From contig CAZPCN010000012.1 of the NCBI GenBank assembly GCA_964585095.1, forward strand, positions 3,430-67,429: DNA of 64,000 nucleotides. Reading direction: 5' to 3'. A model generated the notes under the pieces. It was not told the DNA's origin. It worked only from the letters and a program-made list of their open reading frames with translations, and ran no database searches. Every line of letters begins with the position of its first letter. Within the stretch, counting starts at the first letter, position 1. Shown piece after piece: positions 1-64,000 of the stretch. The DNA is from an uncultured Syntrophaceae bacterium (lineage in GTDB: Bacteria; Desulfobacterota; Syntrophia; Syntrophales; UBA2192). The translations under genes were made by a program, and so were the position numbers.

Positions 1-851
1 TTCCTCATCTCGTCGACGGCCGTGGCCGCTGTTTCTCCCATGGAACCCATGGTGAGCATGAGCGTGTCGGCGTCCTTGGCCCGGTAGGTCTCGACGACGC
101 TGTACTTGCGGCCGAAACGCTTTGCCCATTCACCAAAGACCCTCGTGACGACCTTTTTGGCGGCCCGCAGGGCCACTTCCTTCGCCTTCACCGTCTCCGT
201 GTACGTGTCGGGCATGGCGAAACAGCCCATGGAGATGGGGTTGTCCGGGTGCAGCTGCGCGAAGGCTTTCCTCGGCGGCAGGAACTTCGCCACCTCGGAC
301 TGGCTGGGCAGCTCGAGAGGCTCGATCATGTGGGTCAACTGGAAGCCGTCGATGTTGACCACGCAGGGAAGCATCACCTCGGGGTCCTCGGCAATCTTGA
401 AGGACATGATCGACAGGTCGATCGCTTCCTGGCCGTTTTCGACGAACAGGGAAATCCAGCCGCTGTCGCGCTGGGGCATGATGTCCGTGTGGTCGTTCCA
501 GATGTTGAGAGGGCCCGAGACGGCGCGGTTGGCGTTGGCCATGCAGATGGGAAGCCGCATGGCCGAGACGATGGGCAGGATCTCGTGCATCAACATGAGC
601 CCCTGGGAGCTCGTCGCCGTGTACGCGCGGGCCCCGGCCGCCGAGGCGCCGGCGCAGGCGCTGATGGCGGAATGCTCGCTCTCGACGGTTATGAACTCGG
701 CGTCGATGCGGCCGTCATGGATGATATCCGCCATGTGCTCGGCGATGTGCGACTGCGGCGTGATCGGGTAGACGGCCGCCACATCGATATTACAGAGCGC
801 AACGGCCTCGGCCGCCGCGATGGCCACTTCCATTCCAACGCGTTTTCCCAT
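1..851 (-). CDS. porA: Pyruvate/2-oxoacid:ferredoxin oxidoreductase alpha subunit (3' end runs off the window)
   Basis: Manual translation from ATG at 851 after an AGGAGGAGGAG RBS: MGKRVGMEVAIAAAEAVALCNIDVAAVYPITPQSHIAE...ESEHSALSA. YPITP motif; follows porC and porD. Confidence 0.93.
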   Translation of the reverse strand, partial: MGKRVGMEVAIAAAEAVALCNIDVAAVYPITPQSHIAEHMADIIHDGRIDAEFITVESEHSAISACAGASAAGARAYTATSSQGLMLMHEILPIVSAMRLPICMANANRAVSGPLNIWNDHTDIMPQRDSGWISLFVENGQEAIDLSIMSFKIAEDPEVMLPCVVNIDGFQLTHMIEPLELPSQSEVAKFLPPRKAFAQLHPDNPISMGCFAMPDTYTETVKAKEVALRAAKKVVTRVFGEWAKRFGRKYSVVETYRAKDADTLMLTMGSMGETAATAVDEMR

Positions 852-852
852 C

Positions 853-1161
853 TTACTCCTCCTCCTCGCGCATCACGATGGCGCCGGGCCAGCACTCGTG
901 GGCGCAGATCCCGCAACCCTTGCAGTAATCCAGATTCGCCTCGTAGAAGCCTTCCTTCGTCTCCTGAATGCACCCTTCGGGGCAGAAGATGTAGCAGATC
1001 CCGCACTTGATGCACTTGGCGTTGTCCCACAGGGGGCGCTGGGACTTCCAGCTTCCGGTCTTGTAGTTTGCGGCGTTGCCCGCGGCGAAAACCATGCAGC
1101 CGGGGTTGAGCTCCTGCCACGTTTCGGGCCACTTCTTCTGCTCTGTCTTTTTCTTTGCCAT
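853..1161 (-). CDS. porD: 2-oxoacid:ferredoxin oxidoreductase delta subunit (2x[4Fe-4S])
   Basis: YKTGSWKSQRP, then CIKCGICYIFCP and CKGCGICAHECW ferredoxin motifs. Confidence 0.93.
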   Translation of the reverse strand: MAKKKTEQKKWPETWQELNPGCMVFAAGNAANYKTGSWKSQRPLWDNAKCIKCGICYIFCPEGCIQETKEGFYEANLDYCKGCGICAHECWPGAIVMREEEE

Positions 1162-1179
1162 ATCAGAACCTCGTGCCGA

Positions 1180-1734
1180 TCAGGCGGCTTTTGCTACTTT
1201 GAGTTCGTTGAAAGCCCGTTTCATGGCGGACATGTTCTTGCCGGCCACACGCCCGAAGCGGTGCTCCAAGGGCGGTTTCATGGCTGTGAGGCTGAGAACG
1301 CCCGTGGCCTTGAGGACGGCCCCCAGCATGGTCGTGTTCGAGATCGGTACGCCAAGCTCTTCCCGGGCGATGTGCGTGGCATCGACGGTGTACAGCTTCC
1401 CCTTGTAATTGAGCTTCTTGCGAATCTCCTCGGCGGATTTGGACGTGTTGACGATCAGGATTCCGCCCGGTTTGAGCCCGTCGGTAACGGGAACGAGGCT
1501 TACGAGGCTGGGGTCGAGGACGACGACCACATCGGGCTGGTAGATCCCCGAACGGATCTTGATGGGCTTGTCGGATATGCGGTTGAAGGCCATGACGGGC
1601 GCGCCCCGGCGCTCCGGCCCGAATGCCGGGAATCCCTGGGCGTACTTCCCGGCCTCGATCGCCGCCAGGGCGATCATTTCAACGGACGTAACGGCACCCT
1701 GGCCGCCTCTTCCATGCCATCGGATCTCTATCAT
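1180..1734 (-). CDS. porC: 2-oxoacid:ferredoxin oxidoreductase gamma subunit
   Basis: MIEIRWHGRGGQGAVT and FGPERRGAP motifs. Confidence 0.95.
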   Translation of the reverse strand: MIEIRWHGRGGQGAVTSVEMIALAAIEAGKYAQGFPAFGPERRGAPVMAFNRISDKPIKIRSGIYQPDVVVVLDPSLVSLVPVTDGLKPGGILIVNTSKSAEEIRKKLNYKGKLYTVDATHIAREELGVPISNTTMLGAVLKATGVLSLTAMKPPLEHRFGRVAGKNMSAMKRAFNELKVAKAA

Positions 1735-1968
1735 CGGTGATTCTCCCCCGGAAAGATTTGCGTCGTACGTGAAAAGGGATTGGCGGAATCAAATATTACA
1801 GAAAATTTCCCATATCCGAATCGAGATTGCCTGTCAATATCAAATTGGTAACTTTTCAGATGTTTTTCGCTTTTTCCCGCAGGCCGGGAAGTGCAGAAAC
1901 TGCACTCTAGAGTGGATATAAGAGCCTGTTTTGTGTTACCTTTTCCCGACAATGGCAGGAGAAACGGG

Positions 1969-2739
1969 ATGAGCTTCCTGATCGGTTTGATTGCCGGGGT
2001 TTTCGGTGGACTCGTGGGACTGGGCGGCGGGGTGGTCATGATCCCCCTGATGACCCGAATGCTGGGACTTCCGCAGGCCCGCGCCCATGGAACGAGCCTG
2101 GCCGTCGTCGTGGTGGCCGGCCTCTCCGGAGCCTTCGCCTATGCCATGGAAGGAACCGTCGATTACGGGGCGGCCCTGATCCTGGCCGTCACGGCTTCCG
2201 CCACGGCCCGCGTCGGTGCCCATTACTGTGCAATCCTGCCCGAATGGAAGCTGAAGCGCCATTTCGGCTGTATCCTCGTGGCGGCTGCATTTCTGCTGGC
2301 TTCAAACCCATACCTGGGTGCGCTTGTCGTCTTTTCGCTTGCCGGCTGGGCGTCTGTCGCGGCCCTTGCGGCCACGGGCCTGGTGACGGGATTCATCGCG
2401 GGGCTGCTGGGCATCGGCGGCGGCGCTTTCATGATCGCCGGGATGGTGATCTTCGTCGGGATGGGCCAGCACATCGCCCAGGGCAGCTCCCTGCTGAGCA
2501 TGGTACCGGCGGCGGCCGTCGGGGCCTGGGCCCACTGGCGCCGCGGCAACGTCGAGGCGGCCGTCCTGCCGGGCCTTGCGGTCGGAATCCTCATCGGGGC
2601 TTTCCTGGGGGGGGCCGTTGCCAATTCCCTGCCGGAGCAGACCCTGAGGATCGTCTTCGCCGTCGTGCTGACCTGGCTGGGGGTGGACCTGGTCCGGAAA
2701 AACCTGGGCCCGAAGAAAAATGAATCCTGCGAAAGGTAA
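1969..2739 (+). CDS. TSUP (TauE/SafE) family membrane transporter
   Basis: GGLVGLGGGVVMIP and GLLGIGGGAFMI duplicated halves with multiple TM helices; start chosen at ATG 1969 after AGGAGA. Confidence 0.9.
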   Translation: MSFLIGLIAGVFGGLVGLGGGVVMIPLMTRMLGLPQARAHGTSLAVVVVAGLSGAFAYAMEGTVDYGAALILAVTASATARVGAHYCAILPEWKLKRHFGCILVAAAFLLASNPYLGALVVFSLAGWASVAALAATGLVTGFIAGLLGIGGGAFMIAGMVIFVGMGQHIAQGSSLLSMVPAAAVGAWAHWRRGNVEAAVLPGLAVGILIGAFLGGAVANSLPEQTLRIVFAVVLTWLGVDLVRKNLGPKKNESCER

Positions 2740-2775
2740 GGCGAGCGGGATGTTCCTGTCCGCAAATAGATAGAA

Positions 2776-2821
2776 AAATCCCCCTCTTTCCCCCTTTTAT
2801 AAGGGGGGGCAAGGGGGATTT
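2776..2821. repeat. C-run/G-run REP-like palindrome between convergent genes
   Basis: AAATCCCCCT-CTTTCCCCCTTTTATAAGGGGGGGCA-AGGGGGATTT: 10-bp outer inverted repeat plus an inner CCCCCTT/AAGGGGG stem. Confidence 0.7.
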
Positions 2822-2832
2822 GATTCAGCCGA

Positions 2833-3432
2833 TCACATGCCGCGGCGGTGTTCCATGGCCTTCGCCAGCGTCATCTTGTCCGTGTAGCGCAAATCGCCGC
2901 CCACGGGTACCCCGAGGGCGATCCGCGTGACCTCGACCCCCTTTTCCCTGAGGAGCCGCATGATCAGCAGGGCCGTCGATTCGCCCTGGACGCTGGGGTT
3001 GGTGGCCACGATGACCTCGCGGATGCCGCCGCGCTCCAGGCGCTCGCCAAGCTCGCGGATCCGGATCTGATCCGGGCCGATCCCGTCCAGGGGCGCCAGA
3101 GCCCCGTGCAGGACGTGGTAGGTGCCCCGGAAGCAGCCGCTCTCCTCGATGGCGGTGAGCGAGTCGGGGTCCTCGACGACACAGATGCGCTCGCTGTCCC
3201 GGACCGGGTCGCTGCAGATCGCGCAGAGCTCGTCCTCGGCCAGGTTGAAGCAGACCGAGCAGAAGCGGATCTTCTCCTTCACCTCGACGATGCTGTCGGC
3301 AAGCCTCCTGGCTTCTTCGTCGGAGCCCCTCAGGATGAACAGGGCGAGCCGCGTGGCCGTCTTCTCCCCGATGCCCGGCAGGCGGCCGAGCTCCTGGATG
3401 AGTCGCTGGATGGGCGCTGCGTATCCCGTCAT
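2833..3432 (-). CDS. recR: Recombination mediator RecR
   Basis: [13 protein letters not shown]hH, C4 zinc finger CSVCFN...CAIC, Toprim VVEDP, YHVLHG. Confidence 0.97.
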
Positions 3433-3445
3433 GGCAGGCGCCCTC

Positions 3446-3754
3446 TCACATCATCCCGGGCAGCTTCATCCCGCCGGTGACCTTTGCCATCTCCGCCGAG
3501 GCCATCTCCTGGGCCTTGCGGACCCCTTCGTTCACCGCCGCCACGATGAGATCCTGCAGCATCTCCACATCGTCGGGATTGACGACGTCCTTTTCGATGC
3601 GGATCGACAGGAGCTCGAACTTGCCGTTGACAACGGCCGTCACCATGCCGCCGCCCGAGGTCGCTTCCACCGTTTTCGAGGCGAGTTCCTCCTGGACCTT
3701 CGCCATTTTCTCCTGGAGCTTCTGGGCCTGTTTCATAATATTCTGGAAATTCAA
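3446..3754 (-). CDS. ybaB: YbaB/EbfC nucleoid-associated protein
   Basis: [11 protein letters not shown]...[12 protein letters not shown]...[13 protein letters not shown]; lies between dnaX and recR. Confidence 0.95.
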
Positions 3755-3772
3755 AACAACTACCTCCCAAAC

Positions 3773-3850
3773 TGGTCTGTCTCGTCTATTTGGTCTGTTT
3801 CGTCACTGCCGTTTTTCTCACCCTCTCACCCTCTTACCTTCTCACCCTCT
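3773..3850. repeat. Adjacent 9-mer and 8-mer short tandem repeat arrays
   Basis: TGGTCTGTC/TCGTCTATT/TGGTCTGTT/TCGTCACTG, then TTCTCACC/CTCTCACC/CTCTTACC/TTCTCACC. Confidence 0.75.
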
Positions 3851-5507
3851 ATTTTTCCTTGACGATCACTTCCTGCACCTCGGCCCCCTCGAAGACATCC
3901 ATGACCTTCTGCAGCAGCGGATGGTTCAGGGCCTCCCGGCGAACCTGGTTGGCGCGGTTCTGGTTCGGGCCGTTTCTCGACGGGCCGTTGGCCTCGCCGG
4001 AACCGTTTTCAACGGTCTCCACGGCCAGTCGTACGGGCTGGCCGAAGAACTCCCGGGCCATCTCCTCGAGTTTTTCCCGCTCTGGTTTCTCGTCGAAGAA
4101 GTCGAGGAAGAGATAGCCCTTCGGGAACCCGAGCCGCAGCGTCCCGTCGACAAACCCGACCAGCCTGCCCGGCTCGATCTTCGCCCAGAGGGGCTGGTTT
4201 CTTCTTTTGACGAACTGCTTGAACTCCGCCCACTGCTCCCCGGATTCCTGCGGGGACGGCTCCCTGACGACGGAATCGTCGGACGCCCGATCGATCCCCG
4301 TTCTTTCAGAGGGCGGGACATAGGGTTTCCCCGGTGCGGGGCCGGCGGCGGGTCCCTGCCCGAGGCGCCTTTCGATCCCTTCCATGCGGGAGAGGATCTC
4401 GTCGACGGGAATCAGGGGCTCCTGCCAGGCCATCTTGACGGCCGTGAATTCCAGGACGAGCCGGGGGTTGACGCTCCTGCGGACCTCCTCCTCGCCGGCC
4501 AGGAGCACATCGAGCAGCCGCTGCAGCGTCTCCTGCGAGACGGGGGCGGCCTGTTGCGTGAGCTCGGCCGCCTCGTGGTCGGACAGGTCGAGCAAATCCC
4601 CCCCGCCCGCCGTGATCTTGACAAGCAGCAGGTTGCGGAAATGGGCAAGCATCCGCTCGTAGAACACCTTCAGGTCGGCCCCGGCGTAGAAGGCTTCGTC
4701 GATGATCTTCAGGCAGGCCGCGGCATCCCGGGCGAGGACGGCTCGGGAGAGAGCGAGGAGGTACTTCCGGTCGCCCATGCCCAGCAGGGCCTCCACGTCG
4801 GCATCGTGGATGTCGGTGCCGGCAAAGGAGATGGCCTGGTCGAGGATGCTCTGGGAATCGCGGAGGCTTCCCTCTCCGCCCTGGGCAATCCAGGCGAGGG
4901 CCTGGTCGCCCACCGTGATGCCCTCCCCCTCGGCGATCTTGCGCAGGGTAGCCGTGATCTCCTTGAGGGAGATGCGCTTGAACTCGTAGCGCTGGCAGCG
5001 CGAGAGGATCGTGGCGGGGATCTTGTGGGTTTCCGTGGTGGCAAAGACGAAGATGACGTGGGGCGGGGGCTCCTCGAGCGTCTTCAGCAGCGCGTTGAAG
5101 GCCTCCTTGGTGAGCATGTGCACTTCGTCGATGATGTAGATCTTGTAGCGCGACGACGAGGGGGAGAACTTCACGTTCTCCCTCAGCTCGCGGATCTCGT
5201 CGATGCCGCGGTTGGACGCGCCGTCGATCTCGTGGACGTCCATGGAGGAGCCGTCGGTGATCTCCCGGCAGTTCGAGCAGGCGTTGCAGGGTTTCTCGGT
5301 GGGCCCGTGCTCGCAGTTGAGGGCCTTGGCCAGGATGCGGGCCACCGACGTCTTGCCGACCCCGCGGGGGCCGCTGAAGATGAAGGCGTGGGCCACGCGG
5401 CCCAGGCGGATCGCGTTGCGCAGCGTCGTGACGACGTGATCCTGCCCGACCACGTCCTCGAAGACCTGGGGTCTCCACTTTCTGGCTAGGACTAAGTATT
5501 CCACCAT
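3849..5507 (-). CDS. dnaX: DNA polymerase III subunit gamma/tau
   Basis: YLVLARKWRPQ, GPRGVGKTS Walker A, IIDEVHML, TLEEPP, TILSRCQ. Confidence 0.97.
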   Translation of the reverse strand: MVEYLVLARKWRPQVFEDVVGQDHVVTTLRNAIRLGRVAHAFIFSGPRGVGKTSVARILAKALNCEHGPTEKPCNACSNCREITDGSSMDVHEIDGASNRGIDEIRELRENVKFSPSSSRYKIYIIDEVHMLTKEAFNALLKTLEEPPPHVIFVFATTETHKIPATILSRCQRYEFKRISLKEITATLRKIAEGEGITVGDQALAWIAQGGEGSLRDSQSILDQAISFAGTDIHDADVEALLGMGDRKYLLALSRAVLARDAAACLKIIDEAFYAGADLKVFYERMLAHFRNLLLVKITAGGGDLLDLSDHEAAELTQQAAPVSQETLQRLLDVLLAGEEEVRRSVNPRLVLEFTAVKMAWQEPLIPVDEILSRMEGIERRLGQGPAAGPAPGKPYVPPSERTGIDRASDDSVVREPSPQESGEQWAEFKQFVKRRNQPLWAKIEPGRLVGFVDGTLRLGFPKGYLFLDFFDEKPEREKLEEMAREFFGQPVRLAVETVENGSGEANGPSRNGPNQNRANQVRREALNHPLLQKVMDVFEGAEVQEVIVKEK

Positions 5508-5525
5508 GGCCCCGGTATTATATAA

Positions 5526-5628
<103 letters not shown>

Positions 5629-5634
5629 TTTTCA

Positions 5635-6855
5635 CTATACTCTTCCCGGACCGGAAGAGGCGAGGATTTTTTCCACATCCCCGCGGACGCTCGGGAGATC
5701 GCTGTCGATGACCTCGGCGCCCCGGCGGGCAAAGACGCTCATGTCCTTCAGGCCCGAGCCCGTGAGCATGAGAACAACCGAATCGTCCCCGCCGATCTTC
5801 CCCGCTGCCCGGAGCTTTCTTGCGGCGGCAAGCGGGGCGGCCGCAGCCGGCTCGACGAAATAGCCTGCGCGGGCGAGCCGGGCCTGGGCGTCGAGGATCT
5901 CCTCTTCCGTCACGTCCTCGGCGAGCCATCCGAACTGCCGGGCCTTGAGGACGATCTCGTCGCCTCCCGGGGGGTCGCCCGAGGTGATGGCCTCGGCCAC
6001 GGTTTCCTTCCCGGTCACGGGGACGATCCGGTCCCGGCCTTCCCGGATGGCCGAAACGACGGGGTTCACGTTCGCCGCCTGGACGACGATCATCCGGGGC
6101 AGGCGGTCGACGATCCCCGCCTCCTTCAGCTCCCGGTAGCCCTTGAAGATCCCCCGGATGTGCCCGCAGGCCGAGGTGGGCACGGCGATGAAGTCGGGGA
6201 CGCCCCCTTCGAGCTGCTCGACCATCTCGAAGGCCGTGAGCTTGTAGCCCTCCGTACGGACCGGGCCGTTCCCCGACACGACGCGGAGGCTGAGTCCCGC
6301 GGCAAGCCCCAGGACCTCCCGTTTCATCAGGGAGTAGTCGGGGGCGGCGACCCTCACCACCGTGGCCCCGTGGATGGCCATGGCGAGGATCTTTTCCGGC
6401 GGTGCGTAGCGGGGGACGAAGACAACGGCCCGAATCCCCGCGTGCGCCGCGTAGGCGGCGATGGAGTTTCCCATGTTTCCCGTCGAGATCGTGGCCGTGA
6501 CGGTTTCCCCCATCTGGCGGGCCATGGCCATCGTGGTGAGCGAGCCCCGGTCCTTGAAGCTCCACGTGGGGTTCATGGTCTCGTTTTTCAAGAGCAGCCG
6601 TCCGATCCCGGTGTGCCCCGCAAGGGCCTTGCCCGCCGGCAGAAGCGGCGTTCCGCCTTCGCCGAGGCTCAACGCCCCGTCGATCTCGACGGGGAGGAAA
6701 TCGGCGAATCGCTCCCAGAGGTGCCGGCCCGTCCTCACGCGGGCGTTGGCCAGCCCGCCGACGGCAACCTCCAGGGATTCGCCGTTATCGGCGAACTCCT
6801 CGATACGCTCGAAGGGGAAGACCTGGCCGGAAATGGTGGACAGGAGCCTATTCAC
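5635..6855 (-). CDS. Threonine synthase-like PLP enzyme (fold type II)
   Basis: LSLGEGGTPL, NPTWSFKDRG (PLP Lys), STGNMGNS, GYKLTAFE, VEPAAA, LTGSGLKD. Confidence 0.85.
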   Translation of the reverse strand: MNRLLSTISGQVFPFERIEEFADNGESLEVAVGGLANARVRTGRHLWERFADFLPVEIDGALSLGEGGTPLLPAGKALAGHTGIGRLLLKNETMNPTWSFKDRGSLTTMAMARQMGETVTATISTGNMGNSIAAYAAHAGIRAVVFVPRYAPPEKILAMAIHGATVVRVAAPDYSLMKREVLGLAAGLSLRVVSGNGPVRTEGYKLTAFEMVEQLEGGVPDFIAVPTSACGHIRGIFKGYRELKEAGIVDRLPRMIVVQAANVNPVVSAIREGRDRIVPVTGKETVAEAITSGDPPGGDEIVLKARQFGWLAEDVTEEEILDAQARLARAGYFVEPAAAAPLAAARKLRAAGKIGGDDSVVLMLTGSGLKDMSVFARRGAEVIDSDLPSVRGDVEKILASSGPGRV

Positions 6856-6881
6856 GTGTTGAACCGCACCCCGGGGCCCGG

Positions 6882-6921
6882 GAAAGAAAAACGGCGGTCA
6901 ACACCCGATCGCCGCCGTTTT
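6882..6921 (-). terminator. Intrinsic terminator after tRNA-Ser(GGA)
   Basis: Minus strand AAACGGCGG-N14-CCGCCGTTTTTCTTTC. Confidence 0.7.
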
Positions 6922-6927
6922 ATGTTC

Positions 6928-7022
6928 TGGCGGAGAGAGGGGGATTCGAACCCCCGGTGCACCTTTAAGGGGCGCACACACGATTTCCAGTCGTGCCCAT
7001 TCGGCCTCTCTGGCATCTCTCC
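6928..7022 (-). tRNA. tRNA-Ser (anticodon GGA)
   Basis: Acceptor GGAGAGA/TCTCTCC-G-CCA, anticodon arm CACGA-CTGGAAA-TCGTG, long variable arm, T-loop GGTTCGAATCC. Confidence 0.97.
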
Positions 7023-7222
7023 GCAATGTCCCGTATCAGCGAAGAGGGGCCCCCGTTGGGAGCCCTCCTTGCATTGGGCGTCTCTTACCAGTTTAGCCGC
7101 CGTTTGTCCATACCCTTCTTGCAGGGCAAAATGCGAAGCAAATCAGGGAAAAGGAAATGCCGAAACGGGCGTCAGCGGGGAGCAGGAAAAACCCGGCGCC
7201 AGCCGGGAAAAGGGCATAAAAA

Positions 7223-7317
7223 TGGCGGAGAGAGGGGGATTCGAACCCCCGTGAGAGCTGTTAGGCCCTCAAACCGATTTCGAGTCGGTCCCGTTATGAC
7301 CACTTCGGTATCTCTCC
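7223..7317 (-). tRNA. tRNA-Ser (anticodon CGA)
   Basis: Same acceptor stem, anticodon arm ACCGA-CTCGAAA-TCGGT, long variable arm, encoded CCA. Confidence 0.97.
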
Positions 7318-7332
7318 GCGTCTATGGACGAT

Positions 7333-7785
7333 TCATAATCGTTTTTCGCGGAAAAATCTACTCAAAATTTCGCCGCATTCCGCCGCCAGGACCCCGCCCG
7401 CGACCTCCACCCGGTGGTTGAGGCGGTCATCCTCCAGCACCCGGTAGAGGGATACGGCGGCGCCTCCCTTCGGGTCTGTCGCCCCGAAGACGAGCCGTGA
7501 AACGCGGGCGTGGACGATGGCCCCCGCGCACATGAGGCAGGGCTCGATCGTCACGTAGAGCGTCGTGCCCGCAAGGCGGTAATTGCCCGCCGCGGCGGCC
7601 GCCCTTCGCAGGGCCAGGACCTCGGCGTGGGCCGAGGGGTCGCTGAGCCCCACGGGCGCGTTGTGGGCCGAGGCGATGACCTCCCCGCCCCGGACGACGA
7701 CGGCGCCCACGGGCACCTCGCCCGCCTCCATGGCCTTTTGCGCCTCGGCGAGGGCAAGCCTCATGAACTGCTCGTCCCGATGCAT
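7333..7785 (-). CDS. tadA: tRNA adenosine(34) deaminase
   Basis: FMRLALAEA, GEVPVGAVVV, AHAE, TIEPCLMCAGA; start trimmed to MHRDEQ. Confidence 0.95.
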   Translation of the reverse strand: MHRDEQFMRLALAEAQKAMEAGEVPVGAVVVRGGEVIASAHNAPVGLSDPSAHAEVLALRRAAAAAGNYRLAGTTLYVTIEPCLMCAGAIVHARVSRLVFGATDPKGGAAVSLYRVLEDDRLNHRVEVAGGVLAAECGEILSRFFREKRL

Positions 7786-7875
7786 CGCAAATCCCCTGCT
7801 GGCTGCCGGGTTGGCAGCAAACTTGCTTTCTTTCAACTTGTTGACTATAAAGGGTTCTCCCGCGGGTGAAGTCTC

Positions 7876-8427
7876 ATGATATCCAAAAAAGCCCTGGTCC
7901 GATTCGTCCTCGCGTCCTGCGCCTTCCACGCGGCCGTCCTGGCGCTCGCGGGCCTGCTGATCTCGTCCGGCTCCCCGCTTCCCTTCGAGACTTTCACCGT
8001 GCGTCTGGCCGACGCGCCGGCAAACGCGCCCGACGACAGCCGAAAGGCGGTGATCAAAAAGGACCTGTCTCTTGACAGGCCCCACCGGGAGCCTGCCCCG
8101 GGCCCCGAGGAGACCGTTGACCTCACGAGCGCCTCGGGGAAGTACCGGGCCTATCTTCGAGCTCTGCGACAGAAAATCGAGGCCCTGTGGGCATACCCCC
8201 CGGATGCCTATTCGCGCAGCGAGACGGGGACGGCGGTGGTCCGCTTCTCCATCCAGAACGACGGGTCCCTGGCGGCAACGGACATCGTTTCGTCATCGGG
8301 GTCCGAATCGCTCGATCGCGGCGCTCTCGCCGTCGTCCAGGCCGCGGCCCCCTATGCGCCCTTACCGGATACCTTCAATCTTTCCACGTTGCACGTCGTG
8401 GCAAAGTTCGAGTATGAAATGGACTGA
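7876..8427 (+). CDS. TonB family energy transducer (N-terminal TM plus TonB-C domain)
   Basis: TM segment ending FHAAVLAL; WAYPPDA...GTAVVRFSI...SSGSESLDRGAL. Confidence 0.85.
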   Translation: MISKKALVRFVLASCAFHAAVLALAGLLISSGSPLPFETFTVRLADAPANAPDDSRKAVIKKDLSLDRPHREPAPGPEETVDLTSASGKYRAYLRALRQKIEALWAYPPDAYSRSETGTAVVRFSIQNDGSLAATDIVSSSGSESLDRGALAVVQAAAPYAPLPDTFNLSTLHVVAKFEYEMD

Positions 8428-8437
8428 GGAACATCAC

Positions 8438-8872
8438 ATGGACGACCCCAACATCGCCATCGCCCGCGAGATCGTCGCCGGGGACCCCATGGCCTCCTTC
8501 CTGGGGATCCGGCTCGAGGAGGTGCGGCGTGCCTACGCCCGCCTCTCCGTCGAGATCAGGCCCGAGTACCTCAATGCCCACGACCGGGCCCACGGGATGA
8601 TCCTGTCGTCGATGATCGACCAGGCGGCCGCCGTAGCCGCCAATTCCATGGAATTCGACGTCCTGCTCGTGGAGCTGAAGATCAACTACCTTGCCGCCGC
8701 CGCCCCCGGGGAGCGCATCACGGCGGAGGCCAGGCCCGTCGACATCAAGAAATCCCTGAGCCTCTGGACGGTGGATGTGCGAGGCGCCTCGGGCACGCTT
8801 GTCGCCACGGGTCAGGCCCTGGGCTATCACCGCCTGCGCGACAGGAAGGAAGTGAAGAAGAGAGGAAGTTAG
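8438..8872 (+). CDS. PaaI-type hotdog-fold thioesterase
   Basis: DPMASFLGI, YLNAHDRAHGMIL, DQAAAVAANS, LKINYL. Confidence 0.88.
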   Translation: MDDPNIAIAREIVAGDPMASFLGIRLEEVRRAYARLSVEIRPEYLNAHDRAHGMILSSMIDQAAAVAANSMEFDVLLVELKINYLAAAAPGERITAEARPVDIKKSLSLWTVDVRGASGTLVATGQALGYHRLRDRKEVKKRGS

Positions 8873-8985
8873 GAAGAGCAGAAAGACAAAACTTTTTCTC
8901 TTATCCGCTCATCCGCGCTTCATATCTTCCTGGCTTCCCTCTTTTCCGCGCCTCCGCTCTTCTGCTCTTCCGCTCTTCCTTCCTT
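8855..8985. repeat. 8-nt-period GA-rich arrays at the convergent 3' ends of the thioesterase and flavin oxidoreductase genes
   Basis: Plus GAAGTGAA/GAAGAGAG/GAAGTTAG/GAAGAGCA; minus GAAGAGCG/GAAGAGCA/GAAGAGCG/GAGGCGCG. Confidence 0.6.
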
Positions 8986-10077
8986 TTCCACCACGCAGTA
9001 GAAGCCCGTCCCGCGCATGGCCGGCCTGAAACACCGGTTGTCGGACAGGCAGGTCGCCCTTCTGCGGTCGCCGCGCTTCCAGCGGCTGACGAGGCCCGGC
9101 TCCCGAATAAAGGGACGGCTCAGGGAGACGAAATCCGCGACCCCGTCCCGGACAAGCCCCTCGGCGACGTCGAAGGACCGGATCCCGCCCACGAGAATCA
9201 GGGGAATGCTCAGGTTCGCCTTAACGGTCCGGGCGGCATCCCGGAAGTAGGCCTCCTGCTCGACGGAATCGATCTTCGCGCGCGAGGGGCTCAGCCTGCC
9301 CGACAGCAGGGTCCCGCCGGAAAGCTCGATGGCGTCGACGCCTGCCCCGGCGATCAGGAGCGCTGCCTGCAGCGAGTCCTCGCGCGTCAAGCCCCCCTCC
9401 ATGAAATCCTCGGAGTTGATCTTCACCAGGACGGGGTAATCCCCGCCGACGGCGCTTCGGATCGAAGCCAGGATCTCCAGGACGATCCGGGTCCTGTTCT
9501 CAATGCTCCCGCCGTATCGATCGGTCCTGCGGTTGAACCAGGGCGAGAGAAACTGGCTGAGGAGGTAGCCGTGGGCGGCATGGACCTGGACCCCGTCGAA
9601 GCCGGCCCTCTTCGCCCGCAGGGCCGCCTCGCCGTAAGCCCTCACCGTGTCTTCGATGTCGGCCTGCGACATCTCGCGGCGTCGCGTCTTCTCGGGGCCG
9701 CCTTCCTGCGACGGGGCGAAGGCCGGCAGCCCCGTCAGCTGCGTGGCCGCCAGGACGCCGCCGTGTGCCAGCTGCAACACGATCCGGCCGCCGTTGTCAT
9801 GGACGGTCTGCGCCATCCGGGCAAGCCCGGGGATGCAATCGTCACGGTCGACAGCCAACTGTCCCCTCAAGGAAAACCCCTCGGGCCTGACATAGGCGTG
9901 GCCCGAGATGATGAGCCCCACGCCGCCTGCGGCAAGCTCCCCCATGAGGCGGACGAGTTCTTCCGTGCATCCGCCGTCGGGCGCCGCAAGGCCTTCCCAG
10001 GTGGCGGAGCGGACAAACCGGTTGGGGAGTTCCAGGGAGCCGATCTTTGCCGGGTGAAACAGAATGGATTCACTCAT
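8920..10077 (-). CDS. NADH:flavin oxidoreductase (old yellow enzyme family)
   Basis: LPNRFVRSATWE, QLAHGG, GFDGVQVHAAHGYLLSQFLSP, NRRTDRYGGSIENR. Confidence 0.93.
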   Translation of the reverse strand: MSESILFHPAKIGSLELPNRFVRSATWEGLAAPDGGCTEELVRLMGELAAGGVGLIISGHAYVRPEGFSLRGQLAVDRDDCIPGLARMAQTVHDNGGRIVLQLAHGGVLAATQLTGLPAFAPSQEGGPEKTRRREMSQADIEDTVRAYGEAALRAKRAGFDGVQVHAAHGYLLSQFLSPWFNRRTDRYGGSIENRTRIVLEILASIRSAVGGDYPVLVKINSEDFMEGGLTREDSLQAALLIAGAGVDAIELSGGTLLSGRLSPSRAKIDSVEQEAYFRDAARTVKANLSIPLILVGGIRSFDVAEGLVRDGVADFVSLSRPFIREPGLVSRWKRGDRRRATCLSDNRCFRPAMRGTGFYCVVEKEGRAEEQKSGGAEKREARKI

Positions 10078-10247
10078 GCATCCGCCTCCTGTCCTTGTTG
10101 CGGGATCTGCTGTTGACAAGGCCGCCCTCAACCGATATGGGGGAAAAGGCGCCTGTTCGCGCTTTTCACCGCCATCATTCCTATCCCATCGGGGGACAAC
10201 CGTCAAGGAGGCCAGGAAACGGCCATCGCGTGCAAGGAGGGAGCGGC

Positions 10248-11024
10248 ATGCAATTTCAGAACATCGCGTACGAAAAAGCGGACACCGTGGGGATCGTCAC
10301 GCTCAACCGCCCGGCCAGACAGAACGCCCTGTCCATCGCCCTGCTCGAGGAGATGAACCGGTGCCTGGCGGGCATCGCGGAGAGCCGCGACGTCAAGGTG
10401 ATCGTCGTCAGGTCCGCGGGGAAGAACTTCTGTGCCGGCCACGATCTGGGCGACCTGGCGGGCAAGGAGATCGCCGTTCACAACAGGATGTTTTCTATCT
10501 GCGCGGAGATGATGCTGCGGCTCCAGCGGATGCCCCAGCCCGTGATCGCCCAGGTCCACGGAATCGCCACGGCGGCAGGCTGCCAGCTCGTGGCCGCCTG
10601 CGATCTCGCCGTTGCCGAGGAGGGCGCCCGGTTCGGCACCCCCGGCGTCAACCTCGGCGTGTTCTGCTCCTCGCCGGCCGTTTCCATCGTCCGGGCCGTG
10701 GGACGCAAACGGGCCCTGGAGATGCTCTTCACGGCCCGGCTCATCGGCGCCCGAGAGGCCTGCGAGTGGGGGCTTGTCAACCGGGTCGTCCCGACGGAGA
10801 GGCTCGAGGCGGAGACGATGGAGCTGGCGCGGCACATCGCGAAGGCGAGCCTTTCGTGCCTCGCCATCGGCAAGCAGGCCTTCTACGGCCAGGTCAACCT
10901 GCCCGACCCCGCGGCCTATGATCTGGCCTCGGGCGCGATCGTGAACAACTTCTTCACCGAGGACGGGAAGGAAGGGGTGGCGGCGTTTCTGGAGAAGCGA
11001 AAGCCCGTCTGGAAAGATCGATGA
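10248..11024 (+). CDS. Enoyl-CoA hydratase/isomerase family protein
   Basis: VTLNRP, FCAGHDL, VIAQVHGIATAAGCQL, FGTPGVNLG; ends FLEKRKPVW. Confidence 0.93.
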   Translation: MQFQNIAYEKADTVGIVTLNRPARQNALSIALLEEMNRCLAGIAESRDVKVIVVRSAGKNFCAGHDLGDLAGKEIAVHNRMFSICAEMMLRLQRMPQPVIAQVHGIATAAGCQLVAACDLAVAEEGARFGTPGVNLGVFCSSPAVSIVRAVGRKRALEMLFTARLIGAREACEWGLVNRVVPTERLEAETMELARHIAKASLSCLAIGKQAFYGQVNLPDPAAYDLASGAIVNNFFTEDGKEGVAAFLEKRKPVWKDR

Positions 11025-11119
11025 AGAACGGGTCTCGGGGATAGGGTATCGGGTATAGGGGTGGATGGTGAGAAAGGTCGGATTGGGCTTCCGGGAAGTG
11101 CAGCCAAGGTGATTGGGGA

Positions 11120-11479
11120 ATGTCGGGGACGGCGAGAATCAAGAATCGAAACGTCAAGGTCGACAGGGCCCGGAAGGCGCTGGGCATCTCCGGGCAGGCA
11201 ACGGCCGAGGAGGCAAGGAAGCAATACCGGGAACGGGCCAAGCAGTGGCACCCCGACATCAACCCCGGAGAAGAAGCCCATGCCCGGATGCAGGAGCTCA
11301 ACGAGTCGTATGCCTTCCTGATGAAGGAGGAGTTCGGCGTTCTCGACCCGTGGGACGAATACGACCGGTGGTGGTGGCGGCAATTCGGCAACGACCATAT
11401 CTGGGGAACCTCTTTCCCCGAAGGCGAGGAAGGAAGGGCACCCCAAAGGAGATCGAAAAACAGGCTGGAAGAAAAATAG
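11120..11479 (+). CDS. Small J-domain (DnaJ-like) protein
   Basis: ARKALGI...ARKQYRERAKQWHPD...MQELNESY with the HPD motif. Confidence 0.85.
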   Translation: MSGTARIKNRNVKVDRARKALGISGQATAEEARKQYRERAKQWHPDINPGEEAHARMQELNESYAFLMKEEFGVLDPWDEYDRWWWRQFGNDHIWGTSFPEGEEGRAPQRRSKNRLEEK

Positions 11480-11587
11480 TGAAACGCCGGCCCCTGTGAA
11501 GCCGGCGTTCCTTCGTTCAATCCTTTGCAATCCCCCGGATCGGACGACCCCGGGGGTTTTTGTTTCACAGTCCTTTGACCTGCGGTC

Positions 11588-12901
11588 TTACGCCGTTCGC
11601 TTCGTCGAGTCGATGTATTCGACGATCTTCTCGCCGAGCCTCTTCACGGTGTACTCGAAGCGGTCCTCGTCGGTCTCCAGCAACGTGAGGCGGAAGCCCA
11701 GAAGCGGCGTGAAGAAGGACGTGAGCGGAACGACGCAGATGCCCGTCGAGCCCAGCAGGTAGTAGACGAAGCGCTTGTCGAGCTCGATGTTGTCGGAGGT
11801 GAGCTTCTCGATGAACTGCCGGATCTCCGCGTTCTCGATGGGCAGGGTCTGCCTGTTGTTGAGCACGGCTTCGTTGAAGACGACGGTCATGTAGAAGGCG
11901 CCGTCGGTGCGGTTCACCACGATGTAGGGAACGTTCTTCAGGATATTGAAGGCCATGTTCGAAAGCTTCTCGTAGCGGCGGATACGGCTGTTCAGGTATT
12001 TTTCGTACTCCGGGTGCGTCATGACCTTCGGGATCGACATCTGGGGCAGCGTCGTCGAACAGACCTCGGACATCTTCTGCTGCAGGATGGCGTTCGTGTA
12101 GCGCTGGAACGTCTCGTCCTTGTCGGCGTTGTAAAACTCGAGCCACCCGCAACGCGCCCCGGGCCAGGGGAATTCCTTCGAGATGCCCTTCATGCTCATG
12201 GCGGGGACGTCCTCGACGATGTCGGAGAGCGGGCAGGCGACCTTCCCGTTGTAGACCATGTTGATGTAAGTCTCGTCGAAGACGAGGAACAGGTCGTTCT
12301 CCTTGGCGATGCGGACAATCCGCTTGAGCGTCTCCTCGTGGTAGACGAAGCCCGTGGGGTTGTCGGGGTTGATGACGAGGATCCCCACGATGGCCTTGTG
12401 GTTCTTCACCTTCATCTCCAGCTCGTTCATGTCCGGGTGCCACTTGTGGTAAGGGTTCATCCGGTACGTGTTGGGCGGGAACGAGGCGTGGAGCACCTCG
12501 GCCAGGAAATGGGTCGAGTAGGTCGGCTCCGGGAGGATGACCCGGGCGTCCACACGAATCGCGCTGTAGCACCGTGCAATGGCATCGCCAAGCCCGTTGA
12601 AGAACAGGATGTCGTCGGGGGTGATCTGCGTCTTGCCGCGCTTGTTCACCAGGTCGGCCAGGAATTCGCGCGTCGCATCCATCCCCTGCGTGGGGGAGTA
12701 ACCGAACGACTTGTTGTCCCGGATGATCTCGACGAGGACTTCCTTCATCCACTCCGGGATCTGCTCGCCCTTCTGGACGGGGTCCCCGATATTCTCCCAG
12801 GTCACCTCCATGCCGCAGGCCTTGAGACGGTTCGCCACGCCGACGATGTTGCGGATTTCGTAGGTCAGCCCGTTGCCTCTCTTGGCGATGTCGAATCTCA
12901 T
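11588..12901 (-). CDS. PLP-dependent class I/II aminotransferase (AlaA-like)
   Basis: LTYEIRNIV, ENIGDP, GYSPTQG, INPDNPTG, DETY, KGISKEFPWPGARCGW. Confidence 0.9.
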   Translation of the reverse strand: MRFDIAKRGNGLTYEIRNIVGVANRLKACGMEVTWENIGDPVQKGEQIPEWMKEVLVEIIRDNKSFGYSPTQGMDATREFLADLVNKRGKTQITPDDILFFNGLGDAIARCYSAIRVDARVILPEPTYSTHFLAEVLHASFPPNTYRMNPYHKWHPDMNELEMKVKNHKAIVGILVINPDNPTGFVYHEETLKRIVRIAKENDLFLVFDETYINMVYNGKVACPLSDIVEDVPAMSMKGISKEFPWPGARCGWLEFYNADKDETFQRYTNAILQQKMSEVCSTTLPQMSIPKVMTHPEYEKYLNSRIRRYEKLSNMAFNILKNVPYIVVNRTDGAFYMTVVFNEAVLNNRQTLPIENAEIRQFIEKLTSDNIELDKRFVYYLLGSTGICVVPLTSFFTPLLGFRLTLLETDEDRFEYTVKRLGEKIVEYIDSTKRTA

Positions 12902-13224
12902 GATGATCCTCTCCCGGCGCGATCAGGCGCCCCTCGAAGAAACGGCCCGTGACAAATCCGTTCCGCCGGGTCGTCCGCGAAGCGGGTCATAAAAACGGCC
13001 GCATCTTCGAGGAAAATGTAGAATATTCAGCTCGTTTATTACAATTGAGGGAAAATTTCTACTGAATTTTTTGCCCCCTCCCCGGGCGGGCGGAAAAGGG
13101 GCCCCGCCCGGACGCGCTGCGCTGACGGGTTTGAGGGGTGCGGGACACATCCGTGTTGAAATCTCGCGGTGATTGGTGTAGTCTCAGCGTGCGGTTTCGC
13201 AAACAGGCACGGACCATTCTCACC

Positions 13225-13460
13225 GGATGACTGACCGGGATGCCCGGCAGCCGGCCGAATCAGTGCAAAACCTCTGGCAAGCGGCAGCGATGGCTACGGA
13301 GCGCGTTCTGGCAAGCCCGAAGTTCTACCTGTCCCTTCATGCGGCACCCGCCGGCTTGAGCGCAGGCGTTGGTACCGGGGGGCGGCCCCTCGCAGGCCCG
13401 CCCCGAACCCAGTCCCCTCCCTTCTCCCCTCCCGCGCCGCGCAGGCAAACTCACAGGAGC
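13225..13460 (+). promoter_or_regulatory. Degenerate glycine-riboswitch-like leader of gcvT
   Basis: Glycine-aptamer-like words in order: GGATGA, GGCCGAA, GCAA, AACCTCT-GG-CAAG, then GGAGCG...CCGAAG and AAACTCACAGG. Several core positions deviate. Confidence 0.35.
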
Positions 13461-13465
13461 TTCCC

Positions 13466-14560
13466 ATGAAAAAGACCCCGCTGTACGAGCGGCACCTCGC
13501 CCTGGCTGCGACCATGACGGAGTTCGGCGGATGGGCCATGCCCGTCCAGTACACGAGCGTCATCGACGAACACCGGAACACGAGGACCCTAGCGGGCCTG
13601 TTCGACGTCTGCCACATGGGCGAGATCGAGGTCCGGGGGCCCCAGGCGCTCGAGCTGCTCCAGTGGGTGATGAGCCGCAACCTCGCCAAACAGCAGATCG
13701 GGGAGATGAAGCTCTCCGCCATCACCAACGAAAAGGGCGGCATCATCGACGATGTGACCGTCTACAAGCGGGGCGACGAACGGTACATGGTCGTAACCAA
13801 CGCGGCGACTCGGGAGGGCGACCTGGCTTGGATCCTGAAGGCGAAGGCGGACCTCGGGCTCGACAGGGCTTCTGTGACCGATCTCTCCGACACGATCGGC
13901 AAGGTGGACATCCAGGGGCCGCTGGCCCAGAAGATTCTCGAGGAGATCGTCGAGGGCGACCTGGCGGCATTGCGCTTCTATCACGCCATGGACACCCGCG
14001 TGGCCGGGATGCCCGCCTTGGTCTCGCGCAGCGGCTACACCGGGGAGGACGGCTTCGAGGTGTACACCGAGGCAGGGCGGATCGGCGAGATCTGGGATTT
14101 GCTGATGAGCCTCGGGGATGCGCACGGCCTGAAACCGGCGGGGCTGGGAGCCCGCGACACGCTGCGCCTCGAGGCGGGGATGATGCTCTTCGGGCACGAG
14201 ATGTGCCAGACCGTGACCCCCTACGAGGTGATTTACGGATGGATCACCGATCTGGACAAAGCATTCATCGGCCGGGACGCGCTCAAGAAGCAGAAGGAGG
14301 ACGGGGTTCGCAAGAAGCTCGTCGGCTTCGAGATCGTCGATCGGGGCATCGCCAGACACGGCTACCCGGTCCTGGCAGACGGGGAAAAAGTCGGGGAAGT
14401 CACCTCGGGGACCTTCTCGCCCACGCTGGGCAAGGCGATCGGGCTGGCCTTCGTGCCCGTGCAGCACAAGGAACCGGGAACGGTGCTGGAGATCGAGATC
14501 CGAACCCAGCGCGCGAAAGCGAAGGTGGTGCCCCTGCCCTTTTACAGGAGGAAGAAGTAG
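13466..14560 (+). CDS. gcvT: Glycine cleavage system aminomethyltransferase T
   Basis: MKKTPLYERH, FGGWAMPVQY, GLFDVCHMGE, SRSGYTGEDGFE, GLGARDTLRLEAG. Confidence 0.97.
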   Translation: MKKTPLYERHLALAATMTEFGGWAMPVQYTSVIDEHRNTRTLAGLFDVCHMGEIEVRGPQALELLQWVMSRNLAKQQIGEMKLSAITNEKGGIIDDVTVYKRGDERYMVVTNAATREGDLAWILKAKADLGLDRASVTDLSDTIGKVDIQGPLAQKILEEIVEGDLAALRFYHAMDTRVAGMPALVSRSGYTGEDGFEVYTEAGRIGEIWDLLMSLGDAHGLKPAGLGARDTLRLEAGMMLFGHEMCQTVTPYEVIYGWITDLDKAFIGRDALKKQKEDGVRKKLVGFEIVDRGIARHGYPVLADGEKVGEVTSGTFSPTLGKAIGLAFVPVQHKEPGTVLEIEIRTQRAKAKVVPLPFYRRKK

Positions 14561-14629
14561 GAACCGGAAACGAACGACGCGGCCCCCGCTGCCTGAGTGC
14601 GGGAGTTTTGATATCGAAAGGAGCGACAC

Positions 14630-15025
14630 ATGGCCAAACCCAGTCCCGATGACCGAAAGTACACGAAAGAGCATGAGTGGGCAAAGGCAGACGGCGGCAC
14701 CGTCACCATGGGCATCACCGACCACGCCCAGGAGCTCCTCACCGACGTGGTCTACGTGGAGCTTCCCGCGGTGGGCCGGAAGGTCAAGCAGGCGCAGCCG
14801 ATCGCCGTCGTGGAGTCGGTGAAGTCCGTGTCGGACATCTTCGCCCCCGTCAGCGGGGAAGTCGTCGAGGTCAACCAGGCCCTCGAGGCGACGCCCGAGC
14901 TTGTCAACAAGGACGCTTTCGGGGAGGGCTGGGTCGCCAGGATCAGGATGGAAGCCCCCGCCGAGCTCGACGGGCTCATGACGGCGGAACAGTACGAGGA
15001 GCACATCAAGGCCAATCCGCACTGA
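14630..15025 (+). CDS. gcvH: Glycine cleavage system H protein
   Basis: YTKEHEW, GITDHAQELLTDVVYVELP, VESVKSVSD (lipoyl Lys). Confidence 0.97.
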   Translation: MAKPSPDDRKYTKEHEWAKADGGTVTMGITDHAQELLTDVVYVELPAVGRKVKQAQPIAVVESVKSVSDIFAPVSGEVVEVNQALEATPELVNKDAFGEGWVARIRMEAPAELDGLMTAEQYEEHIKANPH

Positions 15026-15087
15026 AAAGACCCGTGAAAGAAGAGCTTGAGTGAAGAAAAATAATAAATCCAGGACAGGGCAGCCAT

Positions 15088-16413
<1,326 letters not shown>

Positions 16414-16468
16414 TCGACGGAAGCGGAACGTCGCACCCCGTAACGTTACAAGCACATTCGAGGTGGCC

Positions 16469-17911
16469 ATGGAACTGATTTTCGAGAAAAGCCGGCCCGG
16501 CCGCACGGCGGGCAGCATCCCGGGAAGCGACGTCCCCGAGACGGCCCTGGAGACCTTGATCCCCGCCGGCCTCCTGCGCGACGGGCTGAATCTGCCGGAG
16601 CTGGCCGAGGTGGACATCGTCCGGCACTACACGCGGCTGGCCCGCCGCAATTTCGGCGTCGACGTGGGATTCTACCCCCTGGGCTCCTGCACGATGAAGT
16701 ACAACCCCAAGGTCAACGAGAACGTGGCCCGCCTGGAAGGTTTCACGGCGCTGCACCCTTACGCGCCGGAGGCCTTCGCCCAGGGCAACCTCCAGCTCCT
16801 GTACGAGCTGGCCGGGTCCCTCTCCGAGATCTGCGGGATGGACGATTTCACCCTCCAGCCCGCAGCGGGCGCGCACGGGGAGCTCACGGGCGTCATGATC
16901 ATCAAAAAGCACTTCGAAAGAAAGGGCCGGAAGCGATCCACGATCCTGATCCCCGACACGGCCCACGGAACAAATCCTGCATCCGTTGCCCTCTGCGGGT
17001 TCCAGGTCGCCACGGTCCGCTCCAATGCCGAGGGGGGCGTCGACATCGCGCATCTACGGGAGCTGATGACGAAGGATGTGGCGGGACTCATGCTCACGAA
17101 CCCCAATACCCTGGGGTTCTTCGAGCGGAACATCGAGGAGGTGGCGGACATCGTTCACCGCAAGGGCGGGCTACTCTACTGCGACGGGGCCAACGCCAAT
17201 GCGCTCGTGGGCGTCACGAGGCCGGGAGACCTGGGTTTCGATATCATCCAGCTCAACCTCCACAAGACCTTCTCGACCCCGCACGGCTGCGGCGGGCCGG
17301 GCAGCGGACCCGTGGGCGTGAAGAGGCACCTCGTGCCCTTCCTGCCCGTGCCGCGGGTCGTGAAAAAAGGGAAGCGGTACCGCTGGTCCGAGGAGTTCCC
17401 TCACTCGATCGGGCGGGTCCGGGCGTTCTACGGCAACTTCAACGTCATGGTGAAGGCCTACACGTACATCCGCGCACTTGGAGCCGCAGGGATCCGGAGG
17501 GTCAGCGAGAACGCCGTGCTCAACGCGAACTACGTCATGGCGCGGCTGAAGCCCTACTACAGGCTGGCCTATGACCGGGTCTGCATGCACGAATGCGTCT
17601 TCACGGGGGAGAAGCAGGTCCAGGAGAGCGGCGTGCACACGACGGACATCGCCAAGCGGCTGCTCGACTACGGGTTTCACCCCCCGACGATCTATTTCCC
17701 CCTGATCGTCCGCGAGGCCATCATGATCGAGCCCACGGAAACGGAAAGCAAGGAAACGCTGGACGAGTTTTGCGAGGCCATGATATCCATTGCCCGGGAG
17801 GCGAGGGAAAACCCCGAACTCGTGAAGTCGGCGCCCCTGACGACACCGGTCAAGCGCCTCGACGACGTGCTGGCGGCAAGGAAGCCCGACGTCTGCTGGA
17901 CCCTCTGCTAG
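16469..17911 (+). CDS. gcvPB: Glycine dehydrogenase P protein subunit 2
   Basis: [47 protein letters not shown]. Confidence 0.97.
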
Positions 17912-17938
17912 AGGCCGCAGCGCGGATCCATAAACAAA

Positions 17939-17947
17939 TTATCCACA
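17939..17947 (+). promoter_or_regulatory. Perfect DnaA box in the gcvPB-kamA-like intergenic gap
   Basis: TTATCCACA, 17 nt before the ATG at 17965. Confidence 0.45.
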
Positions 17948-17964
17948 ACCTTGTGAGACAGGAC

Positions 17965-19779
17965 ATGAAGAGCTGGCTGAACTGGACAAAAGAACAACTC
18001 GCGGAAGAACTCTGGGCGACAGAGCCTCGAATTCGTCAAATAATGAGAAATTCCAGGCATATGGAAGAGGCGCGGCATCTTCTTTTCGATTATCTCAATC
18101 GCCTCGAGCGCGACCTGTTCAACATGCGCTCCGACACCTACTTCGTCAATCTCAATATTGTGGAGAAACGAAACGCCAAGGAGTGCATCCGGGTGCTCTC
18201 CAACACGATGCGCACCGAGAACGAGCAAGTGACCCATTTCTCCCCCCTCCAGGTTCTCTACGACCTGGCCCAGGGGAAGAAGGAGGCGCTCGACCAGGTC
18301 TCGGAGGCCTTCCTCTGCGAGTACCTCGCCCTGTTCCTGGGCATCACGGGCAAGGGCGGCAAGCACCTCAAGCGCAAGGAAGTCTTCCAGATGAAGGACG
18401 GCCGTGAGGCCGCCATCGCCCGCTCGACACAGCTCGACGACTATGCCTGCAACATCCGCAGGCATTTCCGCCGGTACAAGACAGGCTACGACAAGGCCCT
18501 GCTGCGCGAGCGGAAGGCCCTCAAGGGCGACATCCTCCGGTTCTTCGGGGCCACGGAAAAGGACTGGCAGGACCACCGCTGGCACCTGCGCCACATCATC
18601 AAGGACCTGGACACGATCCGGGCCCTCGTGAAGCTCGAGAAGGACGAGGTCAGCGGCCTCACGAGCGCCGGGAAGAACAACATCCCCGTCGAGATCACCC
18701 CGTATTACCTGTCGCTCTTCCGCAAGGAGGGACGCTCCGACTACGACCGGGCCATCCGCGCCCAGGTCGTCCCGAGCACCCTTTACTGCGAGCAGGTCGC
18801 CGAAAGCCGCCGTAAGGGGATCGACCTGGACTTCATGGGGGAGAAATCCACGAGCCCCATCGACGGCGTCACCCGCCGCTACCCGGAGATCCTGATCCTC
18901 AAGCCCTACAACTCCTGCCCCCAGATCTGCGTCTACTGCCAGCGCAACTGGGAGATCAAGGGCATGGACGACACGGTCATGATGGCCAAAAAGAAGGTGA
19001 AAGAAGCCCTGGGCTGGATCGAGGAAAACGAGAGCATCACCGAGGTGCTCATCACGGGAGGCGACCCGCTGACCCTCGGCAACGACTATCTCGACTGGAT
19101 CATCGGCGAAGTGGCAGCCATCAAGCACGTCGAGCGAATCCGCATCGGGACGAGAATCCCCGTCACCCTTCCCTTCCGTGTCGAAGAGGGCCTTCTGGAA
19201 GTCTTCCGGAAGTACCACGCGTGGGGAAAGCGGGAGCTGGCCATCGTCACCCACTTCGAGCACCCCACGGAGATGACCCCCGATTCCCTGGAGTGCATCC
19301 GCAAGATCAAGAACTTGGGGATGAACGTGTACAACCAGCAGGTCTTCACCTACTACAACAGCCGGCGGTTCGAAACGGCCCTGCTGCGAAAGACGCTCAA
19401 GCTCTCCGGTGTGGACCCCTACTACTCCTTCAGCACGAAGGGCAAGGAGGAAACGATCGATTTCCGGGTCCCCATCTGCCGCATGGAGCAGGAGCAGCTG
19501 GAGGAAGCGCGCTTGCTGCCGGGCCTGGTGCGGACGGACGAGCCCGTTTTCAACGTCCCGAGGCTGGGGAAGGTCAACCTGCGCGCCTGGCAGGACCACG
19601 AGATCGTCAACATCCTGCCCGACGGGCGCCGGATATACCGGTTCTACTCGTGGGAGGTCCGGCTCGTCACGGCGCTGGATTACCTGCACACGGATGTCTC
19701 CATCTACGACTACCTCAAACGGCTGGCCGAGGACGGGGAGAACATCAGCGACTACTCCTCAATCTGGTACTATTTCTAA
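17965..19779 (+). CDS. KamA-family radical SAM/PLP aminomutase homolog with long N-terminal extension
   Basis: DWQDHRWHLRH, ITPYYLSL, VTRRYP, CPQICVYCQR (CxxxCxxC), EVLITGGDPL, RIRIGTRIPV, THFEHP, VFNVPRLGK. Confidence 0.88.
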   Translation: MKSWLNWTKEQLAEELWATEPRIRQIMRNSRHMEEARHLLFDYLNRLERDLFNMRSDTYFVNLNIVEKRNAKECIRVLSNTMRTENEQVTHFSPLQVLYDLAQGKKEALDQVSEAFLCEYLALFLGITGKGGKHLKRKEVFQMKDGREAAIARSTQLDDYACNIRRHFRRYKTGYDKALLRERKALKGDILRFFGATEKDWQDHRWHLRHIIKDLDTIRALVKLEKDEVSGLTSAGKNNIPVEITPYYLSLFRKEGRSDYDRAIRAQVVPSTLYCEQVAESRRKGIDLDFMGEKSTSPIDGVTRRYPEILILKPYNSCPQICVYCQRNWEIKGMDDTVMMAKKKVKEALGWIEENESITEVLITGGDPLTLGNDYLDWIIGEVAAIKHVERIRIGTRIPVTLPFRVEEGLLEVFRKYHAWGKRELAIVTHFEHPTEMTPDSLECIRKIKNLGMNVYNQQVFTYYNSRRFETALLRKTLKLSGVDPYYSFSTKGKEETIDFRVPICRMEQEQLEEARLLPGLVRTDEPVFNVPRLGKVNLRAWQDHEIVNILPDGRRIYRFYSWEVRLVTALDYLHTDVSIYDYLKRLAEDGENISDYSSIWYYF

Positions 19780-19820
19780 GACGCGACTGACCGGGGGCGC
19801 TGGCGCAATCATGCGGATGT

Positions 19821-19905
19821 TGAGGAGGTGATCGGGTAAGAACGCCGGACAAGGGTTCGACCTGTTGTCTGCCCGCTGCTTCTCCAACCTTCTTACCTTC
19901 TTACC
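19821..19905. repeat. Octamer inverted-repeat element
   Basis: GGGTAAGAAC...TTCTCCAACC-TTCTTACC-TTCTTACC; same family as 30412 and 47421. Confidence 0.6.
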
Positions 19906-19955
19906 GTCTGCCAGCAATCCGTTCAGGCCCGCGAGCAACAAGAGACGTAATCCCC

Positions 19956-20801
19956 ATGCTTCAGAGAAAGCCCGACTGGCTCAAGGTCCCTCTGCCAAAT
20001 TCGCGCGAGTTCATCGAGGTGCAGGGGCTTCTGGCCCGCCTGGATCTCCACTCCGTCTGCCAGGAAGCCCGGTGTCCCAACATGGGGGAGTGCTTCCGCT
20101 CCGGCACGGCCACCTTCCTGATCCTCGGCAGCCTCTGCACCCGAAACTGCCGTTACTGCAATGTCCGGCACGGGCAGCCCGCGGCGGTAGATGAGTCCGA
20201 GCCCGAGCGCCTGGCCGAGGCCGTGAAGGCTCTCGGGCTGCACTACGTCGTCATCACTTCCGTCACGAGGGACGATCTTCCCGACGGCGGGGCGCGGATA
20301 TTTGCCCGGTGCATCGATGTGCTTCGCCGGGAGGTTCCGGGCTGCCGGGTGGAGGTTCTGATCCCTGACCTGCAGGGGAACCGCTCCGCCCTCGAAACGA
20401 TCCTCGAGTCGCAGCCCCATGTTTTGAATCACAACATGGAGGTGACCCGCAAGCTTTTCGCAGATCTGCGACCCCAGGGCGACTACTCCCGCTCACTCGA
20501 GCTTCTGCGCCGCACCGCGGAGAGCAGGCGCCCCGTGATCACAAAGTCGGGCTTCATGATCGGCCTCGGGGAAACCCGGGCCGGCATTCTATCCCTGCTC
20601 GACGATCTGGCAACCGCGTCCTGCGCAAGCCTCACGATCGGCCAGTACCTGCAGCCCTCGGTTGCCCACTGGCCCGTCATGAAATTCTACACCCCCGAGG
20701 AGTTCGAAGAATTCAGGCGGGAGGCCCTGCAGCGCGGGTTCCGGACCGTCGTGGCCGGACCGCTCGTCCGCAGCTCCTATCGCGCGGCGGAACATGCCTA
20801 G
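19956..20801 (+). CDS. lipA: Lipoyl synthase
   Basis: RKPDWLKV, CQEARCPNMGEC (CX4CX5C), CTRNCRYC, C-terminal RSSY. Confidence 0.96.
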   Translation: MLQRKPDWLKVPLPNSREFIEVQGLLARLDLHSVCQEARCPNMGECFRSGTATFLILGSLCTRNCRYCNVRHGQPAAVDESEPERLAEAVKALGLHYVVITSVTRDDLPDGGARIFARCIDVLRREVPGCRVEVLIPDLQGNRSALETILESQPHVLNHNMEVTRKLFADLRPQGDYSRSLELLRRTAESRRPVITKSGFMIGLGETRAGILSLLDDLATASCASLTIGQYLQPSVAHWPVMKFYTPEEFEEFRREALQRGFRTVVAGPLVRSSYRAAEHA

Positions 20802-20817
20802 AAGACGGCCTATTCGG

Positions 20818-20913
20818 TCTCTCCCGTCTGTCCGGTCTCTCCGGTCCGGATAAGAGTTTTCTTTGTACATTCTGACTGGATGGACGGGACAGACTGAATA
20901 GACTGGATAGACG
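20818..20913. repeat. 9-mer tandem inverted arrays between convergent genes
   Basis: TCTCCCGTC/TGTCCGGTC/TCTCCGGTC facing GACTGGATG/GACGGGACA/GACTGAATA/GACTGGATA. Confidence 0.7.
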
Positions 20914-20916
20914 TCT

Positions 20917-22059
20917 TCAGCGGACGTAGATGGGGTTCGAGAAGATCCAGGGCCGGTATTTGAAGGCTTTCCACAGGTAGACTTCGACGCGGTAGAGCCC
21001 GGGCTCGTCGATCCCGCAGGTCAATTCCCTCCCCACGGTTTCCCGGAAAAGCTCTCCGTTTTTCATCAGGCGGATCTTCCCCTTCTGGGGGAGTTCGATC
21101 TGCACGATGGCCATGTCGTCGAGAAGGAATTCATCCCCCATGGTGGCCGCTTCCGACTCGTCCATGATGACGAATGAAAAGCCCCGGGCCTTCTCGAAAT
21201 ACTCGAAGGCCACATAGGCCCTTCCGCGCCCCAGGGCGGTGAGGATGATCCCCCGGTCCAGCTCGTCGTCACCGAGAAACGCCGCCTCCGTAAGGATGTG
21301 GGTCCGGATGAACCGGAAGGCCTTGCTGAACGGGAAAATGTAGAATTCGAAGCCGAACATCTCCCTGACGGTTTCGTGATTGTCGAGCTCGCCGATCCCG
21401 ACGATTTTTCGGGTCCGGTTCAATTCGTCCCAGCGCATGAGCGTTTCTTTTTTCGGCCCTTTGAGCATGTAAGCCGGAAAATAGTAGCTCAGAAGGGCGC
21501 TTGCATAGCCCCTCAGCTGGCTCTGCCAATCGGTCATGAAGTCCCAGATGCCGATCCCCGTGTAGCCCGAGACGGTCCAGTCGTTCCAGTTGAATGGTTT
21601 CACGTGAAACCTTGGCGCCCCCTCATGGTCGGGATGGGCGATAAAGCCGAGGCCTCCCTTGCTTCGCACCCAGTCGATGTAGAACTGCGGGGAGATGTCC
21701 AGTTCGTCCTCGTAGGGGAATACCCAGGCCAGATCGCAGGTGATGAGGGGCTCGTCGATCCCGAAAGCGAGGTAATGATTGTAGCGGGGCGTCACTTCGA
21801 TGCCGATGAAGAGGTGGACGCCGTCGTAGGAACGCTCGTGGCCGTCGTGCTTGGCCTGGAGCCAGTTGTGGTCCGTGAGCATCACGAAGTCGATGTCGTT
21901 GGCACGGGCCGATTCCACGATCTCCTGGATCGATGCGCGCCCGTCATGGGAGTAGTCGGAATGCAGGTGGATGACGCCGGCGTAGTCGTTGAGCTTCAGG
22001 ACGAAGGTGCGGCGGTCTTCCTTGAGCCTCTCTTTGAGGATTTCTTCCCGGACGAACAC
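20917..22059 (-). CDS. PHP-domain metallo-phosphoesterase-like protein
   Basis: GVIHLHSDYSHDG, FVMLTDH, GIEV, FIAHPDH, GELDNH; GTG start after GGGGAG. Confidence 0.85.
   Translation of the reverse strand: MFVREEILKERLKEDRRTFVLKLNDYAGVIHLHSDYSHDGRASIQEIVESARANDIDFVMLTDHNWLQAKHDGHERSYDGVHLFIGIEVTPRYNHYLAFGIDEPLITCDLAWVFPYEDELDISPQFYIDWVRSKGGLGFIAHPDHEGAPRFHVKPFNWNDWTVSGYTGIGIWDFMTDWQSQLRGYASALLSYYFPAYMLKGPKKETLMRWDELNRTRKIVGIGELDNHETVREMFGFEFYIFPFSKAFRFIRTHILTEAAFLGDDELDRGIILTALGRGRAYVAFEYFEKARGFSFVIMDESEAATMGDEFLLDDMAIVQIELPQKGKIRLMKNGELFRETVGRELTCGIDEPGLYRVEVYLWKAFKYRPWIFSNPIYVR
21596..21611. promoter_or_regulatory. parS centromere-like site inside the PHP gene
   Basis: Perfect 16-bp palindrome GGTTTCACGTGAAACC; the 14-bp core is identical to the parS consensus TGTTTCACGTGAAACA; parAB is in the window. 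Confidence 0.8.
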
Positions 22060-22754
22060 GGCTGTCTCCCCGTCGCCTCACGCACGCTCCGTCTGCCCGG
22101 AGAGTTCCTGCCGGGCATCTCCCGCAGCGGGCACTGGCCGCAGTGAGGCTTCTTGCGGCAAAACCTCTTCCCCGTCTCGACGATGAGGGCGTGGTACTGG
22201 TTGTAAAGGCCCGCATCGGCCGGCAACACGTCCATGAAGAGCCGCTGGACATCCCCGTAGGACGGCCTTCCCCCGAGAATCCCGTGCCTTTCGAGGATTC
22301 GCCGGGTGTAGGCGTCGACCACGAAGAGGGGCCTTCCGCCGGCATAGAGCAGGATGCTGTCTGCCGTCTCCTCTCCGATCCCCGAAATGGCCAAAAGCCT
22401 CCGCCGCGATTCGAGGAGATCCCCGGAAAGCATCGCGGCCAGATCGCCCCCGAAGTCCTCGCACAGCGTCGAGAGAAAGGCTTTCAGCCGCTTTGCCTTG
22501 ACCCGGTAGAATCCCGACGGACGAACCAGTTCCTCCAGGTCTCCGTTATCGAGGCCGAACAGGGCGAACGGTTCCATGGCTCCCCGCGCCTTGATCCGCC
22601 CGATGGCTTTCTCCACGTTCGCCCAGTTCGTGTTCTGCGTCAGGATCGCCCCTACGGCGACCTCGAAGGGCGTGTCCCCCGGCCACCAGTGAAGCGGACC
22701 GAAGGTCCGGTTCAGTGTCCGGTACATGCAGATCAGAGGATCCTTCGTATTCAA
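21996..22754 (-). CDS. HhH-GPD endonuclease III-like DNA glycosylase (3' end uncertain)
   Basis: HWWPGDTPFEVAVGAILTQNTNW, LAISGIGEETADSILLY, FVVDAYTRR, CRKKPHCGQCPL. Confidence 0.85.
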   Translation of the reverse strand: MNTKDPLICMYRTLNRTFGPLHWWPGDTPFEVAVGAILTQNTNWANVEKAIGRIKARGAMEPFALFGLDNGDLEELVRPSGFYRVKAKRLKAFLSTLCEDFGGDLAAMLSGDLLESRRRLLAISGIGEETADSILLYAGGRPLFVVDAYTRRILERHGILGGRPSYGDVQRLFMDVLPADAGLYNQYHALIVETGKRFCRKKPHCGQCPLREMPGRNSPGRRSVREATGRQPCSSGKKSSKRGSRKTAAPSS

Positions 22755-22777
22755 CGGCTTGCCAGCGGGTTCGTTCC

Positions 22778-24313
22778 CTATTCCTTTCGGATGGCCACGT
22801 AGTAGGTCCCCTTGCCCCGGCGGATCAGAAGGAGGACCCGGTCATCGCCCGTTTTCTTGGAGATTTCCCTCTGGAAGTCCTTCACGGCGCCCACCTTGAC
22901 CCGGTTGACCTGCAGGATCACGTCGTAGGGCTGCAACCCGCCCTCGTCGGCCGCGCTTCCCTCGCGCACCCGCGTTACGATGACGCCCCCCGCAGAGGGC
23001 AACCCGAGCTGCTTGGCGATCTCGGGCGTGATGTCCTGGACGGACATCCCGTAGGTGTCTTTGCTCTCCCCGCGGCCGGAGGCCATCTCCTTCTTGTCCT
23101 CCCGCTCGGCCACCGTGAGTTGCAGCTCCTTCACCTGGCCCTCCCGCAGAACCTTCACCGTCGCTTTCTTGCCGACGGACAGGACGGCCACGAACCGCAG
23201 CAGCTCGTGGGTGTCCTTGACTTTCTTGCCGTCCACCTCGATGATGATATCCCCTTGCTTGATCCCGGCCTTGTCCGCCGGATCGCCTTCGAAGACCTCC
23301 GTCACCAGGGCCCCGTTCCGGTCCTTGAGCTTCAGGCTCTTCGCCAGGTCCTCCGTGATGTCCTGCACGGAAACGCCGAGCCAACCCCGGGTGACCTTTC
23401 CCTTCGCCTTGAGATCCTCGAGGATCTCCTTGGCCATGTTGACGGGGATGGCAAACCCGATCCCCTGCCCCTGGGCCACGATGGCCGTGTTGATCCCCAC
23501 GACCTCGCCGGCCATGTTGAACAGAGGGCCGCCGCTGTTGCCCGGGTTAATGGAGGCATCGGTCTGGATGAAGTTGTCGTAAGGGCCCGCCCCGATGACG
23601 CGGCCCTTCGCACTCACGATCCCCGCGGTCACCGTGTGGTCGAGCCCGAAGGGGTTGCCGATGGCCATGACCCAGTCACCCACCCGCAGCCTCTCCGAAT
23701 CGCCCAGATTGACCGTCGGGAGGCTGTTGTCGGGGTTGATCTTGATGAGGGCGAGGTCCGTTCGCGGGTCCCTCCCCTTCACGGTGGCGTCGTATTCCTT
23801 GCCCGTCGAAAGACGCACCTTGATCTTGTCCGCCCGTTCGACGACGTGATTGTTCGTGAAGATGTAACCGTCCTTGCTGATGATGAACCCCGAGCCGAGG
23901 CTGCGCTGGCGGAACTCCTTCTCCGGGTTGTCCCCGAAGAACCGCTTGTAGAACTCGTCCTCACCGCCGAAGAATCGGTCGAAGGGGAACATTTCGTTGA
24001 ACGGCGTACGTTTTCCATCCATCTTCACGACTTTGGTGGTGCTGATGTTCACAACGGCAGGGCTGAGCTTCTCCACGAGATCGGCAAGGGATCCCGGCGC
24101 GCCGGATCCTCCGATCATGGAGGGAAACACCGTCCTCTGCGCGGCCGCAGGCGTTGCCGGCGCCCCCGCGCCGTCAGCCCCCGCATAGGATGAGCGCAGT
24201 CCCGGGGCCAGGGAAAACCGCAACACCCCGATCACCGATAGGATGAAAAGCCCCACCAGGCAGACGACGAGGATCACGAAAAAATGCTTCCTCTCGTTCG
24301 CTCCGTCACTCAT
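22778..24313 (-). CDS. degQ: Do/DegQ (HtrA) serine protease with two PDZ domains
   Basis: PAVVNI, SLGSGFII, TNNHVV, TDLALIK, IQTDASINPGNSGGPL, RGWLGV. Confidence 0.93.
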   Translation of the reverse strand: MSDGANERKHFFVILVVCLVGLFILSVIGVLRFSLAPGLRSSYAGADGAGAPATPAAAQRTVFPSMIGGSGAPGSLADLVEKLSPAVVNISTTKVVKMDGKRTPFNEMFPFDRFFGGEDEFYKRFFGDNPEKEFRQRSLGSGFIISKDGYIFTNNHVVERADKIKVRLSTGKEYDATVKGRDPRTDLALIKINPDNSLPTVNLGDSERLRVGDWVMAIGNPFGLDHTVTAGIVSAKGRVIGAGPYDNFIQTDASINPGNSGGPLFNMAGEVVGINTAIVAQGQGIGFAIPVNMAKEILEDLKAKGKVTRGWLGVSVQDITEDLAKSLKLKDRNGALVTEVFEGDPADKAGIKQGDIIIEVDGKKVKDTHELLRFVAVLSVGKKATVKVLREGQVKELQLTVAEREDKKEMASGRGESKDTYGMSVQDITPEIAKQLGLPSAGGVIVTRVREGSAADEGGLQPYDVILQVNRVKVGAVKDFQREISKKTGDDRVLLLIRRGKGTYYVAIRKE

Positions 24314-24499
24314 CTCGACCTCCTGTTGATGCCGACTGTCTCGCCCCCCTGGGGCTCGCCTGTCGTTCTCCTCGAATTCACAATGAAAAAATGGGGGTTA
24401 TCGTTCGAACACCCCCGGTTGTTCATAACACAGGGCGCACCGATTTTCCAGATGTTCATGCATCGCGGGGCACCCTGTTGCCCGGTGAAACCGGCCTGC

Positions 24500-25306
24500 C
24501 TACGGCTCCCGTTCGACGGGGTTGGTCAGCTCTCCCAGCCTCTCGATGTCGATCGTGATGACATCGCCGTGCCTGAGAAACACGGGGGGCTTGCGGACAA
24601 AGCCCACACCTTCCGGGGTTCCTGTCATGATCACCGTCCCCGGCAGGAGGGTCATGGAGCGGCTCAGATCGCTCACGATCTCCGCTACGCTGAAGAGCAT
24701 GTCCGACGTGTTCGAATCCTGCATCACCTTGCCGTTGAGAATGGAGCGGATCCGCAGGCTGTTCGGGTCCGGAATCTCGTCCTTTGTCACGAGCCAGGGC
24801 CCCAGCGGACAGAACGTGTCGAAGCTCTTGCCCCGGGCCCACTGCTGCTTCTGTTTCCGCATCTGCCAGTCCCTGGCGCTGACATCGTTGCCGCAGGTGT
24901 AGCCCAGAACAAACTCCATGGCCCTTTCCGGGGAAACGTTTCTCGCCCGCTTCCCGATGACAACGGCAAGCTCGGCCTCGTAATCCACCTCGTCGGGGCC
25001 CGCCTTGGGAAGCAGGATCGTCTCCCCCGGACCCAGAAGGCTGTTCGTCCCTTTGATGAACAGCACAGGGCTTTCCGGCGCCCGGCTCTCCGTTTCCCCG
25101 GCGTGCCTGCCATAGCTGAACCCCAGGGCAAGAATGTTCGGCGGATTCACCGGTGGCAGGATCTTCTTCACGGCGGCATTCCGCCCCGTCAGGCTGAAAC
25201 TCCCCAGGATATCTCCCTCGATGACGCGGGCCCTCCCCGGTTCCGCCCCGTTGTACGCCCCGTAGAGCTGCTCGTTCTTGTCCGTCATAAAGTGGATGAT
25301 CTTCAT
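24500..25306 (-). CDS. Fumarylacetoacetate hydrolase family protein
   Basis: PVLFIK, VDYEAELAVVIGK, GYTCGNDVSARDWQ, GKSFDTFCPLGP, TGTPEGVG. Confidence 0.93.
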   Translation of the reverse strand: MKIIHFMTDKNEQLYGAYNGAEPGRARVIEGDILGSFSLTGRNAAVKKILPPVNPPNILALGFSYGRHAGETESRAPESPVLFIKGTNSLLGPGETILLPKAGPDEVDYEAELAVVIGKRARNVSPERAMEFVLGYTCGNDVSARDWQMRKQKQQWARGKSFDTFCPLGPWLVTKDEIPDPNSLRIRSILNGKVMQDSNTSDMLFSVAEIVSDLSRSMTLLPGTVIMTGTPEGVGFVRKPPVFLRHGDVITIDIERLGELTNPVEREP

Positions 25307-25892
25307 CGGTTCCTCCTTTTTTAGCGTCCGCACGCGCAACCGGCCTTCCCGGCCTGAAAGATGCTCCAGCCTTCCGGACGGGGACCTGCCTGTTGTTTTA
25401 TATCACAGTTCGCCACGCCGAAAAACGGAAGAAAACAGGTCTGCCTCATGGCACCCTTTCGCAGAGATCGCCAGAGGGATCGTCAAATAGTGGATATTAA
25501 TTATACGCCCCGTTCAGCTATTTGGATAAATAGTATCCTTACTGACGGGGGCCGATGCGACCCGCCGGCCCGCGAATTAATACATTAACCATTGATATCG
25601 ATCAGTTACGCGGCGGTTCCCCTGCGGCACGCATTATGCTTTTACTCTTGCCGTTTTGGGCCGAGCGGCAGGCAATGAAAATCTGCTTGCGAAGAGGGCA
25701 CGAAACTACATACAGTAGCAACGTTATCGCCATTCCGAGGGGTCGCAACTCCCCTGAGCGCCCCCCGGTTGAGCCGCCCCGCCCCAGGGCCGGCATTTTC
25801 GGCAAGGAACGAACCAAACCGGCATTCGCGTCCTGACCGTCACCCTGCCGGCAGGGCCCGCATGACGCGACCACGGCTTTCGAGGTAACATT

Positions 25893-27230
25893 ATGTTCTG
25901 CCGCAGGCTGGTTGAAAAGATTTTTTTCTCCCTGTCGCTCGGTCTGATCCAGCTGATCGTGACGGCTCCGGTACCCTCCCCGGCACTCACGCTGGAGGAA
26001 GCTCTCGCCCTGGCCAAATCGAACCTTCCCGCCTACCAGGCACAGGCTGCACGGGTTCAGTCCTCGGAGGCTCTCTACAAGGCCTCCCTCGGGGCATACG
26101 TTCCCAGCGTGGACGCTTCCGGAATCGCGTCCCGGCGCGATATCGCGGGCTACGACTCGTCGACCAACAGCGCCGACGTGACCGCCTCGCTGAGGCTTTT
26201 CGACTACAAGCGCGGCCACACCCGCGACATCTCCCGCTACAATTTCAACGCCGAGCAGGAAGGCCTCCGCAGGAGCCTGCTGGACCTCGAGTTCAGCGTG
26301 AAGTCGTCGTTCTACACGACCGTGGCGACCCGGGGCATCCTCGCGCAGCGGAAAATCCAGCTCGAGAACGCCCAGAAAAACTACGAGGTCGCCGAAGGGC
26401 GCAGAACGTTCGGCGTGGCGAAACTCTCCGACGTCCTGCAGGTGTCCGTGCGCCTCGAGCAGGCCCGCTTCAACCTCGTCCAGGCCGAAGGCAGCCTCCA
26501 GAAGAGTCTCTCCGAGCTGAGCTCCCTGATCGGCGCGCCGGTATCCGACGCCGCCGAGCTCCAGGGGGCCCTGACCTTCGACCTCGCCCTGCCCGACGAA
26601 AAGCGCCTGGAAGAGGCCCTGCTGAGACGGCCCGAAATCCTCCAGGCCGAACTCGCCGTCAAGCGCGCGGAAAGCGCAGAGGGAATCTCGACGGGCGACT
26701 TCCTGCCGGTTGTGTCGGGCAACCTGACCTACTCCCGGACAGACACCAGCAACCCCGCATCGACATCCGCGTCTATCTACGGCAACCCCTACGAAGACCG
26801 CTCGGCATCGTTGCTGGCCACCTGGAACCTCTTCGAGCTCGGGAAGTTCTACCGGAGGAAGGCCGCCTCGATCGACACCCTGACGGCGGCCAAATCGCTC
26901 AAGGAAACGGAGCGCTCGCTGCGTCTCGAACTCCGAAAGAGCTACGAGGATTTCATCACCGCGTCGCGCAACGTGAAAGTCGCCGACGAGCAGCTCAAGC
27001 AGGCCCTGCAGAATTACGACCAGGCCTTCGGCGAATACAAGGTCGGCAAGGGGGACATCCTCTCCGTCGTGTTTGCCGAAACCCTGCTGGCCCAGGCACG
27101 CGAACAGGACGTCCAGGCGAAGCTCAACCTGTACCTGGCAAAGGCTCTCCTCGAGAGGGTCTCCGGCATCGAACGGCTTGAAGCCCTGCAGGAGACCCCG
27201 GCACAACCCCTGGACACCAGGACCCGCTAG
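25893..27230 (+). CDS. TolC-family outer membrane efflux protein
   Basis: Signal peptide, LTLEEALALA, two OEP-like repeats, RPEILQAE, YKVGKGDILSV. Confidence 0.88.
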   Translation: MFCRRLVEKIFFSLSLGLIQLIVTAPVPSPALTLEEALALAKSNLPAYQAQAARVQSSEALYKASLGAYVPSVDASGIASRRDIAGYDSSTNSADVTASLRLFDYKRGHTRDISRYNFNAEQEGLRRSLLDLEFSVKSSFYTTVATRGILAQRKIQLENAQKNYEVAEGRRTFGVAKLSDVLQVSVRLEQARFNLVQAEGSLQKSLSELSSLIGAPVSDAAELQGALTFDLALPDEKRLEEALLRRPEILQAELAVKRAESAEGISTGDFLPVVSGNLTYSRTDTSNPASTSASIYGNPYEDRSASLLATWNLFELGKFYRRKAASIDTLTAAKSLKETERSLRLELRKSYEDFITASRNVKVADEQLKQALQNYDQAFGEYKVGKGDILSVVFAETLLAQAREQDVQAKLNLYLAKALLERVSGIERLEALQETPAQPLDTRTR

Positions 27231-27264
27231 GTCCTGAAAAACATCAGAACGGACGCATCCGACC

Positions 27265-28512
27265 ATGAACCTCTCCTCGCTCAAAGCGCTTCCGATGAAG
27301 AAAAAAATCGCTTTCGCCGCGGCAGCCGTCCTCATCGTCCTGCTGGCGGTATTCCTTCTCTACCGGGTCTTTTTCGCCAAGCCGGCCCTGCAGGTTCTCG
27401 AGACGGGAAAGATCGAGAAAGGAAGCATCCGCGGGGTCCTCGTGGAGACGGGCATCATCAAGTCCCAGGTCGGGGCCGTCGTCAAGATCGGCGCCCAGAC
27501 GACGGGCCGGATCCAGAAGATGAAGGTCAAGGTGGGAGACCGTGTCAAGGCGGGCGAGCTGATCGCCCTGGTGGACGACCGCGAGATCCGGCAGCAGATC
27601 GGCCAGCAGCAGGCGGCGTTCGTGTCGGCGCAAAACACGCTCGCCCAGGTCGAGAAGACCTACCCCGAGAGGATTCGCGAGGCGCGCGCCAACTACGATT
27701 ACGCCAAGGTGAACGTGGAGCGCGAGCGCGAGCTGCTGAAACACGAGTACACGACGAAGGACTCCGTCGACAAGGCAGAGAGCCAGTTCACGGCGGCCGA
27801 AGCCGTCCTGAAACGTCTCCAGGACGAGTACAAGACGCAGCTCACCATTTCCAAATCCAACCTCGAGGAGATCCAGGCACGCCTGCGCCAGCAGGAAGTG
27901 CGGATGACCTACACGAAGATCTTCGCCCCCATCGACGGGGTCGTCTCCGACGTAACGGCCCAGGAGGGAGAAACCATCGTCGCGGGTCTCCAGGTGGCCA
28001 ACCTCGTGACCGTCCTCGACCCCTCGCGGCTCGAGATGTGGATCTACGTCGACGAGACCGACATCGGCAAGGCCGTCGTCGGGCAGGATGTGGAGTTCTA
28101 CGTCGACACCTTCCCGGCCAAGACCTTCAAGGGCAAGATCGAAAAGATCTACCCCCAGCCCGTCGTCAAGGAGAACATCGTGTATTACCTCTCCACGATG
28201 AAGATCTCCCCGGAAGACGCCGCCTTCCTCAAGCCCGAGATGACGACCCACGTGAGGATCATCACGGAGGAAAAGAAGGACATCCTCACGGCGCCCAACG
28301 CCGCGGTCAAGTTCGAGCGAGGCAGGCAGGTGGTCTACAAAGTCACGGGAAAGAACAAGGTCGAAAAGCTCAACGTCAAGATCGGGATCCGCGGCGAGGA
28401 CAAGACGGAGATCCTCTCCGGGGCAAACGATGGCGACGTCGTTGCCACGAAGATCATCCTGCCCGTCTCCACCGACGCCCAGCAGGCGCCGCAGAAGGGG
28501 GCGATGAAGTAA
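27265..28512 (+). CDS. MacA-like periplasmic adaptor subunit
   Basis: N-terminal TM, VKIGAQTTGRI, VKVGDRVKAG, IFAPIDGVV, VDETDIG. Confidence 0.92.
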   Translation: MNLSSLKALPMKKKIAFAAAAVLIVLLAVFLLYRVFFAKPALQVLETGKIEKGSIRGVLVETGIIKSQVGAVVKIGAQTTGRIQKMKVKVGDRVKAGELIALVDDREIRQQIGQQQAAFVSAQNTLAQVEKTYPERIREARANYDYAKVNVERERELLKHEYTTKDSVDKAESQFTAAEAVLKRLQDEYKTQLTISKSNLEEIQARLRQQEVRMTYTKIFAPIDGVVSDVTAQEGETIVAGLQVANLVTVLDPSRLEMWIYVDETDIGKAVVGQDVEFYVDTFPAKTFKGKIEKIYPQPVVKENIVYYLSTMKISPEDAAFLKPEMTTHVRIITEEKKDILTAPNAAVKFERGRQVVYKVTGKNKVEKLNVKIGIRGEDKTEILSGANDGDVVATKIILPVSTDAQQAPQKGAMK

Positions 28513-29186
28513 TGTCCACCCCCGTCTGCCTCATGGAAAACATCACCAAGAGCTTCCACGTGGGGGACCAGGATCTGCACGTCCTCAAGGGCGTCAACCT
28601 CCGGATCGAGCCGGGCGAATTCACGGCGATCATGGGCACCTCCGGTTCCGGCAAGTCCACCCTGATGAACCTCATGGGCTGCCTCGACGTGCCCACCTCG
28701 GGCCGATTTCTCCTCGCCGGCCGCGACGTGATGCAGCTCAACGACGACGAGCTCTCCGAGCTTCGCAACGAGCACATCGGGTTCGTCTTTCAGAGCTTCT
28801 ACCTTCTCCCCTACGCCACGGTCCTGGAGAACGTCCTGGTGCCGACGCTCTACCGCGAAAAAAAGAAGGACCACGTCCGCGAACGGGCCATGGAGCTGCT
28901 CAAGCTCGTCGGGCTCGAGGAGCGGATAAAATTCCGCCCCACTCAGCTCTCGGGCGGCGAGCAGCAGAGAGTGGCCATCTGCAGGGCCCTCATCAACGAC
29001 CCGGAGCTTCTGCTGGCCGACGAGCCCACGGGTCAGCTCGACAGCCGAACCGCCGAGGAGATCATGAGCGTTTTGACCCGCACCAACGAGCGCGGCAAGA
29101 CCGTCGTCGTCATCACCCACGACGCGGACATCGCCGCTTACGCCCGGCGGACCATCCACATCCGCGATGGGATCATCAAGGAATAG
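28512..29186 (+). CDS. MacB/LolD-type ABC transporter ATP-binding protein
   Basis: GTSGSGKSTL, LSGGEQQRVAI, LLADEPTGQLD, VITHD. Confidence 0.95.
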   Translation: MSTPVCLMENITKSFHVGDQDLHVLKGVNLRIEPGEFTAIMGTSGSGKSTLMNLMGCLDVPTSGRFLLAGRDVMQLNDDELSELRNEHIGFVFQSFYLLPYATVLENVLVPTLYREKKKDHVRERAMELLKLVGLEERIKFRPTQLSGGEQQRVAICRALINDPELLLADEPTGQLDSRTAEEIMSVLTRTNERGKTVVVITHDADIAAYARRTIHIRDGIIKE

Positions 29187-30401
29187 ATGGAACGGTTTTC
29201 CCTTCTGCTCATCCAGTCCTACGAAGCCGTCAAGGCCTTCAAGCTCAGGACCTTCTTCTGCCTCGTGAGCGTCGCCCTGGGGATCTCGGCCATCACGATC
29301 ATCGTCGCCGCCACGGAGGGCGCCTACAAGAAGGCCTTCGACATCGTCGCGAGCTTCGGCCCCGACTCCGTCATGCTCATGGGCGGAAGCGAGGAGTCCC
29401 GCGCCATCGGGCAGAGGGAAAAGACGATCACCCTGGAAGACGTGGAGGCCATTCGCCAGGCCTTCCCCACGGCCTATGTCGTCGCCCCCTCGTCGTGGGT
29501 GGGAAGCGCCACCGTCTCCTACAAGGGCAACCGCTACCAGAGCCAGATCGTGGGCTCCACGAGCGATTACAGCGTTGCCTGGACGTGGCCCGTCGTCGAG
29601 GGCTCAGACTTCACCGAGGACGACATCCGGCGCTCCGCCAACGTGGGGATCATCGGTCAGGAAACGGCCCGGGAACTCTTCGGCGATCAGAGCCCGGTGG
29701 GCAAGTTCGTCCAGATCCGCAACCTTCCCGTCCAGATCGTGGGCGTGCTCTCCGAACGAGGAACGTCGCCCGGGGGCGGCAGCCTCGACAACCGGATCAT
29801 CATGCCCTACACGACGGTAATGAAGAAGCTCATCAACGAGCAGCGCTACGTCCATGCCATGCGCCTGCGCTTCACCGACCTGGAAAACATCGACGGGCGT
29901 GTCGAGGAACTCAAGCGGCTTCTTCGCTACCGTCACCGGATCCCCGACGGCCAGCCCGACGACTTCAGGATCTTCACGTCCAAGGACATCGTCAAGTTCC
30001 TGGTGGCGCTGACGGGCTCCCTCGTGGTCTTTATCGGGGTCGTGGGCGTCATCTCCCTCGTCGTCGCAGGGTTCGTCCTGGCAAACCTGTTCCTGCTTTC
30101 CGTGAAGGAGCGGGTCAAGGAAATCGGGATCCGCCGCTCCGTGGGCGCCCGCAAGAAGGACATCCTGACGCAGTTTCTCACGGAGGCCGTGATGATCACG
30201 TCCGCCGGGGGCATCGTGGGGTTCGTCCTCGGCGTGATCTCGGCCCAGCTACTCACGTACGTGGCCGAATTTCCCGTGTACTTTTCCTGGAAGGCCTTCG
30301 TCATCGGTCTCGTTCTGTCCTGGGCCGTCGGGGTGGGATTCGGCCTTCACCCGGCACGGCAGGCGGCAAACCTGAAGCCGATCGAGGCGATACGGACCTA
30401 A
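29187..30401 (+). CDS. MacB/FtsX-type ABC permease
   Basis: N-terminal TM, large periplasmic domain, SVKERVKEIGIRRSVGA, QFLTEA. Confidence 0.93.
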   Translation: MERFSLLLIQSYEAVKAFKLRTFFCLVSVALGISAITIIVAATEGAYKKAFDIVASFGPDSVMLMGGSEESRAIGQREKTITLEDVEAIRQAFPTAYVVAPSSWVGSATVSYKGNRYQSQIVGSTSDYSVAWTWPVVEGSDFTEDDIRRSANVGIIGQETARELFGDQSPVGKFVQIRNLPVQIVGVLSERGTSPGGGSLDNRIIMPYTTVMKKLINEQRYVHAMRLRFTDLENIDGRVEELKRLLRYRHRIPDGQPDDFRIFTSKDIVKFLVALTGSLVVFIGVVGVISLVVAGFVLANLFLLSVKERVKEIGIRRSVGARKKDILTQFLTEAVMITSAGGIVGFVLGVISAQLLTYVAEFPVYFSWKAFVIGLVLSWAVGVGFGLHPARQAANLKPIEAIRT

Positions 30402-30411
30402 ACGCTAGAAC

Positions 30412-30509
30412 GTGAGAAGGTGAAAGGGTGAGAACGTTGGATAGGATCACTGCCGGTTTCCTGCTCCATGCTGCCCCACCCTTCTTACCCTCTCACCCTC
30501 TTACCCTCT
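30412..30509. repeat. Octamer inverted-repeat element
   Basis: GTGAGAA-GGTGAAAG-GGTGAGAA-CGTTGGAT ... CTTCTTACC-CTCTCACC-CTCTTACC. Confidence 0.75.
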
Positions 30510-30570
30510 GCGTGATGCGGCAATTCGTGTTCAGCTCCGGCTGCCCTGACAAGAATAAAGAGATGGCTCG

Positions 30571-31800
30571 ATGGACCTGAGACGCGTCCTGCTCAACCTG
30601 AAGATCGCGCGGCGATCCCTGGTGCAGTTCAAATGGCGCACCGCTCTTGCGGTGCTGGGCGTGTTTTTCGGCACCTTTTCCCTCATCATCGTCTCCAATC
30701 TCTCCGGATCGCTTGCCGTCAAGACCGAGCAGGAGATCGACAGCCTCGGCAAGAATCTCCTCATCGTCCGAAGCGGCATCGTGCGCCGCGTGGGGGCGGG
30801 CACGCCCCTGATGAGCCAGGCGACAACCCTCACGCCGGAGGACGCCCGGGCGATCCGGGAATCCATCCCCGCCGTTGCCGATCTGTCCGCCGCGGGGTAC
30901 AAGACCTTCCCCGTCCGATACGGAAACGTCTCCCTGAAGGGGATTCTCGTCGGCGGCGTGGAGCCGAATTTCCAGGACATCCGGAACTTCCACGCCCGGG
31001 AAGGAAGCTTCATCTCCGAGCAGGACAACCTCGACCGCAACAGGGTGGCCGTCCTGGGCCGAACCGTCGTGGAGAAGCTCTTCGGCGACGAAGACCCCCT
31101 CGGGAAGAACATCCTGATCTGGCGCGTGCCCTTCCAGGTGATCGGCATCATGGAGGAGAAGGGATCGGACGTCTCCGGGGCCGATCAGGACAACCAGATC
31201 TTCGTCCCCCTGCAGACCTACCTGAAGGTCCTGGTCAACAAGACGAATGTGAGCAACATCTTCGTCCACGTCACCCGAGACGATCTCATTCCCTCGGCCA
31301 AAACCGACATGGAAGCCCTGCTGCGCAAGCGCCACAAGATCGGGCCGGGGCAGAACGACGACTTCGCCGTCATCGACATGAAGGACGTCATGGCCCTCAA
31401 GGCGCAGGCCATGGATCTCATCACGGTGCTCGGGAGGATCGCCGCGGCGGTCTCCTTCATCATCGGCGGCCTCGGCATCCTCTCGATCATGATCCTCATC
31501 GTCAACGAGCGGAAGCTCGAGATCGGGATCCGCCGCGCCGTCGGGTCGCGCAAGCGGGACATCGTGCTGCAGTTCCTGATCGAGTCCTCCATCATCTCGC
31601 TTGCGGGCGGCATGATCGGCGTCTTCTCGGGGGCCCTCATCAGCGTCATCCTGCTGGGCGTCTTGAAATACCCCTTCACGATTTCCCTCGCGGGCCTCGC
31701 CATCGCCTTCACGGCCTCCGTCCTCGTCGGGGTTTTGGCGGGCATCTACCCGTCCAAGAAGGCCACCCAGTTCGAGCCCGTGGACATCCTGCGCACGTAG
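30571..31800 (+). CDS. Second MacB/FtsX-type ABC permease
   Basis: RTALAVLGVFFG, VNERKLEIGIRRAVG, QFLIES, GIYPSKKA. Confidence 0.93.
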   Translation: MDLRRVLLNLKIARRSLVQFKWRTALAVLGVFFGTFSLIIVSNLSGSLAVKTEQEIDSLGKNLLIVRSGIVRRVGAGTPLMSQATTLTPEDARAIRESIPAVADLSAAGYKTFPVRYGNVSLKGILVGGVEPNFQDIRNFHAREGSFISEQDNLDRNRVAVLGRTVVEKLFGDEDPLGKNILIWRVPFQVIGIMEEKGSDVSGADQDNQIFVPLQTYLKVLVNKTNVSNIFVHVTRDDLIPSAKTDMEALLRKRHKIGPGQNDDFAVIDMKDVMALKAQAMDLITVLGRIAAAVSFIIGGLGILSIMILIVNERKLEIGIRRAVGSRKRDIVLQFLIESSIISLAGGMIGVFSGALISVILLGVLKYPFTISLAGLAIAFTASVLVGVLAGIYPSKKATQFEPVDILRT

Positions 31801-31911
31801 CCTCCGGCCCTCGATTTTCATGGACAATTCTTCGCGAAGGAATTATCCTTCGGGCCCTCTGAAAAAATGGAACCTGGGAAGTTTTGAAGCCAAGAAGCTT
31901 GGAGAAAGACC

Positions 31912-32433
31912 ATGGCGGAAATCAAAAGTACCATCGACTTGATCATGGAGCGCACGAAAAACCTCTCCGCAAGCGCGGAAGAGCGCGAGGCCTGGCACCG
32001 GCAGGAGCTTGAAAAGCACATCCGGAGCCTCATCCAGCGGCTCCTGGACTACAGCCTCACTCTCGATGACGTCAAGGACGAGTTGGAAAAGGAAAAGAAG
32101 AACGGCCGCGCCGCGGAAGCCATGGAATACCTGAAGAGCGCCCTGGCCGCGCATGTCGACCCCGATGCGGACAACGAGCGGCTCTTCCGGATCGCCAACG
32201 AGCTTGCCGGAACGCCCGAGAAGCGGCTTCAGGACACCCTTCGGTCCTGCCAGGCGGAGTTTTTCGCCAGGAAGACCGTCCTGGCGGAGCGGCAACGAGG
32301 GGAGCTGGAATCGGCGGGGATCATGGGTTCGGCTGTCCTGCCCAACCCCGAGGCAGACCCGCAGTGGAAAGCGCAGAGGGAGCAGATGCAGGCTGCCTGC
32401 TCGAAGCGCTTCCACGGGGTCATAAATAGTTGA
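31912..32433 (+). CDS. Conserved hypothetical helical protein
   Basis: MAEIKSTIDLIMERTKNL start after GGAGAAAG; coding-like codon usage. Confidence 0.75.
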   Translation: MAEIKSTIDLIMERTKNLSASAEEREAWHRQELEKHIRSLIQRLLDYSLTLDDVKDELEKEKKNGRAAEAMEYLKSALAAHVDPDADNERLFRIANELAGTPEKRLQDTLRSCQAEFFARKTVLAERQRGELESAGIMGSAVLPNPEADPQWKAQREQMQAACSKRFHGVINS

Positions 32434-33061
32434 ACCAGAAATCCTTGATCATCTTGAAGTTCTTCCTGACGTTTTCGCGCCCGGTCACCACGTCCCCGTG
32501 ACCCGGGCAGAGGACCTCCACGTCGAGCTCCGCCAGCCTCGTGATGCTCTCCTTGAGCTGCCTGCCCGACCCGCCGGGCAGGTCCGTCCTTCCGATGCTC
32601 TGGCTGAAGACCACGTCCCCCGTGAAGAGCGCCTTCTTCTCCGGCCAGTACAGGCAGACCGAGCCCGGGGAATGGCCCGGCGTCAGGAGCACCTGAAAGG
32701 CCCTGTCCCCGATCGCCAGTTCGCCCTCCTGGAGAAAGAACGCCGGCAGGGGAAAATCCGTGCGGGAGCCCAGGTACTTCATGACGAACTCGTAGTCGAT
32801 GCGGCTCATGGCCCACCGGGTGGAGGGACCGAAGGACCCCACCGTCTCGAGATGATCGGGATGCCCGTGGGTGACCAGGACGGCGTCGATCTGCTCCGGG
32901 CTGATGCCGATCCGCTCCAGGCCCCTGCGGACGTGCTGGAAGAGGTGACGGTGTCCCGGGTCGATGAGGATTTTCTTCGTTCCGTCGACGAAGAAGCTGT
33001 TGCAGTTGTTCTCGGTCGTGCTCTGCCAGAGGAACCCGTAGAGGCCGTCAATAATTTTCAT
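32420..33061 (-). CDS. MBL-fold metallo-hydrolase (glyoxalase II-like)
   Basis: LIDPG, THGHPDH, TPGHSPGS, FTGD, PGHG. Confidence 0.92.
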   Translation of the reverse strand: MKIIDGLYGFLWQSTTENNCNSFFVDGTKKILIDPGHRHLFQHVRRGLERIGISPEQIDAVLVTHGHPDHLETVGSFGPSTRWAMSRIDYEFVMKYLGSRTDFPLPAFFLQEGELAIGDRAFQVLLTPGHSPGSVCLYWPEKKALFTGDVVFSQSIGRTDLPGGSGRQLKESITRLAELDVEVLCPGHGDVVTGRENVRKNFKMIKDFWFNYL

Positions 33062-33202
33062 GGCTGCTTCCTTTCTTCTCCCTGGCTTGCCGGGAAGCAA
33101 GGCCCCAACGCATAGCAGTACGAAGTTAGGAGTGGACGAAAGATTATTCTGATCCGCTCTTCCTGGTTCACTGGCGTGACGTCCCCGGGATCGGACAGCC
33201 CC

Positions 33203-33946
33203 CTACACCTGACGTATGAGCTGCAAGATATTCCGGTTGACGACGTTCTCGAAATCCTCCTCCTTCAGCCCCAGGCTTCTGACCTTTGAAAGCTCGCTCG
33301 AGGGAATGCCGAAGGGGAAGTCGCTGCCGAAGAGCAGCTTGCGGCTGCCGTAACGCTTCAGGAACTGCCCCATCTCCCGGGTCGACGCAAGGGCCGTGTC
33401 GGCGTAGACCGTGTCGGCGTCCCACACGCCCGCCTCGAAGAGCGCGTCGAATCCGCCGTTGAGGCCCCCGAGATGAGGAATGATGACCGGGGTGCGCCCG
33501 GCCACCCGCTCGATGAAATAGAGGGTGTTCCGGAAGGACTCCTCCAGGACGACGGGAAGCCGCAGCCGGTAGATCTCTTCCAGGAACGCCTCGCACGCCG
33601 GGTCGTCATAGTGGTAGACCGGCTCGTACTCGTGGCGGTGCCACTTGATCCCCCGGTAGCCCTTCTTCAGCTCGCCCTTTCGGAAATCGTTCCAGACGAA
33701 GTAGTACGCGTGGATGTCGGGGTCCCGCTGCTGGATCTCGAGGAGGTACTCGTTGGCCAGCTGCCGGCAGGCAACCCAGCGGGCGTTGTCCTCGAAGTCG
33801 GCGTCGTACCGGTCGTAAATGTCCTCCACGGGGGGATAGAGGCAGGCCCCCTGGATGCCCGCCCGGTCCAGGTAGGCCCGGATCAATTCGATGGGCTGAT
33901 CCGAATTCTGGATTCCGCAGTGCATGTGGGAGTCGATGATCTTCAT
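33203..33946 (-). CDS. Amidohydrolase family 2 protein
   Basis: IIDSHMH, IKWH, IIPHLGG, YADTA, LLFGSDFP. Confidence 0.85.
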   Translation of the reverse strand: MKIIDSHMHCGIQNSDQPIELIRAYLDRAGIQGACLYPPVEDIYDRYDADFEDNARWVACRQLANEYLLEIQQRDPDIHAYYFVWNDFRKGELKKGYRGIKWHRHEYEPVYHYDDPACEAFLEEIYRLRLPVVLEESFRNTLYFIERVAGRTPVIIPHLGGLNGGFDALFEAGVWDADTVYADTALASTREMGQFLKRYGSRKLLFGSDFPFGIPSSELSKVRSLGLKEEDFENVVNRNILQLIRQV

Positions 33947-33953
33947 GGTCCCG

Positions 33954-34697
33954 TCATGCTTTCTGTGCTGCCATGAGCGCCCTGACGCGCTCCAGGTCCG
34001 CCGGGGTGTCCACCTCGATGGAGTCGAACTCCGTCTCCACCACCTTGATCCGGTGCCCGTGCTCCAGGGCCCGGAGCTGCTCCAGGGCCTCCAGCTTCTC
34101 CAGCGCCCCCTGGGGGAGTTTCGTGAAGGCAATCAGGAAGGACTTCCGGTAGGCGTAGATGCCGTGATGCTTCCAGTAGTCGGCCTTGCGGCCCCGGTCC
34201 CGCACGAAGGGGATCGTGGAACGCGAGAAGTACAGGGCAAAGTGGTCCTTGTCGAAGACGACCTTGACGGCATTGGGGTCGGTCAGCTCCTCGTCCCTGC
34301 GGATCCGGTAGATCAGCGTCGAGAATTCCACCGTCGTATCCTCGAGGAGCGGCTGCACGACTTCGTCGATCTGGGCGGGCTCGAAGGTAGGCTGGTCGCC
34401 CTGGATGTTGACGACGATGTCCGTGTCTGCCAGGCCCAGCGTGTCCACCGCCTCGGCGATGCGGTCCGTGCCCGAGGGGTGATCCACCGAGGTGAGGATG
34501 GCCCGCCCGCCGAATTTCTCCACGGCCTCGAAGATCCGCCTGTCGTCCGTGGCCACTGCGGCCATCGAGGCGGTCTTCGATTTCAATACCCGTTCGTAGA
34601 CGTGCTGGATCATGGGCTTGCCGAGGACATCGGCCAGCGGCTTCCCCATGAACCGCGACGACTGATACCGCGACGGGATGATGACAACGACCTTCAT
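33954..34697 (-). CDS. kdsB: CMP-Kdo synthetase (3-deoxy-manno-octulosonate cytidylyltransferase)
   Basis: IIPSRYQSSRFMGKPL, VATDD, HPSGTDRI, VNIQGDQP, LYFSRSTIP, HHGIYAY, LEQLRAL. Confidence 0.95.
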   Translation of the reverse strand: MKVVVIIPSRYQSSRFMGKPLADVLGKPMIQHVYERVLKSKTASMAAVATDDRRIFEAVEKFGGRAILTSVDHPSGTDRIAEAVDTLGLADTDIVVNIQGDQPTFEPAQIDEVVQPLLEDTTVEFSTLIYRIRRDEELTDPNAVKVVFDKDHFALYFSRSTIPFVRDRGRKADYWKHHGIYAYRKSFLIAFTKLPQGALEKLEALEQLRALEHGHRIKVVETEFDSIEVDTPADLERVRALMAAQKA

Positions 34698-34791
34698 GTC
34701 TTCCGCTCTCTTGGAAGTTTGTAAGCCTGGCGCGCGTGAGCGGGATTCTTCCGGCGAATAGACGGTTTTCGACCGCTCTGATTTTCTGTCC

Positions 34792-34911
34792 GGCTGTTCA
34801 AAAACGGCCAGATGCAAGGCGCCTGACGTCCTGAGGAGTGAGGCGTACTGAGCCGTACGTTGAACGACGAAGGACAAAGGCAACGAAGGAGATGGTCGTT
34901 TTTCAACAGTC
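34792..34911. mobile_element. 120-bp MITE-like element with terminal inverted repeats
   Basis: Left GGCTGTTCAAAAACGGCCA; right end reverse-complements to GACTGTTGAAAAACGACCA (16/19 match); no ORF; internal CGTAC/GTACG hairpin. Confidence 0.7.
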
Positions 34912-34915
34912 GGCT

Positions 34916-35070
34916 ACGGTTGCTTCACTGCAGGCGCAGTAACTCGCCCTGCGGGCTCAAACAGTTTGCGCTGCGGACGTTTCGCTTCGCGAAGAGCGGT
35001 TAACGACCGGGGGTGCATCCCGCGAGGGGGCACGATCATGACATGCTCTTCCTTGCCGGGGAGCAACCGT
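34916..35070. repeat. 155-bp REP/MITE-like palindromic element
   Basis: Ends ACGGTTGCT / AGCAACCGT (9-bp perfect inverted repeat); internal AACTCGCCCTGCGGGCTCAAACAG and CGCTTCGCGAAG hairpins. Confidence 0.5.
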
Positions 35071-35177
35071 CGGTTGCGTTGCGACAAAACGCGTCTAACT
35101 TCACGCTCCAGAATCCCGCTCAATCGCTCATTGGAAAATACTGGGCAGCCGCCCCTCTTCGCATGCCAGGCTGCCTC

Positions 35178-36149
35178 TCAGAGGTACGGATCAGCCTGCT
35201 GCAGATGCCCCTTCACATAATCCTCGATGGCGTCCTCGAGCGAGCGGCACCTGATCGGGCATCCTGCCTTGCGCAGCTTGTCCATCTTCGCCTCCGTGAC
35301 GTACTGGTACTGGTCGCGGATCTCGAGGGGCATGTCGATGTATTCGATGCTGGGCTTCACGCCCGAGGCCTTGAACACGGCCGTCACCAGATCGTTCCAC
35401 GTGCGGGCCTTTCCCGTGCCGAGGTTGAAGATCCCCCTGGCCTTCGGGTTATTCAGCAGCCACCACATCACCTCGACGCAGTCCTTCACGTAGACGAAGT
35501 CGCGGACCTGCTCGCCGTGGCCGAAGCCCTTCCGGTGGGACTTGAAGAGCCGCACCTTTCCCGTCTGCCGGATCTGTCCGAAGGACTTGTGCACGACGCT
35601 GCGCATCTCGCCCTTGTGGTACTCGTTGGGCCCGAAGACGTTGAAGAACTTGATCCCCGTGACCTTGCCCAGGAGCTTGTTGCGCATGACCCAGAGGTCG
35701 AAGAGCTGCTTCGAGTAGCCGTACATGTTGATGGGCTGCAGCTTCGGCGTCGTCCGGTCGTCGTCGGTAAACCCGAGGGACCCGTCGCCGTAGGTCGCTG
35801 CGCTCGATGCGTAGAGGAATGGGATCTTCTTCGAGACGGCCCACTTCGCCAGCGCGCAGCTGTAATGGAAGTTGTTCTCCATGAGGTAGTCGGCGTCGCG
35901 CTCCGTCGTCGACGAGCAGGCCCCCATGTGGATGACGGCCTTGGCTTTGAAAGGAAGCGTGCCCTCGCAGAGCATCTCGTAGAAGGCGTCCTTGTGGACG
36001 AAGTCGGCGTAGCGCTTCTTGACGAGGTTCTTCCACTTGTCCGTGGTGCCCAGCGCATCGACGATCAGGATGTCGTCGATGCCCTCCTGGTTGAGTTTCC
36101 AGACGACCGCGCTGCCGATGAAACCGGCCCCGCCGGTGACGATGTACAT
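35178..36149 (-). CDS. hldD: ADP-L-glycero-D-manno-heptose 6-epimerase
   Basis: IVTGGAGFIGS, HMGACSSTTE, YASSAATYG, PINMYGYSK, FFNVFGPNEYHKG, RDFVYVKD. Confidence 0.96.
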   Translation of the reverse strand: MYIVTGGAGFIGSAVVWKLNQEGIDDILIVDALGTTDKWKNLVKKRYADFVHKDAFYEMLCEGTLPFKAKAVIHMGACSSTTERDADYLMENNFHYSCALAKWAVSKKIPFLYASSAATYGDGSLGFTDDDRTTPKLQPINMYGYSKQLFDLWVMRNKLLGKVTGIKFFNVFGPNEYHKGEMRSVVHKSFGQIRQTGKVRLFKSHRKGFGHGEQVRDFVYVKDCVEVMWWLLNNPKARGIFNLGTGKARTWNDLVTAVFKASGVKPSIEYIDMPLEIRDQYQYVTEAKMDKLRKAGCPIRCRSLEDAIEDYVKGHLQQADPYL

Positions 36150-36229
36150 GCTTTTCTCCTGGTTCGCATGCCGCTTCGCAGCGGGCGAAGGGCATACGGC
36201 TTAGGGCTGAAGGCAATCCATAATTTTCT

Positions 36230-37432
36230 TCAGATCACTTTTGCGGCCTTCTGCGCCGCCTCGGCAATCTGCTCGACGCGGCCGGCGGGCATCCGGATCG
36301 GGATGATCATGAACAACGTCCGCGACATGAGGTCCTCCGCCTTCGGGTAGAGCTCGCGGCCGTACTCCGCCTTCCCCATGTAGGACGGATCCATGAACGG
36401 GTACTTCTTCGAGTTCACGGTGCTCTTCGAGAGGAAGTGCTCCCAGTTGGGCAGGTAGTGCCAGAAGTTTTCGTAGAAGTAGATGAAGTCGACGCCCTGC
36501 GCGGACATGGCCTTCTGGAAGGCCTTTGTGGCCGCCGCCGACGGGAGGTTGAATCCGATGAAGGTGCCCGTGTCGCCCTGCGGGTCGGGGATGTTCCGGA
36601 AACCGATGCCGGGGACCACGCTCAGGGCCTTGCGCACGGCAGCCTTGTTCTTCAGCTGCTCGGCGACGATCATGTCGAGCTTGCGGAGCTGGGCAAGTCC
36701 CAGGGCGCCCTGGAGCTCGTTCATGCGATAATTGACGCCGAGAATGAACCGGCCCTCGAGGGCGCGGGGCACCTTCGGGTTGTGGTCGTGGCCGTGGTCG
36801 TGGTACCAGTCGGCGCGGAGGTAAAGGTTTTTGTCATTCGTGATGACCATCCCGCCCTCGCCCGTCGTCATGGTCTTGTAGAAATCGAAGCTGAGGATCC
36901 CCATGTCGCCGAAGGTTCCCAGCTTTTTCCCGTGGAAGCTTCCGCCCGCGCTCTGGGCGTTGTCCTCGAGCACCTTCAGGTTGTGCTTCCTGGCGACCTC
37001 CATGATCCGGTCGATGTTTGCCGGCGCCCCGCACATGTGGACGGGGATGACGGCCTTCGTGTAGGGCGTCAGCCGCTTCTCGACGCTCTCGGGGTCCAGG
37101 TTCAGGCTCTCGTCGATGTCCCCCGTGATCGGGATCGCGCCGACGGCGAGAACGGCCTCGTAGGTGGCATTGAACGTGAACGGCGGCACGATCACCTCGT
37201 CGCCGGGCCCGACATCCATCGCAGCCAATGCGACGATGAGGGCGGCCGTCCCCGATGTCACACCGAGCGTGTGGGCGGCCCCGAGATACCTGGCGAACTC
37301 CTGCTCGAACTGCTGGACCTTGAATACGCCCTTCCGCTCCTTGTCAAACCCGTATCGCATCAGGATGCCCGTCTCCATGACTTCCAGGACTTCCTTCAAT
37401 TCCTCTTTTCCGAATAGTTCTGAACCGGCCAT
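36230..37432 (-). CDS. kdnA: DegT/DnrJ-family sugar aminotransferase, KdnA-like (8-amino-Kdo transaminase)
   Basis: SFDFYKTMTTGEGG (PLP Lys). KdnA-like stretches (recalled): M.G.ELFG.EE..EV..VME.G, DHGHDH, ALGLAQLRKLD, IPDP.GD, WHYL.NW. Near kdsB and hldD. Confidence 0.72.
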   Translation of the reverse strand: MAGSELFGKEELKEVLEVMETGILMRYGFDKERKGVFKVQQFEQEFARYLGAAHTLGVTSGTAALIVALAAMDVGPGDEVIVPPFTFNATYEAVLAVGAIPITGDIDESLNLDPESVEKRLTPYTKAVIPVHMCGAPANIDRIMEVARKHNLKVLEDNAQSAGGSFHGKKLGTFGDMGILSFDFYKTMTTGEGGMVITNDKNLYLRADWYHDHGHDHNPKVPRALEGRFILGVNYRMNELQGALGLAQLRKLDMIVAEQLKNKAAVRKALSVVPGIGFRNIPDPQGDTGTFIGFNLPSAAATKAFQKAMSAQGVDFIYFYENFWHYLPNWEHFLSKSTVNSKKYPFMDPSYMGKAEYGRELYPKAEDLMSRTLFMIIPIRMPAGRVEQIAEAAQKAAKVI

Positions 37433-37490
37433 TTCTTGCTGCCTCCAGTTTCAAATGGTTGTGTTTGGCTATAACGAAGGAAGGGGATGA

Positions 37491-37532
37491 CTCCCCCTCA
37501 CCCCGACCCTCTCCCGCGTAGGGGAGAGGGAG
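37491..37532. repeat. CCCTCACCCC-type REP-like palindrome
   Basis: CTCCCCCTCACCCCGACCCTCTCCC-GCGTA-GGGGAGAGGGAG. Confidence 0.7.
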
Positions 37533-37548
37533 ATTGCGGTAACGTTCC

Positions 37549-38706
37549 TTATAAGGCCGTGCGGTAGATCGCGATGGCGTCCTCGAGGGTCACCTTGCGG
37601 GGGTTGTTCTCCAGCGGCCGCGCGACCGTCATAGCCACCCGCGCCATCTCGGGGAAGTCCTCCTCGGGGATCCCGAGCTCCCCGAGCCCCGTGGCGATGC
37701 CGCAGTCCTCGATGAGGACGTCGACGGCCTCCACGGCCAGCATGGCCGCGTCACGCACGGAGAGTCCTTCCGTGTTTTCCCCCATGACCTCGGCCACGAC
37801 GGCGAACTTCTCCAGGGCCCCCGGCAGGTTGTACTCCATGATGCGGGGGAGCATCAGCGTGTTGGCAACACCGTGGGAGATCCCGTACTTGCCGCCCAGG
37901 GGATAGGACAGGGAGTGGGCCGCGCCGACACCGGCGTTTGCCAGACCGATTCCCGCATAGAGGCTTCCCAGCATCTGGCCCTCGCGGGCCTCGAGATCCT
38001 TGCCGTTGTGGACGCAGGTCCTCAGGTTTTCCGCGATCAGCCCGATGGCCTCCAGGGAGAACATCTCGCTTGCGGGACTGGCGATCACCGACGTGTAGGA
38101 CTCAATGGCGTGGCACAGCGCGTCCATGCCGGAGGCGGCCGTCGGCTGGGGCGGCAGGCTCACGGTCAGCTCCGGGTCGAGCAGCGCCAGATCGGGATAC
38201 ATGAAAACGCTGTTCATCCCCTCTTTCTTCCGCAGATCATGGCGTACGAAGACGGCCGTGAAGGTCACCTCGCTTCCCGTGCCTGCCGTCGTGGGAACCA
38301 TGATCGTCGGCATCCCCGGGCCGGGAACCTTGTTGAGACCCAAAAAGTCTTTTGCCTGGGCCCCGTGGGCGGCCACGACGGCCACGGCCTTGGCCACGTC
38401 CATGGCGCTCCCGCCCCCGATCCCGATGACGATGTCGCACTTGCCCTTCAGGGCGAGCTTGGCCCCCTCGTCGGCCTGTTCGAGGGGCGGCTCCGGCAGC
38501 ACCTTGTCGTACAGGACTGCCTTCATCCCTTCCCGTTCGAACATCTCGAGGATCTTGTCGCGCATCCCCAGCTTTGCCAGGTTGCCGTCTATGGCGATAA
38601 AGGGCTTCTTGGCCCTCAGGTCCCGCACCTGGCCGACAAGCCCGGAAAAGGAGCCGCAGCCGAAGACGATTTTTTTCGCTCCCGTGAAGGAAAAGGTTTT
38701 CTGCAT
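37549..38706 (-). CDS. Iron-containing (group III) alcohol dehydrogenase; positional KdnB analogue
   Basis: IVFGCGS, IGIGGGSAMDVAK, PTTAGTGSEVT, GMDALCHAIE, AHSLSY, HGVAN; start trimmed to MQKTFSF. Confidence 0.9.
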   Translation of the reverse strand: MQKTFSFTGAKKIVFGCGSFSGLVGQVRDLRAKKPFIAIDGNLAKLGMRDKILEMFEREGMKAVLYDKVLPEPPLEQADEGAKLALKGKCDIVIGIGGGSAMDVAKAVAVVAAHGAQAKDFLGLNKVPGPGMPTIMVPTTAGTGSEVTFTAVFVRHDLRKKEGMNSVFMYPDLALLDPELTVSLPPQPTAASGMDALCHAIESYTSVIASPASEMFSLEAIGLIAENLRTCVHNGKDLEAREGQMLGSLYAGIGLANAGVGAAHSLSYPLGGKYGISHGVANTLMLPRIMEYNLPGALEKFAVVAEVMGENTEGLSVRDAAMLAVEAVDVLIEDCGIATGLGELGIPEEDFPEMARVAMTVARPLENNPRKVTLEDAIAIYRTAL

Positions 38707-38792
38707 GGTACGATCCTCCTGCAACCCCCTTTTATGCTTATGGAATTCCCGAGGGCGCTTCGGTGAAGAATGGCGCAGACCACCCCTGAAAG

Positions 38793-39527
38793 TCAAGGAT
38801 TTTGTTTCCCGCAGAACCAGTCGAGCTGACGGCAGAACCCCCGGATGATCTTCACCTCCCGCGATCGCAGCTGCACCCGCGAGAGGAAGCGGCGGATGCT
38901 CGTCATCCAGTACTCGGGGTTCTGCGGGTTGATGAACCCGATGCGGAGGCTCACCTCCTTGATGTGCTCGTACATCCCCTCGAGTTCCCCCGACGAGGCG
39001 AGCCTCGGCGCGAAGGTCTTTTTCTCGGAGGCGGCCGTGAAAATCTCGTAGCACAGGATCATGACGGCATGGGACAGGTTGATGGACCGGAAACGCTCCG
39101 AGACCGGGATGTGAACGAGCAGGTGCCCGTAACGGAGTTCGTCGTTGGTCAGCCCCGCGTCCTCGGCCCCGAACAGGAGGGCGACGCGGTTCTTCTGCGA
39201 GATCTCCACCAGCTTCGCCGCGGCTTCTCGCGGCGTCTGGAAGGCGGGCCTGGCGCGGCCCACCCGGGCCGTCGTCGCCACGATGTACTGAAACCCCGAC
39301 AGGGCCTTTGCCAGGTCGCGATCGTATCGGATCCGGTCCACCACGTCGGCGGCCAGATGGGTCGACATCTGGCGGATTTTCTCTTCCTCGTACTCGGCCT
39401 CGCCGACAACCAGGATGTTCTCGACACCCATATTCTTGGCGCAGCGGGCCACGGAACCGATGTTGCCCGGATATTTGGGCCTGTTCAGGACGACGGTGAC
39501 GTTGTCCAGGAGGACGTGAGCGGCCAT
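38793..39527 (-). CDS. trmJ: TrmJ/LasT SPOUT RNA methyltransferase
   Basis: VVLNRPKYPGNIGSVARCAKNMG, ALLFGAEDAGLTN, SINLSHAV. Confidence 0.85.
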   Translation of the reverse strand: MAAHVLLDNVTVVLNRPKYPGNIGSVARCAKNMGVENILVVGEAEYEEEKIRQMSTHLAADVVDRIRYDRDLAKALSGFQYIVATTARVGRARPAFQTPREAAAKLVEISQKNRVALLFGAEDAGLTNDELRYGHLLVHIPVSERFRSINLSHAVMILCYEIFTAASEKKTFAPRLASSGELEGMYEHIKEVSLRIGFINPQNPEYWMTSIRRFLSRVQLRSREVKIIRGFCRQLDWFCGKQNP

Positions 39528-39655
39528 GCATCGAACCTCGCAGAAAGGTGGCGCGAGTGTACCATAGTTCCGGGGGCCGATTCCTTTTTTTTCGTTGCCT
39601 CGCCCGGCCCTGTCTGGTAATCGGAAATTGGCTTATGGCTAAGGGCTCAAGGCAA

Positions 39656-40321
39656 ATGGCAAAAGAAGGGGATTTTCGCAAGATCCTGGTCTTGGCGGCG
39701 GCAGAGATGGGCATCGATCTGCCGGGGGACCGGCTCGCCCTTCTGGAGGCCTACCGCGAGACCCTGCTGCTGTGGAACAGCAAGATGAATCTCGCCTCCC
39801 TGCAGTCCGACCTCGATTTGCCCGTGCGTCATTTCATCGACTCGCTCACCCTGCTCCCCCACCTGCCCCCCGGGCCCGGGAGTCTGCTCGACATCGGCTC
39901 CGGTGCCGGATTTCCGGCGATCCCGATCAGGATTTTTCGCAACGACCTCCATGTCACCCTGCTGGAAGCCTCCCGCAAGAAATGCTCGTTCCTCAAGGAA
40001 CTCTCCCGCAGGCTTGGCCTGCAGGACGTGACCGTTCTCAACTCCCGCCTGGAAGAGCTGTTGAAACAGCCCCAGAGACCCGCCTATGATGTCATTACGT
40101 CCAGGGCGACCCTCAAGCTGCCCGAGCTTGTCCAGAAGGGTCTCCCCCTGTTGAAAAAAGGGGGACTCCTTGCGGCCATGAAGGGTCCCGGTCTCGATGA
40201 GGAGATTGCCGCCCTGGAATCGGTAAAAACGGTAGATTTCCGGGTGGTTGCAAATATTGCACTCTCTCTTCCCCTGACCGGCGACCGCCGTCAGCTCGTG
40301 CTTGTGGATAAACCCTCCTGA
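39656..40321 (+). CDS. rsmG: 16S rRNA m7G527 methyltransferase
   Basis: WNSKMNL, RHFIDSL, LDIGSGAGFPAI, LLEASRKK, TSRA, AMKG. Confidence 0.95.
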   Translation: MAKEGDFRKILVLAAAEMGIDLPGDRLALLEAYRETLLLWNSKMNLASLQSDLDLPVRHFIDSLTLLPHLPPGPGSLLDIGSGAGFPAIPIRIFRNDLHVTLLEASRKKCSFLKELSRRLGLQDVTVLNSRLEELLKQPQRPAYDVITSRATLKLPELVQKGLPLLKKGGLLAAMKGPGLDEEIAALESVKTVDFRVVANIALSLPLTGDRRQLVLVDKPS

Positions 40322-40471
40322 ACCGGCAAATCACAGAAGCATAAATGATTGATTTCTCAAGTTAATTTTGTTTTCCGTCCCCGCCAAAAATTCCTTTGAA
40401 AAACCCCTTTTTTGTGCTAGCATCGACCAATTTCATCCAACCGGCAAAACATCCTGTTTCTGCGATACAGC

Positions 40472-41242
40472 ATGCGAAAAATTATATGTATTGCCAATCA
40501 GAAGGGAGGGGTCGGAAAGACCACGACAGCCATCAATCTGTCCTCGTCCCTCGCCACGGCGGAGAAAAGAGTCCTGCTCATCGACGGAGACCCCCAGGGC
40601 AATACAACGAGCGGGATGGGAATAGACAAGGCATCGATTGAAAACAGGAATCTTTACCATGCCCTCATCGGGCGATGCAGCCTCGAGGAAGTCATCGTCA
40701 AGACCCAGATCCCGACGCTCGACGTGGCCCCCTCGAACCAGGACCTCGTCGGCGTGGAAATCGAGTTCGTGTCCCTCGAGGAGCGGGAAAAGAAGCTCAG
40801 GGCCCTGCTGGCCGGACTGCAGACACCCTATGACTACTGTATCATCGACTGCCCGCCGTCACTGGGCTTTCTGACGCTCAACGCGCTCGTGGCGTCGGAC
40901 TACGTGATCATCCCGCTGCAGTGCGAGTATTTTGCCCTCGAGGGGCTCGCGCACCTGTTGAACACGGTCAAGCTCGTACGCTCCAGGATGAACCCGTCGC
41001 TTTCCCTCGGCGGGATCCTGCTCACCATGTTCGACGTTCGAAACCGTCTTTCTCACAGGGTCGTCGAGGAAGTGCGAAACCACTTCGGCGGCAAGGTGTT
41101 CAAAACGGTCATTCCGCGCAATGTCCGGATCTCGGAGAGCCCCAGCCACGGGCTCCCGATCATTCTCTACGACGTGAAGTCCCGCGGGGCCGTGGCCTAC
41201 ATGGATCTGGCCCACGAAATCCTCTACGACGGGAGAGCTTAG
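40472..41242 (+). CDS. parA: Chromosome partitioning ATPase ParA/Soj
   Basis: IANQKGGVGKTTT, DGDPQGN, IDCPPSLG, PLQCEYFALEG, IPRNVRISESPSHG. Confidence 0.97.
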   Translation: MRKIICIANQKGGVGKTTTAINLSSSLATAEKRVLLIDGDPQGNTTSGMGIDKASIENRNLYHALIGRCSLEEVIVKTQIPTLDVAPSNQDLVGVEIEFVSLEEREKKLRALLAGLQTPYDYCIIDCPPSLGFLTLNALVASDYVIIPLQCEYFALEGLAHLLNTVKLVRSRMNPSLSLGGILLTMFDVRNRLSHRVVEEVRNHFGGKVFKTVIPRNVRISESPSHGLPIILYDVKSRGAVAYMDLAHEILYDGRA

Positions 41243-41243
41243 G

Positions 41244-42092
41244 ATGATCAAGAAGAACTCGCTTGGAAAAGGCCTCGGCGCCATGTTTCCGGACCTTCTC
41301 GAGAAGATCGGGGACAAGCCGGTCCTGATGACCTGCGCCATCGAGGAGCTGGTTCCGAACCGCTACCAGGCGAGGAAGGACTTCGATCCCCAGGAGCACA
41401 AGAGCCTCGTCACCTCCATCCGTGAGAGCGGGATCATCCAGCCGATCGTGGCAAGAAAGTTCGACGGCGGCTACGAGATCATCGCCGGGGAGCGGCGCTG
41501 GCGGGCCGCCCAGGAGGCCGGCCTCAAGAGCGTGCCGGTCATCGTGCGGGACGCAGCCGACCAGGATGCCGCCATTTTCTCGCTCATCGAAAACCTCCTG
41601 AGAGCCAATCTCAACCCTCTCGAGGAGGCCGAGGCGTTTCACCGGCTCATCCACGAGTTCGGCCTGTCCCACGAGGCCCTGTCCACAACCGTCGGCAAGG
41701 ACCGATCCACGGTGACCAACGCCCTTCGGCTGCTGAAGCTGCCGAAGGAAATCCGCGATGCCATTTCGAGAAAAACCCTCTCGGCGGGCCACGCAAGGGC
41801 CATTCTCGCGCTTGAAACGGTAGAAGAACAGAACCGTCTCTTCAAGACGATCCTCTCCAAGGGCCTCAACGTGAGGGAAGCCGAGGCGTTTGCGCGGGGA
41901 AAAAAGAAGGCAAAGCCCGCCGCGAAGACACCCGGCCACGACGAGCATCTGGCAGAGCTGGAGAAGCGTCTTGCCAGGCGGCTCATGACAAGGGTTCACA
42001 TCCACACCAGGAAGCGGGGAGGAGCCATCGAAATCCGTTTCGGCTCCGCCGATGAGCTCGACCGGTTGCTCGACGTCCTGCTGAGGTCATGA
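41244..42092 (+). CDS. parB: Chromosome partitioning protein ParB/Spo0J
   Basis: LGKGLGA, PNRYQAR, GIIQPI, IIAGERRWRAA, IENLLRANLNPLEEA, GKDRSTVTNALRLL. Confidence 0.97.
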   Translation: MIKKNSLGKGLGAMFPDLLEKIGDKPVLMTCAIEELVPNRYQARKDFDPQEHKSLVTSIRESGIIQPIVARKFDGGYEIIAGERRWRAAQEAGLKSVPVIVRDAADQDAAIFSLIENLLRANLNPLEEAEAFHRLIHEFGLSHEALSTTVGKDRSTVTNALRLLKLPKEIRDAISRKTLSAGHARAILALETVEEQNRLFKTILSKGLNVREAEAFARGKKKAKPAAKTPGHDEHLAELEKRLARRLMTRVHIHTRKRGGAIEIRFGSADELDRLLDVLLRS

Positions 42093-42217
42093 AAAAAGCT
42101 GAGGAAACACTGTACGTCAGTTTTTCCCTGAATCATTGCAAATTGATGGAACCGGGAGAGTTCTTTAGTTCCAGATATCAACAAATGTTTACACACTGTT
42201 TATAGGGAAGGGAAAAA

Positions 42218-43570
42218 TTGCAATACTTCTGGAATAAAAGCGTTGATATCATAAAAGAAAAGGTGACGAAGCAAAATTTCGACACCTGGATCAGCCCCGT
42301 GAGAATCCTTTCTCTGGAGGCCTCCGGAGTCGAGCTCTCGGTCCCGAACCGCTTTTTCAGGGACTGGCTGACGGACCATTTCATGGATATCATCAAGGAG
42401 TCGGTGTCTTCTGTGGCCGGGGTTCCCATGACCGTCCGTTTCAACATCGACAAGGTCCCCATCCAGGGCAAGCCCGCCGTTTCAGAGCCCGTTCCCGCAG
42501 AGCGACTGAAAAGCCTCGAACAGACGGAAATCACGAACAAGATTCACCCGTCACTCAACCCGAATTACAACTTCGAGCGTTTCGTCGTCGGTCCCAGCAA
42601 CCAGTTCGCTCATGCTGCGGCGGTCGCTGTCGCGGAGGCGCCAGCGAAGAACTACAACCCGCTGTTCATCTATGGCGGGGTTGGACTCGGCAAGACGCAT
42701 CTCCTGAACGCCATCGGCCTCCACACGTTCAGGCTCATACCCTCGGCCAACATCCTCTACGTCTCGGCCGAGGAGTTCATGAATGAGATGATCAACTCGA
42801 TCCGTTACGACAAGATGCAGAAATTCAGGGAGAAATACAGGAACATAGACTCCCTGCTCATCGACGACATCCAGTTCATTGCCGGAAAGGAAAGGACCCA
42901 GGAGGAGTTTTTCCACACCTTCAACACGCTGCACGATTCGGGCAAGCAGATCGTCGTGACGAGCGACAAGTTCCCGAAGGACATTCCGAATCTGGAAGGG
43001 CGTCTCCGTTCACGGTTCGAGTGGGGTCTCATCGCGGACATACAGCCTCCCGAAATCGAAACGAAGGTTGCCATCGTAGACAAGAAGGCGCAGGAAAACA
43101 ACATTTCCCTTCCCAAGAATGTGGCGTACTATATCGCCTCGAAGGCGGAGTCGAACATTCGCGAACTTGAGGGATTCATCATCCGCATCGGCGCCTACGC
43201 GTCGCTGACGGGGCGGGAAATTGACATGGATCTCGTCAAGGAAGTGCTGAAAAAATTCTTCAAACAGGGCGAAAAGCCCGAGGTGACCGTCGACGAGATC
43301 ATGAAAACGGTGGCTGCAAAATTCAACATCAGAATCGCGGATTTGAAATCGCAGAAAAAGAACAAGAACCTCGTGATCCCCCGGCAGATTGCCATGTATC
43401 TTGCAAGAAGGCTCACCTCCCATTCGTTCCCGGATATCGGTGCGAAGATAGGCGGGAAGGATCACTCGACGGTCATTTACGCAAACAACAAGATCAAGGA
43501 CCTTTTGGAAAAGGATCCGAAGATCGAGGTCGTTGTTCGGGAAATTGAAGAGAGTCTCAACAGGCACTGA
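42218..43570 (+). CDS. dnaA: Chromosomal replication initiator DnaA (TTG start)
   Basis: NFERFVVGPSN, NPLFIYGGVGLGKTHL, LLIDDIQF, RLRSRFEWGL, NIRELEG, RQIAMYL, GGKDHSTV. Confidence 0.98.
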   Translation: MQYFWNKSVDIIKEKVTKQNFDTWISPVRILSLEASGVELSVPNRFFRDWLTDHFMDIIKESVSSVAGVPMTVRFNIDKVPIQGKPAVSEPVPAERLKSLEQTEITNKIHPSLNPNYNFERFVVGPSNQFAHAAAVAVAEAPAKNYNPLFIYGGVGLGKTHLLNAIGLHTFRLIPSANILYVSAEEFMNEMINSIRYDKMQKFREKYRNIDSLLIDDIQFIAGKERTQEEFFHTFNTLHDSGKQIVVTSDKFPKDIPNLEGRLRSRFEWGLIADIQPPEIETKVAIVDKKAQENNISLPKNVAYYIASKAESNIRELEGFIIRIGAYASLTGREIDMDLVKEVLKKFFKQGEKPEVTVDEIMKTVAAKFNIRIADLKSQKKNKNLVIPRQIAMYLARRLTSHSFPDIGAKIGGKDHSTVIYANNKIKDLLEKDPKIEVVVREIEESLNRH

Positions 43571-43799
43571 CAGGGATGTCAACGGTCGATCTACAGGGAA
43601 CATCGAGGCAATCCGGTGTTTGGAAACGGGAATCGAAGTTGTTCACATATGAACAGACCCTATTACGAGTAATCCTGTCTTTCCTCTTTTTGTTATTAAG
43701 TTAGAGTAAATAGGACCTGTGGGATGTGTGGAAAGAGCGGGAATGGGACAGGCCTTGAGGTGAGCCACCGAAAACAAGTGATGGAAAGGAAACGGGCTT
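43571..43799. other. oriC: Replication origin oriC (dnaA-dnaN intergenic)
   Basis: DnaA-box-like TTGTTCACA (43639), TATGAACAG, TGTGGGATG (43718), TGTGGAAAG (43727); trio-like CTA-TTA-CGA-GTA; AT-rich core 43676-43712. Confidence 0.8.
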
Positions 43800-44921
43800 A
43801 TGGAATTCAGTGTGAAGCGTGACGTTTTCCTGGGCGGTGTTCAGAGGACTCTGGGTATTGTGGACAGGCGCACGTCGATGCCGGTGCTGAACAATGTTCT
43901 CATCCGGGCCGAGTCCGAACGGATCCGCATCGTGGCGACGGACCGGGAAATCGGTCTCATTGCGGACTACGAGGCGAAGGTCATCAAGGACGGCGAGATC
44001 ACGCTTCCGGCCCGCAAGCTCTACGAGATGATCCGGGAAATCCAGGGCGAGGAGGTTCTCTTCAAGAAAGAGGATTCGAACTGGGTGGCGATCACTTGCG
44101 GGAAGGTCAACTTCCGGGTTCCCGGCATCCCGGCGGAGGAATTTCCGAAGATCATGGACGACGAGGAAGTTGGGTTCATCCGAATCGACGGGGCCATGAT
44201 CAGCGACATGATCAAGAAGACCTACTTCGCCATGTCCACCGACGAATCGCGGGTCAACCTCAACGGGGTCTACCTGAAGGCGGAACAGGAGCCGTCGGGA
44301 GGGGTTATCATGCGCATGGTGGCGACCGACGGACACCGCCTCTCCATCGTGGGCGCCGACCCGAAGGTGGAGCAGGTCATGGAACTCGACAAGGGAATGA
44401 TCATCCCCCGGAAAGGAATCACCGAAATCCGGCGTCTTGTCGAGGACAAGGAAGGCTCCGTCGAGATCGGGGTGAAGAAGGGGATGTGCGTGCTGAAGAA
44501 GGACGGCATCATCCTGAAAGTGAGCCTCATCGACGCCGAGTTCCCCGATTACAAGCGCGTCGTCCCGAAGGACAAGGGCACCGTGGTCGAACTGGAACGC
44601 GCGGCGGTTCTCCACGCGCTTCGCAGGATGAGCGTCATGGCCAGCGAGCGCTACAACGGCGTCCGGATCAAATTGCTGACGGACAAGATGGTCTTCAACT
44701 CCATCAACCCCGATGTGGGCGAGGCCAGCGAGGAAGTGGAGATCCAGTACCAGGAAGGCGACGTCGAGGTGGGTTTCAACGTCCGTTACCTCCTGGAGGC
44801 CATCGAGGCCGTCGACGAGGAAAAGTTCACCCTGGAGATCCGCAGCGGCCTCAGGCCCGCCATGGTCAGGCCGGCGCAGGATCCGAGCTACATGTGCATC
44901 GTCATGCCATTAAAGATTTAG
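43800..44921 (+). CDS. dnaN: DNA polymerase III beta sliding clamp
   Basis: MPVLNNVL, VATDREI, TLPARKL, AMSTDESRVNLNG, VATDGHRL, EFPDYKRV, GFNVRYL, IVMPLK. Confidence 0.97.
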   Translation: MEFSVKRDVFLGGVQRTLGIVDRRTSMPVLNNVLIRAESERIRIVATDREIGLIADYEAKVIKDGEITLPARKLYEMIREIQGEEVLFKKEDSNWVAITCGKVNFRVPGIPAEEFPKIMDDEEVGFIRIDGAMISDMIKKTYFAMSTDESRVNLNGVYLKAEQEPSGGVIMRMVATDGHRLSIVGADPKVEQVMELDKGMIIPRKGITEIRRLVEDKEGSVEIGVKKGMCVLKKDGIILKVSLIDAEFPDYKRVVPKDKGTVVELERAAVLHALRRMSVMASERYNGVRIKLLTDKMVFNSINPDVGEASEEVEIQYQEGDVEVGFNVRYLLEAIEAVDEEKFTLEIRSGLRPAMVRPAQDPSYMCIVMPLKI

Positions 44922-44960
44922 CAGCAAGCCGCAAGCAACAAGGCAAAGAAGGAGTCGTGA

Positions 44961-47387
<2,427 letters not shown>

Positions 47388-47420
47388 GCGACCCGGTGAC
47401 CGGCGGCGCGTCCGGCCAAC

Positions 47421-47525
47421 GGAGAAGGTAAGAAGGTGAGAGGGTAAGAACGTTGGATGAGTCGGTGGCCGAAGTCATGCCCCCCGCTTCTCCAACCTTC
47501 TCACCTTCGTACCCTCTTACCCTCT
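47421..47525. repeat. Octamer inverted-repeat element
   Basis: GGTAAGAA-GGTGAGAG-GGTAAGAA-CGTTGGAT ... TTCTCCAACC-TTCTCACC-TTCGTACC-CTCTTACC. Confidence 0.78.
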
Positions 47526-47667
47526 ATCCGTCAGGGGGCCTTGCACCCGGGCATTTTTGACCAGCCCGAAAAAGAGGAGTGACACGAATCTGCCGGACGG
47601 CAGATCATCCTTTCAGCTCCCCCCACGGAAGGGGGGAATTTTGTTTCCCGAAGGAGAGTCTTTTTTC

Positions 47668-50166
47668 ATGGAGCTCTATCAGAAGAACATCCCGGTGAAC
47701 ATCGAAGACGAGATGAAGAAGTCCTACATGGACTACGCCATGAGCGTCATCATCGGGCGGGCCATACCGGACGTGCGCGACGGGCTCAAGCCCGTCCACC
47801 GGCGCGCGCTGTTCGCCATGCACGAGATGGGCAACCGCTGGAACCGGCCCTACAAGAAGTCGGCCCGCATCGTCGGCGACATCATCGGTAAGTATCACCC
47901 CCACGGCGATTCCGCCGCCTACGACACGATCGTGCGCATGGCGCAGGACTTCTCGCTTCGCTACCCGCTCGTCGACGGCCAGGGCAATTTCGGCTCCATC
48001 GACGGCGACCCGCCGGCGGCCATGCGATACACGGAGATCCGGATGTCCCGGATCGCCGAGGAGCTGCTGGAGGACCTCGAGAAGAACACCGTCGACTTCG
48101 CTCCCAACTACGACGGCTCCATGGAGGAGCCCGTGGTGCTGCCCTCGAGGCTGCCCATGCTGTTGCTGAACGGCACCTCGGGCATCGCCGTCGGTGTCGC
48201 CACCAACATCCCGCCCCACAACCTGGGCGAGATCGTCGACGGCACGGTGGCCCTCATCCGCAACCCGGAGATCCCCGTCGAGGGGCTCATGAAGCACATC
48301 CAGGGGCCCGACTTCCCCACGGCCGGCTTCATCAACGGCCGCGACGGGATCCTGTCGGCCTACCGCACGGGCCGGGGCACCGTGCGCATCCGCGCGCGGG
48401 CCATGGTGGAGCGCGCCAACCGCACCGACCGGGAGAGCATCGTCATCACCCAGCTGCCCTACCTCGTGAACAAGGCGAGCCTCATCGAGAAGATCTCGGA
48501 CCTCGTCAAGGAGCGCAAGATCGAGGGCATCGCCGACCTGCGCGACGAGTCGGACCGCGACGGGATTCGCATCGTCATCGACCTCAAGCGCGACGAGGTA
48601 TCGGGGGTCATCCTCAACCAGCTCTTCAAGCACACCCAGATGGAGAGCTCCTTCGGGATCAGCATGCTCGCCATCGACGCCGGCCAGCCGCGCGTCATGA
48701 ACCTCAAGGATGTGCTCCAGCGCTTTGTCGATTTCCGCAAGATCGTCGTCACCCGCAGGACGATCTTCGAGCTCAACAAGGCCAGCGAGCGGGCCCACAT
48801 CCTGGCAGGGCTCATCACGGCCCTGGACAACATCGACGCCGTCGTGGCCCTGATCAAGGCCTCCGAGACCCCTCAGGCGGCGGCCGAAGGGCTCATGACG
48901 AAGTTCGGTCTCTCCGAGGCGCAGGCCAAGGCGATTCTGGAGATGCGCCTGCAGCGGCTCACGGGGCTCGAACGCGGGAAGATCCTCGCGGAGCACGCCG
49001 AGCTCACGGAACTCATCGCGAAGCTCAAGGGCGTTCTCGAGGACCCCCAGAAGGTCCTGGACATCATCGTGGAGGAGCTCCTGGACTCGAAGAAACGCTT
49101 CGGCGACGAGCGCCGCACGGAGATCGTCGAGTCGACGGAGGACATCAACATCGAGGACATGATCGTCGAGGAGGACATGGTCGTCACCGTGTCCCACCAG
49201 GGCTACATCAAGCGCAACGCCGCAAGCCTCTACCGGATCCAGCGCCGCGGCGGCAAGGGCAAGATGGGCATGACCACGAAGGAAGAGGATTTCGTGGAGC
49301 ACATCTTCATCGCCTCGACGCACCACTACATCCTCATCTTCACGAACCAGGGGCGCGTCTACTGGCTCAAGGTCTACCAGATCCCGCAGGCGGGACGCGC
49401 CGCCAAGGGCAAGGCCATCGTGAACCTCGTCAACATGAACCCCGGCGAGAAGGTGGCCGCCATCCTGCCCGTGCGGGCCTTCGAGGAGAACAAGTTCGTC
49501 GTCATGGCCACGAAGAAGGGCATCATCAAGAAGACGGAGCTTTCCGCCTACTCCAACCCCCGCACCGGCGGCATCATCGCCATCAACGTCGAGGCGGGCG
49601 ACGAGCTGATGGACGTCAAGCAGACCAACGGGACCCAGGAGCTCTTCATGGGCACCCGCAAGGGCATGGCCATCCGCTTCAAGGAGGAGGATGTGCGGGC
49701 CATGGGCCGGACGGCCACGGGGGTCATCGGGATCCGGATGGACGAGGACGATCACGTGGTGGGCATGGAGATCCTCACCGAGGGCAACTCCATCATGACC
49801 GTCTCCGAGCGGGGCTATGGCAAGCGCACCGAGATCGAGGAGTACCGGCTCCAGAGCCGCGGCGGCAAAGGGATCCTGAATCTCAAGACCACCCCGCGGA
49901 TCGGTCTCGTCTCGGGCATCCGCCAGGTGACGGGAAACGAGGACCTGATGCTCATCAGCGACTCGGGCAACATCATCCGCATCCGCGTCGGCGAAGTCCC
50001 CGTGCTGCATCGCGTCACCCAGGGCGTCAAGCTCATCGATCTCGCGGAAGGCGAGAACTTCTCCGGCATCGCCCGGGTGGAGCGCGAAACCGAGGCGAAG
50101 AACGGGGACGATGCCGCCGAGGACGAGACGCTCTTCGACGCGGAGGACAACGGCGGCGAGGCCTGA
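47668..50166 (+). CDS. gyrA: DNA gyrase subunit A
   Basis: [35 protein letters not shown], GyrA box QRRGGKG, beta-pinwheel repeats. Confidence 0.98.
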
Positions 50167-50212
50167 TCCCGCAGTCCGGGGCGCCTCCGATTTCGGACAG
50201 GAGTGATCGAAG

Positions 50213-50698
50213 ATGGATTTCAAGTACCTGCAGGATTTTTTCTGGCCCGCCATCAAGGACCTGGAATCGGCGAAGAAGGCAGCCGAGCAGGGGTTCATGG
50301 CGGCCGTTCTTTACTTGATCCTTTCCTTCGGGGTCATTCTCTCCGCCCAGCCCCAGAAACTGCTGGACGTCCTCGTTGTGGCGCTCTGCGGCTACCTTGC
50401 GAAGAGGAAGCAATCCCGCATCGCGGCGGTCCTCGGGGCCCTCATGATGGCGCCGGAAGTCCTCTTCTCTTTGCAGGGAGGAGACATGCTGCGCATTCTG
50501 ACGGCCGGCATCCTGATGCTGCTGTTCGTCAACTCCGTCCGGGGGACGTTTATGTACCCGCGGTACGCGAAGGCGGCTCAGCCCCGCCCGACGGTGGAAG
50601 TTCTGCCGCCGGAGCCGCCTGCGGCGGCCCCCGAGACCCAGGGGCAGGCAGGCGAAGAGCAAAAGGCCGGAAGCGGGGACGATCGGGCGAAGCCGTAA
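50213..50698 (+). CDS. Hypothetical membrane protein (about 4 TM, low-complexity tail)
   Basis: Hydrophobic segments, SRIAAVLG, LFVNSVRGTF; AGGAG RBS. Confidence 0.75.
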   Translation: MDFKYLQDFFWPAIKDLESAKKAAEQGFMAAVLYLILSFGVILSAQPQKLLDVLVVALCGYLAKRKQSRIAAVLGALMMAPEVLFSLQGGDMLRILTAGILMLLFVNSVRGTFMYPRYAKAAQPRPTVEVLPPEPPAAAPETQGQAGEEQKAGSGDDRAKP

Positions 50699-50751
50699 GC
50701 CGGCTCGAGCACCCCCCTTGCGCACGCAGGGCAAGGGGAAACGTCGGAAAG

Positions 50752-50785
50752 AAAAAAACCGCCGTATCACTCCGGCGGTTTTTTC
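50752..50785. terminator. Bidirectional intrinsic terminator
   Basis: AAAAAAACCGCCG-TATCACTC-CGGCGGTTTTTTC between convergent genes. Confidence 0.85.
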
Positions 50786-50793
50786 GTCCCGGC

Positions 50794-52776
50794 TCAATGC
50801 GGCTGGATCTTGCCGCGAACCTTCGCCCCCGGCAGGACCGTGGAGGGTACGGTCGGCCGGCTTACCCAGTTCGTCGTGTCAAGGGTGAAGGCCCGGCTCG
50901 TGTAGATCATGTAGCTGCGGCCGAACTCGATTGTCTTGAGGTTGCCGGCGGTCTTCGGCTTTGCCAGGATGAGGAACTGCATCGGCCGGTCGAAGCTGAA
51001 GATGAGTCCCACGTAGGGGTTGCCCGCGTACGGCCCGAACACGGCGTTGACGGAGCGGTCCCCGGCGGGGAGCTTGTCGAACCGGACCGTGTTGTAGCCC
51101 TTGCGGAAGGCGATCGAGGTCGGGACGACGATCTTCTCCATGTAGGAGACCGGGACGGCGGCGGGGGCGGCCTCCGAGACCTCCACGACATCGGGGTCCA
51201 CCTGTGCGCGGTAGCCGATCTTGAGTTTGTGGATGAAATACTTGCCCGCCTTCGAGACCTGCGAGGCGAACCTTCCCGCCGAGTCGGTGGTGTAGTCGCC
51301 CAGGACCTGCCCGAGTTCGTCCTTCACGGTGATGCTGACGCCCTCCAGCCCAGCGCCCTGCGGGAGTTCCTGCACGGTGCCGTTGATGAAGAACTCCGTC
51401 ACGGGACGCGGGACGGCCCCGTCCGGACCGTACTTGATAAGGACGGCATCCCAGAGGCCGAGGGACGGCCCGCTCATGGCACCGGCGGTCAGAGCGGCTA
51501 CATAAACGGCCCCTGTCGGGTCCAGGGCGATCCCGTAACCCCAATCCAGATCCGCCGTGCCGGTCAGGCGGGTATAGACCCTGCGGCCGTCCTCCGGTGC
51601 GAGACGGGACAGGAAAATATCGGCTCTGCCGAGAGGCGTCTGCCCGTCCAGTCCCCTGCCCGAGGCGGAGGGTTCCGTGACCCCGGTGACGTAGATGCTC
51701 CCTTCGGCGTCGACGGCGACCCCGTGGGCGGTGTCATGACCGTCCGTGCCGTATTGGTGTGTCCAGAGCAAAGCCAGGTTTCGATCGAATTTCGCGAGAA
51801 TGATGTCGTCGGCACCCGACGAGGTGTTTCCTTCGAAGTTTCCCTGCGTGGAGCCGGCGACGATGACGTTCCGGCTTCTGTCCACGGCGATGGCCAGCCC
51901 CTGGTCTTTATCGCTTCCCTTGTTCGGACCGCCCAGGGTCACCGTCGCCAGGGGCTCAAAATCGTAACTGAACTTGGCGACAAACAGCGACCCCTGCAGG
52001 TTGCCGGAAACGAGACCGGTGACGAACACGTTGGAGAAGCTGTTCGGGGATTCGACAGCCACCGCGTAAGCCGCAGTGCCTGTCGGGTTGGAAGCGACAT
52101 TGAACTGGGTCACCCAGTTCATCCAGTCCCCCTCGGAACTGAGCCGCATAAGAAAAGCTTCCGGAGTGGAGCGGGTGACCGCGGAGCTGCCGAATGTCCC
52201 GGTCGTCGATCCGGCCAGATAGATCATGCTGCTGGCGTCGGTTGCGATCCCGTTTGCGTAATCGTTTCCAGGTGTCCCGTGCTGCTTGATCCAGTTGACC
52301 GTCCCGCTGGCGGGATGGATCTTCGCCACAAAGATGTCCGTCGTGCCCTCGGCACCGGCGTTTGCATTCCGCCAGCCCTGCATCCCTCCGGGCATGGCCC
52401 CCTTCGTCCAGCCCGTCACATAAAGGGTGAGAAAGCCGGACGGCGATCCCAGGGCAACCCCCCCGATATTGTCTTCCGCCGATGAGCCGAATTGGCTGAC
52501 CCAGAGCAGCGCGCCGGAGGGATCGAACTTTGCGACGAAGATGTCCGTGCTCCCGCTGTTCGTGTTCGGCGTGGCCGGTGCCGGTGCGCTGAAAGCACCC
52601 ATGGTCATGCCTGCCACATAGACATTCCCCTCGGAGTCGGTCACGGTTTTCATCGCATAGTCGTAGTTGTCCGAGCCGAACTGCTTGATGTACAGCGGCG
52701 CGGTCTGGGCAAGAGCGGACGATGCGGCCAACAGCGCGAGCAGAACAACGGCCAGGACGATGGTGCGGGTTTTCAT
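50794..52776 (-). CDS. Secreted SBBP-repeat beta-propeller protein with C-terminal beta-sandwich domains
   Basis: Signal peptide MKTRTIVLAVVLLALLAASSALA; repeats DSEGNVYVAG, DASSMIYLAG, DRSRNVIVAG, DAEGSIYVTG, DPTGAVYVAA with DIFVAKF; then GTV...LEGVSITV...TTDSAGRF. Confidence 0.85.
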   Translation of the reverse strand: MKTRTIVLAVVLLALLAASSALAQTAPLYIKQFGSDNYDYAMKTVTDSEGNVYVAGMTMGAFSAPAPATPNTNSGSTDIFVAKFDPSGALLWVSQFGSSAEDNIGGVALGSPSGFLTLYVTGWTKGAMPGGMQGWRNANAGAEGTTDIFVAKIHPASGTVNWIKQHGTPGNDYANGIATDASSMIYLAGSTTGTFGSSAVTRSTPEAFLMRLSSEGDWMNWVTQFNVASNPTGTAAYAVAVESPNSFSNVFVTGLVSGNLQGSLFVAKFSYDFEPLATVTLGGPNKGSDKDQGLAIAVDRSRNVIVAGSTQGNFEGNTSSGADDIILAKFDRNLALLWTHQYGTDGHDTAHGVAVDAEGSIYVTGVTEPSASGRGLDGQTPLGRADIFLSRLAPEDGRRVYTRLTGTADLDWGYGIALDPTGAVYVAALTAGAMSGPSLGLWDAVLIKYGPDGAVPRPVTEFFINGTVQELPQGAGLEGVSITVKDELGQVLGDYTTDSAGRFASQVSKAGKYFIHKLKIGYRAQVDPDVVEVSEAAPAAVPVSYMEKIVVPTSIAFRKGYNTVRFDKLPAGDRSVNAVFGPYAGNPYVGLIFSFDRPMQFLILAKPKTAGNLKTIEFGRSYMIYTSRAFTLDTTNWVSRPTVPSTVLPGAKVRGKIQPH

Positions 52777-52936
52777 GGCTTCCCTCCTGAGGCGCCCAGC
52801 GGCTCCATGACGAGCGGGTGTGCGGGTGGTCACGACGGGAACGGGGCATTCATGCGGGAAAGGATCGGGGATGCGAGGCGGGGCGCCGGAGGCAGCCCCC
52901 GGGCCCGGGCGTCCGGGATCGGTCGGCTGCTCGGCT

Positions 52937-53033
52937 CGCCTGGCAGCCCTGCAGCCCTATCCCGCGTGTTCCCGGGACGTAGGCCATGAGGCTTTGCGCC
53001 CCATCCTTTCGGACGGTTTGCCCTTTTCAGGCG
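52937..53033 (-). ncRNA. Cyclic di-GMP-I (GEMM-I) riboswitch
   Basis: Minus strand CGCCTG-AAAA-GGGCAAACC-GTCC-GAAA-GGAT-GGGGCGCAAAGCC...GGGCTGC-CAGGCG: GNRA loop, conserved GGCAAACC and GCAAAGCC, P1 CGCCTG/CAGGCG. Confidence 0.9.
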
Positions 53034-53044
53034 CGTCAATTCTG

Positions 53045-53071
53045 ATATCGGCCGAACTGTGGAAAACTTTA
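53045..53071 (-). promoter_or_regulatory. Sigma-28 (FliA) promoter for the riboswitch-SBBP transcript
   Basis: Minus strand TAAAGTTT-N11-GCCGATAT versus consensus TAAAGTTT-N11-GCCGATAA; P1 of the riboswitch starts 12 nt downstream. Confidence 0.85.
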
Positions 53072-53101
53072 GCCGGCCGGGTAAGAAAAGGGTCTGCTGT
53101 G

Positions 53102-53117
53102 TGGTACGGAATTTGCT
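53102..53117 (+). promoter_or_regulatory. Sigma-54 promoter upstream of the response regulator
   Basis: TGGTACG-GAAT-TTGCT with exact GG-N10-GC spacing. Confidence 0.8.
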
Positions 53118-53274
53118 AATTTGCACGGTGAAACCGATCGGTTGTGCATCACGGCCGCACCCGGTGCTTTCTCCGCGGGCTGCGGCGCGGGGCATCTCCA
53201 ATCCCGGAAGGCAGGTGGAAGATGAACCTGAGAGAATCGACGGCTGCACGATCTCCGATTGCAAGGGGAGGAGT

Positions 53275-53659
53275 CATGGTCCAGCGACCGAAAGTGCTCA
53301 TGATCGACGACAACAAGGAAATCTGTCGTCTGATGAAGGAATACCTCGAAAAAACGGGGAAATACGAAGTGACGACCTTCACCGACGCGAGAATGGGGGT
53401 CCGTTACGCCCAGATCGAGAGGCCCGACGTGATCCTGATGGATCTCATGATGCCGGACATGGACGGCACGGAAGCCGCCGAATACCTCCTCGATGACGAG
53501 GGGACCCGGACCATCCCCCTCATCTTCATCACGGCGGCGATCAAGAAGGACGAAGCGGAAGAGCGCCTCGGCCAGATACACGGCCACCCCATCCTGGCCA
53601 AGCCCGTCACCCCTGTCGAGGTGATGAACGAGATCGAAAAGATCCTCACCCTGACCTGA
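53275..53659 (+). CDS. Single-domain response regulator (REC)
   Basis: KVLMIDD, DVILMDLMMPDMDG (phospho-Asp), FITA, LAKP; GGAGGAG RBS. Confidence 0.93.
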
Positions 53660-53679
53660 GACCAATCCCCCGGATACAG

Positions 53680-53714
53680 CAAAAAGGCAGCGCCCCGATC
53701 GCGCTGCCTTTTTG
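53680..53714. terminator. Bidirectional intrinsic terminator
   Basis: CAAAAAGGCAGCGC-CCCGATC-GCGCTGCCTTTTTG. Confidence 0.88.
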
Positions 53715-53737
53715 CGTCGTTCCATCCTGGCTTTCGC

Positions 53738-56569
53738 TTACATTTTCATGACCGTGACGGCGTCCTCGAGGCTGATGACCCCCTGGAGCACCTTGTTGAT
53801 AGCGTCCTGCTTCAGCGGGCGGAAATTGCCGTCCCGCTCCGCGACGGTCTTGATCTCGGCCGCGTCGGCGCCCTTGAGGATCGCCTCCCGCAGCCCGTTG
53901 TCGTTTACGAGGATTTCGAAGAGGGCCGTGCGGCCCTTGAACCCCGTGTTCTTGCAGGCCGGGCAGCCCGCCCCGCGGAAGAACCGGCCGCCCGCCATCG
54001 ATTCCATGCCCAGGGAAGCCAGAACCTGCTCGGAGGGCTCGTAGGGTTCCCTGCAGGCGGGACAGATCGTCCGCACGAGCCTCTGCGCAATCGATGCCGA
54101 AAGGGCCGAGGCCAGCGGGAAGCGGTCCACCCCCATCTCGACGAGGCGGGCGATGGCGCCTGCCGCATCCGATGCCGGGAGGGTGCTGAGGAACCGGTGG
54201 CTCGAGAGGGCTGTCTGCACGGCAAGCGACGCCGACTCCCCGTCGCGGATTTCCTCGAGGTAGACCACGTCGGGGTCCTGCTTCAGGATCAGGCGCAGGT
54301 TCGCTGCCAGGGTCGCCCCGGCCGCCCGGTTGAATTCGATCTGGGTCACCCCCGCGATCGGGTATTTGACGGGGTCCTCCAGGGTGAAGATCTCCGCGTC
54401 GGGCGTCACCATCCGGCGGAGCATGGCGTACAGGGTGGTGCTCTTGCCGCTTCCCTCGGGGCCGGACACGACGACGAGCCCCTGCGGCTTCTCCAGGATG
54501 TCGCCGAGACTGTCGAGGTCCTTCGGGGAGAGGCCCAGCTGTTCCAGGCCGATGGAATTCGTGCTGAGATCCGTCAGGTGCAGGATGAGGCTTTCGCCGT
54601 GGATGCTCGGGATGGAGGAGACCTGGACGCTGATGTCCCGGTCCCCGACCTTCTCCACGAAGCGGCCCTCCTGGGGGACTCCGCGGACGCTCGAGTCGAT
54701 GTTGGCGATGTCCTTGACCCAGGTGATCACGGGGATCGACATGGACTTCGGCAGGTCCGGCAGGTCATGAGTCGATCCGTCGACGCGGAACCGGACGCGG
54801 ACGTTCTTCGTCTGCGGGGTGATGTGGATGTCCGTCGCTCCCTCGCGGACGGCCTGCGCGATCAGCGTTTCGATGAAGCGGTCCGCCGGGTCGCCGTTTT
54901 CGGGGCCTGAGGGCGCCGGGTTGGCGCGTTGTGACGCCGCGGCCGGCTGCTGGCGTGCCTCGGAGGAGTAGCTGCCGGCGGGCATGTCGTAGATGAGGCC
55001 CATGAGCCGGTCGAACTCGCGCTCGGTGCAGATCACCGGCGCAACCCCCTCTTCCGACTGCATCCTGAGCAGGTCGAGGGCGTAGCGATTGGTGGGGTCC
55101 GGCATGGCCACGACGAGGTGGCGGGCGGTCTTCCTCAACGGCGCTGCCTGGTACTTCCGGGCGAAATCCATGGGGATGAGCCTCGAGAGGCTCAGGTCGA
55201 CGGGGTACTTGTCGGGCAGATAGCGCTCGATCCGGAGCTGGTGGCTCAGGATGTCCACGATCTGGGAGTCCCGGAGGAACCCCTGCTGGACGAGAAGCTT
55301 GCCGAGCCGCAGCCCCGTATACCGCTGGGCCGCGAGGGCTTCCTCAAGCTGGCTTTCGTCGAGCAGCCGCGCTTCCATGAGCAGCTCGCCCAGCTTCTTC
55401 CACTGTCCGTCGACGACCTCCAGCTCCGTCGGCGCCGACTTTCCGGCCTCGAGCTCGGTGATGAACTCGGGGAAGTCGCCCTCGATCAGGGTCTGTTCCT
55501 TCGCCACCGATGCGGCCCTCAGGAGGATTTTCTCCAGCTCCGCCACGTTGCCCGGCCAGGTGTATTCGAGGAACCGGTCCATCACTTCCCGCGTGACGCC
55601 GTGGAGACCCTTGCGAAATTCCTGGTTGATGAGCTGGATGAAGTAGTCCACGAGCAGGGGGATGTCCTCCTTGCGCTCGCGAAGGGGCGGCACGTACAGG
55701 GTGACCACATTGAGACGGTAGTAGAGATCGTCCCGGAAGGTGCCTTCCTTGATCATTCCCCGGATGTCCCTGTCGGTCGAGGCGATGACCCGCGCGCCGA
55801 GCGGGAGCTTGTCACGGCCCCCGATGCGTTTGAATTCGCCCGTTTCGAGGACCCGCAGCAGGCGGGCCTGGAGGTTCAGGGGCAGAGCGGAGACCTGGTG
55901 CAGGTAGAGGGTGCCGTTGCCGGCCTCCTCGAATTTCCCGATCTTGCGGCTCGTGGCGCCCGTGTAGGACCCCTTTTCGTAGCCGAACAGCTCGGCTTCC
56001 AGGACCTGCTCCGCGAGGCCCTCGCAGTTGACGATTACGAAAGGCTCGTTCTTCGCCGTGAAATTGTGGAATGTCTTGGCCAGGAGCGACTTGCCCGTCC
56101 CCGTCTCGCCCAGGATGAGCACGGTGCGATCCTCGGGCCGGATCATCATGATCTGGTTGAAAAGAATGCGGACACGCTTGCCCTGGCCGATGAATTCCGG
56201 GAAGAGGACCTTCCCCTCCACCTTGCTCAGCAAGTCGCTGACCTGTTCGAAGACGACGTTGAACTCCTTCAGGTCGTCCCCCTTGCTCTTCGGCTTCCCG
56301 TTGCCCTGCCTCGACACGGCGGGGATGGATTTCATCTTCGCGATGAAGCTCTTCATCGGCTTCAGCAGGAGCCACGTGATGAGCAGCGCGCACAGGAAGG
56401 AAAACGCCCCGATCCCGATTCCCCACCATTTCAGGTACAGTTCCGGATTGGGGATCAGGTTCGTGTATTTCAGGATCTGGTGGGTCGTGATGACGGAAAG
56501 CAGGGCGATCCCGCCGAAGATGATCGGGACGAGGACGTAGAGACTGATGTTGAAGCGGGGGTGTTTCAT
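53738..56569 (-). CDS. Fusion: 2 TM, HAMP-like, sigma-54 activator AAA+ domain, MshEN, GspE/PilB-type ATPase (both ATPase domains degenerate)
   Basis: One uninterrupted 943-aa ORF: GETGTGKS, ELFGYEKGSYTGA, DLYYRLNV, WPGNVAEL; KLGELL...LAAQ...RLGKLLVQQG...LSHQ; ATDIHI, RFRVDG, PQEGR, GPEGSGKST, EDPV, QDPDVVYLEEIRD, CPAC x2. Confidence 0.88.
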   Translation of the reverse strand: MKHPRFNISLYVLVPIIFGGIALLSVITTHQILKYTNLIPNPELYLKWWGIGIGAFSFLCALLITWLLLKPMKSFIAKMKSIPAVSRQGNGKPKSKGDDLKEFNVVFEQVSDLLSKVEGKVLFPEFIGQGKRVRILFNQIMMIRPEDRTVLILGETGTGKSLLAKTFHNFTAKNEPFVIVNCEGLAEQVLEAELFGYEKGSYTGATSRKIGKFEEAGNGTLYLHQVSALPLNLQARLLRVLETGEFKRIGGRDKLPLGARVIASTDRDIRGMIKEGTFRDDLYYRLNVVTLYVPPLRERKEDIPLLVDYFIQLINQEFRKGLHGVTREVMDRFLEYTWPGNVAELEKILLRAASVAKEQTLIEGDFPEFITELEAGKSAPTELEVVDGQWKKLGELLMEARLLDESQLEEALAAQRYTGLRLGKLLVQQGFLRDSQIVDILSHQLRIERYLPDKYPVDLSLSRLIPMDFARKYQAAPLRKTARHLVVAMPDPTNRYALDLLRMQSEEGVAPVICTEREFDRLMGLIYDMPAGSYSSEARQQPAAASQRANPAPSGPENGDPADRFIETLIAQAVREGATDIHITPQTKNVRVRFRVDGSTHDLPDLPKSMSIPVITWVKDIANIDSSVRGVPQEGRFVEKVGDRDISVQVSSIPSIHGESLILHLTDLSTNSIGLEQLGLSPKDLDSLGDILEKPQGLVVVSGPEGSGKSTTLYAMLRRMVTPDAEIFTLEDPVKYPIAGVTQIEFNRAAGATLAANLRLILKQDPDVVYLEEIRDGESASLAVQTALSSHRFLSTLPASDAAGAIARLVEMGVDRFPLASALSASIAQRLVRTICPACREPYEPSEQVLASLGMESMAGGRFFRGAGCPACKNTGFKGRTALFEILVNDNGLREAILKGADAAEIKTVAERDGNFRPLKQDAINKVLQGVISLEDAVTVMKM

Positions 56570-56952
56570 GGATTCTCACCTTGTGTTACAGGGCAACAGG
56601 ATTACCACAGGCATCAGCCGGACCGTTCCCCGGACGGACACGCAACGGCCCCGGCCCCTTCCCGCGATCCATGACCGGGGGAAATAAGGAGGCGGCGAAA
56701 CGCTCTGTCCAGGCGCCTTGCACGATAACAAACCCGGCTGGTTTTGCAATACGGCACCAGTATGATTTCGTTCTACGAGAATAGTATGACTGCTTCCGTT
56801 TATCGGACTCGTTCTCCCTCAAATGGATCGCAGGGGTCACTAACAGGAGTCGCGAGAAGAAGTGAAGAGAGTATCCAGCGTCGCGCTCGAGGAACGAGCC
56901 TGTCACACATGGCGAGAATTACTGCACGAAATGTACCAAAAAACGTCTGTTT

Positions 56953-57384
56953 TCACAAGGATGGATTGCGGTTCCCCCGTTCGGACAGCCTGACGGCCCT
57001 GCCGGCCAGCCGGACGACCCCCGCCCGCACGGCCCCTCGTTCATGGCGGACCTCCACGACGGCATCCGCCCCGAGGGCAAGGGCCCTCCTCATCAGGAGG
57101 ATCATGGCCCTCTTCTCGGCGACCCCGAGGAATCCGGCACCAGCCGAACCCTCGGCGACGACCGGGCCGAGATCCTTGCCCTTCCCCCTGCCGGGGACGT
57201 CAGGTGTCGTGACGATCTCGACCTTCTGTCGGAGGGCTTCCATCTCCTCCGCAATCGCGGCCAGAGCCGCCTGCCGCTCCCGTTTGCGCCGCACTTCGCG
57301 GATGACGAGGGCGTAGACCAGCAGAAAGGGGATCGCGACGAGAATCGCCGATCCGATGTATCCGAGGACCGCATCGAGACTCAT
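56953..57384 (-). CDS. Small membrane protein with YbjQ/UPF0145-like C-terminal domain
   Basis: N-terminal TM and coiled segment, IVTTPDVPG, RALALGADAVVEVR...LAGRAVRL. Confidence 0.6.
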   Translation of the reverse strand: MSLDAVLGYIGSAILVAIPFLLVYALVIREVRRKRERQAALAAIAEEMEALRQKVEIVTTPDVPGRGKGKDLGPVVAEGSAGAGFLGVAEKRAMILLMRRALALGADAVVEVRHERGAVRAGVVRLAGRAVRLSERGNRNPSL

Positions 57385-57411
57385 GGTTCATGACCCCCCT
57401 TTGGCCGAGGA

Positions 57412-58587
57412 TCAGCCTTCGGGCCCGTCCTTTTTCCCTTTCGGGCTTTTCCGGCTCATCATGTCCCCGAGGGAGCCGAAGCCCTTGGTCCCCTTCTGCT
57501 GGAGGAAGGGACGAAAGGAGTCCTCCTGTTCCTCCTCGGGCACCACGGGCGAGAGCGAGAGACGCCGCTTTGCCCGGTCCGATGTTTCCACCACGACCTC
57601 GATCGTGTCCCCCTGGGCGAGTACCTCCCTCGGGTGTCGGATCTTCTTGCCCCGGGACAGCCTGGAGATCGGGATCAGCCCGTCGACCCCGGGCTCGAGG
57701 GTTATGAAGGCCCCGAAGTCGGCAAGTCTCGCGACGGTGCCCTGGTGGCGGGAACCGTCCGGGTATCGGGTCTCCACGTTTTCCCAGGGATCCGGCAGGG
57801 TTCCCTTCACGCTCAGGGTGATGCGGTCTTTTGCCCAGTCGATGCCGAGGATGAGCGCCTCGATCGTCTGCCCCACGGTGAAGCGGTCGCGGATGTCCTC
57901 GACGCGGCCCCAGCCGACCTCGGAGATGGGCAGCAGGGCCTCGATGCCCCCGATGTCGACGAATGCGCCGAAATCCCTCAGGGAACGAACCGTGCCCGTC
58001 ACCAACATCCCTTCCCGGAGTGTTCCCTTGATGGCATCTCTTCTCTTTCGCTCTTCCTCTTCGAGGATCCTCCGTCGAGACAGGATGATCCGCCGGCCCC
58101 GCTCTCCGTACTCGATGATGATGAACGGGAGGCGCTGACCGATGAAGGCCGCCGTCGTCTCCCCGCGGGGAATACCGGACTGGGAGAAGGGGCAGAACGC
58201 CCGGTAGGTGCCGGCGATGCGGACCTCGAGCCCCCCCTTGACTTCCTTTTCCACGATTCCCTCTACGGGGATTGCATTCTGCCAGGCTTCCTCGAGGTAC
58301 TGACGCGCGGCATCCCCGGAGACCCTCGTTGTGAAAACCCTCTCACCGTGTCGCGACGAGAGGAAATAGACTTTTACGGTGTCGCCTTCCTTTACGGTCA
58401 GCTCCCCTTCCTTGTCGAGGAACTCGTTACGCTCGACGATGCCTTCCGTCTTGCCGCCGAGATCGATGAACACCCAATCCGACGTGATCTTGGCGATCAC
58501 CGCCTCAACGCTCTGCCCCTGCTTGAGCCTCACCGGCTTGCGCTCGGAGGCTTCCAGGAGTTCAGCGAAACTTTTCTCTTCTTCCAT
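57412..58587 (-). CDS. Short (4-domain) ribosomal protein S1 paralog
   Basis: SFAELLE, VFIDLGGKTEG, VKGGLEV, RAFCPFSQ, DFGAFVDIGGIEALLPISE, DFGAFITL..GVDGLIPIS. Confidence 0.88.
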   Translation of the reverse strand: MEEEKSFAELLEASERKPVRLKQGQSVEAVIAKITSDWVFIDLGGKTEGIVERNEFLDKEGELTVKEGDTVKVYFLSSRHGERVFTTRVSGDAARQYLEEAWQNAIPVEGIVEKEVKGGLEVRIAGTYRAFCPFSQSGIPRGETTAAFIGQRLPFIIIEYGERGRRIILSRRRILEEEERKRRDAIKGTLREGMLVTGTVRSLRDFGAFVDIGGIEALLPISEVGWGRVEDIRDRFTVGQTIEALILGIDWAKDRITLSVKGTLPDPWENVETRYPDGSRHQGTVARLADFGAFITLEPGVDGLIPISRLSRGKKIRHPREVLAQGDTIEVVVETSDRAKRRLSLSPVVPEEEQEDSFRPFLQQKGTKGFGSLGDMMSRKSPKGKKDGPEG

Positions 58588-58838
58588 GATCTTCTTCCGT
58601 CCAATCGTTATTTACCGCCCGTCCGCCCGTCCGCAGGGGCAGGCATCCGTGCAGGGGTCTACGTATAGTCCGACTCGGCCCATTTGTCAAACCCTCACTG
58701 CATCCCCGGGGAACCCCGGCAATTAGGGCTTGAACGGCGGGGCGATTAAGGTTATCAAGGAACCGGACCGATTAGAAAGGAAAACCCTTCCGGTGCGCGA
58801 GCCCGGAGCGGTCCCGAAATCAGACAAGGAGACTCTGC

Positions 58839-59312
58839 ATGAGAAACGCAACCTGCCCCAAGATGCTCGCCTGTACCGCCGTTTTGATCATGGTCCTCAC
58901 GGTGAGCCTGTGCGATGCGGCAACCCTTTACCGCTGGGTCGATGACCGGGGCGTGGTCCACGTATCCGAGAACCCGCCCGAGGGAAGGGTGAACGTCGCC
59001 CAGGCCGTTGTCGGGGAAGACGCCGAGAAGGGGACGAAGGCGGAGCCGTCGACGGACAAGAAGGAATTCCGGGTGCGTCCCGCGGAGGTGACCATCTACA
59101 CCACCCCCACCTGCCCGTGGTGCCACAAGGCGAAGGCCTGGCTCCGGGACAAGAAAATCCGATACCGGGAAGTCGACGTGACGAGCGACCGCAGCGGGCT
59201 CGACGAGATGGTGAAACGCTCCGGTCAGACGGGCGTGCCTGTCATCGTCGTCGGCGACGAGGTGATCGTCGGGTTCAACCAGAATCGCCTCAACGAAATC
59301 TTCAAAGAGTAG
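58839..59312 (+). CDS. Exported glutaredoxin/NrdH-like protein with N-terminal DUF4124-type domain
   Basis: Signal peptide, LYRWVDDRGVVHVSENPP, IYTTPTCPWC, GQTGVPVI. Confidence 0.85.
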   Translation: MRNATCPKMLACTAVLIMVLTVSLCDAATLYRWVDDRGVVHVSENPPEGRVNVAQAVVGEDAEKGTKAEPSTDKKEFRVRPAEVTIYTTPTCPWCHKAKAWLRDKKIRYREVDVTSDRSGLDEMVKRSGQTGVPVIVVGDEVIVGFNQNRLNEIFKE

Positions 59313-59620
59313 CAGGCACCCCCCTGCCCCCGCAGCCATGACAGCCGGCCGTGTCCGCGACGCGCCCGGCTGTTTTTCGTTGACTTGCCGGCTCTGCCGC
59401 GGGTAGAATTAATCATACCTTTTTCAGCAGACCCAGTCGCCGATTCCCGTTCGCGTTCTCAACCCAATCGTCCGGTCCCGGCATCATCCACTCATTCGTA
59501 CGAGTTATAACAGGTCAACTCACCAGCAAACCGTTCCCCGCCATCGGGCCACAGGACAAGATTCAGCCGTCACCGCCGCGTGCCCGCAACGGGGAAAAGT
59601 CCAGAACGGGAGGTGGTCGT

Positions 59621-59887
59621 ATGCTGTTCATGATGATTTGCACCTGGGATCCGCAAGACGAGCGCGAAGTCAGAACCAAACGGGCGAACTGGGAGTGGCC
59701 GAAGGAGGTGCGGGTGATCTCCGAGTACTATGACCTCCAGGGATGCAGGACCATCTACGTGGTCGACTGCGACGCCGTGGGCCTCATTGCCTGCCGTGCT
59801 GCCTGGATCAACCTGCTGATGTTCGAGATCTTCCCCGTCTGGCCCCTCGGGGCAACCAAGGATCTGGTGAAGAAACAGGGGACCTGA
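59621..59887 (+). CDS. DUF3303-like small protein
   Basis: MLFMMICTWDP...EYYDLQGCR...W...FEIFPV pattern; GGGAGGT RBS. Family assignment from memory. Confidence 0.65.
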   Translation: MLFMMICTWDPQDEREVRTKRANWEWPKEVRVISEYYDLQGCRTIYVVDCDAVGLIACRAAWINLLMFEIFPVWPLGATKDLVKKQGT

Positions 59888-59927
59888 GATGGAGGCGCCC
59901 GCCCTGAACTGAAAGGAGGTATGGGAT

Positions 59928-60110
59928 ATGGCAACGCTGGAACTGACGTCTGAGGAGGAGAAGGAGCTTCTTTCCTTCATCGAGAGGTACTATCACGACC
60001 TGCGCGTCGAGATCGCCAATACGGATGACAAGGAATTCCGACGGAGCCTGAAACACAAGGAGGTCATCATCCGGACCATTCTGGATCGAATGAAGGTCAT
60101 GAACATATGA
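59928..60110 (+). CDS. Small conserved hypothetical helical protein
   Basis: LELTSEE...DLRVEIANTDDKEFR..LK.KE; AAGGAGGT RBS. Confidence 0.75.
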   Translation: MATLELTSEEEKELLSFIERYYHDLRVEIANTDDKEFRRSLKHKEVIIRTILDRMKVMNI

Positions 60111-60261
60111 GGGTTGCGGACCGGCTCCCCGGCCTGCAGCGCAGGAGGAGGCATCGCGGGGGGAATGTCATCTTCCCTCAGAGGAGAGCAACGCGCCGCG
60201 GCCCCGGGTCATTCAGCGCGAAGCATGAAGTCTTCGCCGAGCCCGGGGCGTGAGCCCGGAC

Positions 60262-60295
60262 AAAAAAAGACCCCGTTTTGCAACGGGGCTTTTTC
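60262..60295. terminator. Bidirectional intrinsic terminator (7 T on minus strand)
   Basis: AAAAAAAGACCCCG-TTTTGCAA-CGGGGCTTTTT. Confidence 0.75.
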
Positions 60296-60415
60296 TTACA
60301 GGGGGGGAGGGAGACGACCCTGTGCGGGTCGCCTCCCTGGAGGAGATCGTTAGTTTCTGGTTTTCCGTTTTGCGCTTTTCTCGGTTTCCTGTCACTCGAG
60401 CTGTCAATCGAGTTG
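60262..60415 (-). ncRNA. Candidate sigma-54-dependent small RNA (about 150 nt)
   Basis: Bounded by a sigma-54 promoter and a U7 terminator; no RBS-led ORF fits; hairpins CTCGA/TCGAG and GGGAGGCGACCC/GGGTCGTCTCCC. Confidence 0.55.
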
Positions 60416-60426
60416 ATTCTCAGTAT

Positions 60427-60442
60427 TGCACCTCCCGTGCCA
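60427..60442 (-). promoter_or_regulatory. Sigma-54 promoter pointing away from archease-rtcB
   Basis: Minus strand TGGCACG-GGAG-GTGCA with exact GG-N10-GC spacing; palindrome CATCGA-AAAA-TCGATG at 60573-60588 as a possible activator site. Confidence 0.75.
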
Positions 60443-60663
60443 CGGGCCAATTAATTTTCAACCAGTCGAATTCATTGTGAATATCGCTTTTCCCGCGACG
60501 CCCCGGCCAGGAAGAAGACGGCAACAAATGTCGAATTTCAAGGGGCCTGAAAATCCGGAATCTGTCGGCGGGCATCGAAAAATCGATGAAAAAGAGGTGG
60601 ATCGACAAAAATGACGAAAACAGACAGGCTTTCCGGTAACGACGAAAACCGGCGATCCTGCCA

Positions 60664-60693
60664 TTGACAGGCCTGTGCCCTTGTCACTAGAAT
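60664..60693 (+). promoter_or_regulatory. Sigma-70 promoter of archease-rtcB (probably leaderless)
   Basis: TTGACA-N18-TAGAAT, then 5 nt, then ATG at 60699; no SD sequence. Confidence 0.7.
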
Positions 60694-60698
60694 CGATC

Positions 60699-61115
60699 AT
60701 GAAGCCCTATAAAACTTTCGACCATACGGCCGACCTCGGTCTTACCGTCACGGGGCAGAGCGCGGGAGAACTTTACGCAAACGCGGCGGTTGCCGTTTTC
60801 GACATGATCACCGACCTCGGGCGCGTGGAACCCCGGGAGACCCGCCGGATCACCGTGGAGGGCGACAGCCCGGAGGATCTGATCATCAACTTCCTTCGCG
60901 AAATCCTTTACCTCTATAATGGGGAACGCTGGCTGCTCAGGGAAATCCGTGTCACGATGATCGGGGACACAGGGATCGAGGCCGAGGTCTTCGGGGAGCC
61001 CCTCGATCTGCAGAAGCACGAGATATGCAAAGAAATCAAGGCAGTAACCTATCACCAGGCCAGTGTGCGCAAGGTGCCGGGGGGCTGGGAGGCAAGGGTG
61101 ATCTTCGATGTCTGA
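60699..61115 (+). CDS. Archease (RtcB activator)
   Basis: YKTFDHTADLG, IKAVTYHQ, ARVIFDV; overlaps the rtcB start. Confidence 0.95.
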   Translation: MKPYKTFDHTADLGLTVTGQSAGELYANAAVAVFDMITDLGRVEPRETRRITVEGDSPEDLIINFLREILYLYNGERWLLREIRVTMIGDTGIEAEVFGEPLDLQKHEICKEIKAVTYHQASVRKVPGGWEARVIFDV

Positions 61116-62550
61116 CGTAAAGCTGCGCCGTCTCGACGAGTTCCGCTGGGAAGTGCCGAAGCAGGGCGCCATGCGCGTCCCGGGGATCATCTACGCCAGC
61201 GGGAAGCTCATGAAGGCCATGGGACAGGACGAAAGCCCGAAACAGGTGGCCAACGTGGCCCAGCTGCCGGGGATCGTGAAGAACTCGCTGGCCATGCCGG
61301 ACATGCACTGGGGTTACGGATTCCCCATCGGCGGCGTGGCCGCCTTTGACATGGAGGGCGGCGTCGTGTCGCCGGGAGGTGTGGGCTACGACATCAACTG
61401 CGGCTGCCGCCTCATGATGACGAACCTCCTCCGCGAGGACGTGCGGCCCAAGCTGGAGAAGATCGTCAACGCCCTCTTCCACCACGTGCCCTCGGGCGTG
61501 GGCTCGAGAGGGTCCCTCAAGCTGCCCCGGGCCGAAGAGAAAAAGGTCCTCGTCGAGGGGGCCCGGTGGGCCGTGAGCAACGGTTACGGATCGCAGGGCG
61601 ACCTGGACTCCATGGAGGACGGGGGCTGCCTTACCGGGGCCGACCCCGAGGCGGTCAGCGAGCGCGCCCTCGAGAGGGGGAAGGACCAGGTGGGCACCCT
61701 CGGGTCTGGCAACCACTTCCTCGAAGTCGAGGTGGTCGAGGAGATCTTCGACCGGGACGCGGCCGCCGCCCTCGGGATCGAGGAGGGCCGGGTGGCCGTC
61801 ATGGTCCACAGCGGCTCGCGGGGCCTCGGGCACCAGGTCTGCGACGACTACCTGGCCAAGCTGGTCAAGCACGTCGACCGGCTGGGGATCACCCTTCCCG
61901 ACAGGCAGCTTGCCTGCGCCTACATCCAGTCCCCGGAAGGACGCCAGTACCTCTCGGCCATGGCCTGCGCGGCCAACTACGCCTGGGCCAACCGGCAGAT
62001 GCTCATGCACTGGACGGGCGAGGCCCTCGAGCGCGCCCTCGGAATGAGCCCCCGCGACTTGGGCATGCGCCTCGTCTACGACGTCTGCCACAACATCGCC
62101 AAGATCGAGGAGCACGTCGTGGACGGCAAGCGGATGACCCTCTGCGTTCACCGCAAGGGGGCCACGCGCGCCTTCCCCCCGGGGCACCCGGCGCTGCCGG
62201 CGAAGTACCGCAAGACGGGCCAGCCCGTTCTGATCCCCGGTGACATGGGCACGGGCTCCTACGTGCTCGTGGGGACCGAGAAGGCCATGGAGCAGACCTT
62301 CGGGAGCACCTGCCACGGCGCGGGGCGCGTGCTGAGCCGGGCCGCGGCGATCAAGGCAAGCAGGGGCCGCGCGATCGGCCGCGAGATGGAGGACCGCGGG
62401 GTCCTCGTCATGGCCGCCGCCAAGGGCACCCTGGCCGAGGAGATCCCCGAGGCCTACAAGAACATCGACGAGGTCGTCAACGTCGTCCACGGCGCGGGGC
62501 TCTCCCGCAAGGTAGCACGGCTCAAGGCCATCGGCTGCATCAAGGGGTAG
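61108..62550 (+). CDS. rtcB: RNA-splicing/repair ligase RtcB
   Basis: MPDMHWGYGFPIGG, GYDINCG, GTLGSGNHF, HSGSRG, HNIA, HRKGA, STCHGAGR, EAYK. Confidence 0.97.
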   Translation: MSDVKLRRLDEFRWEVPKQGAMRVPGIIYASGKLMKAMGQDESPKQVANVAQLPGIVKNSLAMPDMHWGYGFPIGGVAAFDMEGGVVSPGGVGYDINCGCRLMMTNLLREDVRPKLEKIVNALFHHVPSGVGSRGSLKLPRAEEKKVLVEGARWAVSNGYGSQGDLDSMEDGGCLTGADPEAVSERALERGKDQVGTLGSGNHFLEVEVVEEIFDRDAAAALGIEEGRVAVMVHSGSRGLGHQVCDDYLAKLVKHVDRLGITLPDRQLACAYIQSPEGRQYLSAMACAANYAWANRQMLMHWTGEALERALGMSPRDLGMRLVYDVCHNIAKIEEHVVDGKRMTLCVHRKGATRAFPPGHPALPAKYRKTGQPVLIPGDMGTGSYVLVGTEKAMEQTFGSTCHGAGRVLSRAAAIKASRGRAIGREMEDRGVLVMAAAKGTLAEEIPEAYKNIDEVVNVVHGAGLSRKVARLKAIGCIKG

Positions 62551-62690
62551 GAAAAAGACAACAGGAGGGTTCAGATCACCCCCTCCGGCGACCTTTCACG
62601 AAGTCGGCGGCAAGGGTTTTTCGTCGTTCCGGACAGGGGGTCTCCGGATCAGCTTCTGCGGGGCATTCCAGGGCGGCCCGTTTTAAATTC

Positions 62691-62842
62691 CGTTCAACAC
62701 GGTTGAACGTTCCATTCAACGAAACGCCTGTTTTCAGGGCCGCCGATGCAAAGCGCGTTTCCGCGCCCCCGATTATTACTCAAAGATATCGAACAGTTAA
62801 AAAATTTGCATCCTGCCTTTGCGACTTGGCACGATCGTTTCA
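62691..62842 (+). promoter_or_regulatory. Sigma-54-like promoter with upstream palindromes and IHF-like site
   Basis: TGGCACG-ATCG-TTTCA at 62827 (-12 GC is TC); GTTGAA-N7-TTCAAC at 62702-62720 overlapping CGTTCAAC..GTTGAACG; TATCGAACAGTTA at 62787. Confidence 0.5.
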
Positions 62843-62893
62843 ATATCAAAAGGCAAAGATCAGAAATAAACCCGTCGCAAGGAGGACATAGAA

Positions 62894-63169
62894 ATGAAGA
62901 AGTCGCTTTCCATGATGGCCCTGACCGCCCTGATCGTTCTCATCACCGGCACCTTCAGCTACGCAGAGTACGCCGCCGCCGGCCCCGACAACTTCCCCTA
63001 CTTCCACCTCGGCGCCATGGTGATCGGCGGGCTCACGATCCTCTCGCTCAAGCAGAAGTACGAGAAGCTCTACGTGAGCGAGGCCGCCGGCTCCTTCGCC
63101 CTCTACGCGGTGCTGATCGCCCTCTTCACCTCGCCCGTTGCCGACGCGATCAAGAACATGATCGGCTGA
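62894..63169 (+). CDS. Small hypothetical membrane protein (signal-like N-terminus, 2 TM)
   Basis: AAGGAGG RBS; EYAAAGPDNFPYFHLG...SLKQKY...SFALY; C-rich third codon positions. Confidence 0.8.
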   Translation: MKKSLSMMALTALIVLITGTFSYAEYAAAGPDNFPYFHLGAMVIGGLTILSLKQKYEKLYVSEAAGSFALYAVLIALFTSPVADAIKNMIG

Positions 63170-63234
63170 AAGATCCATAAAGGGACAAACGGGCTCCCCG
63201 ACCTCCACGGCGGGGAGCCCGCAGTTTACCGGCC

Positions 63235-63384
63235 ATGAAGAAGCTCGAACAACTCGCGGAAAAAGCGATCCGCACGCTCGGCTCGCAGCCCCTGCTGCTC
63301 CTGCTCGTCGCCGTGTTTGTCATGAGCGGCATGGTCAAGCGGGTCAAGAGAACCCTACCCTCCTGGGCCGTCCAGGCGCTGTAA
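63235..63384 (+). CDS. 49-aa single-TM small ORF (not in the ORF track)
   Basis: Manual translation MKKLEQLAEKAIRTLGSQPLLLLLVAVFVMSGMVKRVKRTLPSWAVQAL*; GC3-rich codons; weak RBS. Confidence 0.55.
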   Translation: MKKLEQLAEKAIRTLGSQPLLLLLVAVFVMSGMVKRVKRTLPSWAVQAL

Positions 63385-63458
63385 CCTTTCCTTTAAGGTC
63401 CCGACAATCCACTGCGCGTCCGTTCATGCGACCGGAAGGCGAGGGGACACATCTTCGG

Positions 63459-64000
63459 TCAGCGTTTCTTTTCGGATCTCCTGATATACTTCCTCGTCCA
63501 AGGGCAGGCCTCGATGCAGATGCCGCAGATCGTCGAGTCGATCCCTGCGGCCTCACAGAACTCCGTCGCCTTGCGGCAGCAGGCGCGGGCGTCGAAGAAC
63601 TCGTCCCTGTAGATCCCCAACGACCAGTTCTTTCCCGAAGGGGCCTTTGCCGGGCAGGCGTCGACACAGGCCGTGCAGGTCCCGCATTGCGACTCGTCGA
63701 GAGGCGTGCCGGTCTCGAGGGGCACATCGGTGAGCACCGTTGTGAGCCGAAAGGCAGAGCCGAAGGGCTTCGTGATCACCAGCGCGTTCTTCCCGATCCA
63801 GCCCAGCCCCGACCGCGTGGCGGCGATTTTGTGGGAGAGACCCGCTCGCAGCCTCACCGCGTCGAACTCCTCCGTCGTGGGCTCGAGGGCAACAGCCGCG
63901 AAACCCCTCTCCTTCAAAAGCCCTGCCGCCCGGTGCGCAAGTGCCGACAGGAGCGCGTTTGCCCTCCCGTATTCCCGGAAGTATTCCGGCGTCGGCCCGT
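63459..64000 (-). CDS. QueG-like 2x[4Fe-4S] reductase family protein (5' end outside the window)
   Basis: Frame open to the edge (GPTPEYFREY...), SHKIAATRSGLGWIGKNALVI, CGTCTACVDACP, CGICIEACP. Confidence 0.85.
   Translation of the reverse strand, partial: GPTPEYFREYGRANALLSALAHRAAGLLKERGFAAVALEPTTEEFDAVRLRAGLSHKIAATRSGLGWIGKNALVITKPFGSAFRLTTVLTDVPLETGTPLDESQCGTCTACVDACPAKAPSGKNWSLGIYRDEFFDARACCRKATEFCEAAGIDSTICGICIEACPWTRKYIRRSEKKR

What the first reader, a model, noticed from the sequence alone, without database searches (positions are those of the whole stretch)
17965..19779. KamA-like enzyme in the gcv-lipA operon has the glutamate-2,3-aminomutase signature and a ~200-aa extra N-terminal region
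Seen: PYYSFSTKGKEETIDFR aligns without gaps to lysine 2,3-aminomutase PYYIYQCDLSLGLEHFR, putting Lys at the Asp293 position. VFNVPRLGK puts Asn at the Asp330 position and keeps the PLP Lys. Established (recalled): these Asp residues bind the lysine side chain and are Lys/Asn in glutamate 2,3-aminomutase. Inference: the substrate is acidic (Glu or Asp, giving beta-Glu or similar), not lysine. Its place between gcvPB and lipA and the large N-terminal domain suggest an undescribed link to glycine/lipoate metabolism or a protein-bound substrate such as GcvH.
Basis: partly seen in the sequence, partly recalled or inferred. Interest (0 to 1): 0.65.

Follow-up and report, generated by a model that had tools for sequence, protein, structure and literature searches.

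The report
Long-form glutamate-type radical SAM aminomutase
This gene encodes an unstudied, extra-long relative of lysine 2,3-aminomutase whose substrate pocket looks built for glutamate or a similar acidic amino acid; its neighbours and co-occurring genes point to an undescribed beta-amino-acid breakdown route, not to lipoate or GcvH chemistry.

Summary
Window 17965-19779 (+) encodes a 604-aa KamA-family radical SAM/PLP protein. Lys492 sits at the lysine 2,3-aminomutase (LAM) Asp293 position and Asn530 at Asp330. The PLP lysine (K536) and the CxxxCxxC motif are kept. About 185 residues precede the LAM-like core. Residues 1-135 form a confident all-helical domain with no PDB match, and 147-195 resemble the N-terminus of glutamate 2,3-aminomutase (EAM).

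It is not a true EAM: it scores 241 bits against a 650-bit cut-off and forms its own long-branch clade, found in 511 GTDB species (Syntrophales, Methanocella, Methanoperedens, DPANN and others).

The gcvPB-kamX-lipA order is transcribed and is kept in 38 of 54 Syntrophales carriers. It is absent elsewhere, and nine of 18 other carriers sampled lack gcvH and ten lack lipA, so a GcvH-bound substrate is unlikely.

[quoted passage not shown] In archaea its neighbours are often K+ or Na+/H+ transporters.

Best reading: a glutamate-type 2,3-aminomutase that feeds catabolism or osmolyte synthesis. The substrate is unproven.

The parts
17965..19779 (+). kamX: 604-aa long-form KamA-family radical SAM/PLP aminomutase gene (stop codon included)
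   Evidence: TIGR00238 303 bits against a 199-bit cut-off; Foldseek best match 2A5H, E 1.5e-20
17965..18369 (+). N-terminal all-helical domain (residues 1-135) of unknown fold, with the invariant C74/R76 motif NAKECIRV
   Evidence: AlphaFold2 pLDDT 89.6. No PDB structural match; best E-value 0.9. Only 186 hits among 1.84 billion representative proteins, and the full-length ones listed are about 600 aa
18403..18549 (+). Helical segment (residues 147-195) shared with the N-terminus of glutamate 2,3-aminomutase
   Evidence: The TIGR04368 alignment starts at model position 3 = residue 147; compare the EAM sequences
18916..18939 (+). CPQICVYC: radical SAM [4Fe-4S] motif (C318, C322, C325)
   Evidence: (invariant)
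19057..19065 (+). GGD motif (G365-G366-D367) of the KamA family
   Evidence: its role in SAM binding is recalled from the LAM structure
19438..19446 (+). K492-G493-K494. K492 is at the LAM Asp293 / EAM Lys position and varies K/Q/M in the family; K494 is invariant
19552..19572 (+). N530 (LAM Asp330 / EAM Asn position) through K536 (PLP lysine); the loop is one residue shorter than in LAM and EAM
19573..19776 (+). C-terminal region ending in the family-specific tail ...DYxSIWYYF; no LAM-type Zn cysteines
   Evidence: the only invariant Cys are C74, C318, C322, C325
13466..17911 (+). gcvT, gcvH, gcvPA, gcvPB upstream in the same orientation
   Evidence: all above equivalog cut-offs; RNA contigs
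19956..20801 (+). lipA (lipoyl synthase), 176 nt downstream. RNA contigs cover the spacer to within 5 nt of the lipA start, so it is probably co-transcribed
   Evidence: no terminator; RNA contigs 19485-19909 and 19542-19951; adjacency in 38 of 54 carriers

Best explanation
kamX is an active radical SAM/PLP amino-acid 2,3-aminomutase of a distinct long-form clade of the KamA family. The mechanism is inferred from LAM. The [4Fe-4S] cluster (C318/C322/C325) reductively cleaves SAM. The 5'-deoxyadenosyl radical abstracts the C3 hydrogen from the substrate held as an external aldimine on PLP, which is bound to K536 at rest. The amino group then migrates from C2 to C3.

The distal-group pocket carries Lys/Asn in place of the two Asp of LAM, plus five further EAM-type residues. 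The substrate is therefore a non-basic, most probably acidic, free amino acid. L-glutamate giving beta-glutamate is the leading candidate.

In Syntrophales, including this genome, the product is most likely deaminated to a beta-keto acid and then split with acetyl-CoA. The deaminating enzyme would be a class-III aminotransferase (here on contig C5) or an Ord-like amine dehydrogenase (here on contig C45, beside a TAXI-TRAP importer). The cleaving enzyme would be a BKACE, giving malonyl-CoA plus acetoacetate if the intermediate is 3-oxoglutarate. In archaea and other phyla that lack BKACE, the product probably accumulates, for example as an anionic compatible solute.

The position between gcvPB and lipA is an inherited, co-transcribed Syntrophales arrangement. 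It is not evidence for a lipoate or GcvH substrate.

Shown: family membership, cofactor motifs, pocket residues, fold, distribution, transcription, co-occurrence and adjacency. Inferred: the substrate, the direction of the reaction and the downstream chemistry.
For: Family and fold:
- KamA family HMM 303 bits, above the 199-bit cut-off.
- Foldseek best match LAM 2A5H, E 1.5e-20, TM-score 0.70 normalised to the target.
- Cluster cysteines, GGD and the PLP lysine are invariant in 63 sequences.

Pocket:
- K492 and N530 align with the EAM Lys/Asn and LAM Asp293/Asp330.
- T296, R304, Q326, T364 and F489 are also EAM-type (using 10 EAMs scoring 719-737 bits).
- The N-terminal helices 147-195 match the start of the EAM model.

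Other KamA genes here: this genome also has a separate Asp/Asp LAM-type paralogue and a Glu/Asp paralogue.

Catabolic partners:
- TAXI-DUF1850-DctM-amine dehydrogenase-kamX lie on one strand in 13 loci.
- TRAP-aminotransferase-BKACE-kamX lie on one strand in L041 and G332.
- A convergent BKACE-aminotransferase pair sits just after kamX-lipA in L032, L033, G337 and G347.
- Among 151 Syntrophales genomes, kamX against the BKACE orthologue gives 37 both, 5 BKACE only, 17 kamX only, 92 neither: odds ratio 40, p 7e-17. By genus the counts are 17/1/2/42. Families f6, f10, f13 and f20 each contain genera with both and genera with neither.
- Both the K492 and the Q492 forms occur next to the aminotransferase-BKACE pair.
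- The TAXI binding protein is homologous to Thermus 1US4.
- The partner BKACE has Arg where Kce has Glu in the ITGAE motif.

Osmotic-type neighbours outside Syntrophales: TrkH (L066, L068, L070), Na+/H+ exchanger (L061, L064, L079) and an OtsA-OtsB fusion (L074). BKACE is absent from all 15 carriers examined outside Syntrophales.

Expression: metatranscriptome contigs at 99% identity or more cover gcvT through lipA at similar depth and run through the kamX-lipA spacer to within 5 nt of the lipA start.
Against: - There is no biochemical evidence.
- The protein scores far below the EAM cut-off (241 against 650 bits) and sits on a very long branch, while EAM groups with LAM. The Lys/Asn pair is therefore convergent or ancestral, not inherited from EAM.
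- Position 492 is Q or M in many members, so it cannot be the universal specificity determinant.
- The YPDR motif shared by LAM and EAM reads YP(E/Q)I(L/V) here, and the PLP loop is poorly modelled (pLDDT below 50 for residues 519-543).
- The partner BKACE scores closest to the lysine-pathway Kce model (321 bits, cut-off 382), not to the 3-oxoadipate type.
- Co-occurrence with the amine dehydrogenase is weak (odds ratio 2, p 0.05). Co-occurrence statistics are not corrected for phylogeny.
- Canonical EAM loci do not share these partners; only 1 of 20 has a TAXI-TRAP.
- A review states that NMR labelling excluded a glutamate aminomutase route to beta-glutamate in methanogens (PMC1224877).
- The conserved kamX-lipA adjacency (38 of 54 carriers) remains unexplained, as does the function of the invariant N-terminal domain.
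Confidence: 0.5

Rival explanations
1. It is a 2,3-aminomutase for a different free amino acid. Candidates are 2-aminoadipate (giving 3-oxoadipate, then succinyl-CoA plus acetoacetate), glutamine, or a small neutral amino acid such as alanine (beta-alanine, then malonate semialdehyde, then formyl-CoA plus acetoacetate, which would touch the C1/THF pool served by the gcv genes).
For: - The protein does not reach the EAM cut-off and forms a separate clade.
- Position 492 tolerates K, Q and M.
- BKACE enzymes accept many beta-keto acids, including malonate semialdehyde (PMC11961710).
- NCBIfam has a 3-oxoadipate-type BKACE model, which the partner hits at 234 bits.
- The conserved gcv/lipA context needs some explanation.
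Against: - Seven pocket or near-pocket residues match EAM specifically.
- The TAXI binding protein is closest to the Thermus 1US4 type.
- The partner BKACE is below the 3-oxoadipate cut-off (234 against 350 bits).
- The alanine idea does not explain the Arg in the BKACE pocket, or K494/R304 in the mutase.
Confidence: 0.25
2. One reading: the enzyme acts on a protein- or cofactor-bound substrate tied to the glycine cleavage/lipoate system, for example a residue of GcvH. The extra N-terminal domain would act as the docking module.
For: - kamX lies between gcvPB and lipA, is transcribed with them, and keeps lipA directly downstream in 38 of 54 Syntrophales carriers across six families.
- The N-terminal domain is conserved, has invariant polar residues and has no known fold.
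Against: - gcvH and lipA are both missing from all eight DPANN carrier genomes and from one Clostridiales carrier genome; Methanocella lacks gcvH.
- In families f2, f6 and f20 and in all non-Syntrophales loci the gene sits elsewhere.
- The Arg at the position I recall as the alpha-carboxylate binder of LAM (Arg134) is conserved as R327, which fits a free amino acid (the role is recalled from the LAM structure).
Confidence: 0.05
3. It is an ordinary lysine 2,3-aminomutase, as several database annotations say, and the aminotransferase-BKACE pair are Kat/Kce of lysine fermentation.
For: - JGI names homologues 'lysine 2,3-aminomutase'.
- The partner BKACE is 45% identical to Kce and scores 321 bits on the Kce model.
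Against: - Both lysine-binding Asp residues are replaced.
- The AblA model scores 206 bits against a 525-bit cut-off.
- The genome already has an Asp/Asp LAM-type paralogue on contig C28.
- The BKACE is below the Kce cut-off and has Arg where Kce has Glu.
- No lysine 5,6-aminomutase alpha subunit was detected. That search rang in no control genome, so this point is weak.
Confidence: 0.03
4. It performs radical SAM/PLP chemistry other than a 1,2-amino shift, or has a partly non-catalytic role that uses the N- and C-terminal additions.
For: - The branch from all characterised KamA enzymes is very long.
- The YPDR motif is lost and there is a 5-residue insertion.
- Catalytically dead relatives keep the N-terminal domain and the C-terminal tail.
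Against: - All cofactor motifs are invariant in the active clade.
- The overall fold matches LAM over the whole of 2A5H.
- Partner enzymes that take a beta-amino acid to a beta-keto acid fit a 2,3-shift.
Confidence: 0.07

Closest known systems
Glutamate 2,3-aminomutase (Eam; NCBIfam TIGR04368; the Clostridioides difficile enzyme of Ruzicka & Frey 2007, cited from memory)
   Same: Both are radical SAM/PLP enzymes of the KamA family. Both have Lys and Asn at the LAM Asp293/Asp330 positions. Both share the further residues TRRYP, CQR, TGGD and PYYxF, and an N-terminal helical extension relative to LAM.
   Different: kamX scores 241 bits against a 650-bit cut-off, whereas true EAMs score 650-737 and LAMs 480-527. 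It is a separate clade on a long branch. It has an extra 145-aa helical domain, a 5-residue insertion (WGKRE), a PLP loop one residue shorter, YP(E/Q)I(L/V) in place of YPDR, and a 40-aa C-terminal tail. Position 492 is not fixed as Lys across the clade.
Lysine 2,3-aminomutase (KamA/AblA; Clostridium subterminale, PDB 2A5H; TIGR03820)
   Same: It is the only solved structure with the same fold (TM-score 0.70 normalised to the target, 24% identity). It shares the CxxxCxxC motif, GGD and the PLP lysine, and presumably the mechanism.
   Different: Both lysine-binding Asp residues are replaced. kamX has no C-terminal Zn cysteines and has about 185 extra N-terminal residues. It scores 206 bits against a 525-bit cut-off.
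Lysine fermentation module Kdd/Kce/Kat (3,5-diaminohexanoate dehydrogenase, 3-keto-5-aminohexanoate cleavage enzyme, 3-aminobutyryl-CoA aminotransferase)
   Same: The logic is the same: an aminomutase makes a beta-amino acid, this is oxidised or transaminated to a beta-keto acid, and a BKACE cleaves it with acetyl-CoA. The partner BKACE is 45% identical to Kce.
   Different: There is no sign of a B12-dependent 5,6-aminomutase. The mutase pocket is not basic-specific. The BKACE is below the Kce cut-off (321 against 382 bits) and has Arg at the Kce Glu position in the ITGAE motif. The dehydrogenase is of the Ord (2,4-diaminopentanoate dehydrogenase) family, not the Kdd family.

Membership tests
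KamA family radical SAM proteins (TIGR00238) | Score at or above the curated family cut-off | tested here: met
   303.4 bits against 199.2, covering model positions 3-331 of 331
KamA family radical SAM proteins (TIGR00238) | CxxxCxxC [4Fe-4S] motif and the C-terminal PLP lysine | tested here: met
   C318/C322/C325 and K536 are invariant in 63 sequences and align with the LAM and EAM motifs
KamA family radical SAM proteins (TIGR00238) | LAM-like three-dimensional fold | tested here: met
   AlphaFold2 pLDDT 84, pTM 0.84; Foldseek 2A5H E 1.5e-20 over 408 of 410 target columns
KamA family radical SAM proteins (TIGR00238) | SAM- and PLP-dependent 2,3-amino migration activity | not testable with these tools
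   Needs an anaerobic enzyme assay
Glutamate 2,3-aminomutase (TIGR04368 equivalog) | Score at or above the equivalog cut-off (650 bits) | tested here: not met
   241 bits. In 201 Firmicutes-phylum genomes, true EAMs score 650-737 bits and LAM-type hits about 480-527 bits
Glutamate 2,3-aminomutase (TIGR04368 equivalog) | Lys and Asn at the LAM Asp293 and Asp330 positions | tested here: met
   K492 and N530 in this protein. N530 is invariant, but 492 is K, Q or M across the clade
Glutamate 2,3-aminomutase (TIGR04368 equivalog) | Falls inside the EAM clade in a tree | tested here: not met
   EAM groups with LAM (support 100/100). kamX is a separate clade across a branch of about 6 substitutions per site
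Glutamate 2,3-aminomutase (TIGR04368 equivalog) | Converts L-glutamate to beta-glutamate | not testable with these tools
   Only indirect support from gene context
Lysine 2,3-aminomutase (TIGR03820 / LAM) | Asp293 and Asp330 binding the epsilon-ammonium group; equivalog score | tested here: not met
   Lys and Asn at those positions; 206.5 bits against a 525.4-bit cut-off
EF-P beta-lysylation enzyme EpmB (TIGR03821) | Equivalog score | tested here: not met
   124 bits against 369
   gcvH is absent from 9, and below its cut-off in one more, of the 18 carrier genomes sampled (15 of them outside Syntrophales); lipA is below its cut-off in 10, including all 8 DPANN genomes. Adjacency to lipA occurs only inside Syntrophales

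The most novel reading that the evidence does not exclude
kamX, a class-III aminotransferase and a BKACE may together form an undescribed, B12-independent route. Glutamate (or, through transamination cycling, 2-oxoglutarate) would be converted via beta-glutamate and 3-oxoglutarate into malonyl-CoA plus acetoacetate in syntrophic bacteria. The same long-form enzyme working alone may be the missing source of beta-glutamate or a related beta-amino acid solute in archaea, including DPANN. The unique N-terminal domain would provide regulation or substrate gating.
Probability: 0.3. Interest if true: 0.8.

Novelty: new variant of a known kind. Interest (0 to 1): 0.6.

Why it matters
Only a few substrates are established for the radical SAM/PLP aminomutases: lysine, glutamate and arginine. 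This long-form clade is widespread among strict anaerobes, with 511 GTDB species loci, and carries only generic names in the databases.

If it is a second, independently evolved glutamate-type aminomutase, three things would follow. It would show convergent or ancestral re-use of the Lys/Asn pocket. It would define a new amino-acid fermentation module (aminomutase, aminotransferase or amine dehydrogenase, BKACE) in the syntrophs that drive methanogenic digesters. And it would offer a candidate gene for beta-amino-acid solutes in archaea.

It also corrects a likely mis-annotation ('lysine 2,3-aminomutase'). It warns against reading function from the gcv-lipA position alone.

Tried and rejected
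- Rfam at gathering thresholds found no glycine riboswitch or other RNA element in the operon.
- The promoter and terminator scan found nothing between gcvPB, kamX and lipA.
- Pfam at E-value up to 1 found no domain in the N-terminal 190 residues. Foldseek of the isolated N-terminal model found no structural relative.
- I tested whether canonical EAM shares the amine-dehydrogenase partner. It does not: 0 of 20 loci, and only one locus has a TAXI-TRAP.
- Co-occurrence of kamX with the Ord-like amine dehydrogenase is only weak (odds ratio 2), so that enzyme is not treated as an obligate partner.
- The KamD (PF09043) search of this genome was negative but rang in no control genome, so it is uninformative.
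- Literature searches found no paper on this clade. The terms tried were 'MJ0634', KamA with beta-glutamate, aminomutase with Syntrophus, and BKACE.
- I could not establish whether the Methanocaldococcus jannaschii KamA-like protein belongs to the clade.
- The fusion partners hoped for from the N-terminal-domain search turned out to be low-complexity acidic extensions, or one long protein that is probably a gene-call fusion.
Full report
**What is there**

The ORF at 17965-19779 (+) encodes a 604-aa protein. The longer in-frame reading from 17593 overlaps gcvPB, and no homologue supports it. NCBIfam confirms the surrounding genes above their equivalog cut-offs. All lie on the + strand:
- gcvT 13466-14560
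- gcvH 14630-15025
- gcvPA 15088-16413
- gcvPB 16463-17911
- lipA 19956-20801

No terminator-like site lies between gcvPB, the KamA-like gene (here called kamX) and lipA. In a public metatranscriptome (run X25), contigs at 99% identity or more cover gcvT through lipA at similar depth. RNA contigs cover the end of gcvPB to 17948, which is 17 nt before the kamX start. Others run from inside kamX across its stop codon to 19909 and 19951, the latter 5 nt before the lipA start. The gene is therefore expressed, very probably on one transcript with its neighbours. DNA carry-over in RNA libraries cannot be excluded.

**Check of the observation**

HMMER aligns residues 195-505 to residues 11-306 of Clostridium subterminale LAM (PDB 2A5H), with no gap in the PYY...F segment.

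To test the glutamate-enzyme comparison with real sequences, I searched 201 genomes of a Firmicutes-type phylum with the EAM model TIGR04368. Scores fall into two groups: 650-737 bits for true EAMs and about 480-527 bits for LAM-type proteins. I took the ten best-scoring EAMs (719-737 bits) as references.

A MAFFT alignment of 24 kamX proteins, those 10 EAMs and LAM-type paralogues shows PYY + 11 residues + [H/D]F in all three groups:
- K492 corresponds to the EAM Lys and to LAM Asp293.
- N530 corresponds to the EAM Asn and to LAM Asp330.
- K536 is the PLP lysine. The loop between N530 and K536 is one residue shorter than in LAM and EAM.

Five more positions match EAM rather than LAM: T296 (LAM D), R304 (H), Q326 (T), T364 (S) and F489 (Y). 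The Arg that I recall as the alpha-carboxylate binder in LAM (Arg134) is kept as R327.

The 'extra' N-terminus is about 185 aa relative to LAM but about 145 aa relative to EAM, because residues 147-195 align with the start of the EAM model.

**What it is not**

The protein passes the general KamA family model (303 bits against a 199-bit cut-off). It fails every equivalog model:

| Model | Score (bits) | Cut-off (bits) |
|---|---|---|
| EAM | 241 | 650 |
| AblA | 206 | 525 |
| Arginine mutase | 160 | 600 |
| EpmB | 124 | 369 |

In a maximum-likelihood tree of the catalytic core, kamX proteins form one clade. It is separated from a joint LAM+EAM clade by about 6 substitutions per site, and EAM groups with LAM, not with kamX. 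The Lys/Asn pocket is therefore either ancestral or convergent. The protein should not be filed as a member of the EAM family.

This genome also holds two other KamA paralogues. One is Asp/Asp, LAM-like, on contig C28. The other is Glu/Asp, on contig C8.

**The family**

A search of 5.8 billion proteins returned full-length homologues of about 600 aa at 58-94% identity. They come from Syntrophales, Methanocella, Methanoperedens and DPANN archaea.

Two family-specific peptide patterns hit 511 loci among GTDB species genomes. Further hosts include Omnitrophota, Chitinispirillaceae, UBP16 and a Clostridiales MAG.

Conservation runs over the whole length, with 66% mean column identity in 63 sequences. 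It includes N-terminal residues (W17, C74, R76, S93, E119, G126, R153, D158) and the terminal ...SIWYYF.

Position 492 is not fixed. It is K in this lineage and in the archaeal and other lineages, Q in one Syntrophales subclade and M in another. K494, N530 and K536 are invariant. The tree places the K forms basally and the Q and M forms inside Syntrophales.

**Structure**

AlphaFold2 on the 63-sequence alignment gives pLDDT 84 and pTM 0.84. The PLP-lysine loop (residues 519-543) is poorly defined. The best PDB match is LAM 2A5H (E 1.5e-20), covering the whole target; nothing else comes close.

Residues 1-135 modelled alone form an eight-helix domain at pLDDT 89.6. It has no significant structural neighbour; the best E-value is 0.9.

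A profile of this domain finds only 186 proteins among 1.84 billion representatives. The full-length hits listed are about 600 aa, like this family.

Three of the hits (P0165, P0179, P0181) have lost all three cluster cysteines and the PLP lysine. They keep the N-terminal domain and the C-terminal tail.

**The gcv/lipoate link**

Among the 80 retrieved loci, gcvPB-kamX-lipA occurs only in the Syntrophaceae-type loci.

In an even sample of 151 Syntrophales genomes:
- kamX is present in 54 genomes, in 19 of 62 genera.
- lipA lies directly downstream on the same strand in 38 of those 54, with gaps of 19-628 nt. This spans six GTDB families.
- It does not in families f2, f6 and f20.

The linkage is therefore real and old within the order.

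I also searched 18 other carrier genomes: 15 from outside the order and three Syntrophales in which kamX is not linked to gcv. In these:
- gcvH is absent from nine and below its cut-off in one more.
- lipA is below its cut-off in ten.
- These include all eight DPANN genomes and the Clostridiales MAG. Methanocella lacks gcvH.

MAG incompleteness could explain single cases but not all of them. A substrate on GcvH or on the lipoyl arm is thus very unlikely. Why the order kept this arrangement remains unexplained.

**Other contexts and co-occurrence**

Catalogue of neighbours:
- In 13 loci of one Syntrophales family the gene follows, on the same strand, a TAXI binding protein, DUF1850, a fused DctM permease and an amine dehydrogenase of the Ord (2,4-diaminopentanoate dehydrogenase) family.
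- The TAXI protein's best solved relatives are 8U79 and the Thermus 1US4/1US5 protein (E about 1e-66). From memory, 1US5 carries bound glutamate.
- In L041 and in G332 the order is TRAP, class-III aminotransferase, BKACE, kamX.
- In L032, L033, G337 and G347 a convergent BKACE-aminotransferase pair sits immediately after kamX-lipA.

The window's own genome carries all of these parts, unlinked:
- aminotransferase-BKACE on C5:93405-95831
- TRAP-amine dehydrogenase on C45:11368-16076

Across the 151 Syntrophales genomes, the BKACE orthologue (69% identity or more) and kamX co-occur as follows:

| Unit | Both | BKACE only | kamX only | Neither | Odds ratio | p |
|---|---|---|---|---|---|---|
| Genomes | 37 | 5 | 17 | 92 | 40 | 7e-17 |
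| Genera | 17 | 1 | 2 | 42 | 357 | 4e-12 |

Families f6, f10, f13 and f20 each contain genera with both genes and genera with neither, so this is more than one inherited event. No formal phylogenetic correction was made. The amine dehydrogenase co-occurs only weakly (odds ratio 2, p 0.05).

The partner BKACE is 45% identical to the lysine-pathway enzyme Kce. It is below the Kce cut-off (321 against 382 bits) and has ITGSR where Kce has ITGAE. By my recollection that Glu contacts the substrate's amino group, so an Arg there would suit an anionic side chain. This is a lead, not a test.

In the 15 carrier genomes examined outside Syntrophales, BKACE is absent from all. Immediate neighbours there are repeatedly monovalent-cation or solute genes:
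- TrkH in L066, L068 (Methanocella) and L070
- Na+/H+ exchanger in L061, L064 and L079
- an OtsA-OtsB trehalose fusion with an amylase-family gene in L074

**Most likely mechanism and role**

The cofactor motifs and the fold support the LAM mechanism: reductive SAM cleavage, hydrogen abstraction at C3 of the PLP-bound substrate, and a 1,2-amino shift.

The pocket and the contexts point to a free, non-basic, probably acidic amino acid. Glutamate is the best candidate, at roughly 45-50%.

In Syntrophales the beta-amino product would be transaminated or oxidised to a beta-keto acid and then cleaved by BKACE with acetyl-CoA. The general BKACE reaction is as described in PMC11961710. For beta-glutamate the products would be 3-oxoglutarate, then malonyl-CoA plus acetoacetate.

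Elsewhere the product probably accumulates, plausibly as an anionic solute alongside K+. A review records that early NMR labelling argued against a glutamate aminomutase route in marine methanogens (PMC1224877). The solute role is therefore only a hypothesis, and it concerns other taxa.

**Comparison with the known, and novelty**

The closest described enzymes are EAM (same pocket logic) and LAM (same fold). kamX differs from both in:
- clade membership
- the novel N-terminal domain
- a 5-residue insertion
- the shortened PLP loop
- loss of the YPDR motif
- the C-terminal tail

No paper in the searchable library describes the clade. Databases name it only 'KamA family radical SAM protein' or, probably wrongly, 'lysine 2,3-aminomutase'. 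I rate it a new variant of a known kind.

Earlier AI notes of this scan on relatives in other genomes reached similar readings. They are not independent evidence. The points I re-tested here agree with them.

**Verdict**

Interest is 0.6.

Noticed in passing
Proteins P0165, P0179, P0181 (from; not in the window): Divergent relatives of the long-form family have lost all three radical-SAM cysteines (for example SPQSMVYPQRNWE) and the PLP lysine. They keep the N-terminal helical domain and the ...NIWF(H/Y)Y tail. Two carry about 300-aa acidic, low-complexity N-terminal extensions. They are probably pseudo-enzymes with a non-catalytic role.
   Followed up: partly
Own genome contigs C28:5086-6057 (-) and C8:52418-53386 (+): There are two further KamA-family paralogues. 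One has Asp/Asp (LAM-type; 433 bits on the EAM model, which is typical of LAMs). The other has Glu/Asp at the two specificity positions, and its function is unassigned.
   Followed up: partly
Own genome contig C172:1580-2407 (-): A second lipA copy (56% identical to the one beside kamX) is present. Several genomes of the same genus also have two lipA genes, so the operon copy may be specialised.
   Followed up: no
Own genome C5:93405-95831 (-) and loci L041, L032, L033: The BKACE that travels with kamX has ITGSR where the lysine-pathway enzyme Kce (2Y7D) has ITGAE. This Glu-to-Arg change would fit an anionic beta-keto acid, if that Glu contacts the substrate amine as I recall.
   Followed up: partly
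window 19840-19918: One metatranscriptome contig (run X25) replaces 77 nt of the kamX-lipA spacer with 7 other letters. This is probably strain-level indel variation in the intergenic region.
   Followed up: no
window 12950-13465: Rfam at gathering thresholds finds no glycine riboswitch ahead of gcvT, although another first-stage note proposes a degenerate one at 13225-13465.
   Followed up: no
L064:10067-10825, L079:10067-10819, L078:9887-10612: A small SAM-dependent methyltransferase (Methyltransf_11/25/31) lies right after kamX in two Methanoperedens genomes and one Micrarchaeota genome. It might modify the beta-amino acid product (a betaine-type solute?).
   Followed up: no
L115 (G023:C1:872889-892686): A Firmicute genome has two canonical EAM genes about 4.5 kb apart. 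They are followed by a TAXI-TRAP transporter whose DctM is 54% identical to the one in the kamX operons.
   Followed up: partly
window 52939-53032 (-), 5527-5624 (-), 6931-7022 (-), 7226-7317 (-): The Rfam gathering-threshold hits in the window are a c-di-GMP-I riboswitch, the small SRP RNA and two tRNAs.
   Followed up: no

What the first reader, a model, noticed from the sequence alone, without database searches (positions are those of the whole stretch)
33203..38706. 8-amino-Kdo (Kdo8N)-type LPS cluster in an anaerobe, with a generic Fe-ADH in the KdnB position
Seen: co-oriented Fe-ADH, KdnA-like aminotransferase, hldD, kdsB and an amidohydrolase. Established: in Shewanella, KdnB (Fe-ADH fold, reported as an O2-using oxidase) and KdnA convert Kdo to Kdo8N before KdsB activation. 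By recollection the aminotransferase shares KdnA-specific stretches, while the ADH looks like an ordinary NAD(P)-binding group III enzyme (GGGS, TTAGTGSE). Inference: an oxygen-independent route to Kdo8N or a related amino-octulosonate. The amidohydrolase 7 nt after kdsB may be an extra tailoring step.
Basis: partly seen in the sequence, partly recalled or inferred. Interest (0 to 1): 0.65.

Follow-up and report, generated by a model that had tools for sequence, protein, structure and literature searches.

The report
Amino-Kdo LPS operon, alternative dehydrogenase
An anaerobic sludge bacterium carries genes that most likely make 8-amino-Kdo, a lipopolysaccharide sugar thought to be unique to Shewanella, but its first enzyme is a different alcohol dehydrogenase from the known one, and this variant pairing is common among its sulfate-reducing and syntrophic relatives.

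Summary
The minus strand carries trmJ, an Fe-ADH, a DegT-type aminotransferase, hldD, kdsB, an amidohydrolase and an MBL hydrolase.

The aminotransferase belongs to the KdnA family. It is about 46% identical to S. oneidensis KdnA over its full length, at twice the score of any NDP-sugar aminotransferase, and it falls in the KdnA clade against this genome's own DegT paralogues.

The ADH is not a KdnB orthologue (27% identity). It is a FucO/DhaT/Mdh-like Fe-ADH.

I sampled 401 genomes of the phylum, and 108 have KdnA:
- 71 have this ADH type directly upstream on the same strand.
- 26 have a true KdnB instead.
- None has both.
- 67 of 68 genomes holding an ADH at least 47% identical also have KdnA.

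kdsB, and sometimes waaA, follows the pair. The ADH is therefore very probably the Kdo 8-dehydrogenase of a variant Kdo8N pathway.

True KdnB orthologues occur in strict anaerobes such as Desulfatibacillum, and KdnB keeps the same NAD and metal residues. The ADH swap is thus not needed for an oxygen-free route. The amidohydrolase shows no association with KdnA.

No biochemistry exists for any of this. I rate it a new variant of a known kind, of moderate interest.

The parts
37549..38706 (-). Group III Fe-ADH of the FucO/DhaT/Mdh-like branch. Proposed NAD+-dependent Kdo 8-dehydrogenase, a functional analogue of KdnB but not its orthologue.
   Evidence: Pfam Fe-ADH and ADH_Fe_C. Best PDB hits are methanol, 1,3-propanediol and lactaldehyde dehydrogenases at 229-269 bits; KdnB 5k8c scores 88 bits. 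Identity to a Shewanella KdnB is 27%. It lies directly upstream of kdnA in 71 of 108 KdnA-positive genomes of the phylum. D40, GGGS97-100, D195, H199, H264 and H278 are conserved.
36230..37432 (-). KdnA-family PLP aminotransferase. Proposed 8-oxo-Kdo:glutamate aminotransferase.
   Evidence: PDB 5k8b (S. oneidensis KdnA) scores 365 bits over residues 1-395; the next hit is perosamine synthetase at 180 bits over residues 39-257. Identity to S. oneidensis KdnA is 46%, and family-specific blocks are invariant: DHGHDH 212-217, W324/H325/Y326, W330 and H332, and Lys186. It falls in the KdnA clade against the genome's own DegT paralogues.
35178..36149 (-). hldD, ADP-L-glycero-D-manno-heptose 6-epimerase. 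An LPS inner-core gene inserted between kdnA and kdsB in Syntrophales only.
   Evidence: TIGR02197 scores 401 bits against a cutoff of 275. It is present between kdnA and kdsB in many Syntrophales loci and absent from that position in other families. It is the only copy in the genome.
33954..34697 (-). kdsB, CMP-Kdo synthetase. The genome's only copy, proposed to activate Kdo8N as well as Kdo.
   Evidence: NF003952 scores 327 bits against a cutoff of 193, and TIGR00466 scores 244 against 155. It is 54% identical to a Shewanella KdsB and is a single copy. It follows ADH-kdnA in most loci of other families.
34698..35177 (-). Unusually long hldD-kdsB spacer of 480 nt. It is transcribed.
   Evidence: Gaps computed. 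In relatives the two genes abut or overlap. An RNA contig covers 34740-35137. An earlier first-reader note calls it two MITE-like inserts; I did not check that.
33203..33946 (-). Divergent Amidohydro_2 (TIM-barrel metal hydrolase) gene, 7 nt after kdsB. Co-transcribed, but not a conserved part of the pathway.
   Evidence: Pfam PF04909 scores 31 bits. There is no PDB relative with E below 0.06. An RNA contig with no mismatches spans the kdsB-amidohydrolase junction, 33805-34144. Orthologues are unlinked to kdnA in all other sampled genomes and are not enriched in KdnA-positive genomes.
32420..33061 (-). MBL-fold hydrolase, last gene of the co-oriented run. A neighbour only.
   Evidence: Pfam Lactamase_B scores 112 bits. 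It follows the amidohydrolase in about a dozen Syntrophales loci only.
38793..39527 (-). trmJ-type RNA 2'-O-methyltransferase, a syntenic upstream neighbour. Transcripts read through into the ADH.
   Evidence: TIGR00050 scores 191 bits against a cutoff of 167. It is conserved upstream of the ADH across Syntrophales. An RNA contig, 38643-39016, spans the junction.

Best explanation
The operon trmJ-ADH-kdnA-hldD-kdsB of this Syntrophales bacterium encodes a variant of the Shewanella Kdo8N pathway.

Proposed steps:
1. The Fe-ADH (37549-38706) oxidises the C8 primary alcohol of free Kdo to 8-oxo-Kdo, using exchangeable NAD+ and its bound metal.
2. The KdnA-family PLP enzyme (36230-37432) transaminates the aldehyde with glutamate to give 8-amino-3,8-dideoxy-D-manno-octulosonate. 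This step pulls the unfavourable oxidation forward.
3. The genome's single KdsB makes CMP-Kdo8N.
4. The single WaaA, encoded elsewhere in the genome, puts it on lipid A.

The ADH is a paralogue recruited to the KdnB role. It is a paralogous displacement within the Fe-ADH superfamily, not an orthologue.

Shown here: gene identities, family membership of KdnA, non-orthology of the ADH to KdnB, tight and mutually exclusive genomic coupling of the two ADH types with KdnA, and transcription across the gene junctions.

Inferred: the substrate (Kdo), the cofactor (NAD+), and the product's presence in LPS.

The amidohydrolase and the MBL gene are passengers.
For: KdnA membership:
-. PDB 5k8b is the best hit at 365 bits over the full length. 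Identity is 46% with family-specific blocks conserved. The clade support against this genome's DegT paralogues is 99.

Coupling of ADH and kdnA:
- In 80 Syntrophales loci the ADH is directly upstream of kdnA wherever the upstream DNA is present, except in 3.
- In 401 evenly sampled genomes of the phylum, 108 have KdnA. Of these, 71 have the window-type ADH (45-100% identity) upstream on the same strand with gaps of 21-540 nt (one of 2397 nt). That orientation holds in 71 of 71.
- Of 68 genomes with an ADH at least 47% identical, 67 have KdnA.

Complementarity with KdnB:
- 26 of the 108 instead carry a KdnB orthologue at 50% identity or more, 16 of them directly downstream of kdnA. None has both types. 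All 26 KdnB genomes have KdnA.
- The own genome, 99% complete, has no KdnB. Its only other Fe-ADH is of the BdhA/YqhD type.

Link to Kdo:
- kdsB follows the pair in most families, and waaA follows kdsB in L117 and L123. This matches kdnA-kdnB-kdsB(-waaA) in Shewanella and Thiomicrorhabdus.

Sequence features:
- Cofactor and metal residues are intact.
- Positions that separate KdnA-linked ADHs from their nearest unlinked relatives (149-153, 165, 255) align with FucO 150-154, 166 and F254, on or beside its substrate pocket. At positions 150 (Thr) and 165 (Asn) they carry the KdnB residue.

Expression:
- Metatranscriptome contigs with no mismatches span the ADH-kdnA and kdsB-amidohydrolase junctions.
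Against: - There is no biochemical or LPS-structural evidence for any member of this ADH clade or this KdnA subclade.
- The window's KdnA lies outside the subclade that holds the characterised enzyme, and 46% identity does not fix the substrate.
- KdnA-linked ADHs are not cleanly monophyletic in a quick ML tree. A clade of 15 unlinked ADHs (41-45% identical) nests among them with weak backbone support.
- Exceptions exist. G204, in the same order, keeps trmJ-ADH-hldD-kdsB but has lost kdnA. A complete Syntrophus chromosome (L032/G401) has kdnA-hldD-kdsB with no window-type ADH above 40% identity. Six KdnA-positive genomes show neither ADH type, some at contig ends.
- Linkage to kdsB could partly reflect that kdsB is the only copy and sits among core LPS genes.
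- Metatranscriptome contigs can contain DNA.
Confidence: 0.7

Rival explanations
1. The ADH/KdnA-like pair uses the same oxidise-then-transaminate logic on a different substrate. Candidates are another ulosonic acid or a heptose or polyol of the core. The product would be a related but different amino sugar acid, not Kdo8N.
For: - The window's KdnA is in a different subclade from the characterised enzyme.
- The ADH is not orthologous to KdnB.
- hldD, a heptose gene, is interposed in Syntrophales.
- Earlier unchecked notes of this scan describe KdnA/KdnB-like pairs inside nonulosonic-acid cassettes.
- KdnB-like proteins of 41-45% identity occur in genomes without KdnA.
Against: - Outside Syntrophales the order is ADH-kdnA-kdsB, sometimes followed by waaA, with no NeuB-type or other sugar-acid synthase within the loci examined.
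- The KdnA-family blocks beyond the DegT core are invariant between the two subclades.
- The two ADH types are mutually exclusive partners of one KdnA clade, which suggests one shared function.
- The genome has one kdsB and one waaA.
Confidence: 0.15
2. The ADH is an ordinary catabolic or detoxifying alcohol/aldehyde dehydrogenase that is only syntenic with kdnA. Another enzyme, or none, supplies the aldehyde substrate for KdnA.
For: - The best characterised relatives are methanol, 1,3-propanediol and lactaldehyde dehydrogenases.
- Unlinked ADHs of 41-46% identity are common in the phylum.
- G204 retains the ADH without kdnA.
- G401 has kdnA without this ADH.
Against: - The ADH sits upstream on the same strand with short gaps in 71 of 71 cases across many families.
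- Of 68 genomes with an ADH at least 47% identical, 67 have KdnA.
- There is no overlap with KdnB-carrying genomes.
- The own genome has no KdnB or other candidate.
- Pocket positions differ systematically from the unlinked clade.
Confidence: 0.08
3. One reading: the generic ADH replaces KdnB because KdnB needs O2, so the swap is an adaptation that makes Kdo8N synthesis possible in anaerobes.
For: - KdnB carries the EC name of an oxidase (the PDB 5k8c title is '8-oxidase').
- The window-type pair is found in strict anaerobes of sludge and digesters.
Against: - True KdnB orthologues next to kdnA occur in strictly anaerobic Desulfatibacillum, Ca. Desulfarcum, Desulforegulaceae and other Desulfobacterales-type genomes.
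- KdnB-type proteins keep Asp40, GGGS and all four metal ligands.
- From my own recollection of Zachman-Brockmeyer et al. 2016 (not held in the library): the KdnB crystal structure contains tightly bound NAD(H).
Confidence: 0.07

Closest known systems
Shewanella oneidensis Kdo8N pathway: KdnB (EC 1.1.3.48, PDB 5k8c), KdnA (EC 2.6.1.109, PDB 5k8b), KdsB (Gattis et al. 2013, cited through PMC4402001 and PMC5125639)
   Same: - A KdnA-family aminotransferase, 46% identical over its full length and in the same clade.
- An Fe-ADH-superfamily oxidoreductase encoded next to it.
- kdsB in the same operon, and waaA in some relatives.
- The same predicted chemistry: oxidise C8-OH, transaminate, activate with CTP.
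   Different: - The oxidoreductase is a different branch of the superfamily: 27% identity, 385 aa against 356 aa, FucO/DhaT/Mdh-like rather than cd08184.
- The gene order is ADH then kdnA, not kdnA then kdnB.
- hldD is inserted before kdsB.
- The host is a strictly anaerobic Syntrophales bacterium.
- The KdnA belongs to a sister subclade.
NAD-dependent group III alcohol dehydrogenases: FucO (E. coli lactaldehyde reductase), DhaT (1,3-propanediol oxidoreductase), Mdh (Bacillus-type methanol dehydrogenase)
   Same: - The highest sequence similarity, at 229-269 bits.
- The same length, GGGS motif, Asp at the end of beta-2, and Asp/His/His/His metal site.
   Different: - It is constantly coupled to kdnA-kdsB.
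- Residues at or beside the FucO substrate pocket differ: window 149-153, 165 and 255, with L255 in place of FucO F254. Two of them match KdnB.
- It is below every NCBIfam equivalog cutoff, at 307 bits or less against cutoffs of 523 or more.
KdnB-type kdnA-kdnB pairs in Desulfobacterota (Desulfatibacillum alkenivorans/aliphaticivorans, Ca. Desulfarcum epimagneticum)
   Same: The same phylum, an anaerobic lifestyle, the KdnA clade, and frequent linkage with kdsB and waaA.
   Different: They keep the orthologous KdnB (50-61% identity to a Shewanella KdnB) downstream of kdnA. Within the sampled genomes the two arrangements never co-occur.

Membership tests
KdnA (8-amino-3,8-dideoxy-alpha-D-manno-octulosonate transaminase, EC 2.6.1.109) | Closer over the full length to characterised KdnA than to any NDP-sugar, inosose or other DegT-family enzyme | tested here: met
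   PDB 5k8b scores 365 bits over residues 1-395. The next hit scores 180 bits over residues 39-257. No NCBIfam equivalog for NDP-sugar aminotransferases reaches its cutoff.
KdnA (8-amino-3,8-dideoxy-alpha-D-manno-octulosonate transaminase, EC 2.6.1.109) | Falls in one clade with S. oneidensis KdnA against paralogues | tested here: met
   The quick ML tree gives 99% SH-aLRT support for the KdnA clade against three own-genome DegT paralogues. The window protein sits outside the subclade (support 100) that holds the characterised enzyme.
KdnA (8-amino-3,8-dideoxy-alpha-D-manno-octulosonate transaminase, EC 2.6.1.109) | PLP-binding lysine and family-specific C-terminal blocks | tested here: met
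   K186 (SFDFYK), D212-H217 (DHGHDH), W324/H325/Y326, W330 and H332 are invariant across the window protein, S. oneidensis KdnA and 8 relatives.
KdnA (8-amino-3,8-dideoxy-alpha-D-manno-octulosonate transaminase, EC 2.6.1.109) | Transaminates 8-oxo-Kdo to Kdo8N | not testable with these tools
   This needs an enzyme assay or LPS analysis.
[quoted passage not shown] | Orthology to S. oneidensis KdnB | tested here: not met
   PDB 5k8c scores 88 bits at about rank 38. Identity to a Shewanella KdnB is 27%. The KdnB-type proteins form a separate clade with support 100. The genome has no KdnB at E<=1e-60.
[quoted passage not shown] | Encoded next to kdnA and kdsB (functional coupling) | tested here: met
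   The ADH is directly upstream of kdnA here and in 71 of 108 KdnA-positive genomes. It is mutually exclusive with KdnB.
Group III (iron-containing) alcohol dehydrogenases, NAD-dependent branch | Fe-ADH fold domains, GGGS dinucleotide motif, acidic residue for NAD ribose, Asp/His/His/His metal site | tested here: met
   PF00465 and PF25137 match. D40, G97-S100, D195, H199, H264 and H278 are invariant in all groups. The reading of D40 as an NAD+ preference is inference from FucO Asp39, by recollection.
KdsB (CMP-Kdo synthetase) | Scores above curated equivalog or subfamily cutoffs | tested here: met
   NF003952 scores 327 against a cutoff of 193, and TIGR00466 scores 244 against 155. It is a single copy in the genome.
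HldD (ADP-glyceromanno-heptose 6-epimerase) | Scores above the curated equivalog cutoff | tested here: met
   TIGR02197 scores 401 against a cutoff of 275.
Kdo8N pathway accessory step (amidohydrolase as tailoring enzyme) | Co-occurrence or linkage of the amidohydrolase with kdnA-kdsB across genomes | tested here: not met
   About 31 genomes of 401 carry a full-length orthologue. About 10 of those have KdnA, close to the background of 27%. None is linked to kdnA outside the window's close relatives.

The most novel reading that the evidence does not exclude
Kdo8N, or a very close amino-Kdo, is not a Shewanella speciality. It would be a common inner-core sugar of anaerobic Desulfobacterota, where about a quarter of genomes carry kdnA against about 0.3% of sampled Pseudomonadota. 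Its first enzyme would have been recruited at least twice from the Fe-ADH superfamily, with the two lineages converging on shared pocket residues (Thr150, Asn165). The more widespread partner in this phylum would be an ordinary NAD+-exchanging dehydrogenase that no database names.
Probability: 0.55. Interest if true: 0.62.

Novelty: new variant of a known kind. Interest (0 to 1): 0.5.

Why it matters
The literature held here states that Kdo8N occurs only in Shewanella (PMC4402001). In S. oneidensis, loss of the pathway increases sensitivity to polymyxin and bile salts (same review).

If this reading is right, an amino (zwitterionic) Kdo is a frequent feature of the outer membrane of syntrophic and sulfate-reducing anaerobes, which drive methanogenic digesters and sediments.

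A whole clade of proteins annotated only as 'iron-containing alcohol dehydrogenase' would then gain a specific function as Kdo 8-dehydrogenase.

It would also give a clean natural example of paralogous displacement, with two ADH lineages as mutually exclusive partners of one aminotransferase. That could help settle how KdnB itself turns over, as an oxidase or as an NAD-dependent enzyme.

Cultured carriers exist, so the claim can be tested directly.

Tried and rejected
1. I looked for a KdnB orthologue elsewhere in the genome. There is none. The only other Fe-ADH is of the BdhA/YqhD type.

2. I tested whether the amidohydrolase is a pathway component. It is rejected: there is no co-occurrence or linkage beyond close relatives. 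It has no informative PDB or NCBIfam relatives.

3. I tested whether KdnA-linked ADHs form a clean clade. The result is not clean. A clade of unlinked ADHs nests among them with weak backbone support, and the long branches (KdnB, Bdh, L118) make the root unreliable.

4. I tried to read Gattis 2013 and the KdnA/KdnB structure paper. Neither is held. Statements about O2 use and bound NAD(H) therefore rest on the EC and PDB names and on my own recollection.

5. The promoter and terminator scan was uninformative. It found 0 promoters, and terminators were at the chance level.

6. The genome-contig scan returned only Syntrophales among its 80 best loci. I obtained breadth from evenly drawn genome samples instead.

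7. The idea that the ADH swap is an adaptation to anoxia is rejected, because KdnB-type pairs occur in strict anaerobes.


Full report
**What is there.** The window has about 62% G+C. Its closest relatives at this locus are Syntrophales, Syntrophaceae and Smithella MAGs. Near-identical DNA is found in anaerobic-digester, sludge and wastewater metagenomes. The assembly is a 3.16-Mb MAG, 99% complete.

On the minus strand lie, in order of transcription:

| Gene | Coordinates |
|---|---|
| trmJ | 38793-39527 |
| Fe-ADH (385 aa) | 37549-38706 |
| DegT-family aminotransferase (400 aa) | 36230-37432 |
| hldD | 35178-36149 |
| kdsB | 33954-34697 |
| Amidohydro_2 protein | 33203-33946 |
| MBL-fold hydrolase | 32420-33061 |

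The gaps between successive genes are 86, 116, 80, 480, 7 and 141 nt.

To the left is a TolC/HlyD/ABC/MacB-type exporter. To the right are rsmG-parA-parB-dnaA-dnaN-gyrB-gyrA.

**The aminotransferase is a KdnA.** Against all PDB chains the best match is S. oneidensis KdnA (5k8b), at 365 bits over residues 1-395. The next family, perosamine synthetases, reaches 180 bits over residues 39-257 only.

In an alignment with S. oneidensis KdnA (46% identity) and eight relatives, several features are invariant. These are the PLP lysine (K186) and blocks outside the common DegT core: DHGHDH at 212-217, W324/H325/Y326, W330 and H332.

In a quick ML tree all KdnA-like proteins form one clade against the three DegT paralogues of this same genome, with 99% SH-aLRT support. 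Those partnered with a KdnB-type enzyme, including the characterised protein, form one subclade with support 100. The window protein lies in a sister group.

JGI already names many of these proteins '8-amino-3,8-dideoxy-alpha-D-manno-octulosonate transaminase'. NCBI calls them generic DegT aminotransferases.

**The ADH is not KdnB.** Its best PDB relatives are NAD-dependent methanol, 1,3-propanediol and lactaldehyde dehydrogenases at 229-269 bits. KdnB (5k8c) scores 88 bits.

I recovered a bona fide KdnB from Shewanella psychropiezotolerans, in a kdnA-kdnB-kdsB locus; it scores 725 bits against 5k8c. It is 27% identical to the window ADH.

Thiomicrorhabdus carries kdnA-kdnB-kdsB-waaA, with a KdnB 71% identical to the Shewanella one.

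The window's genome has no KdnB. Its only other Fe-ADH is a BdhA/YqhD type.

**The pairing is conserved and specific.** In 80 Syntrophales loci the ADH precedes kdnA wherever upstream DNA is present, with three exceptions. ADH and KdnA identities fall in step.

I then sampled 401 genomes drawn evenly from the phylum, which sequence names identify as Desulfobacterota/Thermodesulfobacteriota. The results were as follows.

- 108 genomes (58 of 256 genera) have a full-length KdnA.
- In 71 of them a window-type ADH (45-100% identity) lies upstream on the same strand, with gaps of 21-540 nt and one of 2397 nt. Orientation is the same in 71 of 71.
- Four more have the ADH unlinked or split by a contig end.
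- 26 carry a KdnB orthologue (50-61% identity) instead, 16 directly downstream of kdnA and 10 unlinked.
- None has both types.
- All 26 KdnB genomes have KdnA.
- 67 of 68 genomes with an ADH at least 47% identical have KdnA. The exception is at a contig end.

Outside Syntrophales the order is ADH-kdnA-kdsB, and in L117 and L123 waaA follows. The genome has a single kdsB, hldD and waaA.

This mutually exclusive, position-specific distribution is the main argument that the ADH performs the KdnB step.

**Limits of that argument.** In a quick ML tree the KdnA-linked ADHs are not cleanly monophyletic. A well-supported clade of 15 unlinked ADHs (41-45% identity) branches among them on a weak backbone, and the root lies on long branches.

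There are also exceptions:
- G204, in the same order, has trmJ-ADH-hldD-kdsB with kdnA gone.
- A complete Syntrophus chromosome has kdnA-hldD-kdsB but no such ADH above 40% identity.

**Sequence hints on mechanism.** D40 (end of beta-2), GGGS 97-100 and the metal ligands D195, H199, H264 and H278 are invariant in KdnA-linked ADHs, in unlinked ADHs and in KdnB-type proteins. At this level KdnB is as 'NAD-binding' as the window enzyme.

Some positions are at least 90% conserved in KdnA-linked ADHs but different in the unlinked clade. They cluster at 149-153, 165 and 255. They align with FucO 150-154 (including N151), V166 and F254. By my recollection these residues line or adjoin FucO's substrate pocket. 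One point fits that recollection. The FucO chain in that alignment has Ile at position 254; my memory is that wild-type FucO has Phe there, so this chain looks like an engineered variant. At positions 150 (Thr) and 165 (Asn) the KdnA-linked ADHs carry the KdnB consensus residue. This is suggestive only.

**Expression.** In a metatranscriptome (X25), contigs with no mismatches span three junctions:
- kdsB to amidohydrolase, 33805-34144
- ADH to kdnA, 37042-37822
- trmJ to ADH, 38643-39016

Another run covers the long hldD-kdsB spacer. Contigs carry no strand information and may include DNA, so this shows presence in RNA libraries and probable co-transcription, not proof.

(a) Oxygen. KdnB orthologues next to kdnA occur in Desulfatibacillum alkenivorans and aliphaticivorans, Ca. 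Desulfarcum, Ca. Desulfaltia and Desulforegulaceae. These are strict anaerobes by established knowledge. KdnB-type enzymes must therefore work without O2 there, and the ADH swap is not an anaerobic adaptation as such. From memory, the KdnB crystal structure (Zachman-Brockmeyer et al. 2016) holds tightly bound NAD(H). That paper and Gattis 2013 were not available.

(b) The amidohydrolase. Full-length orthologues occur in about 31 of 401 genomes, and about 10 of those have KdnA, which is the background rate. None is linked to kdnA. Even the three same-order genomes that have one carry it elsewhere. Adjacency to kdsB is limited to about a dozen close relatives. It has no informative homologue.

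**Distribution beyond the phylum.** Of 380 further genomes drawn evenly from the phylum of Thiomicrorhabdus (Pseudomonadota), only one, a Shewanella-like genome with kdnA-kdnB-kdsB, has a KdnA at E<=1e-80. The gene is thus far commoner in Desulfobacterota (27%) than in the phylum where it was discovered. A search with S. oneidensis KdnA also finds proteins at least 70% identical in Corallincola, Aliikangiella, Thiomicrorhabdus, Hydrogenovibrio and others.

**Known or new.** The held literature mentions Kdo8N only for Shewanella and says it is exclusive to that genus. No paper links a FucO-like ADH to KdnA. Public annotation calls the ADH 'iron-containing alcohol dehydrogenase'.

Earlier notes of this scan flagged the same cluster in related genomes, as well as KdnA/KdnB-like pairs elsewhere. 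They are unchecked leads and not independent evidence.

I file the locus as a new variant of a known kind: a KdnA-family member with a paralogous dehydrogenase in the KdnB role. My confidence in the pathway reading is 0.7 and the interest score is 0.5.

Noticed in passing
window 34698-35177: The hldD-kdsB spacer is 480 nt here, whereas the two genes abut or overlap in most relatives. It is covered by an RNA contig (X26, 34740-35137). An earlier first-reader note calls it two MITE-like inserts.
   Followed up: partly
window 39548-50166: The LPS operon lies next to the replication-origin region: rsmG, parA, parB, dnaA (42218-43570), dnaN, gyrB and gyrA, all on the plus strand. G+C dips to 0.52 at 42-44 kb.
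   Followed up: no
L133 (G204:C8:501339-512487): A same-order genome keeps trmJ-ADH-hldD-kdsB but has lost kdnA between the ADH and hldD. Its only KdnA-like gene is 41% identical, sits elsewhere, and lies on a long basal branch.
   Followed up: partly
L032 (complete 'uncultured Syntrophus sp.' chromosome OY762510.1): It has kdnA-hldD-kdsB with no window-type ADH upstream. The best ADH anywhere in that genome is only 40% identical. I did not check it for a KdnB type.
   Followed up: partly
Genomes G076, G135, G140, G201, G231, G258, G285, G358, G381: KdnB-like proteins of 41-45% identity occur in genomes without a KdnA at E<=1e-80. They probably belong to a different cassette with another aminotransferase.
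   Followed up: no
L134, L135 (G015, G271): In one family the window-type ADH is 50 kb and 375 kb away from kdnA-kdsB. It still clusters with the kdnA-adjacent ADHs of sister genomes, so the pair can be unlinked without loss.
   Followed up: partly
window 25893-31800: A five-gene exporter: a TolC-like OMP, a HlyD-type adaptor, an ABC ATPase and two different MacB/FtsX-type permeases. The substrate is unknown.
   Followed up: no
window 31912-32433: A 173-aa ORF with good coding statistics and no Pfam match, convergent with the end of the LPS operon.
   Followed up: no

What the first reader, a model, noticed from the sequence alone, without database searches (positions are those of the whole stretch)
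50794..53737. Three-input regulatory hub: sigma-28 plus c-di-GMP riboswitch control a secreted beta-propeller, back to back with a sigma-54-driven response regulator
Seen: within about 500 bp there is a near-perfect sigma-28 promoter (TAAAGTTT-N11-GCCGATAT) placed so transcription starts just before a c-di-GMP-I aptamer, leading to a 660-aa secreted SBBP-repeat protein. Thirty nt away on the other strand is a textbook sigma-54 promoter for a lone REC protein, which converges on the MshEN fusion through a shared terminator. Inference: together with the fusion gene this looks like a self-contained motile/sessile or cell-contact module, with c-di-GMP read at both RNA and protein level. In a syntroph the propeller could be a partner-attachment adhesin.
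Basis: partly seen in the sequence, partly recalled or inferred. Interest (0 to 1): 0.72.

Follow-up and report, generated by a model that had tools for sequence, protein, structure and literature searches.

The report
Sigma-28 promoter plus c-di-GMP riboswitch unit
A flagellar-type (sigma-28) promoter feeds straight into a standard c-di-GMP-sensing RNA switch in front of an exported beta-propeller gene of a Syntrophales bacterium; every part is a known kind, this promoter-plus-switch pairing turns out to be common in environmental bacteria, and the idea that the three neighbouring genes form one module is only weakly supported.

Summary
These are a canonical c-di-GMP-I aptamer (67.5 bits), a near-consensus sigma-28 promoter ending 4-6 nt before it, a 660-aa exported SBBP propeller, a divergent sigma-54 promoter for a lone REC protein, and a bidirectional terminator shared with the MshEN fusion gene.

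In orthologous Syntrophales loci both promoters are conserved while their spacers and flanks drift. A capped metagenome scan shows the same sigma-28 promoter followed by a c-di-GMP-I riboswitch in at least 63 loci (37 sequence clusters, 35-74% GC). There it precedes fliD, flgM, rod, pilin, protease and propeller genes. The pairing is therefore a widespread design, not a peculiarity of this locus.

The "self-contained three-gene module" is only partly supported:
- Synteny holds only within one narrow clade (GyrB at least 91% identical, apart from the split hit in L013), where everything is syntenic.
- In the next clade (44% identity) the fusion gene stands alone.
- REC and the fusion do share an unusual TGGTAC sigma-54 promoter type.

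Whether c-di-GMP turns the gene on or off, the adhesin role, and the presence of fliA could not be established. The fusion itself is the oddest item nearby: a membrane-anchored, Walker-B-degenerate sigma-54 activator domain joined to MshEN and a PilB-like ATPase.

The parts
53064..53071 (-). sigma-28-type -35 box TAAAGTTT
   Evidence: Matches the consensus 8 of 8. Mean pairwise identity among orthologs is 0.91, against 0.44 for the 20 nt upstream and 0.56 for the spacer.
53045..53052 (-). sigma-28-type -10 box GCCGATAT (11-nt spacer); predicted start about 53037-53039
   Evidence: Ortholog identity is 0.76 against 0.56-0.60 around it. The same -10/-35 pair precedes GEMM-I aptamers in at least 63 metagenomic loci.
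52939..53032 (-). c-di-GMP-I (GEMM-I) aptamer. P1 is CGCCUG 53028-53033 pairing with CAGGCG 52937-52942. G20 equivalent at 53022.
   Evidence: RF01051, 67.5 bits. Present in every ortholog that has upstream sequence. A compensatory C-G to U-A change in L010 falls at the pair equivalent to Vc2 C22-G45 (read from the alignments); one search also tabulates a compensatory G-C to A-U change at aptamer columns 47/93.
52877..52940 (-). conserved expression-platform hairpin; the base of its stem (GGCG:CGCC) uses the 3' strand of P1
   Evidence: RNAalifold consensus, columns 99-162, one compensatory pair. It forms in all constrained folds. No U-tract follows it.
52808..52885 (-). C-rich, G-poor leader tract (40 C, 14 G in 78 nt); candidate Rho-loading (rut) site containing the UUCCCGUC anti-SD candidate
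   Evidence: Top 0.2% of all 78-nt windows on both strands. The UUCCC.UC: GG.GGGAA pairing is kept in 7 of 8 orthologs, with one compensatory change. The function is inferred.
52782..52788 (-). Shine-Dalgarno AGGAGGG, 5 nt before the ATG at 52776
   Evidence: Read. The GGAGGG core is invariant and the first A (AAGG in L004) is in 7 of 8 aligned orthologs.
50794..52776 (-). exported SBBP-repeat protein, 660 aa: signal peptide 1-23, seven-bladed propeller about 28-455, Ig-like domain 462-535, unassigned C-terminal domain 540-660
   Evidence: Pfam. AlphaFold model, mean pLDDT 80. Closest solved fold is the CylK propeller, 26% identity, E 7e-26. The full-length architecture is found only in Syntrophales-type hits.
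50751..50785 (.). bidirectional intrinsic terminator between ORF161 (+) and the SBBP gene (-)
   Evidence: -21.6 and -24.9 kcal/mol with A7 and U6-7 flanks.
53102..53117 (+). sigma-54-type promoter TGGTAC-N5-TTGCT; predicted start about 53128-53130
   Evidence: Ortholog identity is 0.88 for the -24 box and 1.00 for the -12 box, against 0.46-0.59 for flanks and spacer.
53276..53659 (+). stand-alone receiver (REC) protein, 127 aa, with D11 D12 D56 T86 K109; a possible longer form starts at the in-frame ATG 53222
   Evidence: Pfam Response_reg. Residues were read from the translation. The upstream ATG and 18 codons with mostly synonymous differences occur in all orthologs but L010.
53679..53715 (.). 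bidirectional intrinsic terminator shared by REC (+) and the fusion gene (-)
   Evidence: 15-bp stem, about -29 kcal/mol on both strands, z about -6.
53738..56569 (-). context gene, 943 aa: two TM helices, sigma-54-interaction AAA+ domain (GSYTGA loop, Walker B HQ), MshEN, then a PilB/GspE-type ATPase
   Evidence: Pfam. Alignment A3. Homolog survey.
56923..56938 (-). second TGGTAC-type sigma-54-like promoter, upstream of the fusion gene
   Evidence: TGGTACATTTCGTGCA, conserved in all six aligned sequences (the window and five orthologous loci, including L010). It is one of the 3 matches against 0.12 expected.

Best explanation
The region holds two back-to-back but separately wired transcription units.

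Unit 1 (minus strand). An RNA polymerase holoenzyme carrying a FliA-like sigma-28 factor starts about 53038, a few bases before a canonical c-di-GMP-I riboswitch. The 265-nt leader then decides whether the exported SBBP propeller is made. Expression therefore needs two conditions in series: an active sigma-28 and the permissive c-di-GMP state. This is one instance of a widespread sigma-28 promoter / c-di-GMP-I riboswitch design, which elsewhere fronts late flagellar genes, pilins and secreted proteases or propellers.

The leader has no intrinsic terminator. Ligand-stabilised P1 competes with the base of a conserved hairpin. The aptamer core competes with a downstream UGCCC. My inference is that c-di-GMP binding frees a C-rich tract that loads Rho and/or keeps the Shine-Dalgarno sequence paired. 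That would make it an OFF switch, with the protein made in the sigma-28-active, low-c-di-GMP (motile-phase) state. I hold that direction at about 55-60%.

Unit 2 (plus strand). A sigma-54 promoter drives a phosphorylatable single-domain response regulator. It ends at a bidirectional terminator shared with the convergent fusion gene, which has the same TGGTAC-type sigma-54 promoter. REC and the fusion are thus probably co-regulated by sigma-54.

Shown: the motifs, their conservation, the aptamer class, the domain content and the wide recurrence of the tandem. Inferred: the sigma factor identities, the start sites, the switch direction, Rho involvement and every physiological role.
For: - Aptamer class and ligand-contact bases (PMC6140456).
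- Single near-consensus sigma-28 site in the window.
- Footprints: promoter boxes 0.76-1.00 identical among orthologs against 0.44-0.60 for spacers and flanks (alignment).
- The riboswitch is present upstream of every SBBP ortholog that has upstream sequence, down to 40% protein identity.
63 of 117 have T[AC]AA[GC] at spacer 10-13, against 0 of 117 at control offsets. 46 match at least 6 of 8 bases of TAAAGTTT, against 0 and 3 in the two controls.
- 20 of 20 tested loci carry a GEMM-I clan aptamer. The strict hits fall into 37 sequence clusters.
- Downstream genes include FliD, FlgM, a rod protein, pilins, S8 proteases and an NHL propeller.
- No sigma-70-like promoter is found in 50000-57500.
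- Platform features.
- Three TGGYAY-N5-KTGCW sites against 0.12 expected, two of them flanking the REC/fusion pair.
- A sigma-54-interaction domain is encoded next door. On my general knowledge, such domains are found in genomes that also have rpoN.
Against: - No start site was observed. Low-depth metatranscriptome unitigs overlap both promoters (one piece 52902-53052, one starting at 53062). This could be DNA carry-over or read-through, and it does not confirm the predicted starts.
- No fliA, flagellar, chemotaxis or rpoN gene lies in the 64-kb window, and the rest of the genome could not be searched.
- Constrained folding gave no consistent difference in SD accessibility between P1-enforced and free states, so the OFF call rests on competing pairings read from the alignment.
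It shows recurrence, not frequency.
Confidence: 0.65

Rival explanations
1. SBBP, REC and the MshEN fusion form one self-contained motile/sessile or cell-contact module that reads c-di-GMP at RNA and protein level. The propeller would be a partner-attachment adhesin induced by c-di-GMP.
For: - The three genes are adjacent in every locus of the window's clade.
- The MshEN motifs fit the c-di-GMP-binding consensus.
- REC and the fusion share a promoter type.
- The propeller region evolves faster (mean identity 0.58) than the C-terminal domain (0.69), as might suit a surface-exposed head.
Against: - That clade is so narrow that gyrB, gyrA and ORF161 are equally syntenic.
- The 44%-identity fusion clade has none of the partners nearby.
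- SBBP uses a different sigma factor from REC and the fusion.
- There is no anchoring or adhesin domain hit. The nearest solved fold is an enzyme, CylK.
- The same sigma-28/riboswitch tandem occurs elsewhere without REC or fusion genes.
Confidence: 0.15
2. Same architecture, but the riboswitch is an ON switch. c-di-GMP binding opens the leader, so SBBP is made during the motile-to-attached transition, when sigma-28 is still active and c-di-GMP is rising.
For: - Folding does not discriminate the two states.
- On my general knowledge, GEMM-I switches of both polarities are known.
- Pilins and proteases, typical surface-phase products, also sit behind the tandem elsewhere.
Against: - Both alternative pairings seen in the alignment release C-rich RNA when the aptamer is ligand-bound. 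These are the hairpin base against P1, and the aptamer GGGCA against the downstream UGCCC.
- Elsewhere the same tandem fronts fliD, flgM and rod genes. On general knowledge, c-di-GMP usually represses such genes.
Confidence: 0.3
3. The sigma-28-like motif is not used by a flagellar sigma factor. Either the lineage has no flagella and a related group-3 sigma factor with another regulon reads it, or the real promoter lies elsewhere.
For: - There are no flagellar or fliA genes in the window.
- The papers I could read did not settle whether this Syntrophales lineage is flagellated.
- In Bdellovibrio, FliA-type promoters control many non-flagellar surface proteins and proteases (PMC3627812).
Against: - Both boxes are conserved with the right spacing across orthologs.
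- The identical design precedes bona fide flagellar genes in other lineages.
- No alternative promoter was detected.
Confidence: 0.12
4. The aptamer senses 3',3'-cGAMP rather than c-di-GMP, as many GEMM-I RNAs of Geobacter do.
For: The lineage was formerly classed with the Deltaproteobacteria, where cGAMP-sensing GEMM-Ib variants are common (PMC8835794).
Against: The base equivalent to Vc2 G20 is G in the window and in all orthologs (AAAAGGGCAAAC). cGAMP sensors carry A there (PMC6140456).
Confidence: 0.05

Closest known systems
Vibrio cholerae Vc2 and other c-di-GMP-I (GEMM-I, RF01051) riboswitches
   Same: Full-length match to the family model. GNRA tetraloop hairpin. G20, A47 and C92 equivalents present. 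Sits in the 5' leader of a gene for an exported protein.
   Different: A long (about 160 nt), GC-rich expression platform without a terminator. A sigma-28-type promoter lies directly upstream. The downstream gene is a lineage-specific SBBP propeller.
Clostridioides difficile Cd1 riboswitch upstream of the flgB flagellar operon
   Same: Both couple c-di-GMP sensing by a class I riboswitch to the flagellar regulatory hierarchy. On my knowledge Cd1 is an OFF switch, the polarity I favour here.
   Different: Cd1 lies behind a housekeeping-type promoter and controls the operon that encodes SigD. Here the sigma-28-type promoter itself precedes the riboswitch, and the product is not a flagellar part.
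FliA (sigma-28) attack-phase regulon of Bdellovibrio bacteriovorus (PMC3627812)
   Same: FliA-type promoters (TTAAG-N16-CCGATA) drive non-flagellar cell-surface proteins and proteases. A c-di-GMP riboswitch RNA is expressed in the same phase.
   Different: In that study the riboswitch RNA (merRNA) is not listed as having a FliA promoter and precedes no gene. Here promoter, riboswitch and ORF are in series.
MshE/PilB-type ATPases with an MshEN c-di-GMP receptor domain (PMC5013675)
   Same: The neighbouring fusion keeps both 24-residue motifs with the 5-residue spacer, followed by a T2SSE ATPase domain with a Walker A motif and tetracysteine motif.
   Different: It is preceded by two TM helices and a sigma-54-interaction AAA+ domain. 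The His-box histidine is replaced. No pilus or secretion genes are nearby.
Bacterial enhancer-binding proteins (NtrC/PspF class)
   Same: The fusion carries the Sigma54_activat AAA+ core and lid, a Walker A motif, a GAFTGA-like loop (GSYTGA) and an arginine-finger region.
   Different: Walker B Asp-Glu is replaced by His-Gln or Asn-Gln in the window's clade. There is no HTH DNA-binding domain. The protein is membrane-anchored.

Membership tests
c-di-GMP-I riboswitch (Rfam RF01051) | Covariance-model score above the curated gathering score over the full model | tested here: met
   67.5 bits against 35, model positions 1-87. Orthologs score 67-79 bits.
c-di-GMP-I riboswitch (Rfam RF01051) | Ligand-contact bases G20, A47 and C92 (Vc2 numbering). 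An A at position 20 marks cGAMP sensors. | tested here: met
   AAAAGGGCAAAC gives G at the G20-equivalent position. GCGC-AAAGCC gives A47. UGCC gives the C92 equivalent (alignment; rule from PMC6140456). The mapping to Vc2 numbering is my own.
c-di-GMP-I riboswitch (Rfam RF01051) | Helices supported by compensatory changes | tested here: inconclusive
   Only two compensatory pairs among eight close orthologs: columns 19/42 in L010 (read from the alignments) and 47/93 (tabulated). Most pairs never vary.
c-di-GMP-I riboswitch (Rfam RF01051) | Binds c-di-GMP and changes expression of the downstream gene | not testable with these tools
   Needs in-line probing or ITC and reporter assays.
Sigma-28 (FliA) dependent promoter | TAAAGTTT-N11-GCCGATAA with correct spacing at a sensible distance from the transcript's first element | tested here: met
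   15 of 16 bases, 11-nt spacer. The -10 box ends 11 nt before P1.
Sigma-28 (FliA) dependent promoter | Conservation of both boxes beyond the background | tested here: met
   0.91 and 0.76 against 0.44-0.60. The design recurs in 63 of 117 metagenomic hits against 0 of 117 controls.
Sigma-28 (FliA) dependent promoter | Cognate sigma factor encoded in the genome; transcription start at the predicted place | tested here: inconclusive
   No fliA in the window, and the rest of the genome is out of reach. RNA contigs give no start sites.
Sigma-54 dependent promoter | GG at -24 and GC at -12 with the exact spacing, conserved | tested here: met
   TGGTACGGAATTTGCT. -24 box 0.88 and -12 box 1.00 identity. 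3 sites against 0.12 expected.
Sigma-54 dependent promoter | An enhancer-binding activator with its upstream binding site; rpoN in the genome | not tested
   No activator site was identified; the only inverted repeats lie inside the leader and aptamer DNA. rpoN was not searched for. The adjacent sigma-54-interaction domain is indirect support only.
SBBP beta-propeller proteins (PF06739) | SBBP repeats forming a propeller | tested here: met
   Pfam 91.7 bits. Confident propeller model covering residues about 28-450. Matches the CylK propeller.
Adhesin or surface-anchored protein | A recognisable anchoring, sorting or adhesion domain, or demonstrated surface location | tested here: not met
   No such family found in Pfam or NCBIfam, including the C-terminal 125 aa at E up to 10. 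The C-terminal model has low confidence.
Response regulator receiver (PF00072) | Receiver fold with the acidic pocket, the phospho-acceptor Asp, and conserved Thr and Lys | tested here: met
   78 bits. D11, D12, D56, T86 and K109 were read from the translation.
MshEN c-di-GMP receptor domain | [quoted passage not shown] | tested here: met
   KLGELLMEARLLDESQLEEALAAQ - RYTGL - RLGKLLVQQGFLRDSQIVDILSHQ (motif from PMC5013675). The first motif has K for R and R for G, both within the paper's relaxed pattern only for the first. Binding was not tested.
Bacterial enhancer-binding protein (the fusion as activator of the REC promoter) | Catalytic Walker B Asp-Glu and a DNA-binding domain | tested here: not met
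   Walker B reads LHQV or LNQV in the window's clade, against LDEI or LDDI in the 44% clade. There is no HTH_8 hit.

The most novel reading that the evidence does not exclude
REC and the membrane-anchored fusion form a c-di-GMP-responsive sigma-54 control loop. The ATPase-dead, GAFTGA-bearing AAA+ domain would hold sigma-54 at the membrane. The MshEN domain (via c-di-GMP) and the phosphorylated REC would tune that hold. The loop would set transcription of its own two TGGTAC-type promoters, while the same c-di-GMP pool gates the sigma-28-driven SBBP through the riboswitch. This would be a three-sigma-input decision circuit private to one Syntrophales lineage.
Probability: 0.08. Interest if true: 0.8.

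Novelty: new member of a known kind. Interest (0 to 1): 0.45.

Why it matters
For this organism, it assigns an otherwise anonymous, fast-evolving exported propeller to the sigma-28 / c-di-GMP lifestyle circuit of a syntrophic bacterium. That gives a concrete handle for asking what these bacteria display or release in the motile versus attached state.

More generally, the scan shows that a flagellar-type promoter feeding directly into a c-di-GMP-I riboswitch recurs across many unrelated environmental bacteria. It stands in front of fliD, flgM, rod, pilin, protease and propeller genes. I did not find this described in the papers I could search. If a proper census confirms it, RNA-level c-di-GMP gating of the late flagellar regulon would be a common design rule rather than a collection of single cases.

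Tried and rejected
1. Start-site mapping from public metatranscriptomes. Only low-depth assembled contigs exist for this sequence. They have no direction and overlap the promoters, so they are uninformative.

2. Predicting ON versus OFF by constrained folding of eight orthologous leaders. There was no consistent change in SD accessibility.

3. A search for an intrinsic terminator in the leader found none. The consensus scan gave no more hits than shuffles.

4. Looking for fliA, rpoN or flagellar genes in the window found none among about 50 annotated ORFs. The literature searches did not settle whether this Syntrophales clade is flagellated.

5. Using a FlgM locus from the metagenome scan as a proxy for Syntrophales. 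It turned out to belong to Armatimonadota.

6. Assigning the SBBP C-terminal domain. There was no family hit even at E = 10, and the model has low confidence.

7. The distinction between RF03167 (c-di-GMP-I-GGC) and RF01051. One ortholog and many scan hits score best with RF03167, yet all carry A at the A47 position because of the search pattern. I could not find the variant's definition in the papers held, so I draw no conclusion from it.

8. A search for an activator-binding inverted repeat upstream of the sigma-54 promoter. Nothing could be separated from the aptamer DNA.

Full report
**What is there**

The window is 62% GC. Its closest relatives in the reference-genome collection are all MAGs labelled Syntrophaceae, Syntrophales, Syntrophobacterales or uncultured delta proteobacterium.

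The finding lies next to the replication-origin gene set. The order is parA-parB-dnaA-dnaN-gyrB-gyrA-ORF161 on the plus strand, then the SBBP gene on the minus strand, REC on the plus strand, and the fusion gene, a 143-aa ORF and an S1-domain protein on the minus strand. No flagellar, chemotaxis, pilus, fliA or rpoN gene is present anywhere in the 64 kb.

**Checking the observation**

- Rfam places a full-length c-di-GMP-I aptamer at 52939-53032 on the minus strand (67.5 bits, gathering score 35).
- Immediately upstream is TAAAGTTT-N11-GCCGATAT (53045-53071, minus). It is the only site in the window within three mismatches of the sigma-28 consensus, with 0.09 expected.
- The -10 box ends 11 nt before helix P1 (CGCCUG 53028-53033 pairing with CAGGCG 52937-52942). 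A start about 53038 would leave 4-6 nt before the aptamer.
- The downstream ORF (50794-52776) encodes 660 aa with SBBP repeats and a CarboxypepD_reg-like domain. It has a Sec-type signal peptide ending ALA/QT.
- The structure model is confident for a propeller (residues about 28-450) and an Ig-like domain. It is poor for the last 120 residues. The nearest solved fold is the propeller of the enzyme CylK at 26% identity. No adhesion or anchoring domain was found.
- Thirty bases from the sigma-28 -35 box, on the other strand, is TGGTACGGAATTTGCT (53102-53117), a sigma-54-type site.
- It is followed by a 127-aa receiver protein with all five signature residues.
- REC and the convergent fusion gene share a 15-bp, A5/U5-flanked hairpin of about -29 kcal/mol on both strands.

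**Is it more than chance?**

Twelve related loci were recovered. In all that extend far enough, the order gyrB-gyrA-ORF161-SBBP-riboswitch-REC-fusion is kept, and the aptamer is present.

In the aligned intergenic region the promoter boxes stand out from their surroundings:

| Element | Mean pairwise identity |
|---|---|
| Sigma-28 -35 box | 0.91 |
| Sigma-28 -10 box | 0.76 |
| Sigma-28 spacer | 0.56 |
| Sigma-28 flanks | 0.44-0.60 |
| Sigma-54 -24 box | 0.88 |
| Sigma-54 -12 box | 1.00 |
| Sigma-54 spacer and flanks | 0.46-0.59 |

This is the pattern expected of working promoters.

A tighter sigma-54 pattern (TGGYAY-N5-KTGCW) has three matches in the window against 0.12 expected. One is the REC site. 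One lies upstream of the fusion gene (56923-56938) and is conserved in every ortholog. The third is at 60427-60442.

**The tandem is a common design**

I scanned the metagenome collection for a sigma-28 -10 box (GCCGATA) within 4-34 nt of the conserved 5' half of a GEMM-I aptamer.

- Of 117 loci with enough upstream sequence, 63 carry T[AC]AA[GC] at a 10-13-nt spacer, against none at control offsets.
- 46 match at least 6 of 8 bases of TAAAGTTT, against 0 and 3 in the two controls.
- The 63 fall into 37 sequence clusters, and the 117 scored loci they come from have 35-74% GC.
- All 20 loci tested contain a GEMM-I clan aptamer at the gathering score.
- The first ORFs downstream include a flagellar rod protein, FliD, FlgM, several N-methyl pilins, S8 subtilases, an M73 peptidase, a CAP-domain protein, an HDOD protein, an fn3 protein and an NHL-repeat propeller.
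- The FlgM example belongs to Armatimonadota, so the design spans phyla.

This strengthens the promoter assignment here. It also means the window's arrangement is one member of a widespread class. I did not find this regularity described in the papers I could search. The nearest is Bdellovibrio, where FliA-type promoters drive many surface proteins and a riboswitch RNA is co-expressed, but that RNA is not listed with a FliA promoter (PMC3627812). The scan was conditioned on the -10 box and truncated, so it shows recurrence, not frequency.

**Which ligand, and which way does the switch go?**

The base aligned with Vc2 G20 is G, and the A47 and C92 equivalents are present. cGAMP-sensing relatives carry A at position 20 (PMC6140456). 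c-di-GMP is therefore the likely ligand.

The 160-nt expression platform has no terminator-like U-tract. Three features are conserved:

- A long hairpin (about 52877-52940) whose basal GGCG:CGCC pairs use the 3' strand of P1.
- A C-rich, G-poor tract (52808-52885; 40 C against 14 G, top 0.2% of windows).
- A UUCCCGUC segment complementary to the invariant GGAGGG core of the Shine-Dalgarno sequence, with one compensatory change.

The consensus fold also pairs the aptamer's GGGCA with a downstream UGCCC. Both alternative pairings would be broken by ligand binding, which would free C-rich RNA. I therefore lean towards an OFF switch acting through Rho loading and/or SD occlusion.

This is inference. 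Constrained folding of eight orthologs showed no consistent change in SD accessibility.

**Is it one module?**

The loci come from genomes mostly with 90-97% identical GyrA and GyrB, in which the housekeeping neighbours are just as conserved.

The full fusion architecture is confined to Syntrophales-type sequences and splits into two clades. The 44%-identity clade has the fusion between an MFS transporter and a radical-SAM gene, with no REC, SBBP or riboswitch within 10 kb.

In the window's clade the sigma-54-interaction domain reads HQ or NQ where Walker B should be DE. The other clade keeps DE or DD. The protein has no DNA-binding domain. It is therefore unlikely to be the conventional activator of the REC promoter.

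What does link REC and the fusion is the shared, slightly unusual TGGTAC -24 box. SBBP is wired to a different sigma factor. It evolves much faster (40-95% identity against 78-98% for REC and the fusion). The same promoter-riboswitch tandem works elsewhere without these neighbours. I conclude there are two adjacent units rather than one hub. REC and the fusion are possibly a pair.

**What could not be settled**

- The available RNA data are low-depth assembled contigs without strand information. They cover all three genes and also overlap both promoters. They neither confirm nor refute the start sites.
- The presence of fliA could not be tested.
- rpoN is supported only indirectly, by three sigma-54-type sites and a sigma-54-interaction domain.
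- The adhesin idea remains speculation.

**Verdict**

The parts are all of known kinds, and the locus is a new member of the c-di-GMP-I riboswitch family in a sigma-28-driven setting that proves to be common.

The more unusual items are side findings: the breadth of the sigma-28/riboswitch tandem, and the membrane-anchored, Walker-B-degenerate sigma-54-activator/MshEN/PilB fusion.

Noticed in passing
window 53738-56569 (-): The 'fusion' is a 943-aa protein with two TM helices, a sigma-54-interaction AAA+ domain, MshEN and a PilB/GspE-type ATPase. This full architecture was found only in Syntrophales-type sequences. In the window's clade Walker B of the first ATPase is HQ or NQ instead of DE, and the His-box histidine of the second is replaced. 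There is no DNA-binding domain and no pilus genes are nearby.
   Followed up: partly
window 56740-56938 (-): The fusion gene has a roughly 340-nt leader. It contains a conserved sigma-54-like site (56923-56938), a sigma-70-like TTGCAA-N16-TATCGT, and an 80-nt highly conserved element (about 56740-56830). The latter is partly shared with the 44%-identity clade but deleted in L010. There is no Rfam match.
   Followed up: partly
window 60266-60442 (-): A third sigma-54-type site (TGGCACGGGAGGTGCA) precedes a roughly 150-nt stretch with no credible ORF. It folds strongly (z = -4.8) and ends in a GC hairpin plus U-run. It is a candidate sigma-54-dependent small RNA, divergent from the archease-rtcB operon at 60675-62550.
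   Followed up: partly
L019-L138 (metagenome loci): A sigma-28-type promoter directly followed by a GEMM-I aptamer recurs in at least 63 loci (37 clusters, 35-74% GC, including Armatimonadota). It precedes fliD, flgM, rod, pilin, S8/M73 protease, CAP, HDOD, fn3 and NHL-propeller genes.
   Followed up: partly
window 53222-53275 (+): An in-frame ATG 54 nt upstream of the called REC start has its own purine-rich stretch. It adds 18 codons whose differences among orthologs are mostly synonymous. It is absent from L010, where the sigma-54 site sits about 30 nt from the start codon. REC may be 145 aa in most members.
   Followed up: partly
L013:1-10000: One MAG contig carries the unit glutaredoxin / S1 protein / ORF143 / fusion / REC / riboswitch twice in tandem. 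The junction lies exactly at the SBBP Shine-Dalgarno sequence, and one fusion copy has a frame break. This is either a real duplication or a long-read assembly artefact.
   Followed up: partly
window 40472-50166 (+): parA, parB, dnaA, dnaN, gyrB and gyrA lie in a row, so the finding sits beside the probable replication origin.
   Followed up: no
window 5527-5624, 6931-7022, 7226-7317 (-): The only other Rfam matches in the window are a small SRP RNA and two long-variable-arm tRNAs.
   Followed up: no
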